DNA from: a virus
Taxonomy: Duplodnaviria > Caudoviricetes
IMG/VR virus record: IMGVR_UViG_3300009529_000010
Location: 1 to 55,204 of that record
Length of the DNA stretch: 55,204 nucleotides
Direction: 5' to 3' (one strand)
Part shown: positions 1 through 55,204 of the stretch, in pieces
How the letters are laid out: each line of letters opens with the position of its first letter
How positions within the stretch are numbered: position 1 is the first letter of the stretch
The notes under the pieces: generated by a model
Databases searched by the model: none
What the model was told of the DNA's origin: nothing
Seen by the model: only the letters and a program-made list of their open reading frames with translations
Made by a program: the position numbers and the translations under genes

Positions 1-444
1 ACCGGCTAATTCCAGAGCAGCCTGTCGAACAATTAGGCCGGCTTTCTTGGATTTCTCGTCCGCAGCCTCCATTTGACGCAAAACTTTACGCGCCCAAGAG
101 CGCCCGGGATCGCCTCCCCAAAGTAACCACGAAACATGCCCCTTGTCCTTCCAAGGCTCTCCCTTGTGCTCTGGGGAAATTGACTTGTTTTTCTCATGCC
201 TGGAGAAAAACCCGTTCATTTGCTTTATGACCGCAGGGGATACGTTGCTTCGATTCTTAAGGTTTACCGCACGCTGTACGCCAGATCCAATACCTTCCTT
301 GGAGGCTTCCTCTGGTGTCAATCCCGCTTTGTCCCCTTTTTGCTTTCTGCGGTACTCCAACCCCTTCTCAGCGGCCTCAGCTACAGACTTTGGCGGCCGG
401 AAGTCGATGTGGTCGTACTTTTTGGGGGTGGCAACCCTTCGCAT
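1..444 (-). CDS. Conserved phage head-associated protein (partial, runs off the window edge; not in the ORF track)
   Basis: Manual translation from ATG 444 (GAGG upstream): MRRVATPKKYDHIDFRPPKSVAEAAEKGLEYR...QMNGFFSRH...VSWLLWGGDPGRSWA. The PP..VA..A..GL / F.RH / W.LWGGD.G..WA pattern is seen in phage head-region proteins. Lies next to the portal gene. Confidence 0.7.
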   Translation of the reverse strand, partial: MRRVATPKKYDHIDFRPPKSVAEAAEKGLEYRRKQKGDKAGLTPEEASKEGIGSGVQRAVNLKNRSNVSPAVIKQMNGFFSRHEKNKSISPEHKGEPWKDKGHVSWLLWGGDPGRSWARKVLRQMEAADEKSKKAGLIVRQAALELAG

Positions 445-468
445 GGATCCCTCGCAAACAGGGTTACC

Positions 469-482
469 ATAGACAAGAAACC
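469..482 (-). promoter_or_regulatory. Putative phage late promoter (GGTTTCTTGTCTAT)
   Basis: One of seven copies of a 14-nt G-N-T-W-(pyrimidine-rich)-TAT motif found shortly upstream of virion-type gene starts. Confidence 0.45.
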
Positions 483-504
483 GTATCACACAGTCCCTGG
501 CCTA

Positions 505-2301
505 TCAGAACCGGCCCGCCTCTTCTTCCTTGGGTGCCACGTACTGGAGGCCAAGGCGCTCGGCAACTTTCTGGACAGCGTCGGTGTTCTCCGCCAGTTG
601 GTCCCCGAGACGACTGTACATGCCTTCCAATACGCGGTTAAACTGCGCATCATTGACCGTCATAGTGTCTCGACGAAGCCGGTCAGCAATCAGGTTTGCG
701 TCCAGCCCAAGCGTATCGTAGATGGTCTCAATATCGAGAGACCCCTTCTGATACAGGTTGAACAGCGCATCAAAGGTCTCCTGGTTGTCTCGCAGAGCCA
801 GCCGGGTGAAGGTGACACGGGGATAGATGACCTGCTCGTTCCCGTACCCATCGGTCTCGATAAATCCCATCCGTCTACACATCGGCTTGAAAATCTGCTC
901 CTGGACAAAGCGCTGGATCTTCTCACGCAACAACATGTACCGGGTGTTGATGACCTCCAGGTTGATCCGGTCTCCCGAATAACTGGATTCCCCAGACAGC
1001 AAGGATTCTGTAACCCCCAAGCCCGCGTAAAGCTGACGAGTCACCAAATCGTACTCTCCTGAAAGCTCCAGGATACGCCCATTGGAGTTCATCTCCTCCC
1101 AGACCACCTGGAAGTTGGTAACAATGGAGTAGTCGGGATCTTGGAGGGCCAAATCGATCTGATCACGGAGAGCTTCCGTGTCCGTCTCATCCATGTTCTC
1201 GGCATACACAAGCCGAATTGGCGTCATGTGCCTAGATGCGATGCTTGTTTGTGCCTGTCGGAGCTTGTCGAAGTATACGATGATCCTCATGCAACGCTGG
1301 AGAATCGAATGGCCTCGCGGCTCATAGCTAGAGCGCTTATTCGCCATGTAGTGGACAAAGCTTCCCGCATCGGGATCTGTGTTCAGGGGGATGTTCTCCC
1401 CCTCTGTAAGGGCTCGAATGATGGTGGGATCCATCGAATCCACAACCCGCTGGGCCCTTGGGTCCCCCGACTGAGCAATTTCAAGCACATGCTTGCTCTT
1501 GGCGTCTGGGATCAGCTCCATGATGACCTCATTCGTGAAGGGAAAGGTCTCAATGTGAACTTGCTCAGGGGGGAGACAGCGAATGCCCGTCCACCCCTTG
1601 TAATGCTTCTCTAGCCAGGCGACGGCCCTTTCATTCGCGTCTGGGCGTTCGACCCACTCTTCCACGAGATCTCCGTTGTCCAAAACCTTGTTGATGACAT
1701 CATGAGTCACTTCTTTGGGCATATCCGGAGACCCGTCCTCACACCAAATGAATGCCTCCCCGATCAGGTGGAACTCATGTACGATCTCCTGGAGTTTTTC
1801 CAGGAGACCGATCCTCTCGGCCCACTGGTCACAGAATTCAAGGGACTGCCGTGATAGCTCCCCGTCCTTTGCAGGCGCGGGGGCCAGACGAATCTTGGAT
1901 AGAGGAAGCTCAGTATGAAGATCGATTGCCTGTCCGACAAAAGGCTCATTTCGGTAGAAGAACCTGTAGTAGTTCCACTGCTCGTTGACGCTCTGAGGAA
2001 GCTCCAGGAAGTCCGTAGAAAGCTCTGGGCTGTAAAAATTACCGGCACTCGCCCCAATGGTATCCCCAACTCCAAAGCCACCTCCGGCGCCGCCCCCGGC
2101 CCCCCCACCAAATCCGCCACCTCCGACCCCACAACCGGCAGCAACCTTGGCTCGATATCCGGCCCCGGCAGTCCGTGCCTGAGCCCGCATAGAACCTAGA
2201 ACCAGTTTCTTTTGGTCCGTGGGCCGTCCGGTCGTCACGTGCGGCCGTAAGGGCATACGCATTACTTCTCGTTCGCCCTGGTTATCTTTCTTCTTTGCCA
2301 T
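505..2301 (-). CDS. Phage portal protein
   Basis: About 600 aa with portal-like segments FFYRNEPFVGQAIDLHTELPLS, EFHLIGEAF and RGHSILQRC...KLRQAQ. Adjacent to the terminase. ATG 2301 (GAGG RBS) preferred over the track start at 2313. Confidence 0.85.
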   Translation of the reverse strand: MAKKKDNQGEREVMRMPLRPHVTTGRPTDQKKLVLGSMRAQARTAGAGYRAKVAAGCGVGGGGFGGGAGGGAGGGFGVGDTIGASAGNFYSPELSTDFLELPQSVNEQWNYYRFFYRNEPFVGQAIDLHTELPLSKIRLAPAPAKDGELSRQSLEFCDQWAERIGLLEKLQEIVHEFHLIGEAFIWCEDGSPDMPKEVTHDVINKVLDNGDLVEEWVERPDANERAVAWLEKHYKGWTGIRCLPPEQVHIETFPFTNEVIMELIPDAKSKHVLEIAQSGDPRAQRVVDSMDPTIIRALTEGENIPLNTDPDAGSFVHYMANKRSSYEPRGHSILQRCMRIIVYFDKLRQAQTSIASRHMTPIRLVYAENMDETDTEALRDQIDLALQDPDYSIVTNFQVVWEEMNSNGRILELSGEYDLVTRQLYAGLGVTESLLSGESSYSGDRINLEVINTRYMLLREKIQRFVQEQIFKPMCRRMGFIETDGYGNEQVIYPRVTFTRLALRDNQETFDALFNLYQKGSLDIETIYDTLGLDANLIADRLRRDTMTVNDAQFNRVLEGMYSRLGDQLAENTDAVQKVAERLGLQYVAPKEEEAGRF

Positions 2302-2309
2302 GTGGAGCC

Positions 2310-2738
2310 TCACTCACTGATATCAACGTCAGTCTCTGAAACAGAGGATGCCTTCTGGCGACTTGCCATTCGAACAGCCCCCAAAGCCGTTTGAAGGGCC
2401 TTCACCGTTTGGTGGTGCTGTCTCCCCTCCTCTGTATAACGATTCACACGAACAGACTCCGCCGCATTCAGAGCGGCAGTCAGGGAGCGAAGGGCCTGTT
2501 GGATGTTCTGGTCAATCGCGGGAGCAACGGAAGCAACTCGCTCCTTCCGTTGTTGGAGGATCGCCCTTTCCCGACGCTCCCTAGTCTCCGCCGTCGCCTT
2601 TTGACGTGCTTCTCGAATCAGACGCTTCTTTTTCGTCTCCTCATCACGCCGTTCACGCATTTGACGCTTAACTCTCTCCGAAAGGATCTCTTGGATCGTC
2701 TTTCGATTGTAGTCATCGATGTCGTCGCGTACTGACAC
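2310..2738 (-). CDS. Hypothetical coiled-coil protein
   Basis: 142-aa charged helical ORF packed tightly between the terminase and portal genes. Confidence 0.7.
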   Translation of the reverse strand: MSVRDDIDDYNRKTIQEILSERVKRQMRERRDEETKKKRLIREARQKATAETRERRERAILQQRKERVASVAPAIDQNIQQALRSLTAALNAAESVRVNRYTEEGRQHHQTVKALQTALGAVRMASRQKASSVSETDVDISE

Positions 2739-2748
2739 AGCTTACACT

Positions 2749-3009
2749 CTACCGAAAGGAAGGGGCTTTCTTCATGATTTTGCACTTTGCCGCTACTTTC
2801 AGGATCCTTTTGAGTAGATCCACGTCTGTCCCGGACCCCTTGAATACCCGTTCCCAGGAACCGCCCATCTTATAGAAGACCGCATTCACACGGTCAAACA
2901 GCTCAGGAGTAGCCTGAAACCCCTTCTTCTTGTAGAAGGTGTCCACAAGGTTCAAAAGAAACCGGTGGTCTGCCCGATTCGGGGCCATGAGTGCAAGGGG
3001 TTTTGACAT
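2749..3009 (-). CDS. Hypothetical basic protein
   Basis: 86-aa ORF whose start overlaps the terminase stop codon. Confidence 0.65.
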   Translation of the reverse strand: MSKPLALMAPNRADHRFLLNLVDTFYKKKGFQATPELFDRVNAVFYKMGGSWERVFKGSGTDVDLLKRILKVAAKCKIMKKAPSFR

Positions 3010-6000
3010 CAGTAACGTCTCCTACGCTTTGGTGGTTGTCGCTTGGGGTCCGAACCCCCTGCGAGCGCTCTCCGGTGCGCCGCTCGACGCATAGCAGCGC
3101 TCACCCCGGGGACCCCAATCCCGGCAGGGGCGTTCCGTTTTTTCTGGCCAGCAATGTGCCCTCTGCGGCCCATGTTATTGGAAGCCAGCCACACAGAACG
3201 AACAATACAATCCGCCATGTCATCGTGTTTCCCTTCTACCTGGGGGGCTGCCACATTGATAATGTACTTGGACTTGTATTCAGCTTGAAGCTCTAAAAGC
3301 TCTTGGAGGTACGCCATGTGCTCAGGAAGCTCTTCATCCCTCTGTTTCGCTCGGGCCCGATCTTGTGGGGTGTAGTCAAACAACTGCAACCGTTTATCCC
3401 ACATCATCGCCTTGAAGTTCTGATACATCTCCGAGTTCTTCACTGCGGTCATGTGTTCCCCCCGAAGTTGCTGCAACCCTTTTTTGGCAAGAGCCTGCTC
3501 CAAAGGGATGGCGTTCCACTGGTCAAAGATCCCCTCAGCGATGTAGAATCGACGAGAGATCAGGTAAATCCAATCAGCAATGTCATCGAATTCCAGGCGT
3601 TCTTTGTCCGTAAACTCCCCAAACCCTGCTTGGATAGTGTCGATGTAATCAAGAACGATATCCCCCTCTGGGGCCACATGTGTAATCGCTAGAGCACTGG
3701 GGTCTCCCACAAGACCAAGGTCGAAGCCAAGGTAATGGCTAAGACGGGGGGTTCCTCGGGAACGAGGGCGCAGGCCCGGAATCACACAAGCCAACAGATC
3801 CTTGGGATCGTCCAACCAACCCAGGGTTCGGTCGGAGAATCGGCCACCGAACTCTGTAAAGAACACGTTGGCGTCCTTGGCGTAGTTCTCCTTGAACACG
3901 CCGGCAGAGATCGTTGGGTTGACCTCCCAAGTAGGCGCCTGAATACACAGCATGTTTTCGGATCCTGGGGCGTTATCCATCCCCATCCGAAACAGCTTGT
4001 AAAACAATCCCTGCTTACCCAAAGGGCTCGAAATCAAGATGATACGAGCATCCGATTTGGTTTCTGGACCGTCAATTGGGTTCCCCTCATCATCCTTGGG
4101 GGTAAACGCCGCCGCCGAGGGAGCCACAGCATCATAGACAGCCTCCGCAGACCCGCCCCCCTTTTCCACAAAGTGGGCGACCTCATCCATGATGATGACC
4201 ACGTTACCAGAACCACGGATACCTCCGGCATTCGATGCCTTGAAGGTAACCATGATGCTGGCCTTCGCTTTTTCATTCTCAGCGTAGGGGCCGTAAGTGT
4301 CGATGTCATACGGAGTCTGGAACTTCGCATACGACATCGTGTTGTTCGCTGTGTACTGCTTGAAGTACGAACAGCGCTTGAAGTGGGAGGACACCTCATT
4401 ATACAGAAGCGACGCCTGGTCTTTCCCTGTAGCAACTGAGATCAACTGAAGGGTGTTTGATTGGGCGACCCCGTAGTATTTCTGAGGGTTCCCTTTCTTG
4501 ATCAGCTTGTAGACCTCATAGGCAGCAACACAGGAACTCAAAAGGGTGTTGTGGTTTGTAATTCCATTAGCAACAAAGCTCTCCCCGTCCGGAACATTGA
4601 AATCATAAACTTCTGTTTGGCTATCCTTTATGGAGGATACGGGGTCCCAGAAGTAATCTGCTGCCAAAAGATCTTCAAAGTGCCGACACTCCTCGCTATC
4701 CCCTAAGCCCAACTCCCTGGCCAAAGAGAGGGCTTGTCTCATTCTTGGATACGTTAGACGCTCTGAAGAAGATGTCTTGATGGTGTTTCCAAGCGCTCCC
4801 CGCATATGCGTGCGACACCACCCTTGGCCCATCTTCGCCTTGGGCACCAATTCCAAAAGCCTACGACACCATTCCCGTTGGTAAGGAACGGATTCAGAAT
4901 CTTTGCCCTCTCTTGTCGCCAAGGCTAAACTTTGCTCTAAGGGTCCCTGTTTCTTCCGAGAATCGAATCCCACGAGATCGCAAAATGCTTGTCTAGACCT
5001 AAGACCGCGAATGGACAAGATATAGTAATGACGTTGGGTTTTCTCAACCCACTTCAATTTGAGAGATGACACAATCCCTAGGTTTAGCAGGAGGGTCTGA
5101 GTCTCTCGGGCTAACTCATAAGAGGCACTGCTAAAGGAAACGGTTTTTCCGTTGCTTTCAACGCCCCCATCCGTTTCAAACAGGCCACGGAGGTATGCAC
5201 ACACCACCGATTTAGGTGACTTCATAATCACCCAGGGTGTCCTTTTTTCATACCTCCCTGAAGTTTGGGTCCAGCCCAAACTGTCAAAAAAAGATCTCCA
5301 ACCTAAACCGAAAACCGACAAGTTTCCGGTAGTCGCAGTTCGGAGATCCTTCTTAACTTTTGGAGGCTCCCCCAGCAATCGCTCCATGAGTGCAGTCAGT
5401 TCTGCCCAGGTCTCATCATGTGCGACTGTAACGGATATACCGTTTTTCAATGTCCAAGAGCCGTCTCCAACCAGATAGCCTAGAAACCTGCCCCAGTCCT
5501 CAGTCAAAGACTCTGGGAATTGAACCTCTTTGTACCCTCGGTTGTTATGGAAAGCGGTAAGATCAACGTAATTCGAAGCCCAGAGATCGGTTGTTCGATG
5601 GATCCCTACAAAGTCCCCTGCTCGTAGGTCATCCAGGTATTTCCACTGGATCCTTCCATCCGCCCCCATCACCCGGACACGGTGGTTGGGAGTGCCTTCA
5701 AGGGCAAACCCACATCGAGTTTTGAACTTCCGAGTTTCCCGCACCCCCCCTCGATAGAAGTAAGCCGAATGAGATTTCTTCTTACCCTCCTGAGCTACCT
5801 GAATTTGAAAAGGGCTGATCTCTTTATCGGAGCAGGGCTCTGGATCCAAGTCCTTGATCTGCGAAATACCCTCATTGGTCAAAACAAGAGTGTCACCTGA
5901 AACACACTTCCCGGACCTTCTGCCGATAGAAAGAATCATGTTGCGACGCTCCACACCCGGGATAACCTCACGGATGTTGGAGCGCCCGTCATCGTACAAG

Positions 6001-6281
6001 TAGGCCAGGTATTCGGCTTCGGTTAACCATCTTTCGTTCTCACGCTTCCAATCCGTGATCTTGAAGCGGTTATTCGGGTCGTTATCAAGCTCAATACCAT
6101 AGGTGGCTTTGAGGATGACCCGTTGGATTGGGAACAAGCGCATTCCCAGCCCCCACTCAGATTCGATAAAGGTGATGATATCAACGACATCAGAACCTTG
6201 ATTGGCTTTTCCTTGTTTGCCTGAAGTGAGTGCAATGCGGGCGAGATTGGCACCAAACCCTTTGTTCTTTGCGCCCATCAA
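3009..6281 (-). CDS. terL: Terminase large subunit (intein-containing)
   Basis: Walker A GRRSGK|T split by an intein; Walker B VIIMDEVAH; motif III ISSP; C-terminal RNase H-like nuclease (YLGFDLG, HDDMAD). Confidence 0.92.
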   Translation of the reverse strand: MMGAKNKGFGANLARIALTSGKQGKANQGSDVVDIITFIESEWGLGMRLFPIQRVILKATYGIELDNDPNNRFKITDWKRENERWLTEAEYLAYLYDDGRSNIREVIPGVERRNMILSIGRRSGKCVSGDTLVLTNEGISQIKDLDPEPCSDKEISPFQIQVAQEGKKKSHSAYFYRGGVRETRKFKTRCGFALEGTPNHRVRVMGADGRIQWKYLDDLRAGDFVGIHRTTDLWASNYVDLTAFHNNRGYKEVQFPESLTEDWGRFLGYLVGDGSWTLKNGISVTVAHDETWAELTALMERLLGEPPKVKKDLRTATTGNLSVFGLGWRSFFDSLGWTQTSGRYEKRTPWVIMKSPKSVVCAYLRGLFETDGGVESNGKTVSFSSASYELARETQTLLLNLGIVSSLKLKWVEKTQRHYYILSIRGLRSRQAFCDLVGFDSRKKQGPLEQSLALATREGKDSESVPYQREWCRRLLELVPKAKMGQGWCRTHMRGALGNTIKTSSSERLTYPRMRQALSLARELGLGDSEECRHFEDLLAADYFWDPVSSIKDSQTEVYDFNVPDGESFVANGITNHNTLLSSCVAAYEVYKLIKKGNPQKYYGVAQSNTLQLISVATGKDQASLLYNEVSSHFKRCSYFKQYTANNTMSYAKFQTPYDIDTYGPYAENEKAKASIMVTFKASNAGGIRGSGNVVIIMDEVAHFVEKGGGSAEAVYDAVAPSAAAFTPKDDEGNPIDGPETKSDARIILISSPLGKQGLFYKLFRMGMDNAPGSENMLCIQAPTWEVNPTISAGVFKENYAKDANVFFTEFGGRFSDRTLGWLDDPKDLLACVIPGLRPRSRGTPRLSHYLGFDLGLVGDPSALAITHVAPEGDIVLDYIDTIQAGFGEFTDKERLEFDDIADWIYLISRRFYIAEGIFDQWNAIPLEQALAKKGLQQLRGEHMTAVKNSEMYQNFKAMMWDKRLQLFDYTPQDRARAKQRDEELPEHMAYLQELLELQAEYKSKYIINVAAPQVEGKHDDMADCIVRSVWLASNNMGRRGHIAGQKKRNAPAGIGVPGVSAAMRRAAHRRALAGGSDPKRQPPKRRRRY
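4548..5906 (-). mobile_element. Intein with LAGLIDADG homing endonuclease in TerL (453 aa)
   Basis: Starts CVSGDTLV, has block B GTPNHRV and LAGLIDADG motifs LGYLVGDG and LRGLFETDG, ends FVANGITNHN followed by Thr+1. Confidence 0.92.
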
Positions 6282-6967
6282 TCACCGCCCTTCATGGCAA
6301 TGCGGGCCTCTTCCTCCCATGTATCATCACTAATGCGTTCGGAGAGTGCAGTCATGATCACCTGGATCTCGTCTGCGGTGACGCCCTCTGTAGCAAGAGC
6401 TTCTCTAAAGGTTTCCACGATGAATGAGAACAGACGGCTGAACGCCGTACTGTTCATATCGATGGTCTTGTTAGCAATCTGGTCCTTGCGCTTTAGCCAA
6501 GTGTCCGCCACCGCCTTCAACGCATTGATTCTCCGCAGACTGATCTGGCTCGTCTCACGACCCCCCATCTCGGCCTGTTGGCGTTCGAACTCCAGCGAGG
6601 CAGCCTCACGAGCAAACCCTTGCATGACAAAGTGCAAGACATCGTCGGACTCAACATCCTTCTCTACCTTGGTAAGGAGATCGTCTCGCTTGAAGAACTC
6701 CCTACGAAGCTGGGCAATCTCCGCAATCTTGGCGTTGGCGGGCTTTTGTGGCTTGGGCTTCTTACGACGGCCTGGATGGTTGTCCATCGTAATCGGAACG
6801 CCATGTGTATCCAATACGATATCGTCAGTGTCCGCTACATTGTCGTGGCCGTTTTCAATATCTCTCCACTGCTCAATGCCTTTTTCATTGCGCACCTTAA
6901 GGCGAACAGCATTCTTTGGAAGACTATCTAAAAGCTCTTGTCTGGTTCTATGGTTTGGGGCCGCCAT
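6278..6967 (-). CDS. Probable terminase small subunit
   Basis: 229-aa helical ORF immediately upstream of and overlapping terL, with a strong AGGAGG RBS. The function is inferred from position only. Confidence 0.45.
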   Translation of the reverse strand: MAAPNHRTRQELLDSLPKNAVRLKVRNEKGIEQWRDIENGHDNVADTDDIVLDTHGVPITMDNHPGRRKKPKPQKPANAKIAEIAQLRREFFKRDDLLTKVEKDVESDDVLHFVMQGFAREAASLEFERQQAEMGGRETSQISLRRINALKAVADTWLKRKDQIANKTIDMNSTAFSRLFSFIVETFREALATEGVTADEIQVIMTALSERISDDTWEEEARIAMKGGD

Positions 6968-6991
6968 GCGCCCTCCTTTCTATCTATCCCC

Positions 6992-7594
6992 TCACGGGGG
7001 AAGGATCGTGGGAGGACGAAGCGGACTCAAGTTTGAAGCGTAGTCCAATTTCTCATCCTCGCTCACAAAGGTGAACGTGAAGTTTTTTGCCCCTCCCCGA
7101 TATGCGGCCCGGAAGCGAAGACGGTCTCCAACCGCGCCTTCTGGGCCCTCAACGGTAATCACGGCACCCGCCGCTATCGCGTCATAACCAGGAAGATTGC
7201 TGATCGCCGCTGCAATATTCGTGGCCGTCGCTCCGGCCCCACCGCCCACCACATAGTCACGGTTCGATACGATCTCGTAGGGGCCGAGATACAAGCTCGC
7301 AAAGGTCCCCTGAAACCCGTTGTCCGTTACCTCCACGATGCCTGTAGGGCGCTGAGGGGGGTTCGTCAAGAAGGGCTCCAAGTTCTCCTGGAGCGTCGAG
7401 ACCACAACACTACGTGCCATCCCGGATCCCACTAGGGTAGTTGCGAACCCTAGTTGAGGAAGATGACGGAACTCAAACCCCGTTCGGATCTTGACCGGCC
7501 CTACGTTCGCCAACCGACCTCGCAGCAAGCTCGGCATCGGGCTGGAAAAGTTAGCCACCAGAATCTTGAATTTTGGCTGTGAAGAACCTGGCAT
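6992..7594 (-). CDS. Putative virion structural protein
   Basis: Contains the module GATATNIAAAI...A.GAVITV, typical of phage structural proteins and also seen in 12901-14502. Confidence 0.55.
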   Translation of the reverse strand: MPGSSQPKFKILVANFSSPMPSLLRGRLANVGPVKIRTGFEFRHLPQLGFATTLVGSGMARSVVVSTLQENLEPFLTNPPQRPTGIVEVTDNGFQGTFASLYLGPYEIVSNRDYVVGGGAGATATNIAAAISNLPGYDAIAAGAVITVEGPEGAVGDRLRFRAAYRGGAKNFTFTFVSEDEKLDYASNLSPLRPPTILPP

Positions 7595-7599
7595 AGCTG

Positions 7600-8115
7600 T
7601 TACTCCCCCGGGGGCCTAAGCACCTGCTGAATAAGGTACATGTTGACTTCGTGACGATCGGCCAGATCTTCAAGAAGGTTTTTCAACCCAATCGTCATAC
7701 GCCCATCCTTTTCTAGAGCCTTGATTGAGTACGCGATGACCTTCTGAAAATCGGCTTCCGAAACCAGAGCGCGACGATGATGGCACGAAACCTTGCACCA
7801 CCTATCACACCAAGCCATCATCTTGGGCATCAGACGATCGATATCTACTGAGGGGGTGCCAAACAAACCGACCAAGCGCTCGGCAAGGGCATCGATATCC
7901 CCTTGGATCCCCTCATCGCTGTCGTTCTCTTCGTCCCCCTCGTAAAGACGTTGGAACAGGAGATGATTGCCGTAGTAGCCGTCTCCTGACGCTTGCCAAT
8001 GGGCGTTTTGGTACATCATGTACTGTTGACGCAAACACGCCAATAGCCATTGAAGTGACTCAACGCAGCTAGAGGATTGATCCGACATGAAGGACCACTT
8101 GTCAAAGACGCTCAT
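7600..8115 (-). CDS. Dps/ferritin-like four-helix bundle protein
   Basis: HWQASGDGYYGNHLLFQRLYE...DALAER matches the Dps-type HW..G....H.LF..LY...D.LAER ferroxidase pattern. Confidence 0.75.
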   Translation of the reverse strand: MSVFDKWSFMSDQSSSCVESLQWLLACLRQQYMMYQNAHWQASGDGYYGNHLLFQRLYEGDEENDSDEGIQGDIDALAERLVGLFGTPSVDIDRLMPKMMAWCDRWCKVSCHHRRALVSEADFQKVIAYSIKALEKDGRMTIGLKNLLEDLADRHEVNMYLIQQVLRPPGE

Positions 8116-10127
8116 ACCTCAAACCCCCCAAAAGACACGTCCTTCAACGTCGAAGGAAGAAGCTCGTCCTCAACTTCTACATCGTCTAGGGACGCGTTGT
8201 GCAGCCCAAACTCATCGACAATGTTCAAGTCCCGCTGTATGTCGTTACCCTGAAACAGACCCGCGGTTTCCTCTTGGTCCGTCTCGTTCTTTGCCGCAAT
8301 CATCGCACGCTGGTAAGCTTCGGGATCTGGGTGCGGGACCACATCGGTCAAGGTCTTATTGTACTTCTGGCACTTGTTATTTGCGTTACGGAACACGCAG
8401 GATCCACAACGGTCCATCGAGAGGACAAACTTTAGGTTGTTGGCCCGGTGCTTGAGAGCACCCTCTTCACATCCGGTAGTCCCTGTCTTTGACGCATACG
8501 CTGAAGCGTCCACATACAGGTGCCCTGCCAAGCCCTCATGCTTCTTGCGGATCTGCACCAGATTCCCTGATACCTCAGAGGCAACACGGGACATGAACTT
8601 CCGGTCAATGAGCTGGTCCAACTCGTGACCCGCAAAGCCCTCGTTCATAGCCTGCTTGACCCACCGCTCTGCAACACGCTGACGATCGTTTTTCAGCGTA
8701 TCAGCCCTCTTGGTAGAGGCCAAGACTGCTCGGGCTTCTTCGTATCCCACCTCCGGGATCGTGTTGAGCCGGCCCTCGCCGTCCCCCTGATACTTGGCTT
8801 TCTTGACCCTCTGCACGATCAGCGTCGCCGAGGACTTGAGTAGGTCTGCGGGCTCCAACCGTTTCGACACAAGTGTCTTGATCTCGGATTCTGAAAGAAG
8901 GCCAGCCTTCTTCCACGCAAGCACCTGCTTTTGCACATGCTTACGCTCATTCGCCCGGATTTTCTCCTCACGCGAGACCACTTCACGAGGAGAAGGTTGA
9001 TGCTCCCGAAGGGCCTTCTCCGCTTCCTTTTTGGTCACAAGGTCTGCCGGCATTGTGTGCCGAACCTTGGTGGTCTCAATGTGTCGTTTGGGCAAGCGTA
9101 CTTCCGCCAGGAAGGCTTGACGAAGCAACTCTCGCTTGTCAGATGCCTTCTTTGACGAAGGGTCCAAACGTCCAGTGTGAATCAGATCAGGAGCATACTT
9201 GGCGTACACCCAATCCCAGTCGATCTCCTGGGGGGAAGAAACCTCTTTCAGACCCGTCGAGCAGGCACATCCAGAGCAGTCCTCTCCAGGACACGCGACC
9301 AGATACCGGGCCTTCTTCGCGGCCTTAGCAAACTGCTTTGACCATTTCCCTCGATGCAATCCAGGGAAGGCAGAAGCCCGAATGTACACGTTGCCCACCA
9401 AACCATGTTCCGCCTTGATTGCCTGAACGGCCTTCGCAATATGCTTGGCCTCCTTGGGTCGAATTTGGCTACCCAGATCCTTCAAAATCTTGTCTAAGGG
9501 CGATCCCGCTGTCGACTGGCGCATGGCCGAACGGACAAGGCTCGCCAGTTTCTCTGCATGTAGCTTGTCGTCGTCCTCGGGGCCGTCTACCTCCTCAAGA
9601 TAGAGAAGATCCTCTCGGTCCTTCAAATCGATACGGTAGATGCCATCCGTCCGGTCCCCCCAACATTCCTGAAGCTCCGTGATCATGCCGTCCGTGGGAT
9701 CGTCCGGAAGGCGCTCGGGGTCCTGATATGCGCCGGAAAGCCACGTAAGATCGACAATCCCAGTGTTCTCCCAGTCCTCTCGTGGTACAGAGACTACATT
9801 TGCTTGGCGGACCACCTCGGCCAGAGAAGGCAGGTTCGGGTCGGCCTCCTCCACATCGGTAATCCCGATGTCAGCTAGATCGAATAGAGCCTCATCGTCA
9901 GAAATGACCGTATCCGAGAAGTCGATATCATCACACTCGCCGACAATCAAACCGTCAGGAAGCTTGGCAAACCCAGACTGAGGAGGCTGGGGGAGCCCCT
10001 CTTTACCTGAAGGATCACGGACCCCATGACCGTAATCCATATCAAAGTCGAACCCGTCCATAAGGTAGTTCGAGCCCCAGTTCTCATTGAGTTCGCTGGG
10101 GAGTTTGGATTTGGCCTTCTTAGACAT
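8112..10127 (-). CDS. Large hypothetical virion/head protein
   Basis: 671 aa with an acidic N-terminus, two similar segments (EHGLVGNVYIRASAF / KHEGLAGHLYVDASAY), Cys clusters and the RVAERWVKQA tag. Confidence 0.7.
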   Translation of the reverse strand: MSKKAKSKLPSELNENWGSNYLMDGFDFDMDYGHGVRDPSGKEGLPQPPQSGFAKLPDGLIVGECDDIDFSDTVISDDEALFDLADIGITDVEEADPNLPSLAEVVRQANVVSVPREDWENTGIVDLTWLSGAYQDPERLPDDPTDGMITELQECWGDRTDGIYRIDLKDREDLLYLEEVDGPEDDDKLHAEKLASLVRSAMRQSTAGSPLDKILKDLGSQIRPKEAKHIAKAVQAIKAEHGLVGNVYIRASAFPGLHRGKWSKQFAKAAKKARYLVACPGEDCSGCACSTGLKEVSSPQEIDWDWVYAKYAPDLIHTGRLDPSSKKASDKRELLRQAFLAEVRLPKRHIETTKVRHTMPADLVTKKEAEKALREHQPSPREVVSREEKIRANERKHVQKQVLAWKKAGLLSESEIKTLVSKRLEPADLLKSSATLIVQRVKKAKYQGDGEGRLNTIPEVGYEEARAVLASTKRADTLKNDRQRVAERWVKQAMNEGFAGHELDQLIDRKFMSRVASEVSGNLVQIRKKHEGLAGHLYVDASAYASKTGTTGCEEGALKHRANNLKFVLSMDRCGSCVFRNANNKCQKYNKTLTDVVPHPDPEAYQRAMIAAKNETDQEETAGLFQGNDIQRDLNIVDEFGLHNASLDDVEVEDELLPSTLKDVSFGGFEV

Positions 10128-10915
10128 CAGTGTTTTCCTCCTTCGACCATCTCCAACTTTTCATAGTAATCCGGGTCTTCGGTAAGGTGGTCCATAGCGA
10201 TCTCCATGGCGACAAAGAAATCATCCGTGTGTTCGGTCTCAACCTGCACACCTTTCGCCAAAGAGTGTGGTTCGAACTGGTCCGGGGATCGCTTGTCAGC
10301 CAGTCCTCCTGGGAGGCGATCCATCCACCTCTTTGCAACTCTTGAAGCGGTCTTGGACGAACCCTCAGACTCGTCAAATTCCTCTTCCATTTGTTCTTCA
10401 GCCCATTCCTGGGGATCTTCACGGATCTCCTCCGCATCCTGAATCAGATCCACAATCTCGGCACGATCCTCGTCGTCCTCTTGGCGGGAAATCGCCGCCC
10501 AGTGGGGTGCGTTCGTCTCATCGTAAAGGGTGTCAGAAAGAGCAGACAAGGCTTCCACAACATTCATGTATTGCTTCCGCATGTCTTGAATCTTCATGAT
10601 GTAGCCTTTGCCACCGAGGTTCCCGTCCGGGGATACCTTGGCTGACTTGATTTTGGCAAAGGTCTGATAAGCCGAAAGGGTGTGCCCTAAAGCTGCTAAG
10701 GTTGCTCGCAGCACCTTCGCCAAAGGCTTCATGTTCTTCGGCGAGTAGTTGAAATCATTGATGATTTTCCGCTCGGAGGGCCCTACGCCACCAAATGCCC
10801 ACGCACTGGCGTCGTTGGACATATCCTTACGGAAGATAACTTCTCCAGCTACCTTCGATCGCCCTTTACGGGCGAGATACGCCTCTGCAACGCGGTTTGG
10901 ATTGGGTCGTGACAC
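10127..10915 (-). CDS. Putative head protein with C-terminal DUF5661-like domain
   Basis: The C-terminus LPGGLAD...LAKGVQVETEHTDD...EIAMDHLTEDPDYYEKL matches the DUF5661 pattern. Carries RVAEAYL and RVAKRWM tags. Confidence 0.75.
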   Translation of the reverse strand: MSRPNPNRVAEAYLARKGRSKVAGEVIFRKDMSNDASAWAFGGVGPSERKIINDFNYSPKNMKPLAKVLRATLAALGHTLSAYQTFAKIKSAKVSPDGNLGGKGYIMKIQDMRKQYMNVVEALSALSDTLYDETNAPHWAAISRQEDDEDRAEIVDLIQDAEEIREDPQEWAEEQMEEEFDESEGSSKTASRVAKRWMDRLPGGLADKRSPDQFEPHSLAKGVQVETEHTDDFFVAMEIAMDHLTEDPDYYEKLEMVEGGKH

Positions 10916-10942
10916 GAAAAGTCCCTTACACCAGGTGTAGCT

Positions 10943-10956
10943 ATAGGAAAAATCTC
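10943..10956 (-). promoter_or_regulatory. Putative late promoter (GAGATTTTTCCTAT)
   Basis: Intergenic copy of the 14-nt motif, about 28 nt upstream of the 10915 start. Confidence 0.4.
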
Positions 10957-10962
10957 AATACT

Positions 10963-11820
10963 TTAGACGGCTGGGACCATTTCCGGAGGCATTCTTTCCC
11001 CCGTAATCCGATCCCATCGCACTTTGAGCCCCTTCCCGGGAACCCACTCCAGGTAATTCTGAGCAACCAGCCACAAGATCCGAGCGACGAGCATGACCGG
11101 GAGCAAGTGAAACCCCACCCCCAGGGATGCCAGCACCGCTCCAATTGCACTCTCAGGAAGGGACCCAAACAGCTCCCCCAAAGAGATCCCACCCGTGAAT
11201 CCAGCTATCAACGATGAAAAGTCCCAAGAGATCTCGGCAACGTTTAACCAGATCCAGATGAAGATCGCCGCCTTGAGCGGACGTGAGAGGTTCGGTAGGT
11301 ACTTCTGGAGGATCCGGTCTAGGGGCTGCACGATGCTATCATTCACCCGAGACAGTGCTTTTTTGAGTGCCGGGCTCGCATCGACAATCCTCTGAAGCAA
11401 GTCGGTAAGCCCTGGGAGCTTGCCCTTGGGCACAAAGTACATCGAGAACGGGAACACGTTTTTGAGCTTGGAAATGACCTTCCCAAGCGCCTTGATCCCC
11501 TCCTTCGCCATTTGCTTGATTTTCCCAGGGAGTTCGGACACATCCTTCACCCCGAGGTGCTTTTTGAGGGTCTCCCAAGCCTTGGGGGCTCGCTTCAAGA
11601 AATCCCAGACCTTCTGAAGCCGCCTCTTGATGTTGCCAAAGAACGCTTCCTTGGCCGAACCTTGCATCAAGAACCCTTCTCCAAAGGCCGTCAAAACCTC
11701 TGGGGTGACATCTCGCAATGAGGCGGTTCGCGTCTGGAACGAATGCCCCGACGCAATTTCGTGAGCCGCTCGTCTTATTTCATAGCGTAAAGCAACTCGA
11801 TATGTAACATCATCATGCAC
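10963..11820 (-). CDS. Putative virion protein with hydrophobic C-terminal helices
   Basis: N-terminal RVALRY tag and RTAS; amphipathic basic middle; hydrophobic, Gly-rich C-terminal third. Confidence 0.7.
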   Translation of the reverse strand: MHDDVTYRVALRYEIRRAAHEIASGHSFQTRTASLRDVTPEVLTAFGEGFLMQGSAKEAFFGNIKRRLQKVWDFLKRAPKAWETLKKHLGVKDVSELPGKIKQMAKEGIKALGKVISKLKNVFPFSMYFVPKGKLPGLTDLLQRIVDASPALKKALSRVNDSIVQPLDRILQKYLPNLSRPLKAAIFIWIWLNVAEISWDFSSLIAGFTGGISLGELFGSLPESAIGAVLASLGVGFHLLPVMLVARILWLVAQNYLEWVPGKGLKVRWDRITGERMPPEMVPAV

Positions 11821-11845
11821 TAAGCGTCCGACTTCAATTTGGCAA

Positions 11846-12406
11846 TCACACCTTCAAAGGCTCACCGGTTTCGGAAAACAGACGGGAGATTACTAGCTCT
11901 CCACTCTCATCCTTCTCCATGGACCACAAATCTTGGGTCGCCTTGTGGATCAAGTCATCCCCGTTGGACGACGATAGGAAATCCGTCAAATCCCCCAAAC
12001 TAGAAACTCGCTTCACGAAGCTCGAAGCCCGCTTTGTGTTCGATGGAGCGCGTCGAAGGTGCTCCCGGTGAGAAGCCATGAATCGACCGTCATCCCACTT
12101 GACGAACACCATGTCACCCTGATGGGTTGCATCTCCATCCGCAGTCCTGGTCATCACAATCGTGCCCTCAGTATGCGGAGCCGGAGGATCTTGGTAGCTC
12201 AATACCGATCCGATATTGGTAATGAAAGCCACGCGCGTACCCGCCTCCAAGGCGTATTCCGGCAATGCTGCGGCTTCACGCCCCTTGTCGGTCAACACCA
12301 TAAGCTCACTCAACTGCTTTGACGACAGGTAGTCATCAAGAGGGGATGCACTCTTGTGCTGTCCCAGAGTGAAGTCATTCCAAAAATCGTCGTCTTCGTG
12401 TGCCAT
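11846..12406 (-). CDS. Hypothetical virion protein (SH3-like core)
   Basis: Intact ORF with likely start MAHEDD; GTRV...GTIV...VFVKWDDG beta pattern; KSAS and KRAS motifs. Confidence 0.65.
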   Translation of the reverse strand: MAHEDDDFWNDFTLGQHKSASPLDDYLSSKQLSELMVLTDKGREAAALPEYALEAGTRVAFITNIGSVLSYQDPPAPHTEGTIVMTRTADGDATHQGDMVFVKWDDGRFMASHREHLRRAPSNTKRASSFVKRVSSLGDLTDFLSSSNGDDLIHKATQDLWSMEKDESGELVISRLFSETGEPLKV

Positions 12407-12408
12407 AC

Positions 12409-12900
12409 TTAGTCCCAAAGATAGTGTTGGTTGAGATGCTTCATCATATTCTGAGTGAGAGTATCAACCTGTTTGACAAGCTTGGCGAACTGGGCATCCC
12501 CCTTGAGATCTGCGCTTCGCTGAGCCGCCTTCAAATCAAAACTGGCATCCGCCAAAGCATTGAATGCTCGCCGAACCGCTTTGGTCTTTTTCTTGTCTGC
12601 ACCCTTCTTCTTCGCCCCAGGGAGGACGTCGATACGTCCGGTAAACTCGGTCTCCAAGAGTCTAAGGACATCCTTGTCTCCCTTAGATGCCTTCTCAAAG
12701 TCCTTTTGAGAGAAGACATGTCTCTCAGGGTCCTTGCCTAACTTCTTGGCGATCTCTCGCATCACCTTGCGAGCCGCCTCCATCTTCGCCTTGGGGGGAG
12801 CTGCTTCCTTGAGAAGCTCTGCAACGAGGGCACGGCGGAACTCAGGGTTCTCCTGAGCCAACTTCAGAGCTACTTTCTTTACAGTCGACATGGTTGACAT
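12409..12900 (-). CDS. Basic putative head-internal protein
   Basis: The N-terminal leader KKVALKLAQENPEFRRAL is shared with 14504-15583; the body is Lys-rich. Confidence 0.7.
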   Translation of the reverse strand: MSTMSTVKKVALKLAQENPEFRRALVAELLKEAAPPKAKMEAARKVMREIAKKLGKDPERHVFSQKDFEKASKGDKDVLRLLETEFTGRIDVLPGAKKKGADKKKTKAVRRAFNALADASFDLKAAQRSADLKGDAQFAKLVKQVDTLTQNMMKHLNQHYLWD

Positions 12901-14502
12901 TCACAAGAGGGGGTTACGCTGAACGACAAACCTAATGGTGGTCGTTTGCAGCGTTGCTGCGGGGAAAGCAATCTCGAACCCCGTCAGGGTTCGGTTACGA
13001 ACAAAGGGGATATCCGTGACCGCTACTGGCTCCAACTCCGACTCCAACAGCACCTGATAGTTCAAGTTAGGTTGCGGAGCGTCAAAGGACACAGCCACGA
13101 AATCAACGTTGGCAAACACCACTTCCCCCTGGAAGAAGTCCTCGCTAACGGTAGGCGCCCCCGCAAAGACAAGTTGATCTCGTGTGCATCTCTCCAAGAT
13201 CAACTGCGATGTTCCTGTGATCGTCACGACCCCAAAAGACGACGACGAGAATCGGAAAGGTACATTCTCAGCCACTCCCATCGTGGTGAAAGAACAATCA
13301 CGTCCCCGAACAGATCCGGCACCCTGCACCAACATCTCAAGGTTAGCCCCTACCACGTTGGTCAAAAACAGCCCCGAGGCCGGGTTCGTAGGCAACTCCG
13401 GGGCGGCGCTGTCATACAAAAACCGCACTCCCTGTGCATCCAAAATGTTTGTCAAACGGAGACGCGCACAGTTGCTTACCAGCACCTCACTGCCAGGCAA
13501 GGACCCCTCAAAAGAGCAGTTTCGAACCTCGATGTTGTTCACCGCAACCGCTTGAACCTGCTTCCCCAGTCCCGAATCCGGAACCAGAGTGCAGTTCTCA
13601 ATCACGAAGCTGTTCGACGCAACGGGGCTATTTGTCGCCGAGTTCATCCCGTTCGTAAAGGTCGGGCCCGAGATCACGATCACCAAAGCAACACTCGTGT
13701 TGAGTGTGATCGCATTACCCGCAACTCCGGGATTTCGGGCTCTCAAAGTCACAATCGGACCAGAAACGGTAGGGAGCACAAGGTTCACGAGACCATTGCC
13801 CGGATTGGCAATCGCCTCCGCTGCGTTCTCCGCAGTCTCATTGACATCCGCACCAATCTCGAATTCAAAGGGCCCCGGTGCCATCCCAGCGGCTACAGCC
13901 GTAAGCGTAGTCCCGTTGATGTCAAAGGAATCTCCGGGGAGGGGTACGCCGGCAAAGGTCAAAGATCCCGATGCGAACTGCGCCGTCAAAAAGTCAACGC
14001 AGGCGTTGACCCCCACCTGCTCTAGCGTGAGGTTGGAGATTCGACCAATCTGCGGCACCGTAAAAAGACCGCGCACAACCCGCACCGTACTTTGTACGGT
14101 TAGGTTGCGGATTCGCACCCCTGTGCGAGATAGTCCCCGAAGCTCGACCCCGTCCTTGACCCAGAGGATGTCCTCCGCATAGAGCCCAGGAGCCACCAGG
14201 ACAAGCCAAGGGTTGTCCACGTCTGCCCCATCGGGCACCGCGTCCAAGCCCCCCTGGATGGTCGTGATAGGGTCTCCGTCCTCATTTTTACTTGCAGCGA
14301 TCCCGGATTGAGAGACCACGATCACGTTCTGAGCCCGCTGAAGCCCCGCCAGCTCCGCCAGGTTCACCCCCAAAGGCACACGAGGGTCCGTAAAACGAAT
14401 CGACCCGTCCAGTAGATCCGCCTCAACGAGGCGCGGGCCTACTGGTGCATCGGCGTTTTCGACTTGAAAAGCGTCGCTACGGAATGGCGGTTGTACAGGC
14501 AT
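12901..14502 (-). CDS. Pectin-lyase-like beta-helix structural protein (spike/fibre-like)
   Basis: TIQGGLDAV...VLVAPGLYAE..L.G beta-helix cap, repeated I.NCT/NCS rungs, an inserted structural module and a C-terminal F..P....Y.V...T.TGF domain. Confidence 0.65.
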   Translation of the reverse strand: MPVQPPFRSDAFQVENADAPVGPRLVEADLLDGSIRFTDPRVPLGVNLAELAGLQRAQNVIVVSQSGIAASKNEDGDPITTIQGGLDAVPDGADVDNPWLVLVAPGLYAEDILWVKDGVELRGLSRTGVRIRNLTVQSTVRVVRGLFTVPQIGRISNLTLEQVGVNACVDFLTAQFASGSLTFAGVPLPGDSFDINGTTLTAVAAGMAPGPFEFEIGADVNETAENAAEAIANPGNGLVNLVLPTVSGPIVTLRARNPGVAGNAITLNTSVALVIVISGPTFTNGMNSATNSPVASNSFVIENCTLVPDSGLGKQVQAVAVNNIEVRNCSFEGSLPGSEVLVSNCARLRLTNILDAQGVRFLYDSAAPELPTNPASGLFLTNVVGANLEMLVQGAGSVRGRDCSFTTMGVAENVPFRFSSSSFGVVTITGTSQLILERCTRDQLVFAGAPTVSEDFFQGEVVFANVDFVAVSFDAPQPNLNYQVLLESELEPVAVTDIPFVRNRTLTGFEIAFPAATLQTTTIRFVVQRNPLL

Positions 14503-14503
14503 A

Positions 14504-15583
14504 TTAGCTCAGGTATCCGATAATTTCGTACCCGTTCCCGACGTCTGTGAAGTCCAAACGAAGGACAGAGTTGGAAATGGACTCAGGAGAAAAAGGGTCT
14601 TCCGGGTTAGAGAAGGCAAGGTCCACGATCACCCTTCCTTGAGGCCCGCGAAAAAGGTGAGGGCTGACTACCTCATCCAGCTCGATATCGAACTTGGACA
14701 AGACTTCTAGGGCCTTGGCGTACCCCCGATCCGGCTTGCGCCAACGGCCACGGCCACCAAACCCTTCACGGACCAGCTCAGCATTGATCTTCTGCCGCAA
14801 GGACGGGATAAGCCGAGCCGAGCCGGTTTTCAAGGAAAACCTCCCGTCAGAACGAGCCTTGACGATCTCTTTGGAGACCTTGTCTGTAAGCACTTTGGCC
14901 ACGTTCAGCAGAGTCCTTTCCGCTCTCTCCGTACGCCCTCCGGGAGGGATATCAATCCAGACTTGGGTTACCTTATCTGTAGCCTTGAAGCTCACACGAC
15001 CCAGTTTACGGATGATGGGGGAGCTTTGAAAGCGTCGCAAGAGATCTTGAAGATCTGAATAGAGCGGTCCCCAATCTTCCCAAGTGGCACCCCGTGGGAG
15101 CATGGGGGACCAAACACTAAAGTATGCGTTGCTTTCTCTTGGGAATGATTGCGTCCCAAACTGGAGGTACATCCCGTGCCCCACATCGCGCGGGAGCGAG
15201 GCCGTAGATGCCCAGTAATCGTGAGTTGTGCCATTCCGAAGGACGGAAGCGGCGATCTTGGCCATCTTCTGGTGGATCTTGTCCCACGCCTCCTCAGACA
15301 TCTCAGAGGCCGTCTTAGAAGCTCGTACCTGCTTGTAAAAGCGCATAAGCTCCGATCCAGGGACCACCTTTGAATGATGACGCCCCCGTTTCTCCAAATA
15401 TACCACCCACATGTCTGTGGTTCCCCGGTGTAGCTCCACGACAATCCAGGTCCCGTGCTCATCCTCAAACTTCATTCCAGGTTTGATCGGAGAACGCATT
15501 GCGGCCAAGAGCGCTTTCCGGAACTCAGGGTTGTCTTGAGCCAATTTGACGGCTGCTTTCTTCAAGTTATTTGCCATGTCCAC
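14504..15583 (-). CDS. Mosaic putative head-internal protein
   Basis: Leader LKKAAVKLAQDNPEFRKAL; modules separated by KTAS and KTGS. Confidence 0.7.
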   Translation of the reverse strand: MDMANNLKKAAVKLAQDNPEFRKALLAAMRSPIKPGMKFEDEHGTWIVVELHRGTTDMWVVYLEKRGRHHSKVVPGSELMRFYKQVRASKTASEMSEEAWDKIHQKMAKIAASVLRNGTTHDYWASTASLPRDVGHGMYLQFGTQSFPRESNAYFSVWSPMLPRGATWEDWGPLYSDLQDLLRRFQSSPIIRKLGRVSFKATDKVTQVWIDIPPGGRTERAERTLLNVAKVLTDKVSKEIVKARSDGRFSLKTGSARLIPSLRQKINAELVREGFGGRGRWRKPDRGYAKALEVLSKFDIELDEVVSPHLFRGPQGRVIVDLAFSNPEDPFSPESISNSVLRLDFTDVGNGYEIIGYLS

Positions 15584-15585
15584 TC

Positions 15586-16038
15586 CTACACAAAAACGTC
15601 GTATTGAACCGGACCCGTGTAGGTCACATTCAACTCAATATCAAAACCTGTTGTTGTCTTATTGATGATGCGATAGTCGATAAAGTCTTCCAGAGTGACG
15701 TACACCCGGTAACTCGTATCCGTAAAGGGCGTCGCAAACACAACCGATTGCCCTGTTTGATCGACAAAGTTCAAAGTCCCATTGATTGTGCTTGTCTGTG
15801 CCACGATGTTCTGAACCTGATTCTTTGCCATCCCGATCGCGTCAAGGACGCTTTGAGGGATCTGTGTACCGCTATCGCAAATGGATCCTGTGGGGCTTTT
15901 GATGTTTCGAACGCCAATCTTTCCATTTTGATTGAGGACAAGCGTAAAGCACCACGACCCCTTACATGGGTCCCCGGATGAGACTTGGTAGGAGAACGTG
16001 CTTTCCTTGAGGATCAAAAGCGAGGGGTGAAGAGCCAT
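15586..16038 (-). CDS. Putative structural protein
   Basis: The C-terminal VVFATPFTDTSYRV...NKTTTGFDI resembles the C-terminal domain of 12901-14502. Confidence 0.65.
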   Translation of the reverse strand: MALHPSLLILKESTFSYQVSSGDPCKGSWCFTLVLNQNGKIGVRNIKSPTGSICDSGTQIPQSVLDAIGMAKNQVQNIVAQTSTINGTLNFVDQTGQSVVFATPFTDTSYRVYVTLEDFIDYRIINKTTTGFDIELNVTYTGPVQYDVFV

Positions 16039-16341
16039 TTACCAAATCCAAGAAGTGTCCATTCCCCGCTTTTCGAAGAACTCTTTGAGAGTCTCCAAAT
16101 TTACGGGATCGGAGGACCAGACGTAAAAACCCCCGAACTCTTCCTTGATGCCAAGATCGTTGATCGGCTTTACGTTAGCGATCTTGGCTTTGCCGTCCCT
16201 GAAAGCTCTCAGGAGGCCAGGGTAGTCCTTCGCATGGGGGTTGAACACGCGAAAGCGGTACTCAGGGCGTGCCTGTTTAAGGAGCCACTTCGTGGCTACC
16301 TCCTTGGTCATCACAACCCGTTTTGAGGAAGCTAATCCCAT
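16039..16341 (-). CDS. Hypothetical virion-block protein
   Basis: 100 aa with N-terminal tag EVATKWLLKQA. Confidence 0.65.
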   Translation of the reverse strand: MGLASSKRVVMTKEVATKWLLKQARPEYRFRVFNPHAKDYPGLLRAFRDGKAKIANVKPINDLGIKEEFGGFYVWSSDPVNLETLKEFFEKRGMDTSWIW

Positions 16342-16353
16342 TCACACACCTTT

Positions 16354-16938
16354 CTACTGATCTGAAGCCTCCTCTTGGCATTCAGAGATAGAAATACGAA
16401 CACCCGGGGCGGAAAACATCCCGTCCGGAATAGAAATCTCATCGGCAATCGGCTTTACGAGCCCCTGGAGGTAAGCTACGGCCCCCAAAACAGCAGTGCC
16501 CTTACGGCAGTCTGCTTGCTTCAAGCGCAGCCCATAGTGCTCCACAGCGCTCAGGGCAACACCACTGAACGCCTCCATGTAAGTTGCGATGACCTCACGG
16601 TCTTGAGGACGCGGGCCCGGGGAAAAAGCCATACAGTCACTCAGATCAATGTCGACCGGAGGGATAACTACGTCCCCACTCGGACGCTTTGAGAGCGTCT
16701 CACTCACCCCTACAGACACCTCCCCAAGGATCTCGCCTGTCACACAGGCGGGGAAGTTCTTGGACCGGATGGCCTCGTTTCGGCCGATCATGGCCCCTAG
16801 CCACACCCCATCTAGAGAGGACCGGGCCAGGAAGATGTAGTCCTCGGGGCTCACAGTCCCCTTTTGCAAGTCGCATCCGGACAACACAAAGGAGGCCAAA
16901 AGTGCCGTAAATGAAGCCTTAATCGGAAAACGAGACAT
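16354..16938 (-). CDS. Putative lipoprotein
   Basis: From ATG 16938 (GAGG RBS): MSRFPIKASFTALLASFVLSG|C, a signal peptide II with lipobox; several additional Cys. Confidence 0.65.
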   Translation of the reverse strand: MSRFPIKASFTALLASFVLSGCDLQKGTVSPEDYIFLARSSLDGVWLGAMIGRNEAIRSKNFPACVTGEILGEVSVGVSETLSKRPSGDVVIPPVDIDLSDCMAFSPGPRPQDREVIATYMEAFSGVALSAVEHYGLRLKQADCRKGTAVLGAVAYLQGLVKPIADEISIPDGMFSAPGVRISISECQEEASDQ

Positions 16939-16962
16939 GGGTCCTCTACCCACGTCCCGGGA

Positions 16963-16976
16963 ATAAAGTAAATAAC
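16963..16976 (-). promoter_or_regulatory. Putative late promoter (GTTATTTACTTTAT)
   Basis: Copy of the 14-nt motif at the boundary between the replication block and the virion block, about 25 nt upstream of ATG 16938. Confidence 0.45.
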
Positions 16977-16982
16977 GTGCGG

Positions 16983-17594
16983 TCAGTCGATCACGAAAGA
17001 GACCTTTGCGTCCCAAGACGGGCGCTGGACTTCCCTCCGAATGTTCAGTTTCCCCTCAATGGCTTGGAAGATCTGGGTGTACTTCTCCATCTTAGGGTTC
17101 TCAGACATCCTTTTAATCGACCGCTTGAAACGGTGCCGGACCTTCCCCTGAGTCATACTGAGCTGTTTGGCCACATCCGACTGACAGGTGGTCTCAAACA
17201 TCAGCACCATGATCCTCACATCTTGGGGGTCATCCAAGAACCCCGCCATCGCCTCTTCGATCTCTTCCTTTGAAACATCCGGAAGGGAGAGGTTGAACTT
17301 GATACGCTTCGTAGCCCGTTGGAGGCGATAATGGACCGTAGGTTGGCTGACCTTGAAAATCTGGGCAATGCTGGTCTGAGTCATGTGCCTAAAGAAGTAC
17401 AGCTCAAAAAAGTCCGCTTCCATGTCTGGAAGATCCTCCATAAGCTCATGGACCCGATCTAGCTGAGCCTGTGATTCTTCTGTAGGTTCCTCAGATAAGA
17501 TCGACTCGATGAACAGCATCGAGTCGTCGGTGCTGAATCGAGCCTCAAGCTCTGAGGGATCGATGCTTCTAATGTCACTCCACGATGAGCCCAT
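16983..17594 (-). CDS. Sigma-70 region-4-like protein with two tandem HTH domains
   Basis: LPDMEADFFELYFFRHMTQTSIAQIFKVSQPTVHYRLQRA and a second copy, DVRIMVLMFETTCQSDVAKQLSMTQGKVRHRFKRS. No region 2 is evident. Confidence 0.75.
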   Translation of the reverse strand: MGSSWSDIRSIDPSELEARFSTDDSMLFIESILSEEPTEESQAQLDRVHELMEDLPDMEADFFELYFFRHMTQTSIAQIFKVSQPTVHYRLQRATKRIKFNLSLPDVSKEEIEEAMAGFLDDPQDVRIMVLMFETTCQSDVAKQLSMTQGKVRHRFKRSIKRMSENPKMEKYTQIFQAIEGKLNIRREVQRPSWDAKVSFVID

Positions 17595-17603
17595 AGTTCT
17601 ACC

Positions 17604-18134
17604 TCATATCGTTTCCAAAAACACCTTGGGTGTCTTGAAAATAAGTTTCAGCGAACGCAGCTCAACGTAAACAATGGCGTACTCGCCATCTAGATCCTCA
17701 ACAACACCCTCTAACTTAGCATAGTCCCCTTCAGTAATCAAGACATTCATCCCCGGAACGATATCATTCGCCACTTCTTCCGAAAGCTGGCGCCTCATAC
17801 CATTGATTTCCTCATCAGGAATGGCGGAGAGCACCCGCATACCACGGGCACTTTCCTGGGTCATCACCTTTTCAATGTATTTCGTACCCTCTAAGCGGAA
17901 GAACACAACCTCGTCCAGCCCAGTGGCCACAAACACGTAACCCTCCATCAGGTGGATGGTTACTCTTTTTCCGCGCTTTTCGTAGATCTTTGAAGGGATG
18001 AACACGGGCCAATGGTCATCAACCCCCAGCATCTTGCGAATCTCACCCGCAATGTCCCCATCCTCGACAAGCTTCTCACCTTGTCGAGTTAGCTCAAGAG
18101 CTACCCATGTCGTTCCATCGCGTCGATCGGCCAC
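17604..18134 (-). CDS. nusG: NusG/RfaH-family transcription antitermination factor
   Basis: NGN domain (WVAL...VFIP...LMEGYVFV) plus KOW (PGMNVLITEGDYAKLEGVV). Confidence 0.8.
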   Translation of the reverse strand: MADRRDGTTWVALELTRQGEKLVEDGDIAGEIRKMLGVDDHWPVFIPSKIYEKRGKRVTIHLMEGYVFVATGLDEVVFFRLEGTKYIEKVMTQESARGMRVLSAIPDEEINGMRRQLSEEVANDIVPGMNVLITEGDYAKLEGVVEDLDGEYAIVYVELRSLKLIFKTPKVFLETI

Positions 18135-19503
18135 CGGACATTTCCTCCGTTAGTTCATCGACGCGGCGTTTGAGGAACGCCACAAAATCACTTGTGGGTA
18201 ATGAAGGCAGCCTGGAACTCGTAGAAATCGTTGCATGCCGGGGACCAGAATTCTGACCGCGGGGATCAACGTACACCCCAAGATCAGTAACTACTGGTTC
18301 CATTGTACCACTATTCAGTGGAATTGGTTTCCCAGAAAAGTCAGTTTCTTTGATCCCCGGTGGTGGATCAGTCTTATCGGAGGTTGCCAATGATGGCACA
18401 ACCACCTCTTGACTCTGGGCCCGGACTACAATTCCCGCACGCTTTTGATGCAGATTGGAAACATCACACAAGAAAGCCGATCGATTCGCATGTGCAGGGC
18501 GACTCCCAAACACCTGGGCAAACTCAATCAGAAACTCTTGGTGGGTTTCCCCAATGCGTACAATGCGCTCTCTCTCCCAAAAGGAAGGCACGATCGCCTT
18601 TCCTACCTTAGCTAATCTGTAGGACAGCATGCAAATTTCTGCCATCCTCTCGTAGCAGACCGCTGGGCTTACACGCTGCATCGCCTCCATTGCCGCCTCC
18701 AGGGCCTTCGATACATCCGTCCCGATGCTCTCCAACACGTCCAGGTAAAACGAGTTGGCATCAAGCTGGAGGTAGGACCGGACATTCTCCGACGAGACCT
18801 TGCCCATCGTAGAGACGCCCTCGATCGCCTTCAGGCAATCCCGGATGTGGCACTCGGTCACCTCCGCCACAAGCGTGAGCGCCTCACGATCATACTCAAA
18901 CCCCTCTGCCTCACAGATCTCTGCCAACCGGGCGGCAATCACATCCGGCGAGTTGACTTGGATCTTGAAGACCGGGGCGCACCGGCTAAGAATGGCCGGT
19001 CGCATCTTCGCAGGCTCCGTAGTGCAGAAAATACACACGAGCTGCTTATCCGAGGAACCTGCCCGAGTGTTTTCCAAAGGCAGCAGAAGGGCGTCCATCG
19101 CCGACTTGGACAGCTCGTGGGACTCGTCAAACAGGTATACCTTCTGTTTCCCAGAGAAGGACCCGAACTGGATATCCTCGACAATTTTGGCGATGTCCTC
19201 CTTTTTGGAGTGATTCGCCGCATCCACCTCTACAAAGTCATCGTGGGATCGGTCCGCATCGAGCATTGTCTTGCACGAAACGCACTGGTCACAAGGTTCA
19301 CCGTTCACCGGCGACTCACAAAGCAAGGCTCTGGCAAGAATACGAGCTTGTGTAGTCTTGCCAGAGCCGTACTGGCCCGCAAAAACGTAAGACTGACGGA
19401 ACCCCCGGCCTTGCCGAACAAGCTCCTTTAGGATCTGAATGGTGCCGTCCTGTCCTAGAACGTCCGCATAGACCCGGGGACGGTATTTGTCGTCGAGACT
19501 CAC
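18094..19503 (-). CDS. dnaX: DNA polymerase III clamp loader gamma/tau subunit
   Basis: KYRP...DVLGQ, Walker A GQYGSGKTT, Zn module C..PCDQCVSC, EVDAA, DESH and SRC motifs. Confidence 0.93.
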   Translation of the reverse strand: MSLDDKYRPRVYADVLGQDGTIQILKELVRQGRGFRQSYVFAGQYGSGKTTQARILARALLCESPVNGEPCDQCVSCKTMLDADRSHDDFVEVDAANHSKKEDIAKIVEDIQFGSFSGKQKVYLFDESHELSKSAMDALLLPLENTRAGSSDKQLVCIFCTTEPAKMRPAILSRCAPVFKIQVNSPDVIAARLAEICEAEGFEYDREALTLVAEVTECHIRDCLKAIEGVSTMGKVSSENVRSYLQLDANSFYLDVLESIGTDVSKALEAAMEAMQRVSPAVCYERMAEICMLSYRLAKVGKAIVPSFWERERIVRIGETHQEFLIEFAQVFGSRPAHANRSAFLCDVSNLHQKRAGIVVRAQSQEVVVPSLATSDKTDPPPGIKETDFSGKPIPLNSGTMEPVVTDLGVYVDPRGQNSGPRHATISTSSRLPSLPTSDFVAFLKRRVDELTEEMSGGRSTRWNDMGSS

Positions 19504-19515
19504 GATTCTTCCAGG

Positions 19516-20031
19516 TTAGTCGTCGATAATGTCCGACACGTCGGTCTTGGCAGCGCGCTTCTGTGGCTTGTTCGCGTTGTCCTTGAACATCTTCTCCACT
19601 GCCGAAGCAGTGTCGTCATCCATCGGACGCCACATCCCGTGACGTGCAACCTCGTCCCTGTAACCGACGAAGTCAGGGGGACGAATACCACACTTGATTT
19701 CCCCGCTCTGGGCGTCTTCCTCGACCGCCATCGAACACAGGTGGTGGTCGATCAAAGCCACCCTCTGCTCATCCGTAAGCTGGTTCCACTCGTCAGCCCC
19801 CAGCTCAATGATGTAGCGGTAGTCGTACTTCTTGTCCGTCAAAACGGGGAGGATCGGCGGAGACTTCTTGGTCTTCCCAAGAATCGTCACACCATTGGTG
19901 ACGCTCGCCTTTTCCTTGAAAAGGACAACGATCTCCTCTTGGATGATCGCCAGGTCCGGGTGATACTGATTGATAAGACCCACCATCATCTTGATGGTCT
20001 CCGGGCCCGCTTTCCACATGTCTTGTGCCAT
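19516..20031 (-). CDS. Putative phage metallopeptidase-like protein
   Basis: LGKTKK...YIIEL..DEW..L...QRVALIDHHLC...PPDF..Y..EVARHG.W pattern of the phage metallopeptidase family (HH in place of HE). Confidence 0.65.
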   Translation of the reverse strand: MAQDMWKAGPETIKMMVGLINQYHPDLAIIQEEIVVLFKEKASVTNGVTILGKTKKSPPILPVLTDKKYDYRYIIELGADEWNQLTDEQRVALIDHHLCSMAVEEDAQSGEIKCGIRPPDFVGYRDEVARHGMWRPMDDDTASAVEKMFKDNANKPQKRAAKTDVSDIIDD

Positions 20032-20040
20032 TGTTTCCTT

Positions 20041-20727
20041 TCAAATGAAACGTGAGAATGCCTCACGGACAGCTACTGCTCCACCTCGATCCCACAGATC
20101 CCCAGGGTCAACCCCGGGACCTCCATAAGGGATCTCCCTGCATGATACCCGAAACCGGGTGAGATCTTGAACGGCCTTCTTAGACCCCCTACGCCCCGCC
20201 TCATCCATGTCAAAACACATGTTAACCATGGGGGGCTTCCATCGTCGAAAGAACTCAAGGTGCTTGAAGTTCAAGTGCGCAGGGCCCGACCCCAGGATCG
20301 CACCCTGGTCTTCAACCGCGTGCTCTAAAGCAAACATGTCAAAAGCACCCTCGACCACCCATACGGGCTTACCTTCCCAAATCCGTCTCATGCCCCAGGG
20401 CATGCCAATCCATGATACAGTCCAGTTCGCTTCCGGAAGAAGGAATCGAGAGACGTCTTTGCGCTCTACACTTCGGGAGTCAAAGCCTAAAAGCTTCCCC
20501 CTAGGAGAGCAGATCGGTAAGATCGTTTTGCCCTCAAAAAAGTCAAGGCTTTGGCCATATCTCTCGGCCAAAGCCTTATCCGGGATCGGGTCCGTGAGAG
20601 GTTCAAAGGTCGTGGCCCCCATCTCCTGGAGTGTCTGAGCCTTCGCCCCCCGAGCCATCAGGTAATCCCTTGCTTCCTCGCTCAGGGTGCTGTTCCTCAG
20701 ACAGGTCTCCAACCAACTCCGCACCAT
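20041..20727 (-). CDS. DnaG-type primase catalytic core (Toprim), no zinc-binding domain
   Basis: ARDYLMARG, GFDSR, VVEGAFD, CFDMDEAG and DPGD motifs. Likely start MVRSW at 20727. Confidence 0.8.
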   Translation of the reverse strand: MVRSWLETCLRNSTLSEEARDYLMARGAKAQTLQEMGATTFEPLTDPIPDKALAERYGQSLDFFEGKTILPICSPRGKLLGFDSRSVERKDVSRFLLPEANWTVSWIGMPWGMRRIWEGKPVWVVEGAFDMFALEHAVEDQGAILGSGPAHLNFKHLEFFRRWKPPMVNMCFDMDEAGRRGSKKAVQDLTRFRVSCREIPYGGPGVDPGDLWDRGGAVAVREAFSRFI

Positions 20728-21253
20728 CAAATGCGATGGCGATAGCTTTGGAGGCGTTGTGGACGACGGCGACGGCAATGTTATTTCCAAAGGCACCAAA
20801 AGTTCCTAGATAGCTACGGTCTTTGGGGAGAAAAATCACCGTCCCCGCAGGTACCCAACGAGACCATACTACGTTCCAAGTGGGATCCAGAAGCTCTGGA
20901 GCCACAGTTGGGGAGGCGATAACTTCAAGCTCTTCCAACCCCTTGTCAATCAAAAACTCCAAGCAAGATTCGAGCCCAGAGGATGTCAAGGGTTGGACGT
21001 TTCCCCACCCATCCAGGATGGAGCGCTCTACAATCGTGGCAACGATCTCCTCCGAGAGCCCTTGGATGGGCCGCGTAGCGGCTCGTAGGAACCCTTCGGA
21101 GCTGGGGGAGTCTACCCACAGGACCGAGCGACTCGACGACACCAGATAGGGTACATGGCGATCCTCGAAGGGGAACTCCAACATCGCTGGGATCCCCTCG
21201 TTTTTCTGAACCAGATCTCGAAATGAGACCATGTCAAGTAAAATATCACTCAT
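20603..21253 (-). CDS. Hypothetical protein (C-terminus weakly capsid/encapsulin-like)
   Basis: 216-aa ORF in the operon; segment VVWSRWVPAGTVIFLP...YLG...VVHNASKAIAI. Confidence 0.55.
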   Translation of the reverse strand: MSDILLDMVSFRDLVQKNEGIPAMLEFPFEDRHVPYLVSSSRSVLWVDSPSSEGFLRAATRPIQGLSEEIVATIVERSILDGWGNVQPLTSSGLESCLEFLIDKGLEELEVIASPTVAPELLDPTWNVVWSRWVPAGTVIFLPKDRSYLGTFGAFGNNIAVAVVHNASKAIAIAFDGAELVGDLSEEQHPERGSKGLPDGSGGEGSDTPGDGGHDL

Positions 21254-21752
21254 CGGATTCCTCCAAAAACGGGTCGTCGGGCAAGTCCTCCGGCTCCTCC
21301 GTCCCCGAGGGCATCAAAACCACCAGACTGGAGTTTTTCACGAGGGGAGTCTCCGGGTCCTTCTCATTCTTCTGAGAACCTAACACCCACATCAAGGCCA
21401 CCACGTCGGGGAAGTCCCTTGCCAGGTCCCCCAAGGAGATGGGGGACCCGTCCAAGCCCAAACGAGCGGCAAACTGCCGCTTCAATGCCTCGGCAGTATG
21501 CTTGTGCTCGAAATAAGGGCACTTTTGAGCTAGCTCTAAACCCCCCAGGTTCCGGTCACAAACCAGGGTGTTCTGTTCCTTGTGCGAACAGCGCCGAATA
21601 ATGTGAAGCCCGGAAGAGGGGGTTTTTAGCTTCACTTCCTCATTGTACTTGCAGTTGCAAGGATGTCGTTTGAGGCTTTTTTCGACGAACTTCTTACGGT
21701 GTCGAAAGACGACTTGCTTGACTTTCTGTCGGATCTGGCTTTCGCTCTTCAC
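21246..21752 (-). CDS. Hypothetical Cys-containing protein
   Basis: 168 aa with HPCNC...C...C...CPYF, a possible metal-binding site. Confidence 0.65.
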   Translation of the reverse strand: MKSESQIRQKVKQVVFRHRKKFVEKSLKRHPCNCKYNEEVKLKTPSSGLHIIRRCSHKEQNTLVCDRNLGGLELAQKCPYFEHKHTAEALKRQFAARLGLDGSPISLGDLARDFPDVVALMWVLGSQKNEKDPETPLVKNSSLVVLMPSGTEEPEDLPDDPFLEESDE

Positions 21753-21753
21753 G

Positions 21754-22404
21754 TCATTCCTCCGAACCGCGGGCTTTGAACACGGCCTTGTTCCCTACCT
21801 TCGAAACAAGGTACGCCTGATCTGCCGCTCCGACGACCGCATCATCATGAGACACTAGGAGGATATCCAAGTTCAAGCGCTTGGCCAACGTTGCCAAGAA
21901 CCCCGAAGCCCGATCCACGTATTTATCCGCGACAGCCCCCAACGTCTCATCCAAAAGAAGGAGGGGGCGCAGACCCCTCCTGAAGACCACCGAGATGCGC
22001 ATAAACACCTCTTCCATGGTCATCACAGCACCTCCGAACAGATCATCGGACAGCCCCTCGATCTCTGTCCCATCGGGTCGTTTCTCCACTGTAAGGAGAG
22101 ACACCGTGACCTTGCCGCGTTCTTCCTTGACTACCGCCTTGACGGAAAGCTCCTGGTCGTGAAAGATCTCCTGGAGACCTTCCGTCTGAAGTTTCTCGAT
22201 CGCAGCAACTCCAGACATCACCTCATTGTCAATAAGGCGCCGGAGAAGGCCCCCCACAAGTTCCAAGAGCTGCTCTTCGTTCTCCAGGGCTTTGATCTTG
22301 GCCGTATTCGCGTCGATCTGATCAACCACAGCATCGCGCAGGGCTACTGCGCGGTCTGCCATCGTCTTGACGGAATCAATATTGGGAGGGGCCGGAAGCA
22401 TCAC
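21754..22404 (-). CDS. SbcC/Rad50-like ABC ATPase, C-terminal half
   Basis: Short coiled coil, then signature-like LFGG, Walker B LLLLDETLGAV and H-loop LLVSHD. No Walker A. Confidence 0.8.
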   Translation of the reverse strand: MMLPAPPNIDSVKTMADRAVALRDAVVDQIDANTAKIKALENEEQLLELVGGLLRRLIDNEVMSGVAAIEKLQTEGLQEIFHDQELSVKAVVKEERGKVTVSLLTVEKRPDGTEIEGLSDDLFGGAVMTMEEVFMRISVVFRRGLRPLLLLDETLGAVADKYVDRASGFLATLAKRLNLDILLVSHDDAVVGAADQAYLVSKVGNKAVFKARGSEE

Positions 22405-23570
22405 ATCATCCAGACCAATATGACAAGGTAATCATCCTTGTCTCGGCTTTCCTGAAAGCGAGAGAACCCACCGGCCACTTTTCCGGCGGGGTTCTTCTTC
22501 AGGTTCAAGCCCATCGTGATCTCGTCTCCCTTGTACTGGGAAAGCACACGCATCAAATGCGGAGCAGGGAGATCAAACCCCTCCTCCGGGAAGGCGGCTG
22601 TCTGTGCCTCGTCGGCGTCGAACTTGGAGCCGGCTTCCATTTCCAAGTGGTAGATGTTCCGCGACCCCGAAGCCGAGGCCATACTGACCATCACCTGACC
22701 CCGATCCGCCTTGAAGTTCACGCGGATATCTTCCTTCGAGGCTCCGGCCTCAAGTGCTTGAATCGAGGACTTCAGATCAGCGGTTTTGAGGTTCCAGGCA
22801 AACTGGTCATCATCCGTGCCGACCGTGAGATCGGGAAAGGCGTGGGAGGGGCGCCCAACGTTGAGAAGGCTACTATCGTTTCGGATAATGAACATCCGGT
22901 TATCGGTCTCTCGGATCTCCACCTCCTCATCCCCGGCAGCCGTCAAAAACCCGATCACCGACCCCAGGTCTTTGCCATGGACCCGGAACGCCCCGTTACC
23001 CTGCAACGCATCCAACTTGACCACCCCCAGGGAAGCCTTGTCTGTCGCTTCCAAAAGCCGCTCTCCGTTATACTCCTTGACCTCCGTCACCGAAAGACGC
23101 GGGTTCTTGGTGTCCTTGTCGGAAATGAACAGCTTGACATGAGAAAAGGCCGAGGCCAGGCTTTTGGCCCCAATACGGTAACCCTCTTCAGAGGAGGAAA
23201 ATTGGTCGTCCCAGTAAGGGAACAACTCGGGATCAAGGGAGTTGAGACGAATCGAGCCCTTCGGACTCTTGGCAACGATCTTCTTGTCTGAGGTGACCTC
23301 CAGCGACAAGACCGAGTTCTCGACTGCTGCGATCCACGACTTGAGGCGCTTGGCCTCTACCGTGAATGATGTAGCGGCTTCGCTCACCGTCGCATTGCAG
23401 ATCAATGGAGCCGATACCCCAACCCTCCCGTTATTGGCCAACACCTCAGTATGGCCGTCAACATGGCGAAACACAAAGTGAGTCGTCATATCAGCTCCAG
23501 TACCGGCTACTCCAACGGCAGCCACCGAAAGGGTGGCCTCTAAATCTCGTTTCGTGACTTCAATTTTCAT
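22401..23570 (-). CDS. dnaN: DNA polymerase III beta sliding clamp
   Basis: 389 aa; MKIEVTKRDL start, LDPELFP, LEATD and HAFPD segments typical of DnaN; clamp-loader genes nearby. Confidence 0.75.
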   Translation of the reverse strand: MKIEVTKRDLEATLSVAAVGVAGTGADMTTHFVFRHVDGHTEVLANNGRVGVSAPLICNATVSEAATSFTVEAKRLKSWIAAVENSVLSLEVTSDKKIVAKSPKGSIRLNSLDPELFPYWDDQFSSSEEGYRIGAKSLASAFSHVKLFISDKDTKNPRLSVTEVKEYNGERLLEATDKASLGVVKLDALQGNGAFRVHGKDLGSVIGFLTAAGDEEVEIRETDNRMFIIRNDSSLLNVGRPSHAFPDLTVGTDDDQFAWNLKTADLKSSIQALEAGASKEDIRVNFKADRGQVMVSMASASGSRNIYHLEMEAGSKFDADEAQTAAFPEEGFDLPAPHLMRVLSQYKGDEITMGLNLKKNPAGKVAGGFSRFQESRDKDDYLVILVWMM

Positions 23571-23835
23571 TCTTGACTCCCAGGTACGGTCGGAGCTTCT
23601 GCTCCGTTTCAGTGTTGTCTTTTTCCAGTGCTTCCACTGCTGTCTTGTAGCGTTGCTCTAGCTGCTCCAAAACCCCATCAATCTGTTCTGGCTCGAACTT
23701 TTTCTGTCGACACTCTTCCTCGACAGCTTTGAGGTTCTTCAAAGCCTCTTCCCAACGACCCTTGAGGCGCTCCACCTCTCGGGAGAGCTGGTTCCGCTTC
23801 TTTACGGCCTGATCAAAACGGTCATCTAATTCCAT
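23560..23835 (-). CDS. Small coiled-coil protein
   Basis: 91 aa, heptad-rich, located between the two SbcC halves. Confidence 0.7.
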   Translation of the reverse strand: MELDDRFDQAVKKRNQLSREVERLKGRWEEALKNLKAVEEECRQKKFEPEQIDGVLEQLEQRYKTAVEALEKDNTETEQKLRPYLGVKNEN

Positions 23836-23853
23836 AAGGACACCTGTGGTCTA

Positions 23854-24780
23854 CTACTCCAAAATGTCCCCAAGGAAACCCACGTCGACCGGTCCATTCG
23901 ATGCGTCAATCGTTGGCAAAGATTTTGACCCCCGACGCCGGCTCCGATTGATCTCCTTCGCCGCTTGACGCTCAGGGCACACTTCCTCAAAGTCGCACAA
24001 ACGGCAATGTTTTGCCACTGTTCGAGCCGGAAACTCCTCACGAATCATACCCCGCTTGGCGACCACGGCTCGATCCGCAAGGGCTCTTAGGTCTCGCCTG
24101 GTAAAGTCTACCCACTCCACGCCAGTTTCCCCCTCTTCTTCATCGTGAGGGTACCGAAACCACACAAAAGCTAAGCGATCAGGCAAACTCCCATACTCCA
24201 GAGAGTATGCCAAGGCGTAGTATCGAAGCTGGTCTGGGTTGACATACTTCATCTTCGTGGCGGAGTTCTTTCCGTCCAAGATGGTGACCCCTGTATCGTC
24301 CCTTCGGATCAGGAAGTCGACTTTACCCGCAATCTTGATGTCCCCCAACATGCCGGAAACCTTCACCTCAGATTTCGCATAGGGGCCCAAGAATTTGTGG
24401 GCTTTCATCGTCCGAAGATACCCGATTACCCCAGACTCACACGTCTCCAATAGCTCTTCCCACGAGGGGGAGAAGTGCCAATCGATGTACATGGTTGGGT
24501 AAGTCTCGGCAAACCTGTCACGAGTCATCTGGATAAGTCGGTCTTCTACATCCCCGCTTTCTTTCCAAAGAAAGCCGTTGTAAAAATCCTCCAACACCCC
24601 TTGAATGACAATGCCCATAAGGGCATGGTGCTTAGACTTATCGTCAGGCCGCTGTTTGGGCTTCCCCGGGCCACGTCCTAAATCAATACCATCCCAGCCC
24701 GAATACCACAGGAACTTCTGCGGGCACGTTTCGTAATTGAAAAGCTGGGTGGGGTACAGAGCGCTTTTTGGTCCAGCCAT
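23854..24780 (-). CDS. PD-(D/E)XK nuclease, Cas4/AddB-like with predicted Fe-S cluster
   Basis: N-terminal CP, GKVD...ILDGK, QL..YA and C-terminal CRLC....C. Confidence 0.85.
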   Translation of the reverse strand: MAGPKSALYPTQLFNYETCPQKFLWYSGWDGIDLGRGPGKPKQRPDDKSKHHALMGIVIQGVLEDFYNGFLWKESGDVEDRLIQMTRDRFAETYPTMYIDWHFSPSWEELLETCESGVIGYLRTMKAHKFLGPYAKSEVKVSGMLGDIKIAGKVDFLIRRDDTGVTILDGKNSATKMKYVNPDQLRYYALAYSLEYGSLPDRLAFVWFRYPHDEEEGETGVEWVDFTRRDLRALADRAVVAKRGMIREEFPARTVAKHCRLCDFEEVCPERQAAKEINRSRRRGSKSLPTIDASNGPVDVGFLGDILE

Positions 24781-24792
24781 GCTGCCCCCACA

Positions 24793-25800
24793 CTACCGCT
24801 TCGTCGCCCTCTCCATGTAATCCAATGCCCGGTCTTTTACCTTGCCCGGAATCCCGTCAAGATTCTCGATCGTCTGCTCCAATGTCGAGGAAACCGTCCC
24901 CTCCAGGGACTTGGCCACCTCATCAACAAAGGCATCCATAGTCATGGATCGGGATTCTTCACGGACCCGTTTCTCCATATCGAAGACTTCCGACGAGGGG
25001 CGCACCTTGAGACGCTGAACTTCGATCTTGGGTTGCGACTTGCCTTCGAAGGTCAGGATTGCCACCCCAGGCTTTCGGTCAACGTTGTCTTGACTCAACG
25101 ATCCTCGGGTAAGCGACCCGATGTTCACCACCCACTTACCCGGGGCGATTTCGGTAACTCCCTGGTCCTTATGCCAGTGGCCAAAAAGCCAAACCGAAAC
25201 CTCCGGGTTCAAATCTACCAGGTCCGAATACTTGATGATGTCTTCACCGGCGAACATGGAGCCCCCATGTGGAGAAGCCAGAACATGTGCCATGACGACC
25301 AAATGGTCCGCCTCCCCCTTCTCGATATCTCGAAAATGGTCCAGATCATATCTCGGCCCGTGGTAGGGGATCCCAGCGACTTTCACCCTACAGGTGCTGT
25401 CTGAGAACTCCTGCTCATACCGTTGCGTTACCTGCCCCTCTTCGCGCACGGTGTAGCAACGACGAAAAACACCGCTCTCGAATAAGGTCCCAAGAGGGCT
25501 TTCGGGGAGGGCTGAAATTTGACTGTGTCGGCAGTCATGATTGCCCACGTTAGCAAAAACGGGACAAGGGTAGGCGGCATGAACCCCTACAATCCGCTGA
25601 ACCAGGCTGTGCGTTGTTCTTGAGGGAGTCTTGGGGTTGAAGAAGTCCCCGCCGTCGAGAACAGCAGTTGCGCCTACCTGCTCGGCGATCTGACCTACCT
25701 GGGTGAGTTTGTCCATCACCGTTGTAGCCCAATCGTCCGTGCGACTCGCCGGAGACTGATCGGCACAATGAACGTCTGTTCGCCAAACAAAACGAATCAC
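24793..25800 (-). CDS. sbcD: SbcD/Mre11-like metallophosphoesterase nuclease
   Basis: TDVH, GGDFF, GNHD, GHWH and NIGS calcineurin-like motifs. Confidence 0.88.
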   Translation of the reverse strand: MIRFVWRTDVHCADQSPASRTDDWATTVMDKLTQVGQIAEQVGATAVLDGGDFFNPKTPSRTTHSLVQRIVGVHAAYPCPVFANVGNHDCRHSQISALPESPLGTLFESGVFRRCYTVREEGQVTQRYEQEFSDSTCRVKVAGIPYHGPRYDLDHFRDIEKGEADHLVVMAHVLASPHGGSMFAGEDIIKYSDLVDLNPEVSVWLFGHWHKDQGVTEIAPGKWVVNIGSLTRGSLSQDNVDRKPGVAILTFEGKSQPKIEVQRLKVRPSSEVFDMEKRVREESRSMTMDAFVDEVAKSLEGTVSSTLEQTIENLDGIPGKVKDRALDYMERATKR

Positions 25801-26996
25801 GAAGACACCCCCATATCCAGCATCTGCCGGTACAGATTGTCGATCGCTTCCATGTTTGGTGCCCGTGGGAGCGTCGAGTGTTTCGCAGCTTCCTCCACCT
25901 CCCTTTCGATACTCTCTGCCTGTTCGATCAGCTCGTCATACGACAGCTCTCCTCGACGAATCGACAAAAGCTCTTTAGCGTCTGGACGGCGAACCTGGAC
26001 CTCACCGTCTCGAAGGATTTCGAGCCCCATCCGCATCAGTCGGATAAGGTGGGACCCGTGCTTGCAATCGAAACCAAACTTGGCTTCCAATTCAGCCCGT
26101 GCAGGATTCCGATCCTGTTTCCATTTCTGGAACTGTTGCCACCCCTTGCGAGCCATCCGATAGGAGCGTTCGGCCTTGATCACGGAGAGGGTCTCTGCGG
26201 GGACCCCAATGGATACAGCCGCCTGATGATACATTTGATCCTCGTAGTCATCCGATTGGGTCTTCAGGAGAGACCCATAAAAGTCCCGCACCCGTTCTCG
26301 GAACACGTCTTGAGACGCCCCCGTGATCTCGATATCATCCTCCATCTCCCACTCACGCAAAACCTTCTTGACCGCCTCATCTACGGTGTTTCGGATGTCT
26401 GCCGGTAACACGCTTTCCTCGGGAAGCCCAAAATCTGCCCGCATGGGTTCTTTTTGCGGAGGGTGTAGAAGCCATTCCCGATGGCCTTTGATCCTTCGAA
26501 GCTGCGAATGCGCGTACCCCAGGAAGGTATGCTTGCACTTTTTTGAGAGGAACAGATCCCTTTGTTCCCGAGCCAGCTCCCAAACAGGGGTTCGGAACAG
26601 AACATCTCGCTCCGCCACGAAAAGCAACTCCAGGATGTTCGGGTTCGCATTCGCGGCTAACTTGAGGAACTTCTGGAGTCCGAAAACTACCAGATCGATG
26701 TTCTGGTGCTTCATGTACGACAAAGACGCCGTATCATGAACCGCGAGACGGTTCAGGGCCTGAACAGAGTTCGGGCCCCATGATGCCTCTTGCGTGGCGG
26801 CCGTGTACTGCTCAAAGGTCTTGAAGACAGAATCTCGTATCTCACGTGGGGGGATGCACACTCCCCGAATATCCACGTCAGAATCAGGACCCGCCATGCC
26901 GTAAGCGTGGGAACCGCTAAGCGTCAAAAAGACCGTAGAAGGGTCGAGGTTAAAGTGCATGGGTCTTATACTCTCAAGGCGCAGGGGTCGTGCCAC
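25797..26996 (-). CDS. Pol-beta-family nucleotidyltransferase (RlaP-like)
   Basis: GSHAYG....SDVDIRG, NPNILELLF and K...HLIRL motifs; AGGAGG RBS before the GTG start. Confidence 0.85.
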   Translation of the reverse strand: MARPLRLESIRPMHFNLDPSTVFLTLSGSHAYGMAGPDSDVDIRGVCIPPREIRDSVFKTFEQYTAATQEASWGPNSVQALNRLAVHDTASLSYMKHQNIDLVVFGLQKFLKLAANANPNILELLFVAERDVLFRTPVWELAREQRDLFLSKKCKHTFLGYAHSQLRRIKGHREWLLHPPQKEPMRADFGLPEESVLPADIRNTVDEAVKKVLREWEMEDDIEITGASQDVFRERVRDFYGSLLKTQSDDYEDQMYHQAAVSIGVPAETLSVIKAERSYRMARKGWQQFQKWKQDRNPARAELEAKFGFDCKHGSHLIRLMRMGLEILRDGEVQVRRPDAKELLSIRRGELSYDELIEQAESIEREVEEAAKHSTLPRAPNMEAIDNLYRQMLDMGVSS

Positions 26997-27011
26997 GGAG
27001 AACCTCCTGGC

Positions 27012-28094
27012 TCACACACTCTTACCGCACGCGGGGCATTCCTCCATGCCCCCGAGTAGCTCATGGACTAGATCGTGGGCCTTCCGGTGCTGGTCGGCAG
27101 CGTCAGTTACTTGACGGTCAAGGTCGTTGCACGTCTTTTGAGCGGCGAGCAAGCGACGCTTGATCCCTCGAACCTCCGCCATCACGGCTCGGATTTTCTC
27201 TAGCTTGGAGACCTGGGCCTCCTCGAACGAAATCTGGTCAAGATCAGACTTCAACTTCTCGGCCGAAGTCAGGTCTCTCTGTGCCGCAAGCAACCGACCT
27301 TTGATCCTCTGGGTTGCCTCCCGATTGGTCTTGAGCGTCCGAAGTCGTTCAATGTGGTCATCCGGAGAAACCGACAGCTTTTCAACGCCAGAAAGTGACT
27401 CCACTGCCGCAGTAGCATCAGCCCACTGCGCCCTCAAGGTTTCAAGTAGGGCATGGGCGTCCCTCATCTTGACGGCCTTCGTTCGCCGTGCGGCCATTTG
27501 TTCGACGATGTCGACCACATCCTCCAGCCCCTGATAGTGGGCCAGTTTGTTCGCCAGGTCCTCGGCGTCCGACCTTCTCACTCGAAGGTCGGCTCGCGCC
27601 TTCTTTCGGTCCGACTCGCAAAACTTCAGAGCACGATTGAGCTGGTTAACACGCTCAACGTCTGCGACGGCCTCCGCCAAAACAGACCCAGGCTTATCCA
27701 GCAAGAAGTTCACCCCTCGGATTTGAGGGGCGATCTGAGGCCAATATTTATCATCATTCAGCGTGACTGCCGTAACACCAAATGCAGCAACCTCGGGAGC
27801 TACTCCGTGCCCTACGTTATCGAACACCTTCCCGTTGACGACATATCGATTGACCTTGGAACCCTTTTCCCATGTCAATGTCTGCCCGTCATCGAAGGTC
27901 AAATCTACAGTGCAGTGCTTTGCCCCATGCCGGACAAAGTTGGTCCCGGTTCGATTCGTAAAAACGCCCTGAATTGCACGAAACAACGCGGACTTCCCCG
28001 CGTTGTTCGTGCCTGTCACGACGGTAAACCCGTCAATAGTAAGGGTTACGTCCTCTAGGGACTGGAAGTTCCTTACTCGGACTTGGAGCGCCAT
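27012..28094 (-). CDS. SbcC/Rad50-like ABC ATPase, N-terminal half ending in a zinc hook
   Basis: VRNFQS, Walker A GTNNAGKS, Q-loop, coiled coil and terminal CPAC. Confidence 0.85.
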   Translation of the reverse strand: MALQVRVRNFQSLEDVTLTIDGFTVVTGTNNAGKSALFRAIQGVFTNRTGTNFVRHGAKHCTVDLTFDDGQTLTWEKGSKVNRYVVNGKVFDNVGHGVAPEVAAFGVTAVTLNDDKYWPQIAPQIRGVNFLLDKPGSVLAEAVADVERVNQLNRALKFCESDRKKARADLRVRRSDAEDLANKLAHYQGLEDVVDIVEQMAARRTKAVKMRDAHALLETLRAQWADATAAVESLSGVEKLSVSPDDHIERLRTLKTNREATQRIKGRLLAAQRDLTSAEKLKSDLDQISFEEAQVSKLEKIRAVMAEVRGIKRRLLAAQKTCNDLDRQVTDAADQHRKAHDLVHELLGGMEECPACGKSV

Positions 28095-28099
28095 GCTCC

Positions 28100-29320
28100 T
28101 TATACGCCTTCGATGATCGCCTGGATATCAGCGTCCAGATCGGCATCCTCAAGGTCCCCCTCAGCGTCGGAGTAGTCATCGTCGTCATCCCCCGCATCGT
28201 CGCTCTTGGACGCCATGTGAGGCTTGATCTGGTCATGGAGCATCCGAACCAACGACGGGTCCTTTGCAAGCAAGGTTCTGAGCTTTTCTGTACCTTGAAG
28301 CCGCACCTGCTCCCCATCCGGGCGACTCCATTCCAACCATGATCCCGCCTTCTTGATCAGGTTGTACGAGATGGCGATCTCCAGAATGGACCGGATATCG
28401 TCAATTCCCTCGCCAAACCGGATGTAGAACTTCTCCTCATTGCCCTGAGAGGGGGCTACTTTGCACTTGTCAAGCTTGGCCTTGACGATGATCCCAAACA
28501 CGGAATCCTCGGTCTTGTTTGAGATCGCGGAGTAGTCCGTTGTTTTCTCGGTCTTGATCTTCTGGAGCTTCATCCGGAGCGCAGAATAGAACTTCCACGC
28601 TTTACCGCCCTGGACCGTAAAGGTGTCCCCATACCCCATCGTGTTGATGGAGTCTCGAATCTGAGAGATTCCGATGATGGTGGAGTTGGTCTTCTGCGTC
28701 CGATTTCGCAACTTGGGGAGGAACTGAGACCAGGCAGCAGCGTTTGCACCCACCCGACCTTGATCCCCGGTCTCTTTGATCGATTTCTCAAAGTAAGCCT
28801 TGGGGACACCCGCACCAACCGAATCCAGTACAATCAGTGTGACTCCAGAGGAGGCCATGGTCCAAAGGATTGCCAACCCCTCCTCAAGGGTCTCCGGCTG
28901 TGCCAGCATGAACTTGCTTTGATCCTCAACCGGGACTCCAAGGGTCTTGGCATAGCCCGGAACGATCTCGTTCTCCCAGTCGATATAACACACCGTCCCA
29001 CCATCACGGATCGTCTGTGCCGCAATTGTCAGAGCCAAGGTGGTCTTTCCGGACGACTCGTGACCGTAGAGGTTCATGATCCTCCCTCGGGGGATGCCCG
29101 GACACGGGGACACCCCAATGCTATTGGGCTTCCCTCCAATAAGATAGTCAATGACCATCGATCCGGAAGGAAGATGGGGGACAGACTCGGTCAGCGACTT
29201 GGAGTCTAGGTTTACAAGCCAATCGTCCTTCTTGAGGGACGCTTTGATTGCTGCCGCGGCGGCCATCAGGGGGTTGTTGGCATCTGCCTTGGCGGTCTTT
29301 TTTGTGGTCTTTTTAGCCAT
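28100..29320 (-). CDS. recA: RecA recombinase
   Basis: GIPRGRI, Walker A GHESSGKTT, IVLDSV, SQIR and GGKAWKFYS. Confidence 0.95.
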   Translation of the reverse strand: MAKKTTKKTAKADANNPLMAAAAAIKASLKKDDWLVNLDSKSLTESVPHLPSGSMVIDYLIGGKPNSIGVSPCPGIPRGRIMNLYGHESSGKTTLALTIAAQTIRDGGTVCYIDWENEIVPGYAKTLGVPVEDQSKFMLAQPETLEEGLAILWTMASSGVTLIVLDSVGAGVPKAYFEKSIKETGDQGRVGANAAAWSQFLPKLRNRTQKTNSTIIGISQIRDSINTMGYGDTFTVQGGKAWKFYSALRMKLQKIKTEKTTDYSAISNKTEDSVFGIIVKAKLDKCKVAPSQGNEEKFYIRFGEGIDDIRSILEIAISYNLIKKAGSWLEWSRPDGEQVRLQGTEKLRTLLAKDPSLVRMLHDQIKPHMASKSDDAGDDDDDYSDAEGDLEDADLDADIQAIIEGV

Positions 29321-29972
29321 CGTCGTTTTCCTTCGAGAAGATGAAGAACTTTTCGTTCTCCTTGTGTATGATTCCTGTCTTCTTGGTTTGGCCGGCTTTC
29401 CGACCCCGCTTCCACGTCTTCACAAACGTGAAGGCCCTGCTCTCGTACTCACTCAAGGCTTCCTCTTCAAGGCGCCCATCGTAGAAGTCCCAGAACCTAC
29501 CGGCTGCTCGCGCTACATGGTATGCGTCAGCCTCGTTATGGTCCCAGCGTCCTTTACCCCCCGTGTCGTCTTTCGCTGCCTCGACCATATCGGGCTTCAT
29601 CATCTTCCACCCCTTGGGGCGTTGAAGGATGTCATTGGCGAACTTCTTGACTTGTGGGGGCAAGAAAAGGACCACGTCCTGTCTGCAAGACTTGATCGCA
29701 TCCAGACTGAAAAGATACAGCCCGTACATTCCCTCTGAATACGATTCCCCGAAGACCGGATGCTCAATACCCATCCGATCCGGTTCCAGACGTTGGATCA
29801 AAGCTTTAAGCGAGTCACGCAAATAGGTGTATCGATCAATCTCATACACGTAGTTTTTGCGTTTGGTTTGAAACCGGCCCCGCTCAATCACACGATCACG
29901 CCCTTCCGCTTCGGGGTCGTGTAAGGCCCAGCCGTAATTGCCAAGGGAGGGGTCTAGGCCAAGTATTCTCAT
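29313..29972 (-). CDS. ruvC: RuvC-like Holliday junction resolvase
   Basis: MRILGLDPS, IE, P.QVKK and NEADA motifs. Confidence 0.8.
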   Translation of the reverse strand: MRILGLDPSLGNYGWALHDPEAEGRDRVIERGRFQTKRKNYVYEIDRYTYLRDSLKALIQRLEPDRMGIEHPVFGESYSEGMYGLYLFSLDAIKSCRQDVVLFLPPQVKKFANDILQRPKGWKMMKPDMVEAAKDDTGGKGRWDHNEADAYHVARAAGRFWDFYDGRLEEEALSEYESRAFTFVKTWKRGRKAGQTKKTGIIHKENEKFFIFSKENDDG

Positions 29973-30008
29973 ACGCCTAGGCCCCTCCCTTCACAGCACA
30001 ACCGAGTT

Positions 30009-30803
30009 TCAGTCGTCGAGCATGTCTCCGAGCAAGTTGCCCACATCTGCGCCGTCAACAGAGGATCCGCCTCCGAAGTCTACCGTGGTAGAAGAACCCC
30101 CCACACCCAACGCCTCGCGCAAGGTATCAGGAGTGTACCGGCGCCCCAGCTCCGTCTCCAGGTTGGGGAGAAGATCTCGGGTCGAGTCTACAACAAACTT
30201 GGCGATCTTTGCCGCATCCTCGTTGTCACTTGCCTTGGTAAGCATCTGCTTGAAGATGCTTCCCTGAGCGGGAAAGAACTGAAACGACTGGAAATCTTCG
30301 GGCTTCCCCTGCTCCAGCTCAATGTTCATGTCGTTCGAGTGAAGGGGGAATCCCTTCATATGGAACTTCTTCAGGGTGTTGTACTTGTCCATCCCGAAGA
30401 TCCAAGGGAGCACCTCCGGCTTCCGCTCGAACAGGCTCTTGGCCGTAGGCATCCCTGTGTCATGATCCAACGGCCATGATACAAGGGCCGTAGCCACGTA
30501 GGTGCCAATCTTCTTCCCCGGGGCGTACTTATTGCAAAGCTCCTCGATTTCCGGGGAGTCCACAATCACGTATCCGGCCTTGTCTACATAGACCCGCTTT
30601 GCAGACTTGAAGATGGGGGTTAGCAAATGCGACTCCACGCCTTGGGTCTCGGGATCAAGGTTCTTCGCGGTGAACTCACCGGATTCGATCCCCTTGAACC
30701 AAGTCAAGCCGATGCGGTAAGACTTGCCCTTTTGTGCCTTGAACTTCTTGGCGCGCCCCCGAAGGTGGTCATCGCCTACACCAAAACCGAATTCATCACT
30801 CAT
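30009..30803 (-). CDS. Putative single-stranded DNA-binding protein (gp32-like)
   Basis: Aromatic-rich core, acidic C-terminal tail (LLGDMLDD) and position beside recA/ruvC. The call is an inference. Confidence 0.55.
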   Translation of the reverse strand: MSDEFGFGVGDDHLRGRAKKFKAQKGKSYRIGLTWFKGIESGEFTAKNLDPETQGVESHLLTPIFKSAKRVYVDKAGYVIVDSPEIEELCNKYAPGKKIGTYVATALVSWPLDHDTGMPTAKSLFERKPEVLPWIFGMDKYNTLKKFHMKGFPLHSNDMNIELEQGKPEDFQSFQFFPAQGSIFKQMLTKASDNEDAAKIAKFVVDSTRDLLPNLETELGRRYTPDTLREALGVGGSSTTVDFGGGSSVDGADVGNLLGDMLDD

Positions 30804-30873
30804 TGTTTGTTTTCTCCTAGTTGAAGGCTAGCCACTGCGGCGAGCCAATCCTTATACCCCACACTGACGAGAA

Positions 30874-31755
30874 TTAATCCACAAGTGCATCAATTAATCC
30901 CTCGATGCCCACATCTTGCGGAATCGAGCTTTTTTTCTGGGCGGGCTCCAGATTTGATAGAAAGCTGTCGGCATCCTCCTGCGATGCCTCACTCTCAGGC
31001 TGTGAGCCTTTGACCCCTTCTGAGGGGATGAAAGAGTCCAGATCAAAGGCCGTATCCTCTACGGGAGGACTTACAGGCTCCTTGGTAGAGGTCTCAACTG
31101 TTTCCTCTACGAGAGGCTCTGACACCTCCTTGTTTGATCCCTGGGGGGGATCAAGGGCATCATCCTCCTCGGAATCGGTGAATCCAGAATCTGAGTCCAG
31201 GTTAGAGAGCATCGTGTCGATGTCCGAGACAGACCCCACATAGGAAGGCGCTGCCTTGGTGCCCCATCGAGCACCCATCGACAAGTCATGGTCAATGAGC
31301 TTCATCTGGTCTCGCATCCGACCTTGCTTATCTTTCAAGTCCGTGCGTTTGGCCTTGATCACCACCATCAACTGCTCCAGATCGTAAACCCGAGACTCCA
31401 AGAGCCGTATCTTTTCTAGGTACTTCCGAAGCTTGGTATCCGCTTTGCCCTCACGCTCTTTCTGAGAGCGTTCAGATCGAACTTCCATGTCGTTGAACAG
31501 AAGGTGGTTCTTCTCCAGTTCGTAGAGAGCCGTGTTCTCATTTAGCTCCCGTTTGTACACATGAAGGTCCTGGCTCACCTGAAGGAAAATCTGTTCCACA
31601 CGGTCAAGCTGGGATCGAACCTTAGCAATGTGGGCGTTCATACGCCGAGGGCCAAACTCGATTGGGTTGGAGTCGAGCTTGATCTGCATGCCCTTAAGCT
31701 CCTCATAGACAGAGGCGACTCGGGCAGCATCTACAACAGGAAGATCGTCACTCAT
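30874..31755 (-). CDS. Coiled-coil protein with acidic tail (possible UvsY-like mediator)
   Basis: Helical N-terminal 170 aa and low-complexity acidic C-terminus; lies beside the SSB candidate. Confidence 0.55.
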   Translation of the reverse strand: MSDDLPVVDAARVASVYEELKGMQIKLDSNPIEFGPRRMNAHIAKVRSQLDRVEQIFLQVSQDLHVYKRELNENTALYELEKNHLLFNDMEVRSERSQKEREGKADTKLRKYLEKIRLLESRVYDLEQLMVVIKAKRTDLKDKQGRMRDQMKLIDHDLSMGARWGTKAAPSYVGSVSDIDTMLSNLDSDSGFTDSEEDDALDPPQGSNKEVSEPLVEETVETSTKEPVSPPVEDTAFDLDSFIPSEGVKGSQPESEASQEDADSFLSNLEPAQKKSSIPQDVGIEGLIDALVD

Positions 31756-32155
31756 CTGCGGCAACCCTCTTTGCAGAATCTTCAATCAGGCGTGAGAACC
31801 GCGCCTTCACAGCGTCCCTCTGATCTTTGTAAAGGTCACTCCCGATAGTACCGTTGGCATAAGCCGCGTCTAACGCTACCATCGCAACTCGCAGGTTGAC
31901 CAAGTGCGCGGCCAAAATGGCCTCGTTCATGGTCATCCCCTGGTGAACAGCGGTCCTCTCCTCCTCTGGATCAGGGACAAGGTCTGCCCCGGGGCCCCCA
32001 CAATCGTCTTGAACGGACTCCCAACCTGCGGAGAACCCCGCAAAGGTGTCACCGCGCCCCCCCTTAACCGACCGTGTGCCAACCACCTTGGTCACTCGAA
32101 TCTTGGAGGTCACGTCAGAAACGATTTTACGAATGTTGTTTGGATCATCAGACAT
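31748..32155 (-). CDS. Hypothetical protein
   Basis: 135-aa ORF with AGGA RBS, overlapping the next gene. Confidence 0.65.
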   Translation of the reverse strand: MSDDPNNIRKIVSDVTSKIRVTKVVGTRSVKGGRGDTFAGFSAGWESVQDDCGGPGADLVPDPEEERTAVHQGMTMNEAILAAHLVNLRVAMVALDAAYANGTIGSDLYKDQRDAVKARFSRLIEDSAKRVAADE

Positions 32156-32204
32156 GACTTATTTCCTGTGTGTCTTTAGCACCCGACAAGAGTGATACGC
32201 CAAA

Positions 32205-35200
32205 TCAGTCGCCTTTGAACGCCGCTTGGATTCGCTCAGGGAACAGAGTGTTCCGGGCATCCGCATTTGCATTCTCTATCGCAGTTTTGAGGGCAGAGGT
32301 GTGGCCCACAACGATGACCTTCTTCCGAGCCCGGGTAATTGCCGTGTAGATCAAGTTTCGCTGCAACTGCCTACGGAAGGAGTTTACCCACGGAATGACA
32401 ATAACGTCGTACTCTTGCCCTTGTGAGTTCCAGCCGCAAAAGCCATTTTGAAGAAAGTGGTGCCCTTCAGGCACCTCCACACAATAGGACTCTCCCTCAA
32501 CTTCCGAAATGCTTGTTACGGGGCTATGGTGGTAACTCAACTGGTCTCTCACCCATTCGGAGTCCACGCCCTCAAAGGGAGCCACCAACTTCGCTTGGTG
32601 CCTTGAAATACGGGACCGATTCACCCCATTTTGGTATGCGGAAGTAGAAAATCCCTGGCCAAGTGCTTTACGAATACGCTTAACTCGCTCCGGGGAAATC
32701 GGAATCACATACCGGGTTTCCTTGCCACAAGGGAGGCTTACTCGTCTCTGCTTCTCAGGAGAGATGAACCCCACTTCTTGGCCAAACAAGGTCGCGTTCG
32801 CACCATAGATCTGTAGAGCCTTTCCACCATCCCCAGATAACCCCCCACACACCACACCTATACGCAGAAGCATGGTTCGGACCAATTGAACCACATCAGG
32901 ATCCCGATTCGACCACTCCACGTGATCAAGTAAATCCGGGTGTGGTGTCCTCACATGAACAGACCCGTCTTCAAATAGCCCTCGAAGAAAACGTTTCTGG
33001 AAGGGGGTGGGGGATTGAAGGATACAGGCAGGGACATGTTTTTTGTTGGGAAGAAGTCCCTCAAATTGTTGAAGCCATGAAGCCAACTGTGTGGAGCATA
33101 CCTCCACATGATGGGCATTATTGGTAAAGAACCTTTTGGGAGTCGCTTCAAAAAGAATTCGAGATAGTTCCTCAAATCGGTCCGCTACCTCAACATGACG
33201 TTTGGCCAGACGAAACCCCCTCGAATACAAAGTCCCATCCCCGACCATAAGACCAAGGAACTCGGCAAGCTCCAAGGACATTTGCGTCGGAATTCGGTGA
33301 GCCTTTGCTCTAATGTCCTTGGTCGGAGGTGGCGGAAGGCTTGGGGTTGCTTTCGGCTCGACGCCGACCCCAAGCTTCAGGCGCAAGAAGTCGCCAAGGG
33401 TAACCTCTTTCGCTTCTTTGCGAAGATATTCCCCCGAGTGCGAGTCCCACACATCAATCCCATGTTCAGGGGTAACCGTGATTTGGTAACCATCCCTGGT
33501 ACGGATTTCCAACATCTTTGACGGGGGGTTGTGTACTCTGTTGCAAAACTCCCTTGGCCCTTCTCGGGTACCAATCAGGCCCGACTCTGGGATGTCACGG
33601 ATCCTTTGGAGACCCTCTCCGGTCTCGACCCAAGTGTCTCCATGCAAACACTTATGGCACGTAATGCAGTAGGCCATTCGAAGATGGGCCGGGGCTTCCT
33701 TGAAAGGAAGGTTGACTTGCACTACAGGAGGCCCGTGGATCTTGATTGTCACTTCCTTCAACTTGGGGTTCAAGTTCACAACTTTCCCCACGTCCCCGTT
33801 GAAGATCTCATATCGGTAGTTGTTTTTCGCTACCATGACTCGATCTCCCTCTCGGATAGTCTCGGGCCCTAGCCGCATTTCTTTGAGCCCAGGAGACTTC
33901 GGGTTGAGAAGCTCTCGGATATGTAAGTTGAGATTGGTGACTCCCAGCTCCCCGGAGTGTCGGGGGGAGAGAACCTGGAAATTGATCCGACGATCATAAA
34001 GCGTCTTCACTGTCGCCAGGATGGTGTCTCTAATTCTCCCCTCATCTTGAATCTCCACAAAGGTAAAATCCTTGGAGGGGGTGCTGAACTCTGGAACCTT
34101 CCCGGCATGGATCGCATGAGCTGCGATCACAATGTCGCTAGTGTCTTTTTGACGGAAAATCTCATGCAAAGAGGTTGTAGGGAACATCCCTGAGCCGATC
34201 AGATCTCGAAGCACGTTTCCCGGGCCCACGCTGGGCAACTGTGCGGCGTCTCCCACGAAGACCAAACGAGTGTTGTCTGCCGTACAGGAGAGCAGTCGAA
34301 ACAGCAAGTGCTGATCGACCATAGAAGACTCGTCGATAATCACAACCTTAGCGGGGTGTGGCTTGGCTTCAGAGAAGGACCAAAACTCTGTTGAGCCATC
34401 AGCACCTACCTGGTCCGTAGAGTCTCCAACCACACCCGCATAAGTGGCCTCCCGCTCCTCTTCAGTCGCCCCCTTTGCCCCAAAAGCCCGATGGATAGTC
34501 GATGCTTCAGCACCAGTGACGGATTGAAGACGTTTTGCAGCGATACCTGTCGGAGCCACAAGGAGGAACGGGATCCCCGCATCTTGCAGCACTTTCACGA
34601 CCACACGAAGGGTGGTCGTTTTGCCCGTGCCCGGAAGGCCCGTCAATACAGACACCGGGCATGTCAGTGCATTCACTGCCCCCTTTCGTTGCTGTTCCGA
34701 AAGTTGCACCTTACTGGTTTCTGCCCACTCATCGAGGGCAATTCCCGCTACCACCTCCAGCGGCTTGCCTTCCTTTACCGCCTCCTCAGTGTGAACCCCA
34801 ACGGTCGCCAACAAGGTCATGTATTCTTTGAGGGCCTCCCCTTCCAACGCGGCCGTTTGGTACCTCTGCCGCAAGCGCACTGCTGCATCACACTCAATGC
34901 GGTGATACCAAGGCTCATAAATTGCTACCGTCCCTGGTTTGGTCTTTCTGTCTAGAACTAGGAGCTTCTCATCATGACTCTCTTTGAGAGCTTGAGCGAT
35001 GGCTTGGTTACTCACCCCCGGGACAAGCCGTTTGACTCCAGCAGTCATATCCTCTGGCGAGAGATACAGGTGCCCCATTCCGCGTTGGGACTTGGAGACG
35101 TAAAGAACGGCTCCCCGCACTCGTAAGGGTGACCCAAGATCTAGGTTTAGCTTCCTGGCTACTTCATCGGCTTGCTCAAATGTGATCCCATCAATCTGAA

Positions 35201-35750
35201 CTAGAGCCCATGGGTTATCCGACAAGATAACCTCCGCTTCGTCCCCAAAGGTCGCCCAAATCTGGTCTACCTTTACCTTCGGAAGATCGAAGGCCGACAG
35301 AAAGTCCAAGGTCTGAAACATGACCTTGGAGGCTTTCCAACGAGATACGATATGGAGGGCCGTGAATTCAGTGATACCCGACACATCTTGGAGCTTCTCC
35401 GCATCCCCAAGCGCTTCGATCATCTCCGACCCGTATAACAAATGAATCCGACCAAGGATAGATTCGGACACCCCTTGCGACGACAACACACGCATCGCCG
35501 TTTCAGGTGTCCACCCTCCCCGCATGACGGGGGCCTTGTCGATCCGTAACTGCATCCCGTATTGGGAGTGCTTCTCCCAGGTTCCGTCAAAGCCAAACCA
35601 GGTGCCGATTTTAACCCCAATCCCTGGAACGTTGCCTCGAACCGTTACGAGCTTGCCATCTTCATCCATCATCATCCGCATGATGAAGAAGTTTTGGGCA
35701 TCGTTTTGGAACACGATGCTATGAACACGTCCTGAGAAATAACTAGACAT
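32205..35750 (-). CDS. recD2: RecD2-like SF1B helicase (intein-containing)
   Basis: N-terminal OB/HhH region, Walker A GLPGTGKTT, DESSM, VGDAAQLPSVGPG, HK|SQG.E split by an intein, YTAITRAR. Confidence 0.93.
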   Translation of the reverse strand: MSSYFSGRVHSIVFQNDAQNFFIMRMMMDEDGKLVTVRGNVPGIGVKIGTWFGFDGTWEKHSQYGMQLRIDKAPVMRGGWTPETAMRVLSSQGVSESILGRIHLLYGSEMIEALGDAEKLQDVSGITEFTALHIVSRWKASKVMFQTLDFLSAFDLPKVKVDQIWATFGDEAEVILSDNPWALVQIDGITFEQADEVARKLNLDLGSPLRVRGAVLYVSKSQRGMGHLYLSPEDMTAGVKRLVPGVSNQAIAQALKESHDEKLLVLDRKTKPGTVAIYEPWYHRIECDAAVRLRQRYQTAALEGEALKEYMTLLATVGVHTEEAVKEGKPLEVVAGIALDEWAETSKVQLSEQQRKGAVNALTCPVSVLTGLPGTGKTTTLRVVVKVLQDAGIPFLLVAPTGIAAKRLQSVTGAEASTIHRAFGAKGATEEEREATYAGVVGDSTDQVGADGSTEFWSFSEAKPHPAKVVIIDESSMVDQHLLFRLLSCTADNTRLVFVGDAAQLPSVGPGNVLRDLIGSGMFPTTSLHEIFRQKDTSDIVIAAHAIHAGKVPEFSTPSKDFTFVEIQDEGRIRDTILATVKTLYDRRINFQVLSPRHSGELGVTNLNLHIRELLNPKSPGLKEMRLGPETIREGDRVMVAKNNYRYEIFNGDVGKVVNLNPKLKEVTIKIHGPPVVQVNLPFKEAPAHLRMAYCITCHKCLHGDTWVETGEGLQRIRDIPESGLIGTREGPREFCNRVHNPPSKMLEIRTRDGYQITVTPEHGIDVWDSHSGEYLRKEAKEVTLGDFLRLKLGVGVEPKATPSLPPPPTKDIRAKAHRIPTQMSLELAEFLGLMVGDGTLYSRGFRLAKRHVEVADRFEELSRILFEATPKRFFTNNAHHVEVCSTQLASWLQQFEGLLPNKKHVPACILQSPTPFQKRFLRGLFEDGSVHVRTPHPDLLDHVEWSNRDPDVVQLVRTMLLRIGVVCGGLSGDGGKALQIYGANATLFGQEVGFISPEKQRRVSLPCGKETRYVIPISPERVKRIRKALGQGFSTSAYQNGVNRSRISRHQAKLVAPFEGVDSEWVRDQLSYHHSPVTSISEVEGESYCVEVPEGHHFLQNGFCGWNSQGQEYDVIVIPWVNSFRRQLQRNLIYTAITRARKKVIVVGHTSALKTAIENANADARNTLFPERIQAAFKGD
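32427..33650 (-). mobile_element. Intein with LAGLIDADG endonuclease in RecD2 (408 aa)
   Basis: Starts CLHGDTWV, has TVTPEH, LGLMVGDG and LRGLFEDG, ends FLQNGFCGWN followed by Ser+1. Confidence 0.9.
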
Positions 35751-36294
35751 CTACATCCTTGGCTGCGGACTGCAACTCGACCAGAAAATCCCGCAGGTCT
35801 GAGGCTTTGCGGATAAGATCCTCAACGGAATCCCCCTCCATGTTACCGGGGTCAAACCCCTTTACCTTGGCCTCAATGTCAGCAAGATCGGGCATGTTGA
35901 TCAGCGTGATCTGGGACCGATGCCCCACCAACTGAGAAAGGTCAAGCTCCTTTTGCCCCTTCTCAGTATGGACTACCCACCCTGAATCCGAAAAAGTCAA
36001 GAGACCCACCGCACTGAAGGTGTAGAGGTAGTGGGGGTCAGCATGGTGCCCAGCAGGGCATCTCCCGCTACCCTCGAACAAACAACACCCACCCCCCCAT
36101 CGATCCTTCAAGACCGGTTCGCGGGGTCGGTGGTGGGCCAAGACCCGTAACGTCTGTCCTGCGAAGGGGGCCAGGCGATCTTGGACACTTTGGGTCCCGT
36201 CGAACTCGTCCGCGACCATAAATGCGCCCTCTGCGCCTTCTTGGTAGAACACCCCCAGGAGGTCAAGAATTTTGAGCTTTTCAAGCTGGGGCAT
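35743..36294 (-). CDS. Hypothetical protein
   Basis: 183 aa with a WGGGCC...CPAGH motif; overlaps the recD2 start. Confidence 0.7.
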   Translation of the reverse strand: MPQLEKLKILDLLGVFYQEGAEGAFMVADEFDGTQSVQDRLAPFAGQTLRVLAHHRPREPVLKDRWGGGCCLFEGSGRCPAGHHADPHYLYTFSAVGLLTFSDSGWVVHTEKGQKELDLSQLVGHRSQITLINMPDLADIEAKVKGFDPGNMEGDSVEDLIRKASDLRDFLVELQSAAKDVDV

Positions 36295-36298
36295 AATT

Positions 36299-36312
36299 AT
36301 GTTACGCCACCC
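36299..36312 (-). promoter_or_regulatory. Putative extended -10 (middle-type) promoter GGGTGGCGTAACAT
   Basis: 4 nt upstream of ATG 36294; near-identical to GGGTGGGGTATGAT at 51540-51553. Confidence 0.45.
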
Positions 36313-36339
36313 GGAAGAAAATCAGGACCGTTTCTGTTT
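36313..36339 (+). promoter_or_regulatory. Putative ECF-type promoter GGAAGA-N16-TGTTT
   Basis: Same boxes and spacing as the copies at 45103-45129 and 45352-45378; 7 nt before ATG 36347. Confidence 0.6.
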
Positions 36340-36346
36340 AGGAGGC

Positions 36347-36955
36347 ATGGCAGTGACCAAGTGGAACAACTCAGATCCCTCCGTTCGGACCGTCTCTTAC
36401 GAGGGTCGCGTGCTCAACACGGGATCTCGTGAGAGGAAGTACATGTCCGACGTGTACGCCATCGAATACTACGCGGTTGTCTGGGACGACAAGACGCAGG
36501 CTCCCATGAGCATCCCGGTATCAAGCAACTTCGAGCTGGTCCGCGAGAATGGGACCGCGGTCGTAGACGCCGACGAAGCAACCCTCGCCGCCTACCGGGC
36601 TTGGCAAGCTGAGAAGCAAGCTGCTGAGGAGAAGCTGCTCAGGGAGCTGCTCAGGGAGCGTACCGTGAAGGGGCTTATCCAGCAGCACAACAAAGCAGAT
36701 ATCGGCAAGAAGGTCGTTGTCCTCCGCGGTCGAAAAGTCCCCAAGGGGACTGTTGGGATCGTGTTCTGGCTCCGCGACGGCCGAGCCGGGGTGCGCACTT
36801 CCGATCGCAAGGAAGGGAGAAACTGGGCGGACGTGGTGTGGGTCGATGTCGACTACCTCGGGAACATCGACGGGTTCAACCTTCGAGATCACATGGATCC
36901 CTCAGAACCTCATTTCCAGGAGATGGAAGCCTACGCTCAGTCCCTCATCTCTTGA
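36347..36955 (+). CDS. Hypothetical early-type protein
   Basis: Lone plus-strand gene in the replication block; GKKVVVLRGRKVPKGTVGIVFW SH3/KOW-like segment; start MAVTK. Confidence 0.75.
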   Translation: MAVTKWNNSDPSVRTVSYEGRVLNTGSRERKYMSDVYAIEYYAVVWDDKTQAPMSIPVSSNFELVRENGTAVVDADEATLAAYRAWQAEKQAAEEKLLRELLRERTVKGLIQQHNKADIGKKVVVLRGRKVPKGTVGIVFWLRDGRAGVRTSDRKEGRNWADVVWVDVDYLGNIDGFNLRDHMDPSEPHFQEMEAYAQSLIS

Positions 36956-37053
36956 CCGACAACCTCGCTGTCTTAGGTTCCCACAATGCCTACGCCTCAA
37001 CTCCAGTTGCCTTTGACGGTTCCTTTACCGCCTCCCTCAAAGCCCCCAAAGAA

Positions 37054-37092
37054 AAATCCACGGAAGGAGGCAAAAGACCCTTCCGTGGATTT
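37054..37092. terminator. Intrinsic terminator, probably bidirectional
   Basis: 14-bp inverted repeat AAATCCACGGAAGG / CCTTCCGTGGATTT between convergent genes. Confidence 0.75.
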
Positions 37093-37096
37093 CAGC

Positions 37097-37390
37097 TTAG
37101 ACTTCTACGTCTAAGCTGGAGATGGGAGTTCTTCCACTGGGCGGGAATACCCAGTGGAGGAACTTCTCAGTTTTGATTTCAACGCCCCGCAGGAAGTTTT
37201 GGAGCATGGTCACGGGAAACACGTGAATCACCGACCCTTCCTGGGTCAATGCCGAAAAGACAAACATGCCCTCTCTCGGGGGTTGAGCCCCGATCCACTT
37301 TTCCGAGATGCTGAAAAGGAAGATCACGTTCTCATCCGTGAACTCCGCTTGGTCGCCCCGAACTTGGGTGATTTTCCCCCTCAGCCGCAT
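37097..37390 (-). CDS. Hypothetical protein
   Basis: Likely start MRLRGKIT overlapping the RNR stop. Confidence 0.55.
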   Translation of the reverse strand: MRLRGKITQVRGDQAEFTDENVIFLFSISEKWIGAQPPREGMFVFSALTQEGSVIHVFPVTMLQNFLRGVEIKTEKFLHWVFPPSGRTPISSLDVEV

Positions 37391-40300
37391 TTTGAACTCC
37401 CACACGCTGTGCAAGTCACACAGCCTTCGGTGTAGATCATCGTACCCTCGGCCCCACAATCCGGGCAAGTGCGCCCGGCTTGTGTCCCGTCCTCAATGTA
37501 CTTCTTGAGGACCCGACACATCACCTTGGCGAAGCTGAACATGTCGGCCTCTCGGTCCCGCTGAAGCTGCTCCACGACATGGTGGACAGCGGCCCCATGA
37601 CGCAAACTAAGGCTCAGCATCCGGGTGAAGCTCCCCTGGTTTGGGTTATCGAAGGTTCGGACGATGTCCAGAATCTTCGAGGGATCCTCTGCCTCCCCGT
37701 AACAGAAATCGTACTTGCCTCCAGACTTGAAGGACCGCTTCACGATCCAACCCGAAGTGACCTTCTTGGGAAGCTCGATATTCTCCGAGTGCCCTCCAAA
37801 AATCTCATAGGGTTTTCCGTCCAGCAAGCCTACAAAGATCGTCCAATCAACGTAGTCATCCCCCTGCTTCATACGACTACGGTGAACATCGCACGTCAAC
37901 GACTCGGGTCGTTTAGGGGCGTCGTGGCCCGAGAATGTGATCTGGTGGTCGTCGTTGGAGACGAGCACGCCAGAGCGACACCCGTCTCGATAGACCGTGA
38001 TCCCCTTGAGCCCCTTCTTCCAGGATCTCTCGTAGATGGTTTTGACCGTCTCATACGAAACGTCCGCAGGAAGATTGATCGTCGAGCTAATAGAATGGTC
38101 TACCCAAATCCCCGCGGCAGCTTGGACATCGACCCGTGCTTCCCAGTCGATCTCTTCTGCCTGTGCCCCGGCATAGGGCGACTTGTCAAAGTCCTCATCC
38201 ATGTGCCCGGTCACCCGCATCCACTCAGCAAGGCCGTGATGGTTGACGTAGAACTCAGACCACTTGTCCCCGTTCGCGTCCACATAATCCACAGTTGCCT
38301 GCTCGTCCGTAGGGTTGATCTTCTTACGACGCTTGTACTGCGCCATGAAAACAGGCTCAATCCCTCCCGTGGTTTGAGTCAGGATAGAGACAGATCCCGT
38401 AGGAGCGGTTGTCAAGTTCGCAATCTGGCGTCGACCGTATTTCTCATAGTCTCCACGGATCCCCGCCGCATCAATGACACGGTTTAGATAGGAGTGGTCT
38501 TTCTCCTTCGAGAGATCGAATACCGGAAAAGACCCCCGCTCCTTGGCAAGGTTGACTGATTCGGTATAGCTCGCCACTGCCAAGTGTCGGTAAAACTCCC
38601 CGACCATCTCCACGGATTCCGGAGACCCGTACTTAATGCCTAACATCGCTAAGACATCCCCTACGGCGGTAACCCCCAATCCAGTTCGACGGCCGTTCTG
38701 GCAAGCCTTGCGGATGTTTTCCCATAGGTCCTGCTCCACCCTTTTGACTTCAATCGGCTCCGGGTCACGGTCGATTTTGCTCAAGACCTTGTCAATCTGC
38801 TCAAGCTCCAGGTCTACAAGATCGTCCATTAAACGTTGCGCCGACCTCGACGCTTCACGAAAAAGGTCGAAATCAAACTTTGCCTTGTCAGTAAAAGGGT
38901 TCTTTACAAACTTAGAAAGGTTTACCAGCAACAGTCTGCACGAATCCCCTACAGACAAGGGCAGTTCTGCACAAGGATTTGTACATACCGTTCTAAATCC
39001 ATTCTCAGCATAGCAATCCGCGGGAGATCCTTGCAAGATGTTGTCCCAGAACAGGAGCCCTGGTTCTGCCGAATCACGGGCATGCTTAACACACTCTTCC
39101 CACAGACTGGAAGCATCTACCATTTGTGACACTTCGGGCGTTGTCGAGTCTACAGGCCAGCGAAGTTCCACCTGCTCGTTTTTCTCGACGGCTTCCAAAA
39201 ACTCATTGGTCAGCCGGATGGAGACGTTCGCCCCGGTAACTTTAGTTCGTTCACCATGGGCATTCAGCTCGTTTTTGATCCGCATGAAGGTGTAAATGTC
39301 AGGGTGGTGAACACTCACCGTCAGCATCAAAGCCCCCCGGCGACCACTGTTATGCGCGTACAACCCATTTGCAAAGAACAAATGGACATCATCCAAAACA
39401 AGATCATAGGTGTCTTCAACCTCATAAGGCTCAAGGGTAAGGACTTCATCATGGACCAATCGTCCCGAGGACGGGGGGAGTGGAACCCCCTCCGCGATCA
39501 ACCGGTCCACGGTATTTCGAGACATGAGATGCGAAGGATCAGGGCAAAAAGCAAACTTGTTGTATTTCACTCCCAGGTCTTTCGAGGTGAAAATTGACAA
39601 CAGGCTATCTCGCTTGGCCACAAAGCCTAACGACGAGACCTTCACGCTCTCACCTCCCAGGAACTCAATAAATCGACGTTGACTCGACGTACCTACAACC
39701 GACAAGGAATACAGGTCTTGCCACCCTTTGTTAGAACGGTCTTCCCGATATAGCGAAGTGGCAATCCCGTGAGCTGCAAGAACGGTCTTAAGAACCTGAA
39801 GGAAGGAAGAGGACGCCGAACTGAACACGTAGCCCTTTTTCGGACCTGACGCATAACCGTCCGCATCGAAGTACCCCGCAATGAAAGACCGCACGATTTC
39901 TTGCGAAGCCTGTAAAAGACGGCTCGGGAAGCGGAGGTCCCCAGACTTTTCTTTACTGAATCCGTTGATCTTGAGGAACTGCACAACCTGCTCAGATTGG
40001 ATACGCAACCGCTCGCAGTTACCGTCTCCAGGGGAGACTCGTGGCTCCATCCCCCCAAAAGACGACCGTACGCATGCCTTCACTTTTTCTGTGATTTGTG
40101 GCCAATCGTTTGATAGAGCAATCGACCACGCATGGTTCACGGTTGAAGCTTTAGGGATCTCGCAAATCGAGCCGTCCCCGTAGCTTTGACCGATAAGGTA
40201 TGCAAGATCCTCAGTAAGGACCGTTGGAAGATCATAAGCCTTTAGTCTATTTCCAGCGCCTTCCATATCTGGAATTTCCAATGAAACAGGGCTTCCTTCC

Positions 40301-41148
40301 CAACCCTCTCCCAACACATTTGTGATCGCGGTTCCTACAGAGAACTGGCTAACAGGAATTTCACCGTGAATCGTGTGAAACACATGATCGGCTGAAGCGC
40401 GGATTTCCCAACCTTTTCGAGTTGTAATTTTTTGAGTGAGCTTTGTGCTTTTGAGCACATCCCGTACCGTTCGCCAACCCTCGGCTGTCCAAACTCGGGC
40501 CCCCGCTCTAATCTTTTCGATCGGAAAAATCCCTCTGTCCGACAACACAAGAGTGTCGGCCGCTAAGCATTGAGCCACCTCACGGGTGGTGTTTGAAAAG
40601 CGCTCCATAAACACGCCAATGCCGTCCGTGGTCTTAGCAGCGTTGGCGGTTGGTAGTCCCCGAGGACGCAGCGTGGAGAGGTCCACACCGACGCCACCAC
40701 GGCGCTTCATAATCTGCGTAAGTTGTTGGTCTGTTCGAAGGATTCCACCATAACTATCATATGGAGATTTCACAACGTAACAGTTTGAAAAAGTTTGAAC
40801 ACGATAGGGGTTGCCAACTCCTGACATAGGAGACCCTTGGGGAACAACGCTCCAATCAGAGAGCATGTCAAAGATCTCACCCTCCGTTAGAGGGTTGGGA
40901 TACCTCGCTTCAATGCGTGCAAACTCCCGAGCAAGGCGTCGGTGCATGTCTACCGGAGTAGATTCCAAGTACCGGCCTTCCTCATCCTGAAGGGCGTACT
41001 TGGTCACAAACACATTGGCCGCAAGAGCATCCCCTTGGAAGTATTCCAAGGAGGCTTCAATTGCTTCGTCAAAGGAGTATGTCACCGATGCAGCATCATT
41101 CAAAGAGGGGGTAATGGATGCTTTGGAGAAAGAAGAGTTGTCTGTCAT
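37381..41148 (-). CDS. nrdJ: Class II (adenosylcobalamin-dependent) ribonucleotide reductase, intein-containing
   Basis: SNC, GVGVDLS.LRP, Q|SGRRGA, EPG, TNPCAE, APTG, KGITVYRDG and a C-terminal Zn ribbon with SKCG. Start MTDN (GAGG RBS) preferred over 41229. Confidence 0.93.
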   Translation of the reverse strand: MTDNSSFSKASITPSLNDAASVTYSFDEAIEASLEYFQGDALAANVFVTKYALQDEEGRYLESTPVDMHRRLAREFARIEARYPNPLTEGEIFDMLSDWSVVPQGSPMSGVGNPYRVQTFSNCYVVKSPYDSYGGILRTDQQLTQIMKRRGGVGVDLSTLRPRGLPTANAAKTTDGIGVFMERFSNTTREVAQCLAADTLVLSDRGIFPIEKIRAGARVWTAEGWRTVRDVLKSTKLTQKITTRKGWEIRASADHVFHTIHGEIPVSQFSVGTAITNVLGEGWEGSPVSLEIPDMEGAGNRLKAYDLPTVLTEDLAYLIGQSYGDGSICEIPKASTVNHAWSIALSNDWPQITEKVKACVRSSFGGMEPRVSPGDGNCERLRIQSEQVVQFLKINGFSKEKSGDLRFPSRLLQASQEIVRSFIAGYFDADGYASGPKKGYVFSSASSSFLQVLKTVLAAHGIATSLYREDRSNKGWQDLYSLSVVGTSSQRRFIEFLGGESVKVSSLGFVAKRDSLLSIFTSKDLGVKYNKFAFCPDPSHLMSRNTVDRLIAEGVPLPPSSGRLVHDEVLTLEPYEVEDTYDLVLDDVHLFFANGLYAHNSGRRGALMLTVSVHHPDIYTFMRIKNELNAHGERTKVTGANVSIRLTNEFLEAVEKNEQVELRWPVDSTTPEVSQMVDASSLWEECVKHARDSAEPGLLFWDNILQGSPADCYAENGFRTVCTNPCAELPLSVGDSCRLLLVNLSKFVKNPFTDKAKFDFDLFREASRSAQRLMDDLVDLELEQIDKVLSKIDRDPEPIEVKRVEQDLWENIRKACQNGRRTGLGVTAVGDVLAMLGIKYGSPESVEMVGEFYRHLAVASYTESVNLAKERGSFPVFDLSKEKDHSYLNRVIDAAGIRGDYEKYGRRQIANLTTAPTGSVSILTQTTGGIEPVFMAQYKRRKKINPTDEQATVDYVDANGDKWSEFYVNHHGLAEWMRVTGHMDEDFDKSPYAGAQAEEIDWEARVDVQAAAGIWVDHSISSTINLPADVSYETVKTIYERSWKKGLKGITVYRDGCRSGVLVSNDDHQITFSGHDAPKRPESLTCDVHRSRMKQGDDYVDWTIFVGLLDGKPYEIFGGHSENIELPKKVTSGWIVKRSFKSGGKYDFCYGEAEDPSKILDIVRTFDNPNQGSFTRMLSLSLRHGAAVHHVVEQLQRDREADMFSFAKVMCRVLKKYIEDGTQAGRTCPDCGAEGTMIYTEGCVTCTACGSSKCG
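39349..40569 (-). mobile_element. Intein with LAGLIDADG endonuclease in RNR (407 aa)
   Basis: Starts CLAADTLV, has ASADH, IGQSYGDG and IAGYFDADG, ends FFANGLYAHN followed by Ser+1. Confidence 0.92.
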
Positions 41149-41241
41149 TTGTGCCTCAATCAAACGAGTGCGTTCGTGTCGGGCAGACACGCGCACAGGA
41201 GGGATCCCTATAAGATCCCTAACGCCCATCCTGCTAAGGAT

Positions 41242-42231
41242 CTACCTTACCGCTTCGAAAAGCGTTGCTTCAAACACGGACCAAGAGTCTACCCAGCCGG
41301 AGCGGATCCCACGTTCGATCCGGGACAACCCGGACAAAAGGGAGACAAGGCTCCCTTGATCCCACTTCCGCACGACCGGCAGGATGTTTTTCTTCAGCAC
41401 GTACTCATTCAAACCAGTTTGAATTGCGACCCCCGAGGGGTTTTCTCCTTGGTCCAGCAGCGCCTTCACCTCAAGCCACTTGACAACGTTGAAATTGACC
41501 AACGCCATCGTTTTGAGCACAGCGCCGCTCTTAGGCCCTCCAGTGGTCTGCCGCACTCGATAAAGCGCAGAAGAGAGCCTGTTCAACTGCTTCTCCCCCA
41601 AGGCGTCTACCACCGGTAGAACACTCGCCTCCGAAAAAGAGGTCAACGTGCGCCTTACCAAGTCCGGGGTGACTTCCTTCACCCCCTCGGACTCAGCGAG
41701 CAAGGCAATTTTCTCTACCTCAAAAGAGAGAATGCCAAGATCGGTTCCTGCGGTGGTCACGATCCCATTAGCAATGGAGATATCGATGGAGAACCCCTTG
41801 TCTCGAACCCAATCCAGCACGTACTTTGCCGCCCAAGCGTCTCGCTCCCAAGGCTTTGGGGAAGAGAACTTGGCCACCAAGTTCTGCGGCAAGAATTTGG
41901 CAATCTTCCCAGGAGCAGATTTAGCCTTGATCTCCCCATCTACGTGGATAACCAGCGCCAAAGAAGAGTCGCCTCGTTCGTAGTGGTCCTGGACTACCTG
42001 AACGTCCATCTTCTCCGGGTCGTCTACAATGACCAGATACTTTTCATCGAAGAGCACGCCGGTGGTAGACATCAAGTCTACGAGCCCCTCTTTGTCGGTA
42101 CCCGAAATACGCTCTACAATACGCCCAGTTGCTTCTGCCCCCTGGATTGCTTTCGCAATCTCATTACGGACCAAGTAATCCTCGGCTCCCGAAAGCATAC
42201 ATACAGGAGGCGGCTTTTTCCACATGCTCAT
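41242..42231 (-). CDS. holA: DNA polymerase III delta subunit (HolA-like)
   Basis: LSGAEDYLV, LF....LVIVDD and GTDLGILSFEVEKIAL patterns; 329 aa. Confidence 0.8.
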   Translation of the reverse strand: MSMWKKPPPVCMLSGAEDYLVRNEIAKAIQGAEATGRIVERISGTDKEGLVDLMSTTGVLFDEKYLVIVDDPEKMDVQVVQDHYERGDSSLALVIHVDGEIKAKSAPGKIAKFLPQNLVAKFSSPKPWERDAWAAKYVLDWVRDKGFSIDISIANGIVTTAGTDLGILSFEVEKIALLAESEGVKEVTPDLVRRTLTSFSEASVLPVVDALGEKQLNRLSSALYRVRQTTGGPKSGAVLKTMALVNFNVVKWLEVKALLDQGENPSGVAIQTGLNEYVLKKNILPVVRKWDQGSLVSLLSGLSRIERGIRSGWVDSWSVFEATLFEAVR

Positions 42232-42830
42232 AGAAACATCACCAGCATTTCGTACTTGGTCGGATTGGAGTGCGTCAACCCCTCTCTAACCCTCTCCCAC
42301 AGTTTAGAGGTCTCCTTGTCTAAGGGGAGTCGGCTCTCCAACACCTTCGCAACGGCAGTAAGGACTTGACCATGATCAAGATCCTTCCAAACCGAAATCA
42401 CTTTAGCCCGGTCACCTGCCAAGGAAGCGTCAATCAAATCCCTCGCCTCGTCGAGAACATGGTCTTCGTAGGGCTCCTCACCGGGACACCATACCTGTCG
42501 ACATCGAGAGCGGATGGTCGGGCTTACGTCTCCGGCATCCACAGCCCAGAGCACGGGACGAAACACTGCCGAATCGAACTCCTCAATGGTCTTTAGCAAC
42601 GCGTCGGTAGCCGCTTGACGGGCTCGATCAAGAGGGCCGATGACCAGGGTGTTGATCCCATCTCCCACGGACACCTGACCGGATAGCTCCACGATCTTAC
42701 GGGCGTCGTCAATCTTGAGCCCATCATCCCCGATGGGGTCTTCAATCATACGACCCAGATCCCGCGCCTTCTGTAGCGCCTTATCGCGGGCCCCGGGCCC
42801 ATGATAGAGATATGCAGTTGTGTATCTCAC
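42228..42830 (-). CDS. holB: DNA polymerase III delta-prime subunit (HolB-like, short)
   Basis: AYLYHGPG, IDDAR, A.DALLKTIEE and SPTIRSRC. Start uncertain (GTG 42830 versus 42956). Confidence 0.75.
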   Translation of the reverse strand: MRYTTAYLYHGPGARDKALQKARDLGRMIEDPIGDDGLKIDDARKIVELSGQVSVGDGINTLVIGPLDRARQAATDALLKTIEEFDSAVFRPVLWAVDAGDVSPTIRSRCRQVWCPGEEPYEDHVLDEARDLIDASLAGDRAKVISVWKDLDHGQVLTAVAKVLESRLPLDKETSKLWERVREGLTHSNPTKYEMLVMFL

Positions 42831-42927
42831 GCAGCGTACCTTACAGGGAGACACCGTCACATCACCTTCGTTCTTTGGAGTCGAACTGTAGTCACTTATA
42901 CCCACGTCGGGAATAGAGGGATCTTCG

Positions 42928-43140
42928 TCACAGGGAGACACCAAAGCCTTTGCCACAAGTCAGACATTTGTATTTGAGGTAGGTCCCTCCCATGGGGAGC
43001 TTCCGCTTCATCTCTACCTTCGCCATCTTGCCAGGGCATCCTTGGGTGGCTCGGCACGAAACCCACACTTCCTCATTCTCAGGGAACTCAAACCCCGGTG
43101 TGGTTTGATTAGGGTTCGGAGGCTTCACATTGCTCGGCAT
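42928..43140 (-). CDS. Small zinc-ribbon protein
   Basis: 70 aa with CRATQGC...YKCLTCG; GGTAGAGT -10-like box 6 nt upstream. Confidence 0.65.
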   Translation of the reverse strand: MPSNVKPPNPNQTTPGFEFPENEEVWVSCRATQGCPGKMAKVEMKRKLPMGGTYLKYKCLTCGKGFGVSL

Positions 43141-43153
43141 CGTTGGACTCTAC

Positions 43154-43573
43154 CTACGAGGGTAGGGGACCGTACCCAGCCTCATGAAAACTCAGGGCCA
43201 GGGCCTCTCCAATGATCCTCGCCAGTTCTGGGGCGTTACCCTTCCAGAGTAACAAGAACCCCTCATTCGGGGTGGAGGGGTCCCATCGAGGATCTTCCAA
43301 GACCGGACGGACTGCTCTCTCCCACTGCCTCTCATTCACCGTCACAGGAAACCCCGGGACCGTTACGGCAGGCAGGATGTTAGGAGTGAACCCCGGTAGG
43401 GGTCGGATGTCTACCAGGGAAGACCAGGCTGCTCTGCTGGTCCCTCTGTAGATAGGGACTGCCAACCTCAACAGGATAAAGAGCACAGGGACTGCCAACT
43501 TATCCCTGGCTTCCGTAGGAGTCAGGTTTTGACCTACTCCAAACCTTCTCCTTGCTAACCCTACGCCCATCAC
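43154..43573 (-). CDS. Hypothetical protein
   Basis: 139-aa ORF downstream of a late-type motif (43586-43599); start uncertain. Confidence 0.5.
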   Translation of the reverse strand: MMGVGLARRRFGVGQNLTPTEARDKLAVPVLFILLRLAVPIYRGTSRAAWSSLVDIRPLPGFTPNILPAVTVPGFPVTVNERQWERAVRPVLEDPRWDPSTPNEGFLLLWKGNAPELARIIGEALALSFHEAGYGPLPS

Positions 43574-43599
43574 TCTCGTGAATTGATAACAGGATTACC

Positions 43600-44380
43600 A
43601 CTGGATCAGTCTATAGGCACACCTCACCCACTACCTCAAACCATCCCTTGATGGGGGGTTGAAGTGCTCTATTCTCTAGTTTTTGAGGGTTCCCAGGCCC
43701 TCTGGGCCTTCGGAGGCCAGGAGTGGATCGAAGTCAGTGTTGTCTGTTGGTGTACGGAGTGTAGTAGGACTATGGTTAGTATCTGTATTTGAAGTAGAAG
43801 TATTTGTAGTGAAAGTAGTAGTATTGAAAGTTGGAGTAGTGAGTGAGATTAGAACAGAAGAAACACTCTCTCTAAATTCTCTTAACTAGTTAATTACTAG
43901 AGAGGGAAGAATCCCTACACCGTCAACCAGATGGCATAGGGTTTCTAGAACCTCTAAAAGAGAACGAGAGGTCTCTTGAGAGTGTCCATAGACAGACATC
44001 CCCTGAAAGGGGATACCCGGGACTAGGAGTCCTAGGTGATCAGTCATGGTCATCTTGGAGATCATCTTGACAAAGGGTTTGAAGGAAGATCAACCTGTTC
44101 AGTGCAACCTTGAGGGTCTCTCGATCCCTACTGTCTTGGAGGCTTCGTTGTCCCTCCAGGGTTTCCCCTGCTTCCCCACTGCTCTGTGCTCAATACCGAA
44201 AACCCTGTATGGTGGTCATGGGAAGACACGACCCTTTCAGGGTCTGGTTGTCCGGCGTTAGATTCAGAGCGAGCGTTCCGCTCGACCCTCCTGAGACTTC
44301 CATGGAGGGCTCTGTCCCCTCAAAAAAGAAGGGCGAAGACAGCGCCTTCACATTACCCACCTGAGAGGAAAACGACTGCT
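43600..44380. other. Non-coding, hairpin-rich region with an AT-rich, strand-skewed tract (candidate replication origin or ncRNA locus)
   Basis: No credible ORF; GTA/GAA-rich tract ~43740-43860; palindrome TTAACTAGTTAA at 43882-43893; several short hairpins. Confidence 0.45.
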
Positions 44381-44381
44381 T

Positions 44382-44408
44382 AAAAGGAAAAGCCCCCTCC
44401 TGGGGGCT
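44382..44408 (-). terminator. Intrinsic terminator
   Basis: AGCCCCC-N4-GGGGGCT hairpin followed on the minus strand by TTTTCCTTTT, just after the 44435 stop. Confidence 0.8.
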
Positions 44409-44434
44409 AGGAAGGTCCCTGAGACCGGGAGCAC

Positions 44435-44968
44435 CTACCGGACAACCTGGAGGCTATCCCACCCCTCCCCCGATTCTGGGGGGGTCTCTGAGAGCCTGAG
44501 AGCCATGGACTCCAAGACGTGCTCGGGCACCTGTCGATCGGGAGTGCGACTCGCGTTGCGCGACTTGCACACTTCTAGTGGGGTGTCGATCCAAACGGCC
44601 TCGACCCGGAGGTCCTTGCGGACTTGGGCCTGAGCGGCCCGGATAGCCGCCAAGAGGCGTCTTCGGTCCCGAGGGGATGCCAGGGTGGCGTCGAAGTACA
44701 CAACACCCTCCTGGCGGTTCTGAGAGAGCCAGGTGGACTTGCCTGCGCCGGGGACTCCGACCAGGGCTACGACCGTATGCGTCGTTGGGAGTTTGACCAG
44801 CGCGCGCAAGAGATCGTATGACGCGCCCCAAATGGGACCCTGTTCTTCGGGGCGATGCACATACCGCCCGTTTTCGACCCGGAAGTCATCCGGGGACACC
44901 ACCTTGGTGGTCAGGGCTTGTTTCCAAGTGGACGCAATCCGCGTCTCCAGAGTGTCTTGCTTACTCAT
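44435..44968 (-). CDS. P-loop kinase (AAA_33 / polynucleotide-kinase-like)
   Basis: Walker A GVPGAGKST, YFDAT and DTPLEVC..RN..R...R.VP. Start MSKQ. Confidence 0.8.
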   Translation of the reverse strand: MSKQDTLETRIASTWKQALTTKVVSPDDFRVENGRYVHRPEEQGPIWGASYDLLRALVKLPTTHTVVALVGVPGAGKSTWLSQNRQEGVVYFDATLASPRDRRRLLAAIRAAQAQVRKDLRVEAVWIDTPLEVCKSRNASRTPDRQVPEHVLESMALRLSETPPESGEGWDSLQVVR

Positions 44969-45095
44969 CGGTATCCTCTCGCATGGAGGGTGGAACAAAG
45001 AACAGAGCCGCCTCATCGGCGAGAAGTCGACGCATGTGTTCGCGTTGCTCGCGCAGCTCTTCCTCGGAGGGGAAATCCAGGTCTTGGTCGTCCAT
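44961..45095 (-). CDS. Small acidic protein (44 aa; not in the ORF track)
   Basis: MDDQDLDFPSEEELREQREHMRRLLADEAALFFVPPSMREDTDE; its stop overlaps the kinase start, and it has its own promoter motif. Confidence 0.6.
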   Translation of the reverse strand: MDDQDLDFPSEEELREQREHMRRLLADEAALFFVPPSMREDTDE

Positions 45096-45102
45096 AAGGA
45101 CG

Positions 45103-45129
45103 AAACCGGGGAGATGCGTGTTTTCTTCC
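45103..45129 (-). promoter_or_regulatory. Putative ECF-type promoter GGAAGA-N16-GGTTT
   Basis: 7 nt before ATG 45095 and just downstream of a terminator. Confidence 0.6.
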
Positions 45130-45139
45130 ACGTCGCCTC

Positions 45140-45173
45140 AAAAAAGGCGGTTAGGGAACTTCCCTAACCGCCT
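45140..45173 (-). terminator. Intrinsic terminator
   Basis: 13-bp perfect stem AGGCGGTTAGGGA / TCCCTAACCGCCT followed by a T run on the minus strand. Confidence 0.85.
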
Positions 45174-45182
45174 GTGAAAGGT

Positions 45183-45344
45183 TTAGAACGAAAGGCCATC
45201 GTCGCCGTAGAGTTCCTCCAAGGAGGGGTCTCCGGAAGCCTTCATGAAGGCCACGTCCTCGTCGGACAGGGTCTCCTGAAAGTCATCGCGGATGTCGTCG
45301 AGCGCGTCGGCCAGGATTTCGGGATCGATGTAGAACGGGTCCAT
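45183..45344 (-). CDS. Small, highly acidic protein (53 aa; not in the ORF track)
   Basis: MDPFYIDPEILADALDDIRDDFQETLSDEDVAFMKASGDPSLEELYGDDGLSF; flanked by its own promoter motif and terminator. Confidence 0.65.
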   Translation of the reverse strand: MDPFYIDPEILADALDDIRDDFQETLSDEDVAFMKASGDPSLEELYGDDGLSF

Positions 45345-45351
45345 GCCTCAC

Positions 45352-45378
45352 AAACAAGGCACCGGACAAAAATCTTCC
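45352..45378 (-). promoter_or_regulatory. Putative ECF-type promoter GGAAGA-N16-TGTTT
   Basis: Sits in the 39-nt gap after the 45384 stop, 7 nt before ATG 45344. Confidence 0.6.
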
Positions 45379-45383
45379 AACCG

Positions 45384-46649
45384 TTATCGTAAAAGCCAGC
45401 GCTGCGCAACACGCGCAGCCATGTGGGACCGAGGCTCCCCCATCACGTCATCTTGCTCCATCAAGTCGAAGTTCATGTATTCGTTAGGTTCGGTATCTGA
45501 GAAGGAAAACCAAGGTTCCAGAGGAATTTGATCCTCTGGGAGATCGGGGGCGTACTTGGGCTGGCGGTAGAACAGCTCCACCACATCCTCGTCAGACTTC
45601 TTGCCGACCCGGGCACCGAAGGCAAACTCCGTGGAGAACTCCAGATCGTCGAGAATCTTGTCCACGACCTTTTGGATCGCGGGGTTTCGCGCAACATGAT
45701 CCTCGATGAACTTCTCGACGTTTTTACCTCCCGAGCCAAAGGTTTTGGTGACTACACCAGTGTCGTTCGAGATCCCCAGGTTTCGCGCAGCCTGGTTCCC
45801 CACCTGCTTCATCACCACGCGGTAGAAGTAGCTGGGGTCCTTGTTGAGGGCGGAAAGTTGGGACTTGTTCGGCAGTCGGTACTTGGTCTTGCCCTTGCCA
45901 AGCTCGCGGAAGAACTCCTTCATCAACTCTGCCTTCTCAGGCTTGCGCCCGAAGACACGATCAATAGCGTTATCCAAAATAGCTCGAATCTTAGTCCCTC
46001 CTGGGAAGCTCTGGGGGGAGTTTAGGGCCATCAGGAGGATGTTTTCACGAACATTCGGGTCGTCCACTGACACAGTAGGTTGCTGCTGGATAAAGCTGTC
46101 CCTCTCACCTTCCTGAGAAGGGACGCCGACTTCCATCTTCTCCCGCAGACGCTTCTTTTCGTTCAATGCGAGCCTCTTTGCTCCAGTTGCGGCGATGCCG
46201 CGTACTTGAGCTGGGGTCAGGTCACCTTCCAAAAGGGCCTGAACTTTGGGACGGTCCTTGCCGATTGCTTGGCCGGCGGAGTAGAACTGTCTGCGATTTG
46301 CCCGTCCACCTGGAAGGCTAGATTCTGAGACGATCTCCTGGGCCAGATCCTCCGGATCAATGCCGGAAACCCCCCGCAGGATCGAGGCGACGGCCTTGGC
46401 CGCCTCATCGTACATTCCCGTGTTCCGGTTCGTACTCCAGTTCGGGTGAAGTCCTCCGTCTTTGGACGCGGCCCACTCATCGGCATCTCCAAAACCTTGA
46501 GCCTTCCGGCGGATCCAAGTTCCTGGAGGAACCCCAGCCACTCCCTCCAAGAAGCTCAAACGGGCCAAGGCGTCCATCGAGAAGGCTGCTAGGACGTGAC
46601 GGGCTGCGAGCCGCAGCGTAACTTTTTGGAGCAAATCTTCGGAAGCCAT
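45384..46649 (-). CDS. Divergent ECF-sigma-like protein with virion-protein tags
   Basis: Region-2-like MYDEAAKAVASIL...DPEDLAQEIV...GIAATGAKRLALNEKKR; region-4-like LDNAIDRV...NQAARNLGIS; terminal tags RLAARHVL and RVAQRWLLR. Confidence 0.55.
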   Translation of the reverse strand: MASEDLLQKVTLRLAARHVLAAFSMDALARLSFLEGVAGVPPGTWIRRKAQGFGDADEWAASKDGGLHPNWSTNRNTGMYDEAAKAVASILRGVSGIDPEDLAQEIVSESSLPGGRANRRQFYSAGQAIGKDRPKVQALLEGDLTPAQVRGIAATGAKRLALNEKKRLREKMEVGVPSQEGERDSFIQQQPTVSVDDPNVRENILLMALNSPQSFPGGTKIRAILDNAIDRVFGRKPEKAELMKEFFRELGKGKTKYRLPNKSQLSALNKDPSYFYRVVMKQVGNQAARNLGISNDTGVVTKTFGSGGKNVEKFIEDHVARNPAIQKVVDKILDDLEFSTEFAFGARVGKKSDEDVVELFYRQPKYAPDLPEDQIPLEPWFSFSDTEPNEYMNFDLMEQDDVMGEPRSHMAARVAQRWLLR

Positions 46650-46678
46650 GGGAGAAAGTCTCTAACAAAGCCCAGGAT

Positions 46679-46692
46679 ATAAGAAAATCACC
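46679..46692 (-). promoter_or_regulatory. Putative late promoter (GGTGATTTTCTTAT)
   Basis: Copy of the 14-nt motif about 30 nt upstream of ATG 46649. Confidence 0.45.
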
Positions 46693-46719
46693 ATGTTAGG
46701 CGATCCTGGCTCTTTTTTC

Positions 46720-46748
46720 TTGACATGAACTTTGGCTTGGAGTAAAAG
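46720..46748 (+). promoter_or_regulatory. Host sigma70-type promoter
   Basis: TTGACA-N17-TAAAAG preceded by a T tract, about 100 nt upstream of ATG 46848. Confidence 0.55.
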
Positions 46749-46847
46749 AGGGTCGCTCTCGCCGTATGGCACGAGCTTCATTTCAAGAACCCAGAACCCT
46801 TAGCTGAGTTGCTACGCAACCAAGCACCCCGGAGAAGAAGCTGACGC

Positions 46848-48044
46848 ATGACTGAAAGTAAGAGCCGTCTTACGGCTAAAGACCTTTTTGAGCCCCTCCT
46901 GTACGTCCTCGGCAAGCACACGGGATTTGATCCTCAAATCTCGGTCCCGCATGAGGCTTTGATGAACGAAGTTCTCGAAGTGGCAGGAATTGATCCAACC
47001 TCTAGTGTGCTCACTGGTCGAGATGGCCTGTATCGGCGCGTCCACTTTGCCTGGAGAAATCAGTGTAAGGGATACACGGGTGTGTCCCGTGTCCCGTACT
47101 GCACCAAGGGTGCGCAGAGGGGGCACTGGGGGCTGACGGAAGCGGGGGTCTCCCGAGCACGGGAGCTGGTCTCGGTCTTCGATCAAGATCCGTCTCAGGA
47201 GATCCTCACTACTCTCAGTCAGGAGGCTCTTCGGCTTTCTATCGAAGAGGTGGAAAACACTCCCGATGAGCCCGATCCCGGGCTACTCCCTGCGCCGCGC
47301 GTTGCGGCGCGCCGTAACGAAACGGCACAGTGGATCGAAGAAAAGGGGCCCAAGTTGATGGCTCGGCTTCGGCAGCATCTCTCCCTCAAGATGCCCCGGT
47401 CCCTGGTCATGGATAAGGTAGACGACCATATCCAGACTTTCCTGACCAACCTCATCAGGCGCGATGCTCTCGCCCGTTACATCGCGGAGGGCAAGTCGAT
47501 CCCCCTCTCGCGCGTATGTGCCTGGTGTCGACGGTCGGCCTACTCGGACATTCGAGACGAGGGGCGCGATCCGGTGACTCGTACCCTTCACGGTGCCCTG
47601 ACCCGAGATGAGTGGACGCAACGGAACGAGTCCAACTGGACCACCGAGGTAATCCCCACCACGATCAACCAGAGTGACAGGCTCTCCCTGGGATCCAGTT
47701 ACGGTATGGGGTCTTACGATCCCGAGGCACAGGGGGTCAATGCCATGGATTTCCTGGTGGCGGACTCCGATGTGGAGGTGGAGGTGGCGGACTCCGAGGC
47801 ATTCGAGCACACCTACGACATTGTCGCCCAGGCAATCTCAGATGCACTCCGAGGCAAAGAGCACGATGCTGCTCTCCACCACCAGGTCCTCATGGATCGT
47901 TTCGTGAAGCGGCTCACCGTCGCGGAATTGGCAGAGAAACACAACATCCCCAAGGAGACGGCGACGGCAGTTGTGGGGCGTATCCGAAAGGCAGTACGCA
48001 AAGCCCGAGATCAGGGTGCCTTCAGCGAAGTCCTGAGAGACTAG
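46848..48044 (+). CDS. Mrr_N-like winged helix fused to a sigma-70-family factor
   Basis: N-terminal LFEPLLYVL...RVHFA...RGHWGLTEAG (Mrr_N-like); region-2-like VDDHIQTFL...WCRRSAYSDIR; region-4 HTH LTVAELAEKHNIPKETATAVVGRIRKAVR. Confidence 0.65.
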   Translation: MTESKSRLTAKDLFEPLLYVLGKHTGFDPQISVPHEALMNEVLEVAGIDPTSSVLTGRDGLYRRVHFAWRNQCKGYTGVSRVPYCTKGAQRGHWGLTEAGVSRARELVSVFDQDPSQEILTTLSQEALRLSIEEVENTPDEPDPGLLPAPRVAARRNETAQWIEEKGPKLMARLRQHLSLKMPRSLVMDKVDDHIQTFLTNLIRRDALARYIAEGKSIPLSRVCAWCRRSAYSDIRDEGRDPVTRTLHGALTRDEWTQRNESNWTTEVIPTTINQSDRLSLGSSYGMGSYDPEAQGVNAMDFLVADSDVEVEVADSEAFEHTYDIVAQAISDALRGKEHDAALHHQVLMDRFVKRLTVAELAEKHNIPKETATAVVGRIRKAVRKARDQGAFSEVLRD

Positions 48045-49390
48045 GGCTCAGGCTCCCAGGCGAGCCATTCCTCAATCGTAGAGGGTTCTTCTACGATTGA
48101 GGAAGCCCTCTTCCCGAAAAACTGAGCATCGGGATACACCGACAGCAGGAGACGGGCTGAGTTATCTTGGCCCGTTTTGCTATGTGCGCCGAGAAAGCCC
48201 GTGATCTTCTCGTAGAGATCGGACTTTCGCTGGTGAAGATCGGCGGCGATGATGCCGGCCTCCTCTCGAAGCCGGACACAGGCAGACATGCCGTGATTGG
48301 CGGTCCGCTGGAGATACCCGTACATCCCGTAGGTTCGAGCTGCCTTGAGCGAAGCCATCCGCTTGCTCGGGTTCCAAGAAAGGTGCGATCCCCGTTTTTG
48401 AAGGATGTCGTTTGCAAACATCTTCTTGAGAAGAAGATTGACCGTATCCTCCCCGTGGTGTGCAGCAAGATCGGAGGCGATCCTCGAAAGAGTCTCCGGA
48501 CGCATTTGATTCTCAAAGCGAAGAAAGTGCTCTTGAATCTGAGACATGATCACCGGGGCATCTGTGTGAGTACCCAGTGTAGCCAGCTTCGGCATTGAGT
48601 CCCGGTAGGTGGCTACCAGGAGCTTTGCGGGGGTGCTCTTGGCACGCTTGGCGTGCGTAGCCAGGAAGTCCACAACATCCTTGTCCTTCGAAAGAGACGC
48701 GCGGATAATCTTGGAGGCGGATCGGTGCAGTTTTCTAGAAGCCGCTTCGCACATCTTTTGGATGCCCTTGGTATACCCATACAGGCCCCCAGGCACGACC
48801 GCGGCGGCCTTTGACATTTCCTTCTTGGCCATCTCGATGGCCCCTTCCCGTGTCGGATGCCCTCCAAGCACTCCACCAAAACGGTTGAGGATTTTGAACT
48901 GGGGCTTTTGTCCGCGAATAGGGCCTCGGCTTGGCTCCTTGGTTACAAAGAGCGCCGTGCCCGGAATGGGGTCCGCATCCTTCAAGTCATCACGGGAAGC
49001 CGACTTGAGCTGCGTATCCAAGGCTGCCCAAGAGTCCTCGATAGACGACGCCACTCGGGCCAGCCTTTCCCGGGGTGGCGGGACATTCTCAAAATCGACC
49101 TTTGGAAGGATAGCTTCCTTCCACGCATGGGGGAACTCAGGCTCGTAGGTGACCTCATAGGCATACCCGTCAAGGTTTGAGAAATCAGCGTGGCGGATAA
49201 AGTACACGAGACCCTTGCCGGTCATGTCCGTAGCGATACGGAACCCGAGGGGGATCCGTAGAGATGTCGCCGGAAACAAGTTACGGGCAGCGTTGACGAA
49301 ATCCTCGTTGACGAAGATACGTCCAGTCTGCTCAAGAAGTTGAGGGTTCCCCTTTGAGGGGGCATACTCGATTGAAGTTTTGTCAGTCAT
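48041..49390 (-). CDS. Mosaic putative head-internal protein with an internal repeat
   Basis: Two G.YGY...FL..H.K......A.LL...Y modules and multiple [KR]xAS motifs. Confidence 0.7.
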   Translation of the reverse strand: MTDKTSIEYAPSKGNPQLLEQTGRIFVNEDFVNAARNLFPATSLRIPLGFRIATDMTGKGLVYFIRHADFSNLDGYAYEVTYEPEFPHAWKEAILPKVDFENVPPPRERLARVASSIEDSWAALDTQLKSASRDDLKDADPIPGTALFVTKEPSRGPIRGQKPQFKILNRFGGVLGGHPTREGAIEMAKKEMSKAAAVVPGGLYGYTKGIQKMCEAASRKLHRSASKIIRASLSKDKDVVDFLATHAKRAKSTPAKLLVATYRDSMPKLATLGTHTDAPVIMSQIQEHFLRFENQMRPETLSRIASDLAAHHGEDTVNLLLKKMFANDILQKRGSHLSWNPSKRMASLKAARTYGMYGYLQRTANHGMSACVRLREEAGIIAADLHQRKSDLYEKITGFLGAHSKTGQDNSARLLLSVYPDAQFFGKRASSIVEEPSTIEEWLAWEPEP

Positions 49391-49423
49391 CAGCTAGATT
49401 TCCTCGGAACGGCTCTGTTGGTT

Positions 49424-50506
49424 TCATTTACCGGCTTGGAGATGCCGATTCGCCACGCGGGAGGCCATGCGCATCATTGCGATCTCGTCTTGGGTGGATT
49501 CGGTGCTTTGCCTCCATCGGGAGACATCAGAGGCTACAGCCTCAACGTCCTCCATGAAGGGATATTCTTCCATAGGGATGTCTACCCCTAAAGAACGAAG
49601 CTTATTGACGGCGATGACCACATCATCAAATGCGGTTTCCAAGTCGAGTACACTTTGTGAGTAATCCTCGAAGGCTTCTGGAGAAGAAGCCCTCTTATGT
49701 TGAGCGTACCCAAACTTTTGAATCAGGCTAGCTAGTTCCCGACCACGCCGCTGGGCCCCTTTGACCAGAATCTTTTCCGTGAAGCGAGGAGGATCCTTTT
49801 CAAGGGCCCATCCTACAGGACGGACATCCTCAAACCCAGCTTCACGAAGAGTTGTAACCACGCGCTGAACATGCTTATTCAACAGGGGGAGGGCCAACCG
49901 CGAGTCTTTGAGCAAAATGTCACTGGTCACTGGGAGGGCAATCTCGACCCCATCTCGCACAACCTGGACTTGAACTTTGCCCGGCTGGAACCGAGCAAAC
50001 CTTTGCTGCCCATCCTCTGTGATCTCACGTTGGATCGCACAAGCCGGTCTCCTCACCAAGTAATTCGGCCACCGTTCAATCCATTTTTTGTAGAACTCGC
50101 CTTTTGGGACGACCCGGACGGTTTCTTCCGGGTCCGGGATATTGGGATCTGCCACGTAGACGTTCAGATCATCATCCACATCGAATACGAGGCTGGCGTG
50201 TGACCACTCTCTCCCCTCGGGGTTCCAAGCGATCATCACCGGGTCCCCTTGATCCGTCCATTCCTTGAGTTGACGGACGGTAGAGGGGGTGACCAAAGTT
50301 GCCCGGAACCCGTAGTGCTGAGCACAAGCCAACGCATTCTCCCAGGAGGCCCCTTGCATAGCGCGAGCCCCCATCACACGGTTCACCTCATCCTCGGTGC
50401 AGTCCAACCCGTGGGCGCGTAGAGCCATGCACATGGAAGCCGACATACACGAATATTGGCTCCGCTGCCGTACAGGGGTGACGTTAGCTTTGGCTTGCTT
50501 ACGCAC
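49424..50506 (-). CDS. C39-like cysteine peptidase domain protein
   Basis: QRSQYSC..AS..MAL, WSHA and VYVADP (Q/C/H/D catalytic pattern); C-terminal RVANRHL tag. Confidence 0.75.
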   Translation of the reverse strand: MRKQAKANVTPVRQRSQYSCMSASMCMALRAHGLDCTEDEVNRVMGARAMQGASWENALACAQHYGFRATLVTPSTVRQLKEWTDQGDPVMIAWNPEGREWSHASLVFDVDDDLNVYVADPNIPDPEETVRVVPKGEFYKKWIERWPNYLVRRPACAIQREITEDGQQRFARFQPGKVQVQVVRDGVEIALPVTSDILLKDSRLALPLLNKHVQRVVTTLREAGFEDVRPVGWALEKDPPRFTEKILVKGAQRRGRELASLIQKFGYAQHKRASSPEAFEDYSQSVLDLETAFDDVVIAVNKLRSLGVDIPMEEYPFMEDVEAVASDVSRWRQSTESTQDEIAMMRMASRVANRHLQAGK

Positions 50507-50588
50507 AGAAAACCTTCCTACACGGTGCCCAGGAGTCCAGGCGCTTTGTTTGACTAGGCATGGGCAATTCTCTATCCATGGGGCCCGG

Positions 50589-50627
50589 ATAGACAGATTA
50601 GCGACGTTTGCTCGATAACCTGTCTAT
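50589..50627. promoter_or_regulatory. Divergent pair of putative late promoters
   Basis: GCTAATCTGTCTAT on minus (50589-50602) and GATAACCTGTCTAT on plus (50614-50627) lie between divergent genes. Confidence 0.55.
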
Positions 50628-50655
50628 CACTCCCCCTATGGGAAGGTTTGTTTCC

Positions 50656-50916
50656 ATGGTTTACAGTAAACTCATTGAGAGAGTTGCAGAACTTTCGGGC
50701 GTCCCCGAAGAACAGGTTCGTGCAGTCCTCCAAGAGGTTCCAAAGGCTTTGATGGAAGGGGCTAGGGGAGAGAAAACCCGAACACCACTTGGTGTATTCA
50801 CCATCGTCGAGCGCAAAGAAAAGGCTGTGCGGACTCCTGATGGGAAATGGTCGTCCGCCCCAGCCTTGGTTCTGGCCCGTTTGAAGCCTGGTAAGAAGCT
50901 TCAAAGGAAGATCTAG
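50656..50916 (+). CDS. HU/IHF-family DNA-binding protein
   Basis: LIERVAELSGV....V..VL, LGVFTIVERKEK.VRTP and KPGKKL; GGAAGG RBS. Confidence 0.85.
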   Translation: MVYSKLIERVAELSGVPEEQVRAVLQEVPKALMEGARGEKTRTPLGVFTIVERKEKAVRTPDGKWSSAPALVLARLKPGKKLQRKI

Positions 50917-51140
50917 TTCGGATCCTTGCTCTCCGGTAAAGCCGGCACATCAACGCTGCTGACATCCCGGGCCCCGTTCCAGTAACCCATGCGGAACCCT
51001 TCTAAGAAGGGATCTAGAGGTATCCCCTTTCTGTCGGCATGCTCTTTAGCGGCCTGGAGGGAGGATTCCCATCTCCCCTCCAAAACCTTGCGCATTTGAG
51101 CAAGTAGGGTCTTTAGGTCGTCTTCAGGACGGGAATCCAT
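50913..51140 (-). CDS. Hypothetical protein
   Basis: Likely start MDSRPE; FLEGFRMGY motif. Confidence 0.5.
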   Translation of the reverse strand: MDSRPEDDLKTLLAQMRKVLEGRWESSLQAAKEHADRKGIPLDPFLEGFRMGYWNGARDVSSVDVPALPESKDPN

Positions 51141-51534
51141 CTCGAATACGCTTGATTGTATCCTCAGCCGCCGTTTTGACCTGCTTGGCAATGGCCTTGG
51201 CCATTACGTCTTGTACCGCATCGGATACTCGGGTTGAGAGTTCTTCAATATCCCCCTCTCCCAAAACCTGGTTCTTGAAGTCCTCGTCATTGGACATCAA
51301 AATCAACGTTTCAAGGAGAGATTCCTGTCGAAGCGTCGCGGTGAGCAATCCGAATACTGTTTCTTCCATGCCCTGGTTTGGCATGCGTTGAACGGTCTGC
51401 TCATCCTGCTCGTGTTGCAGCTTGTGCAACGAAAAGACTTGATTCTTCTCGTCTTTCGCCACATGCACTTCGATCACGAAGTGAGTGTAGTCCTTGTGAA
51501 AGCCTTTTTTCCACGGCGGTTGAGGTACCGACAT
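51124..51534 (-). CDS. Hypothetical protein
   Basis: 136 aa; GGGTGGGGTATGAT box 5 nt upstream. Confidence 0.65.
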   Translation of the reverse strand: MSVPQPPWKKGFHKDYTHFVIEVHVAKDEKNQVFSLHKLQHEQDEQTVQRMPNQGMEETVFGLLTATLRQESLLETLILMSNDEDFKNQVLGEGDIEELSTRVSDAVQDVMAKAIAKQVKTAAEDTIKRIRDGFPS

Positions 51535-51575
51535 GTCTCATCATACCCCACCCGAGGTAGTTGTCCTACAAGGGA

Positions 51576-52730
51576 TCAGCCCGCCGCGCACCTGTAGGTG
51601 ATATCGGCGAGCCCTTGCACCAGCAGATCATCGCATGCCGCGCCACACAATTCGATCTCATCCATTGCAGGGGTCGTGTAGTAAAACCCGTCCCCACAGT
51701 CCCCAGCACCCGATAGGGGAGGCCCGTAGGTGATTCCGTTAACCTCCACCTCAACCAAGGCGGGGAAGTCGGGGGGCGGGTCGAGGGTGACTGTGCAACT
51801 GATTACGTCGCCCAGGATCATGTCAAGGGCATCGAAGAGGGTCTGGGTGTCGCTGGCTGGGATGAAGGCCCCGGTACCGCCCCCGGCGGCCCAGGCATTG
51901 AGCTGAGCAGGGGAAACACTAGATCCTAGGCCGATGACGTAAGTAGTGATCGCATCGTCAGCCAGGGCATTTGCAAGCTCAGTTTGTACGTTTCCGCCTG
52001 CACAACTGTTGTTGGTATCTGCTGCCCCATCCGAGACAATGATCAGCACCCGATCCCCGACCGCTTCATTGCGCAACGCAGCAAGCGAAACATGAACGGC
52101 AGGAGCTGTAGGCGTACCGCCTCCGGGGCTCTGGGCGTTGATCAGATCAATAACCGCCATTCCGTTGTTATCGGCAATGGCCAGATCCACCCCACCGCCA
52201 GGACATGAATTGGAGTTCCCCGAGATAGCGAAAGGAAAGAACCGAGCCCCAAGCCGAGCCTGGTTTCCGTAGTTGTTCGCTAGTGTGGTGATCGAGTTGG
52301 TCAGGGCGTTCCATCCGCAGTTTCCAGTTGAACTTCCAGGACACCAGCCCATGGAACAGGACTTGTCGAGGGCGAGCATGATGTTTGGGGGGACAGGTTC
52401 TCCTGTGATCTCGATGGCATCGCATGAACCCCCACCGCCTACGATGCCATCCCCCACGTCGAACTTGATTCCCCCGTCGCCGTCCCCAGACATTGTGTCG
52501 CCGTCGCCGTCCCCAGACATTGTGTCGCCGTCGCCGTCACCGTCGCCGTCACCATCTCCAGGCCCCGTCTCATCAAGGTCCCCATCCCCGTCCCCAGACA
52601 ACGTCCCACTGTCCCCGTCAAGGCTGCCGATGGAATCAGTGGCCGAGGATTTCCCATCATCCCCACTGTTGCAAGCGACTACGACAAGAAGAACGGACAG
52701 GGCACCAAGCTTGTTTACAACGGTTGACAT
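51576..52730 (-). CDS. Myxobacterial-type vWA-domain lipoprotein with Gly-Asp repeats
   Basis: Lipobox VVA|C, (GD)n linker, MIDAS DKSCS, GGTPT, IIVSDG and a Cys-rich C-terminal domain. Confidence 0.85.
   Translation of the reverse strand: MSTVVNKLGALSVLLVVVACNSGDDGKSSATDSIGSLDGDSGTLSGDGDGDLDETGPGDGDGDGDGDGDTMSGDGDGDTMSGDGDGGIKFDVGDGIVGGGGSCDAIEITGEPVPPNIMLALDKSCSMGWCPGSSTGNCGWNALTNSITTLANNYGNQARLGARFFPFAISGNSNSCPGGGVDLAIADNNGMAVIDLINAQSPGGGTPTAPAVHVSLAALRNEAVGDRVLIIVSDGAADTNNSCAGGNVQTELANALADDAITTYVIGLGSSVSPAQLNAWAAGGGTGAFIPASDTQTLFDALDMILGDVISCTVTLDPPPDFPALVEVEVNGITYGPPLSGAGDCGDGFYYTTPAMDEIELCGAACDDLLVQGLADITYRCAAG
52474..52527. repeat. 27-bp tandem duplication inside the GD-repeat linker
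   Basis: CCGTCGCCGTCCCCAGACATTGTGTCG occurs twice in tandem (encodes DTMSGDGDG). Confidence 0.85.
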
Positions 52731-52749
52731 AGAAGACCTTTAGGATGGA

Positions 52750-54207
52750 TCAAGATTCGGCGTCGTACAACCCCGACGAGTAATAGGAAGGGGACCCTTC
52801 AATACCGTCCCAGCCATACAGGCGCTTGTACTTCTCCCGACGCCTCTCCCAGGAACTTCCGCTCGGCTTACTGCGGCTACTAGCGCTATCCGCTTTGAGC
52901 GTCACAAGCGCCACGGTGTGACCCCCGCTGTAACGATCTTTCCCGCTCCAAAGCTTCTTGTCTAAGGTTACCTTTTTCGACTTACCGGCCTTTGTGGTTA
53001 CAGTAATCGTGGCACCCTTTCGATAATCGGAATCTAGGATTTTCACTCCCCAGGATCCATCTCGAAGCTTGGTGAAGCTCGGTTGGAAAGATGCCTGCTT
53101 CAGCATGGCCGCTTCAAGGAAGGAAACACGGATTTTCTTGAGCCCGGCCTTCTTCATCTTGTCAGCACAGGGAGGGCAAAGAGCCTTTACTTCCTCCAAG
53201 GACAGGAGATCATTTGATGAACCCCCATAATCACGACGGGTCTGGAGGGGTTGAGAAGCTGCACGGTTCCAGACACCACGGCCCCCCTTGGCCTGGTAGG
53301 TACTTCCCCGAAGGACAACCGCACCCATTTCAACCAGTGCGTCGAGGGCTGCCTTCACCTCCGGTAGTGAAACCGACATGGGCTTCCGACTGCTGGGGGG
53401 ACTCGACGTGGCATAGGAATGTAACTCTCTCAAGGTCGAGTGAGGGAAGTCCTGTAGCTCCAGGACCATGCGCTCCATCAGCTTTCGGTCCCCACTGGCT
53501 TTCTTGGGAGCCTTGCCAGCCTCATCAATCAAATCGGCACGGGCTTTCTCAGCTCCTTTGTACTTTTTGACCAGGTAGCCGGTAAAATCCCCGTTCATGA
53601 TTGCACGCAAGTACGCGCGATAGTGGAGATCGTCTTGGCTCTTGCCCTTGTTTGCGTCGTGGAGTCTCTTAGCCAACGCCTTGAAGTAAGGTGACGCATT
53701 CGCCTTGGAGTCCGGTGACGCCTTCTTGGCGCGGTCTTTGGCTGCCTCTTCGCGCCAACCTGGGATCACCCGATCGGCCAGAGAAGCACAGAAAGCTCCA
53801 GGATTGGAGAGCTTCCCATCCATACGCTTGATGCACTCGGTTACCTTGTGTTTCGGGGCCCGTGAAGTCAGTGAATCCCAGAACTTCTTACGAGACTCAT
53901 CCGTCCACCCTTTGGGTAAGGGGCCTTCCCATTTCTTGGCCTGTCGCTCGATCCCTCTTGGGATCCGAGGAGGGGGGAGGGCTTTCTCTTGAGAAAGTTG
54001 AGCTATGTGATGCTCGTATATGTCGTTGAAATAGGATAGCTCCACGGCATTCAACACACCAAACATCTTCTCCAGTTCCCGGTACCACTTTCTGGGGTAC
54101 ACGGTAGAATTTCCTGCGTGGGAACGCTCACCTTTGGAGAAAGCCCTGCTCGCAAAGGAACCTGCGGCGAAGGCTAAGTTGGCGGCTGTAGGACTCGCAA
54201 CACTCAT
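52750..54207 (-). CDS. Mosaic basic putative head-internal protein
   Basis: 485 aa; short modules separated by RQA, KKAS, KKAS, RAAS and KQAS; includes NPGAFCASL and LCPPCADKM modules. Confidence 0.7.
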   Translation of the reverse strand: MSVASPTAANLAFAAGSFASRAFSKGERSHAGNSTVYPRKWYRELEKMFGVLNAVELSYFNDIYEHHIAQLSQEKALPPPRIPRGIERQAKKWEGPLPKGWTDESRKKFWDSLTSRAPKHKVTECIKRMDGKLSNPGAFCASLADRVIPGWREEAAKDRAKKASPDSKANASPYFKALAKRLHDANKGKSQDDLHYRAYLRAIMNGDFTGYLVKKYKGAEKARADLIDEAGKAPKKASGDRKLMERMVLELQDFPHSTLRELHSYATSSPPSSRKPMSVSLPEVKAALDALVEMGAVVLRGSTYQAKGGRGVWNRAASQPLQTRRDYGGSSNDLLSLEEVKALCPPCADKMKKAGLKKIRVSFLEAAMLKQASFQPSFTKLRDGSWGVKILDSDYRKGATITVTTKAGKSKKVTLDKKLWSGKDRYSGGHTVALVTLKADSASSRSKPSGSSWERRREKYKRLYGWDGIEGSPSYYSSGLYDAES

Positions 54208-54238
54208 GAGTACCTCTTAATGTTGGGCTTGATTCGAC

Positions 54239-55204
54239 CTATCCTTTTTGGGAAAACTCGGTTTTCAGGCGCTTAGCCAACATCAAAGCAGCGAGAAGGG
54301 ACTTATCCCCAGACGCCTTGACCTTTGAAATTGCAGCATCGAGCTTGCCCATTGGAATGGTCTCTCCCTTGGAGATCCCCAGATAATCTCGAACGCGACC
54401 CGGTCGCTTGATAGCATCTTGAATCCACTTCTCTGCGCGCTTTGCCGCAAGGGCAACTCGGGTCTTTGAGTTGCTGATCGAGGCAAGCTTCCCGGTGGGG
54501 TTCTCAGCCGCGACCACGTGGATCTGCATGAGGGCTTGCTTGGTCAGGAACTCGTGGACGAAAGACCGGGCACGCCTTGCAGCGGCTTTCTTGTCAAGAT
54601 CCTCAACCTTGCCCTCGAACTGCTCCCACTCGCTAGCAGCTTCGGCATGGCCGTTGTCTTTGAGCCACTTGGCAACATCAACGGACTTGCCCTTCTCAAA
54701 CTTCGCTTCGCGCTCTTCGGACTGCTTGCCCGCCGCCGTTTTCTTGCGCAGCCAGTCGAGCTTCTGCTGCGGAGACTTGCCCTTCGCCCACGGGTTGAAC
54801 TCCACTGCATCTGCCATTGACAGCTTCTTGGCCATCATCTTGACCAGTTTCTCCAGGTCGGCGGCCTTGGTGTGATCCTTGACCCGCAACTTGTCGAAGT
54901 CCTTGGCTGACACCGTGAAGCTCTTCCCTTCAGATGAGGTGCCCATCAGCACCTCATACTTCGGCTTGTTCTTCGCGCTGTCCCAGGTCATATGCTTGGA
55001 TTTGACCTGCTTGAGCATCTGGTCCTTGGTGAGCAGCTTTCCGTCCCCCAGGTCGTAACGAGTCGATGAGGTTTTGTTGACGGTCTGGAGCAAAGCGGCC
55101 TTCTGATTCCCATCCATCTCCCCTTCGTACTGCTCCCACTCGCTAGCAGCTTCCTCAAGGCTCTTGGCCTTCCCCGACTCCCCTTGGGCGCGGTATTCCT
55201 CCGC
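54239..55204 (-). CDS. Mosaic Lys-rich putative head-internal protein (5' end outside the window)
   Basis: The frame stays open from 55117 to the window end; KWIQDAIKRPG module; repeated EAASEWEQ. Confidence 0.7.
   Translation of the reverse strand, partial: AEEYRAQGESGKAKSLEEAASEWEQYEGEMDGNQKAALLQTVNKTSSTRYDLGDGKLLTKDQMLKQVKSKHMTWDSAKNKPKYEVLMGTSSEGKSFTVSAKDFDKLRVKDHTKAADLEKLVKMMAKKLSMADAVEFNPWAKGKSPQQKLDWLRKKTAAGKQSEEREAKFEKGKSVDVAKWLKDNGHAEAASEWEQFEGKVEDLDKKAAARRARSFVHEFLTKQALMQIHVVAAENPTGKLASISNSKTRVALAAKRAEKWIQDAIKRPGRVRDYLGISKGETIPMGKLDAAISKVKASGDKSLLAALMLAKRLKTEFSQKG
54619..55153. repeat. 25-bp direct repeat (54619-54643 and 55129-55153)
   Basis: ACTGCTCCCACTCGCTAGCAGCTTC occurs twice, in frame. 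Confidence 0.8.

Follow-up and report, generated by a model that had tools for sequence, protein, structure and literature searches.

We lean towards reading the 421-residue protein encoded at 45384–46649 as an ECF-like sigma-type factor of a huge phage lacking a detectable RNA polymerase of its own, which would redirect the host polymerase. An earlier note, made from the letters alone, had called this protein a candidate ECF-like sigma, and that claim survives in part: a two-domain helical model and predicted docking on the polymerase β′ subunit agree with it, whereas the Pfam signatures of sigma regions 2 and 4 are missing. As judged from structure modelling, the description of the protein as a highly divergent sigma-like factor is moderately supported.

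Gene and predicted architecture

The window (the whole stretch analysed, 55,204 nucleotides), a 55-kb fragment, comes from a huge phage and is collinear with a 618-kb relative. The open reading frame (ORF) of the sigma-like protein was recovered as described, with a 100% match and no internal stops, and the segments singled out in the earlier note lie at residues 98–107 (DPEDLAQEIV), 151–167, 225–232 and 287–294. The features of the locus are the following.

45384..46649, minus strand: coding sequence of the 421-residue sigma-like protein (P0001), from the ORF list; stop codon at 45384–45386
46416..46649, minus strand: family-specific N-terminal extension, residues 1–78, with the hallmark block D..ARLS.LEG.AGV.PGTW
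46590..46613, minus strand: N-terminal tag RLAARHVL, residues 13–20, within a helix spanning residues 2–22 (pLDDT 85–89)
46125..46415, minus strand: sigma2-like core, residues 79–175
46314..46358, minus strand: region-2.2-like helix DPEDLAQEIVSESSL, residues 98–112, predicted contact with the β′ clamp helices
46059..46124, minus strand: acidic low-confidence linker, residues 176–197 (pLDDT below 50 at 183–191; 5 D/E against 1 K/R)
45630..46058, minus strand: sigma4-like C-terminal domain, helical and containing a helix-turn-helix, residues 198–340
45414..45629, minus strand: disordered acidic tail, residues 341–412 (pLDDT 36–59; 17 D/E against 6 K/R in 72 residues)
45387..45413, minus strand: C-terminal tag RVAQRWLLR, residues 413–421
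45401..45419, minus strand: 8-bp hairpin with a short T run behind it, lying across the codons for the C-terminal tag, found by consensus scan alone; possibly a weak terminator
46650..46847, no strand assigned: divergent intergenic region of 198 bp common to both sigma-like genes, holding GATTTTCTTA at 46680–46689 on the minus strand
46848..48044, plus strand: sigma-like neighbour of 398 residues with a C-terminal sigma region-4 helix-turn-helix, divergently transcribed

The AlphaFold2 model, built from an alignment of 128 relatives, has a pLDDT of 81.2 and consists of two helical domains (residues 1–175 and 198–340) that mostly exceed 90; with four sequences only, the prediction was unusable (pLDDT 47). 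In a structure comparison against 48,161 chains, the best match was phiEco32 gp36 (PDB 9m7y), and sigma entries were strongly over-represented. The sigma2 and sigma4 matches are collinear but weak, all fold scores falling inside the noise range stated for the tool. Foldseek, from which the earlier note had expected a recognisable sigma fold, returned nothing at E ≤ 0.001 in either PDB or BFVD.

Sequence comparison gives a similarly faint signal. No sigma model of Pfam or PHROGs matches the 421-residue protein, whose best Pfam match is to an unrelated family (E 0.11); a six-frame search of the window with Sigma70_r2 (PF04542) gave no match at E ≤ 10, and the protein was likewise missed by Pfam Sigma70_r4 and r4_2 and by a six-frame r4_2 search. 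Three of the 128 relatives match Sigma70_r4-type Pfam models at E < 0.01, the other scattered Pfam matches being to general helix-turn-helix families. Profile–profile alignment of the family with hhalign yielded a single match to E. coli RpoD, pairing target residues 84–112 with RpoD 384–414 in region 2.1–2.2 (E 0.29), and paired residues 217–301 with region 4 of RpoE (123–171; E 0.07). Searched against 497 kb, the family profile singles out phage G gp3 (E 6.5e-4), whose annotation reads RNA polymerase sigma factor, and SigF (E 0.0019) and FliA (E 0.011) stand on top of the search of PDB sequences; a narrower profile of 12 sequences found no sigma in the PDB. Direct hhalign comparisons with phage G gp3, the divergent neighbour and the ORF at 16983–17594 align the helix-turn-helix core only (E 0.012–0.051).

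The protein belongs to a family of 165 relatives, most of which share only the N-terminal ~170 residues, and which have been met only on huge-phage contigs and among unnamed metagenome proteins; none of the clusters looked up for them has an annotated member. No match at 1e-3 was returned by tblastn of the 421-residue protein against 50,697 phage records, no member was found by the family profile in Tunturiibacter phage Tunturi_5, and the ESM Atlas held no usable match for the protein or for the last 1100 residues of the long form P0008; P0008 also found nothing among PDB sequences. The near-invariant residues of the extension across the 128 sequences are D26, R30, L34, E35, G36 and W71, and with G126 they make up the invariant set of the family, which thus lies mostly within the extension; in the region-2.2-like helix, Q104 is invariant in 12 relatives. 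A helix-turn-helix recurs in the C-terminal halves across the family. The N-terminal module is also fused to unrelated C-terminal parts resembling the ORF at 48041–49390 (P0121) and the VP2-like ORF at 54239–55117 (P0066), and in some relatives to extensions of 700–1300 residues without a family match. Pfam recorded nothing in six of seven long fused forms and one weak irrelevant match in the seventh. Among ten relatives compared with PHROGs, P0026 has weak transcription-regulator and sigma matches (best E 2e-5) and P0008 one weak match to a family without assigned function, the remaining eight having none.

Predicted docking on the β′ subunit

The complex of residues 1–180 with residues 240–330 of E. 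coli β′, comprising the clamp helices, was predicted with the E. coli subunit standing in for that of the host. The three runs gave ipSAE values of 0.73, 0.74 and 0.70, the best of three controls scoring 0.00. Of solved complexes, 58 of 80 attain that mark; of mismatched pairs, 2 of 110 do so. Between runs at least 64% of contacts agree, with a partner pLDDT of 82 or more. The earlier note had suggested this very pairing as a check, and with the E. coli stand-in the prediction passes it (0.73 against 0.00).

In the predicted interface, β′ residues 267–298 meet target residues 95–115, 24–28 and 43–49, and the β′ residues lie within the main sigma site, around 260–309. The contact passes through the DLAQE helix, the segment the earlier note had assigned to region 2, with contact residues 95–96, 98, 100–101, 104–105, 107–108, 111–112 and 114–115 in the area of the region-2.2-like helix, while residues 24–28 and 43–49 of the N-terminal extension touch β′ 287–291. 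Such a pass speaks of likeness, not of binding, and may stem from the model remembering solved holoenzymes. By sequence inspection, the only counterpart of the aromatic-rich melting segment that follows region 2.2 in RpoD is F122–Y123.

Genome setting, upstream motifs and the terminal tag

The sigma-like gene lies 38 kb from the terminase and 43 kb from the portal gene, adjoining a P-loop kinase, the second sigma-like gene, and nucleotide-metabolism and replication genes. The divergent neighbour matches Pfam Sigma70_r4 at E 5e-4 (20 bits, under the 24.1 cut-off) and the sigma family phrog_1740 at E 0.002, and phmmer found no relevant match for it in the PDB. The divergent pair, the 421-residue gene and its sigma4-bearing neighbour, is kept in LR745208.1, in L010/G001 and in L011. 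A minimal sigma of the sigma4-only type is also encoded in the window, at 16983–17594. No Pfam β or β′ domain was detected in three relatives, two of which are 90–92% complete, so these phages depend on the enzyme of the host. They nevertheless show no conventional sigma2 domain, as Sigma70_r2 reached its cut-off in none of the three.

Two upstream signals proposed earlier did not hold up. For the 14-nucleotide motif said to precede virion genes, we took the 14-mer at the upper edge of the region described, a guess at the motif meant, and found 4 matches with up to 3 mismatches where 3.65 were expected. A shorter core, GATTTTYYYH, occurs 10 times against 4.7 expected, a count reached by 2 of 100 shuffles; it also precedes genes of the replication block and is not specific to one class of genes. 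The supposed GGAAGA/GTTT promoters are likewise not above chance: GGAAGA-N15-19-GTTT has 3 matches against 0.92 expected, and 7 of 100 shuffles reach 3. No promoter motif exceeded chance in these scans, and a consensus scan of 46650..46847 called no sigma-70-type promoter.

The terminal tag fared better. It is present at both ends of the protein, as the earlier note had observed, and the strict pattern R[VLIM]A.R[WYFH], defined post hoc from hits already seen, occurs 7 times in 6 of the 49 ORFs, where 2000 residue shuffles average 0.13 and never reach 7. The N-terminal copy is kept in close homologues, and the orthologue in the 618-kb relative has the tag at the same C-terminal place. Of the 144 relatives that have the [LM]EG anchor, 50 show a tag no more than 35 residues upstream of it; a second tag at least 150 residues downstream is found in 20 (1.7 expected, at most 7 in 500 shuffles), and in 9 of these 20, the query included, it is no more than 18 residues away from the C-terminus. 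The tag is conserved as a peptide, and a repeat at the DNA level was rejected as its explanation because the codons differ among copies. Counts of the back-translated strict tag in five relatives, near those of a reversed-pattern control, are uninformative because, where the query has W, the relatives use Y, F or H. The other tagged ORFs of the window are these.

49424..50506, minus strand: C39-like papain-fold peptidase, C-terminal tag RVANRH at residue 350 of 360; tag kept in the G001 orthologue
10127..10915, minus strand: DUF5661 protein, tag RVAKRW directly before the DUF5661 domain
8112..10127, minus strand: 671-residue Cys-rich protein, internal tag RVAERW; tag loosely kept in G001
10963..11820, minus strand: 285-residue protein, N-terminal tag RVALRY, hydrophobic C-terminal half; no family match

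Three of them adjoin the terminase and portal genes, and a small protein with an N-terminal tag is the direct neighbour of the portal in the 618-kb relative. None of the four has a virion annotation, the only assignments being DUF5661, C39-like peptidase or nothing. The claim that putative head proteins share the tag is accordingly narrowed: several ORFs do have it in common, but no carrier is annotated as a virion protein. Of eight tagged proteins in G001, six have no PHROG match and two match families without assigned function. A role of the tag as a clamp-binding peptide, suggested by analogy with T4 late transcription, was set aside because the tag is found on a peptidase, a hydrophobic protein and proteins without assigned function and not on replication enzymes.

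Competing readings and known systems

It is improbable that the protein has no role in transcription and is a helical protein of another kind (for instance an internal or assembly protein) whose sigma likeness amounts to a generic helical bundle with a helix-turn-helix. The noise-range fold scores, the blank Foldseek result, the empty Pfam and PHROG searches and the placing of most invariant residues in an extension without a sigma counterpart would all suit such a protein; the complex test, passed by only 2 of 110 mismatched pairs and here placing the contact on each partner where a sigma would be expected to meet β′, argues the other way, as do the over-represented, collinear sigma entries and the independent weak sequence matches that fall on the corresponding sigma regions. 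The docking prediction, having passed its controls, would serve equally for a sigma mimic that occupies the β′ clamp helices and blocks or displaces the host sigma, or tethers other activities to polymerase, its helix-turn-helix being used otherwise. With the N-terminal module fused to unrelated C-termini and to extensions of 700–1300 residues, it could be a general, portable docking module and not sigma2, and the melting segment of RpoD is reduced to F122–Y123. We nevertheless consider a mimic unlikely: sigma2 preceding sigma4, an acidic linker between them and collinear alignment to whole sigma chains fit a complete initiation factor, and the helix-turn-helix is recurrent in the C-terminal halves of the family.

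The earlier note had gone further, proposing that the sigma-like product is made late, loaded into the capsid by its tags, trimmed and injected, to aim the host core polymerase before any phage protein synthesis. Nothing computed here supports this part of the reading; some observations would suit it. The tag is enriched, sits at protein termini and is conserved at the level of the peptide, and it is shared with a papain-fold peptidase and with a protein whose C-terminal half is hydrophobic, both of a kind ejected by other phages; three tagged genes adjoin the terminase and portal here, and a small tagged protein adjoins the portal of the 618-kb relative. In a clade without a Pfam RNA polymerase a ready-made sigma would be of use, and T4 Alt, a packaged and injected transcription protein, and the virion RNA polymerases of N4 and phiKZ are precedents. 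We still regard it as very unlikely, given that no tagged protein has a virion annotation, that the gene sits in a kinase, sigma-like, nucleotide and replication block outside the head module, and that neither the supposed virion motif nor the GGAAGA/GTTT sites exceed chance. Its N-terminal tag helix, moreover, is modelled inside a folded domain (pLDDT 85–89), which argues against a trimmed leader, and the 55-kb window yielded no major capsid protein, scaffold or prohead protease to which the tag could be linked. Very little credence likewise goes to R[VL]AxR[WHY] as a capsid address label, by which the sigma-like factor, the papain-fold peptidase, and membrane-active and DNA-binding proteins would be co-injected.

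In the sigma-type reading that we prefer, a very divergent factor with sigma2 and sigma4 and without sigma3 would be made in the infected cell. Its region-2.2-like helix (D101-L-A-Q104-E105) is predicted to dock on the β′ clamp helices of the host core polymerase, aided, it may be, by the family-specific N-terminal extension, and the C-terminal helix-turn-helix would read promoter DNA and so redirect the host polymerase to phage promoters. The factor probably acts together or in sequence with the divergent sigma-like neighbour at 46848–48044. The R[VL]AxR[WHY] helices at both ends represent a short conserved peptide motif, borne in the clade also by the peptidase, the DUF5661 protein, the VP2-like DNA-binding protein and others, which would most likely dock its carriers onto one common partner.

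Among known systems, phiEco32 gp36, whose domains span residues 1–214 (PMC12276001), is like the 421-residue protein as modelled in having a clamp-helix N-terminal domain, a linker and a C-terminal helix-turn-helix domain without sigma3, and in serving a phage without a detectable polymerase of its own. The protein studied here differs in being twice the size, in its ~78-residue conserved N-terminal extension, 140-residue C-domain, 80-residue acidic tail and repeated terminal tag, and in having no detectable similarity to Pfam sigma models. With the group 4 (ECF) sigmas, such as E. coli RpoE and Mycobacterium SigL, it would share the sigma2 plus sigma4 architecture, and it has the hhalign match to RpoE region 4 noted above; it departs from them in lacking the Pfam Sigma70_r2 and r4_2 signatures and an adjoining anti-sigma gene, its partner being a second sigma-like protein. 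Polymerase-less jumbo phages encode minimal (sigma4-only) or complete sigma factors that recruit the host enzyme (Iyer et al. 2021, PMC7824862; PMC13282480). The strategy of host-enzyme recruitment would be the same here, although the 421-residue family is neither of the minimal type nor near cellular RpoD, and the available text of those two papers describes neither this family nor a terminal tag.

With T4 Alt and the N4 and phiKZ proteins, the 421-residue protein would have in common the proposed logic alone, head-borne carriage and reprogramming at time zero; those proteins are enzymes demonstrated in virions, whereas this one is known here from its gene alone. The virion RNA polymerases of N4 and phiKZ are mentioned in PMC12282133 and PMC7318152, and our literature search found no packaged sigma factor.

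Huge phages, of which there is almost no experimental biology, must steer the host enzyme when they have no RNA polymerase of their own. Were the tag a capsid address label, the phage would bring along a ready-made subunit of its own to set the promoter specificity of the host polymerase, a third time-zero transcription route besides host sigma-70 promoters and packaged polymerases. The terminal tag across unrelated proteins is a testable lead to a common partner or sorting route in huge phages. If the sigma-type reading is true, the 421-residue protein would be a sigma-type factor beyond the current family models, of a kind that routine annotation would miss, and its N-terminal module could be a portable docking handle for RNA polymerase.

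Sequence family and predicted fold of the sigma-like protein

The subject of this analysis is one entry of the ORF list:

45384-46649, minus strand, ORF of 421 residues encoding the sigma-like protein

The segments that the earlier note had read as ECF regions 2 and 4 lie at residues 98-107, 151-167, 225-232 and 287-294. Only three close homologues were found among 5.8 billion clusters, and the protein had no match among 50,697 phage records. A profile of the protein and its three homologues gathered 165 proteins at E <= 0.001 from 1.84 billion representatives; all ten family clusters looked up are metagenomic, unnamed or ‘hypothetical’. In most relatives the similarity is confined to the first ~170 residues, and some reach 1100-1700 residues, with the homologous unit N-terminal and a remainder of no recognisable family. 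The C-terminal part of one fused relative (P0121) resembles ORF 48041-49390 of the window, and that of another (P0066) resembles ORF 54239-55117, whose VP2-like part is there joined to the sigma-like N-module.

Sequence alignments to known sigma factors are faint. Comparison of the family with E. coli RpoD by hhalign gave a single match, residues 84-112 with RpoD 384-414 (E 0.29), a stretch that includes LDLIQEGNIGLMK, and comparison with RpoE paired residues 217-301 with RpoE 123-171 (E 0.07). In the 497 kb of phage G, the family profile found gp3, annotated as an RNA polymerase sigma factor (E 6.5e-4). In a profile search of PDB sequences SigF ranked first (E 0.0019, none of its stretches passing individually) and FliA next (E 0.011), with the LexA DNA-binding domain just behind; a narrower 12-sequence profile recovered no sigma at all. 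Sigma70_r4-type Pfam matches at E < 0.01 occur in only 3 of 128 relatives, amid scattered general helix-turn-helix matches.

AlphaFold2, given 128 relatives, modelled the protein at a mean pLDDT of 81.2 as two helical domains (residues 1-175 and 198-340, mostly pLDDT > 90), with an acidic low-confidence linker and a disordered acidic tail ending in a tag helix. When the 996 chains ranked highest by Foldseek were compared again, 13 of the 50 rows were chain F of bacterial initiation complexes, which by convention we take to be sigma; one such entry names ECF sigma L in its title. These matches keep their order, model residues 78-169 aligning with 191-255 of a Thermus chain and 214-327 with 343-423. 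The sigma-like reading of the earlier note is moderately supported: the order-keeping alignments to sigma chains speak for it, and against it stand the lack of any Foldseek match at E <= 0.001 in PDB or BFVD and of any sigma match in Pfam or PHROG.

The earlier note had suggested modelling the protein with the beta' clamp helices, and the predicted complex scored well above controls. Residues 1-180, with the family alignment, were modelled with beta' 240-330 of E. coli, a stand-in for that of the phage's own host. The ipSAE was 0.73, 0.74 and 0.70, versus 0.00 for the best of three controls. Of 80 solved complexes 58 attain that mark, as do 2 of 110 mismatched pairs. The runs share at least 64% of contacts, with partner pLDDT at or above 82. 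The predicted interface joins beta' 267-298 to residues 95-115 (the DPEDLAQEIVSE helix) and also takes in residues 24-28 and 43-49 of a family-specific extension; sigma docks mainly on beta' residues around 260-309. This modelled result is evidence of a resemblance to sigma2 and not of binding, and the model may be reproducing holoenzyme structures that it has memorised. The weak alignments to RpoD and RpoE fall on the same sigma regions.

The terminal tag and its carriers

A short peptide (R[VL]AxR[WHY]) occupies residues 13-20 and 413-421 of the sigma-like protein. The pattern R[VLIM]A.R[WYFH] occurs seven times in 6 of the 49 ORFs of the window, against a shuffle mean of 0.13 and with none of 2000 shuffles reaching seven, a figure flattered by a pattern composed after the hits were seen. 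The window copies differ in codons, so the tag is conserved at the peptide level. Among 144 relatives bearing an [LM]EG anchor, 50 have a tag within 35 residues upstream of it and 20 a second tag at least 150 residues downstream (1.7 expected, maximum 7 in 500 shuffles). For 9 of the 20, the sigma-like protein included, the second tag is no more than 18 residues away from the C-terminus; in long fused forms it falls near residue 417, where the sigma-like unit ends. A tag shared with other proteins, as the earlier note had described, is real by both its enrichment and its family conservation.

In G001, a 618-kb IMG/VR relative, four orthologues still bear the tag. The sigma-like protein has it at both ends, a C39-like peptidase at the C-terminus, and the DUF5661 and VP2-like proteins directly ahead of a small C-terminal domain. 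The G001 orthologue of ORF 8112-10127 keeps it loosely. Across all of G001 a looser pattern gives 14 matches versus 6.55 expected, a modest enrichment because the maximum of 200 shuffles is also 14. The idea that the carriers are head proteins was not borne out, the other tagged ORFs matching DUF5661, a C39-like peptidase, or nothing.

Tags and tag-like sequences were seen at these loci:

49424-50506, minus strand, papain-fold domain (Peptidase_C39-like) spanning residues 8-142, tag right at the C-terminal end, kept in G001
54239-55117, minus strand, last 60 residues matching the fusellovirus VP2 DNA-binding capsid protein family (E 3e-10), preceded by tag-like KRAEKWIQDA, conserved in G001
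1-489, minus strand, small protein adjoining the portal, degenerate remnant only (MRRVAT)
16039-16353, minus strand, unlisted ~100-aa ORF in a 315-bp gap, starting with tag-like KEVATKWLLKQ
263594-264067 of G001, small protein adjoining the portal, matching phrog_2859 (function unknown), clear N-terminal tag KRVAARWLLRQ

In LR745208.1 (locus L007, 430002-434024) a second kind of terminal motif, ..IRLAHENPALRP.LLPLLK.., is repeated in a family member and the next ORF, and at locus L010 of G001 a 376-aa protein carries RLAYQSKDPELRR-like motifs at each terminus; the two may represent another form of the tag described above.

Genomic setting

The window, a single IMG/VR record classed as linear and 55,204 bases long, is 12% complete by CheckV and hence a piece cut from a very large genome. 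Scans with PHROG located, besides a clamp loader, sliding clamp, exonucleases, UvsX-like recombinase, helicase and ribonucleotide reductase, two structural-block landmarks:

505-2313, portal
3009-6281, minus strand, large terminase with inserted segments

The portal shares 64% identity with its counterpart in LR745208.1 (uncultured phage, 485 kb); its kinship to Tunturiibacter phage Tunturi_5 (308 kb) and to phage G of Bacillus (497 kb) is weaker. Between its portal and VP2-like genes, the window runs collinear with G001 (618,736 bases, 92% complete) at 264-317 kb. Three minus-strand products are oversized: the terminase (1090 aa), the helicase (32205-35750, 1181 aa) and the ribonucleotide reductase (37381-41229, 1282 aa). 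Their extra segments, lying between the halves of the host-protein match, resemble endonuclease or unknown PHROGs (phrog_9666, phrog_4645) and are probably inteins or homing-endonuclease insertions. The stretches 43574-44434 (861 bp) and 36295-37380 (1086 bp, with a plus-strand frame of 219 aa) hold no convincing minus-strand ORF and possibly contain small genes or RNAs.

Divergent from the sigma-like gene is a plus-strand gene (46848-48044, 398 aa) whose product matches Sigma70_r4 at its C-terminus (E 5e-4, below cut-off) and phrog_1740 sigma, and looks region-2-like by eye at residues ~190-250; of the two proteins, this one is perhaps the more conventional sigma. The pair is kept in LR745208.1 (L007), the 618-kb relative and L011. 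The wider conserved block is ordered as C39-like peptidase tagged at its C-terminus, 326-449-aa protein, sigma4-bearing gene (other strand), sigma-like gene and P-loop kinase. A 203-aa sigma4-only protein (16983-17594, minus strand; Sigma70_r4_2 33.6 bits, over cut-off; PHROG sigma families 1e-12) has two Sigma70_r4_2-like stretches, a ‘minimal sigma’ with orthologues in G001, G002 and LR745208.1.

The DNA motifs of the earlier note fared less well. Its 14-nt motif upstream of virion genes, taken by our guess as the 14-mer at the finding's upper edge, is matched 4 times when up to 3 mismatches are allowed, versus 3.65 expected. The core GATTTTYYYH has 10 versus 4.7 expected (2 of 100 shuffles reach 10), lying upstream of the sigma-like gene and ORF 10127-10915 but also of replication-block ORFs 20041-20799 and 35743-36294. 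The proposed promoter GGAAGA-N15-19-GTTT has 3 versus 0.92 expected (7 of 100 shuffles reach 3), and no sigma-70-type promoter was called in the 198-bp divergent intergenic region. A strong terminator-like hairpin (45145-45173, minus strand; 13 bp, 8 G-C pairs, T6) follows a 53-aa acidic ORF (45183-45344) just downstream of the sigma-like gene and suggests a short transcription unit.

Possible readings: a sigma made in the cell or carried in the virion

We lean towards reading the protein as a very divergent ECF-like sigma-type factor. Made inside the infected cell, it would use its region-2.2-like helix and its N-terminal extension to dock on the beta' clamp helices, as modelled, and its C-terminal helix-turn-helix domain would read phage promoters. 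Fusion of the N-module to unrelated C-termini in relatives would also suit a sigma mimic or portable docking module that binds RNA polymerase without initiation, which we consider unlikely. Scores below threshold leave room for a helical protein unrelated to transcription, and this we judge improbable to the same degree.

Lower still we place the hypothesis of the earlier note, a sigma packaged in the virion and injected. Both the tag and the set of proteins that carry it hint at this, and such a strategy would suit a phage without its own polymerase: Pfam beta and beta' domains were absent from three relatives (two of them 90-92% complete), in a scan that might overlook very divergent phage polymerases. 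The same relatives have no Sigma70_r2 above cut-off but do have sigma4-only proteins. However, no tag carrier can be linked to the head, the gene lies outside the structural block (38 kb from the terminase, 43 kb from the portal), the N-terminal tag helix is modelled within the fold rather than as a leader, and the proposed late and early promoter motifs are not above chance. In a search of the article text of openly available papers, passages of PMC7318152, PMC12282133, PMC7824862 and PMC13282480 describe no virion-packaged or injected sigma, which does not prove absence.

According to reviews (excerpts of PMC7824862 and PMC13282480), polymerase-less jumbo phages usually encode sigma factors in order to use the host enzyme, and an excerpt of PMC7162821 reports sigma-70 and anti-sigma proteins in some huge phages. 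The finding is real and moderately interesting: huge phages have a sigma-like family, new and unannotated, whose N-terminal module is unusual and whose conserved terminal tag also occurs on other phage proteins.
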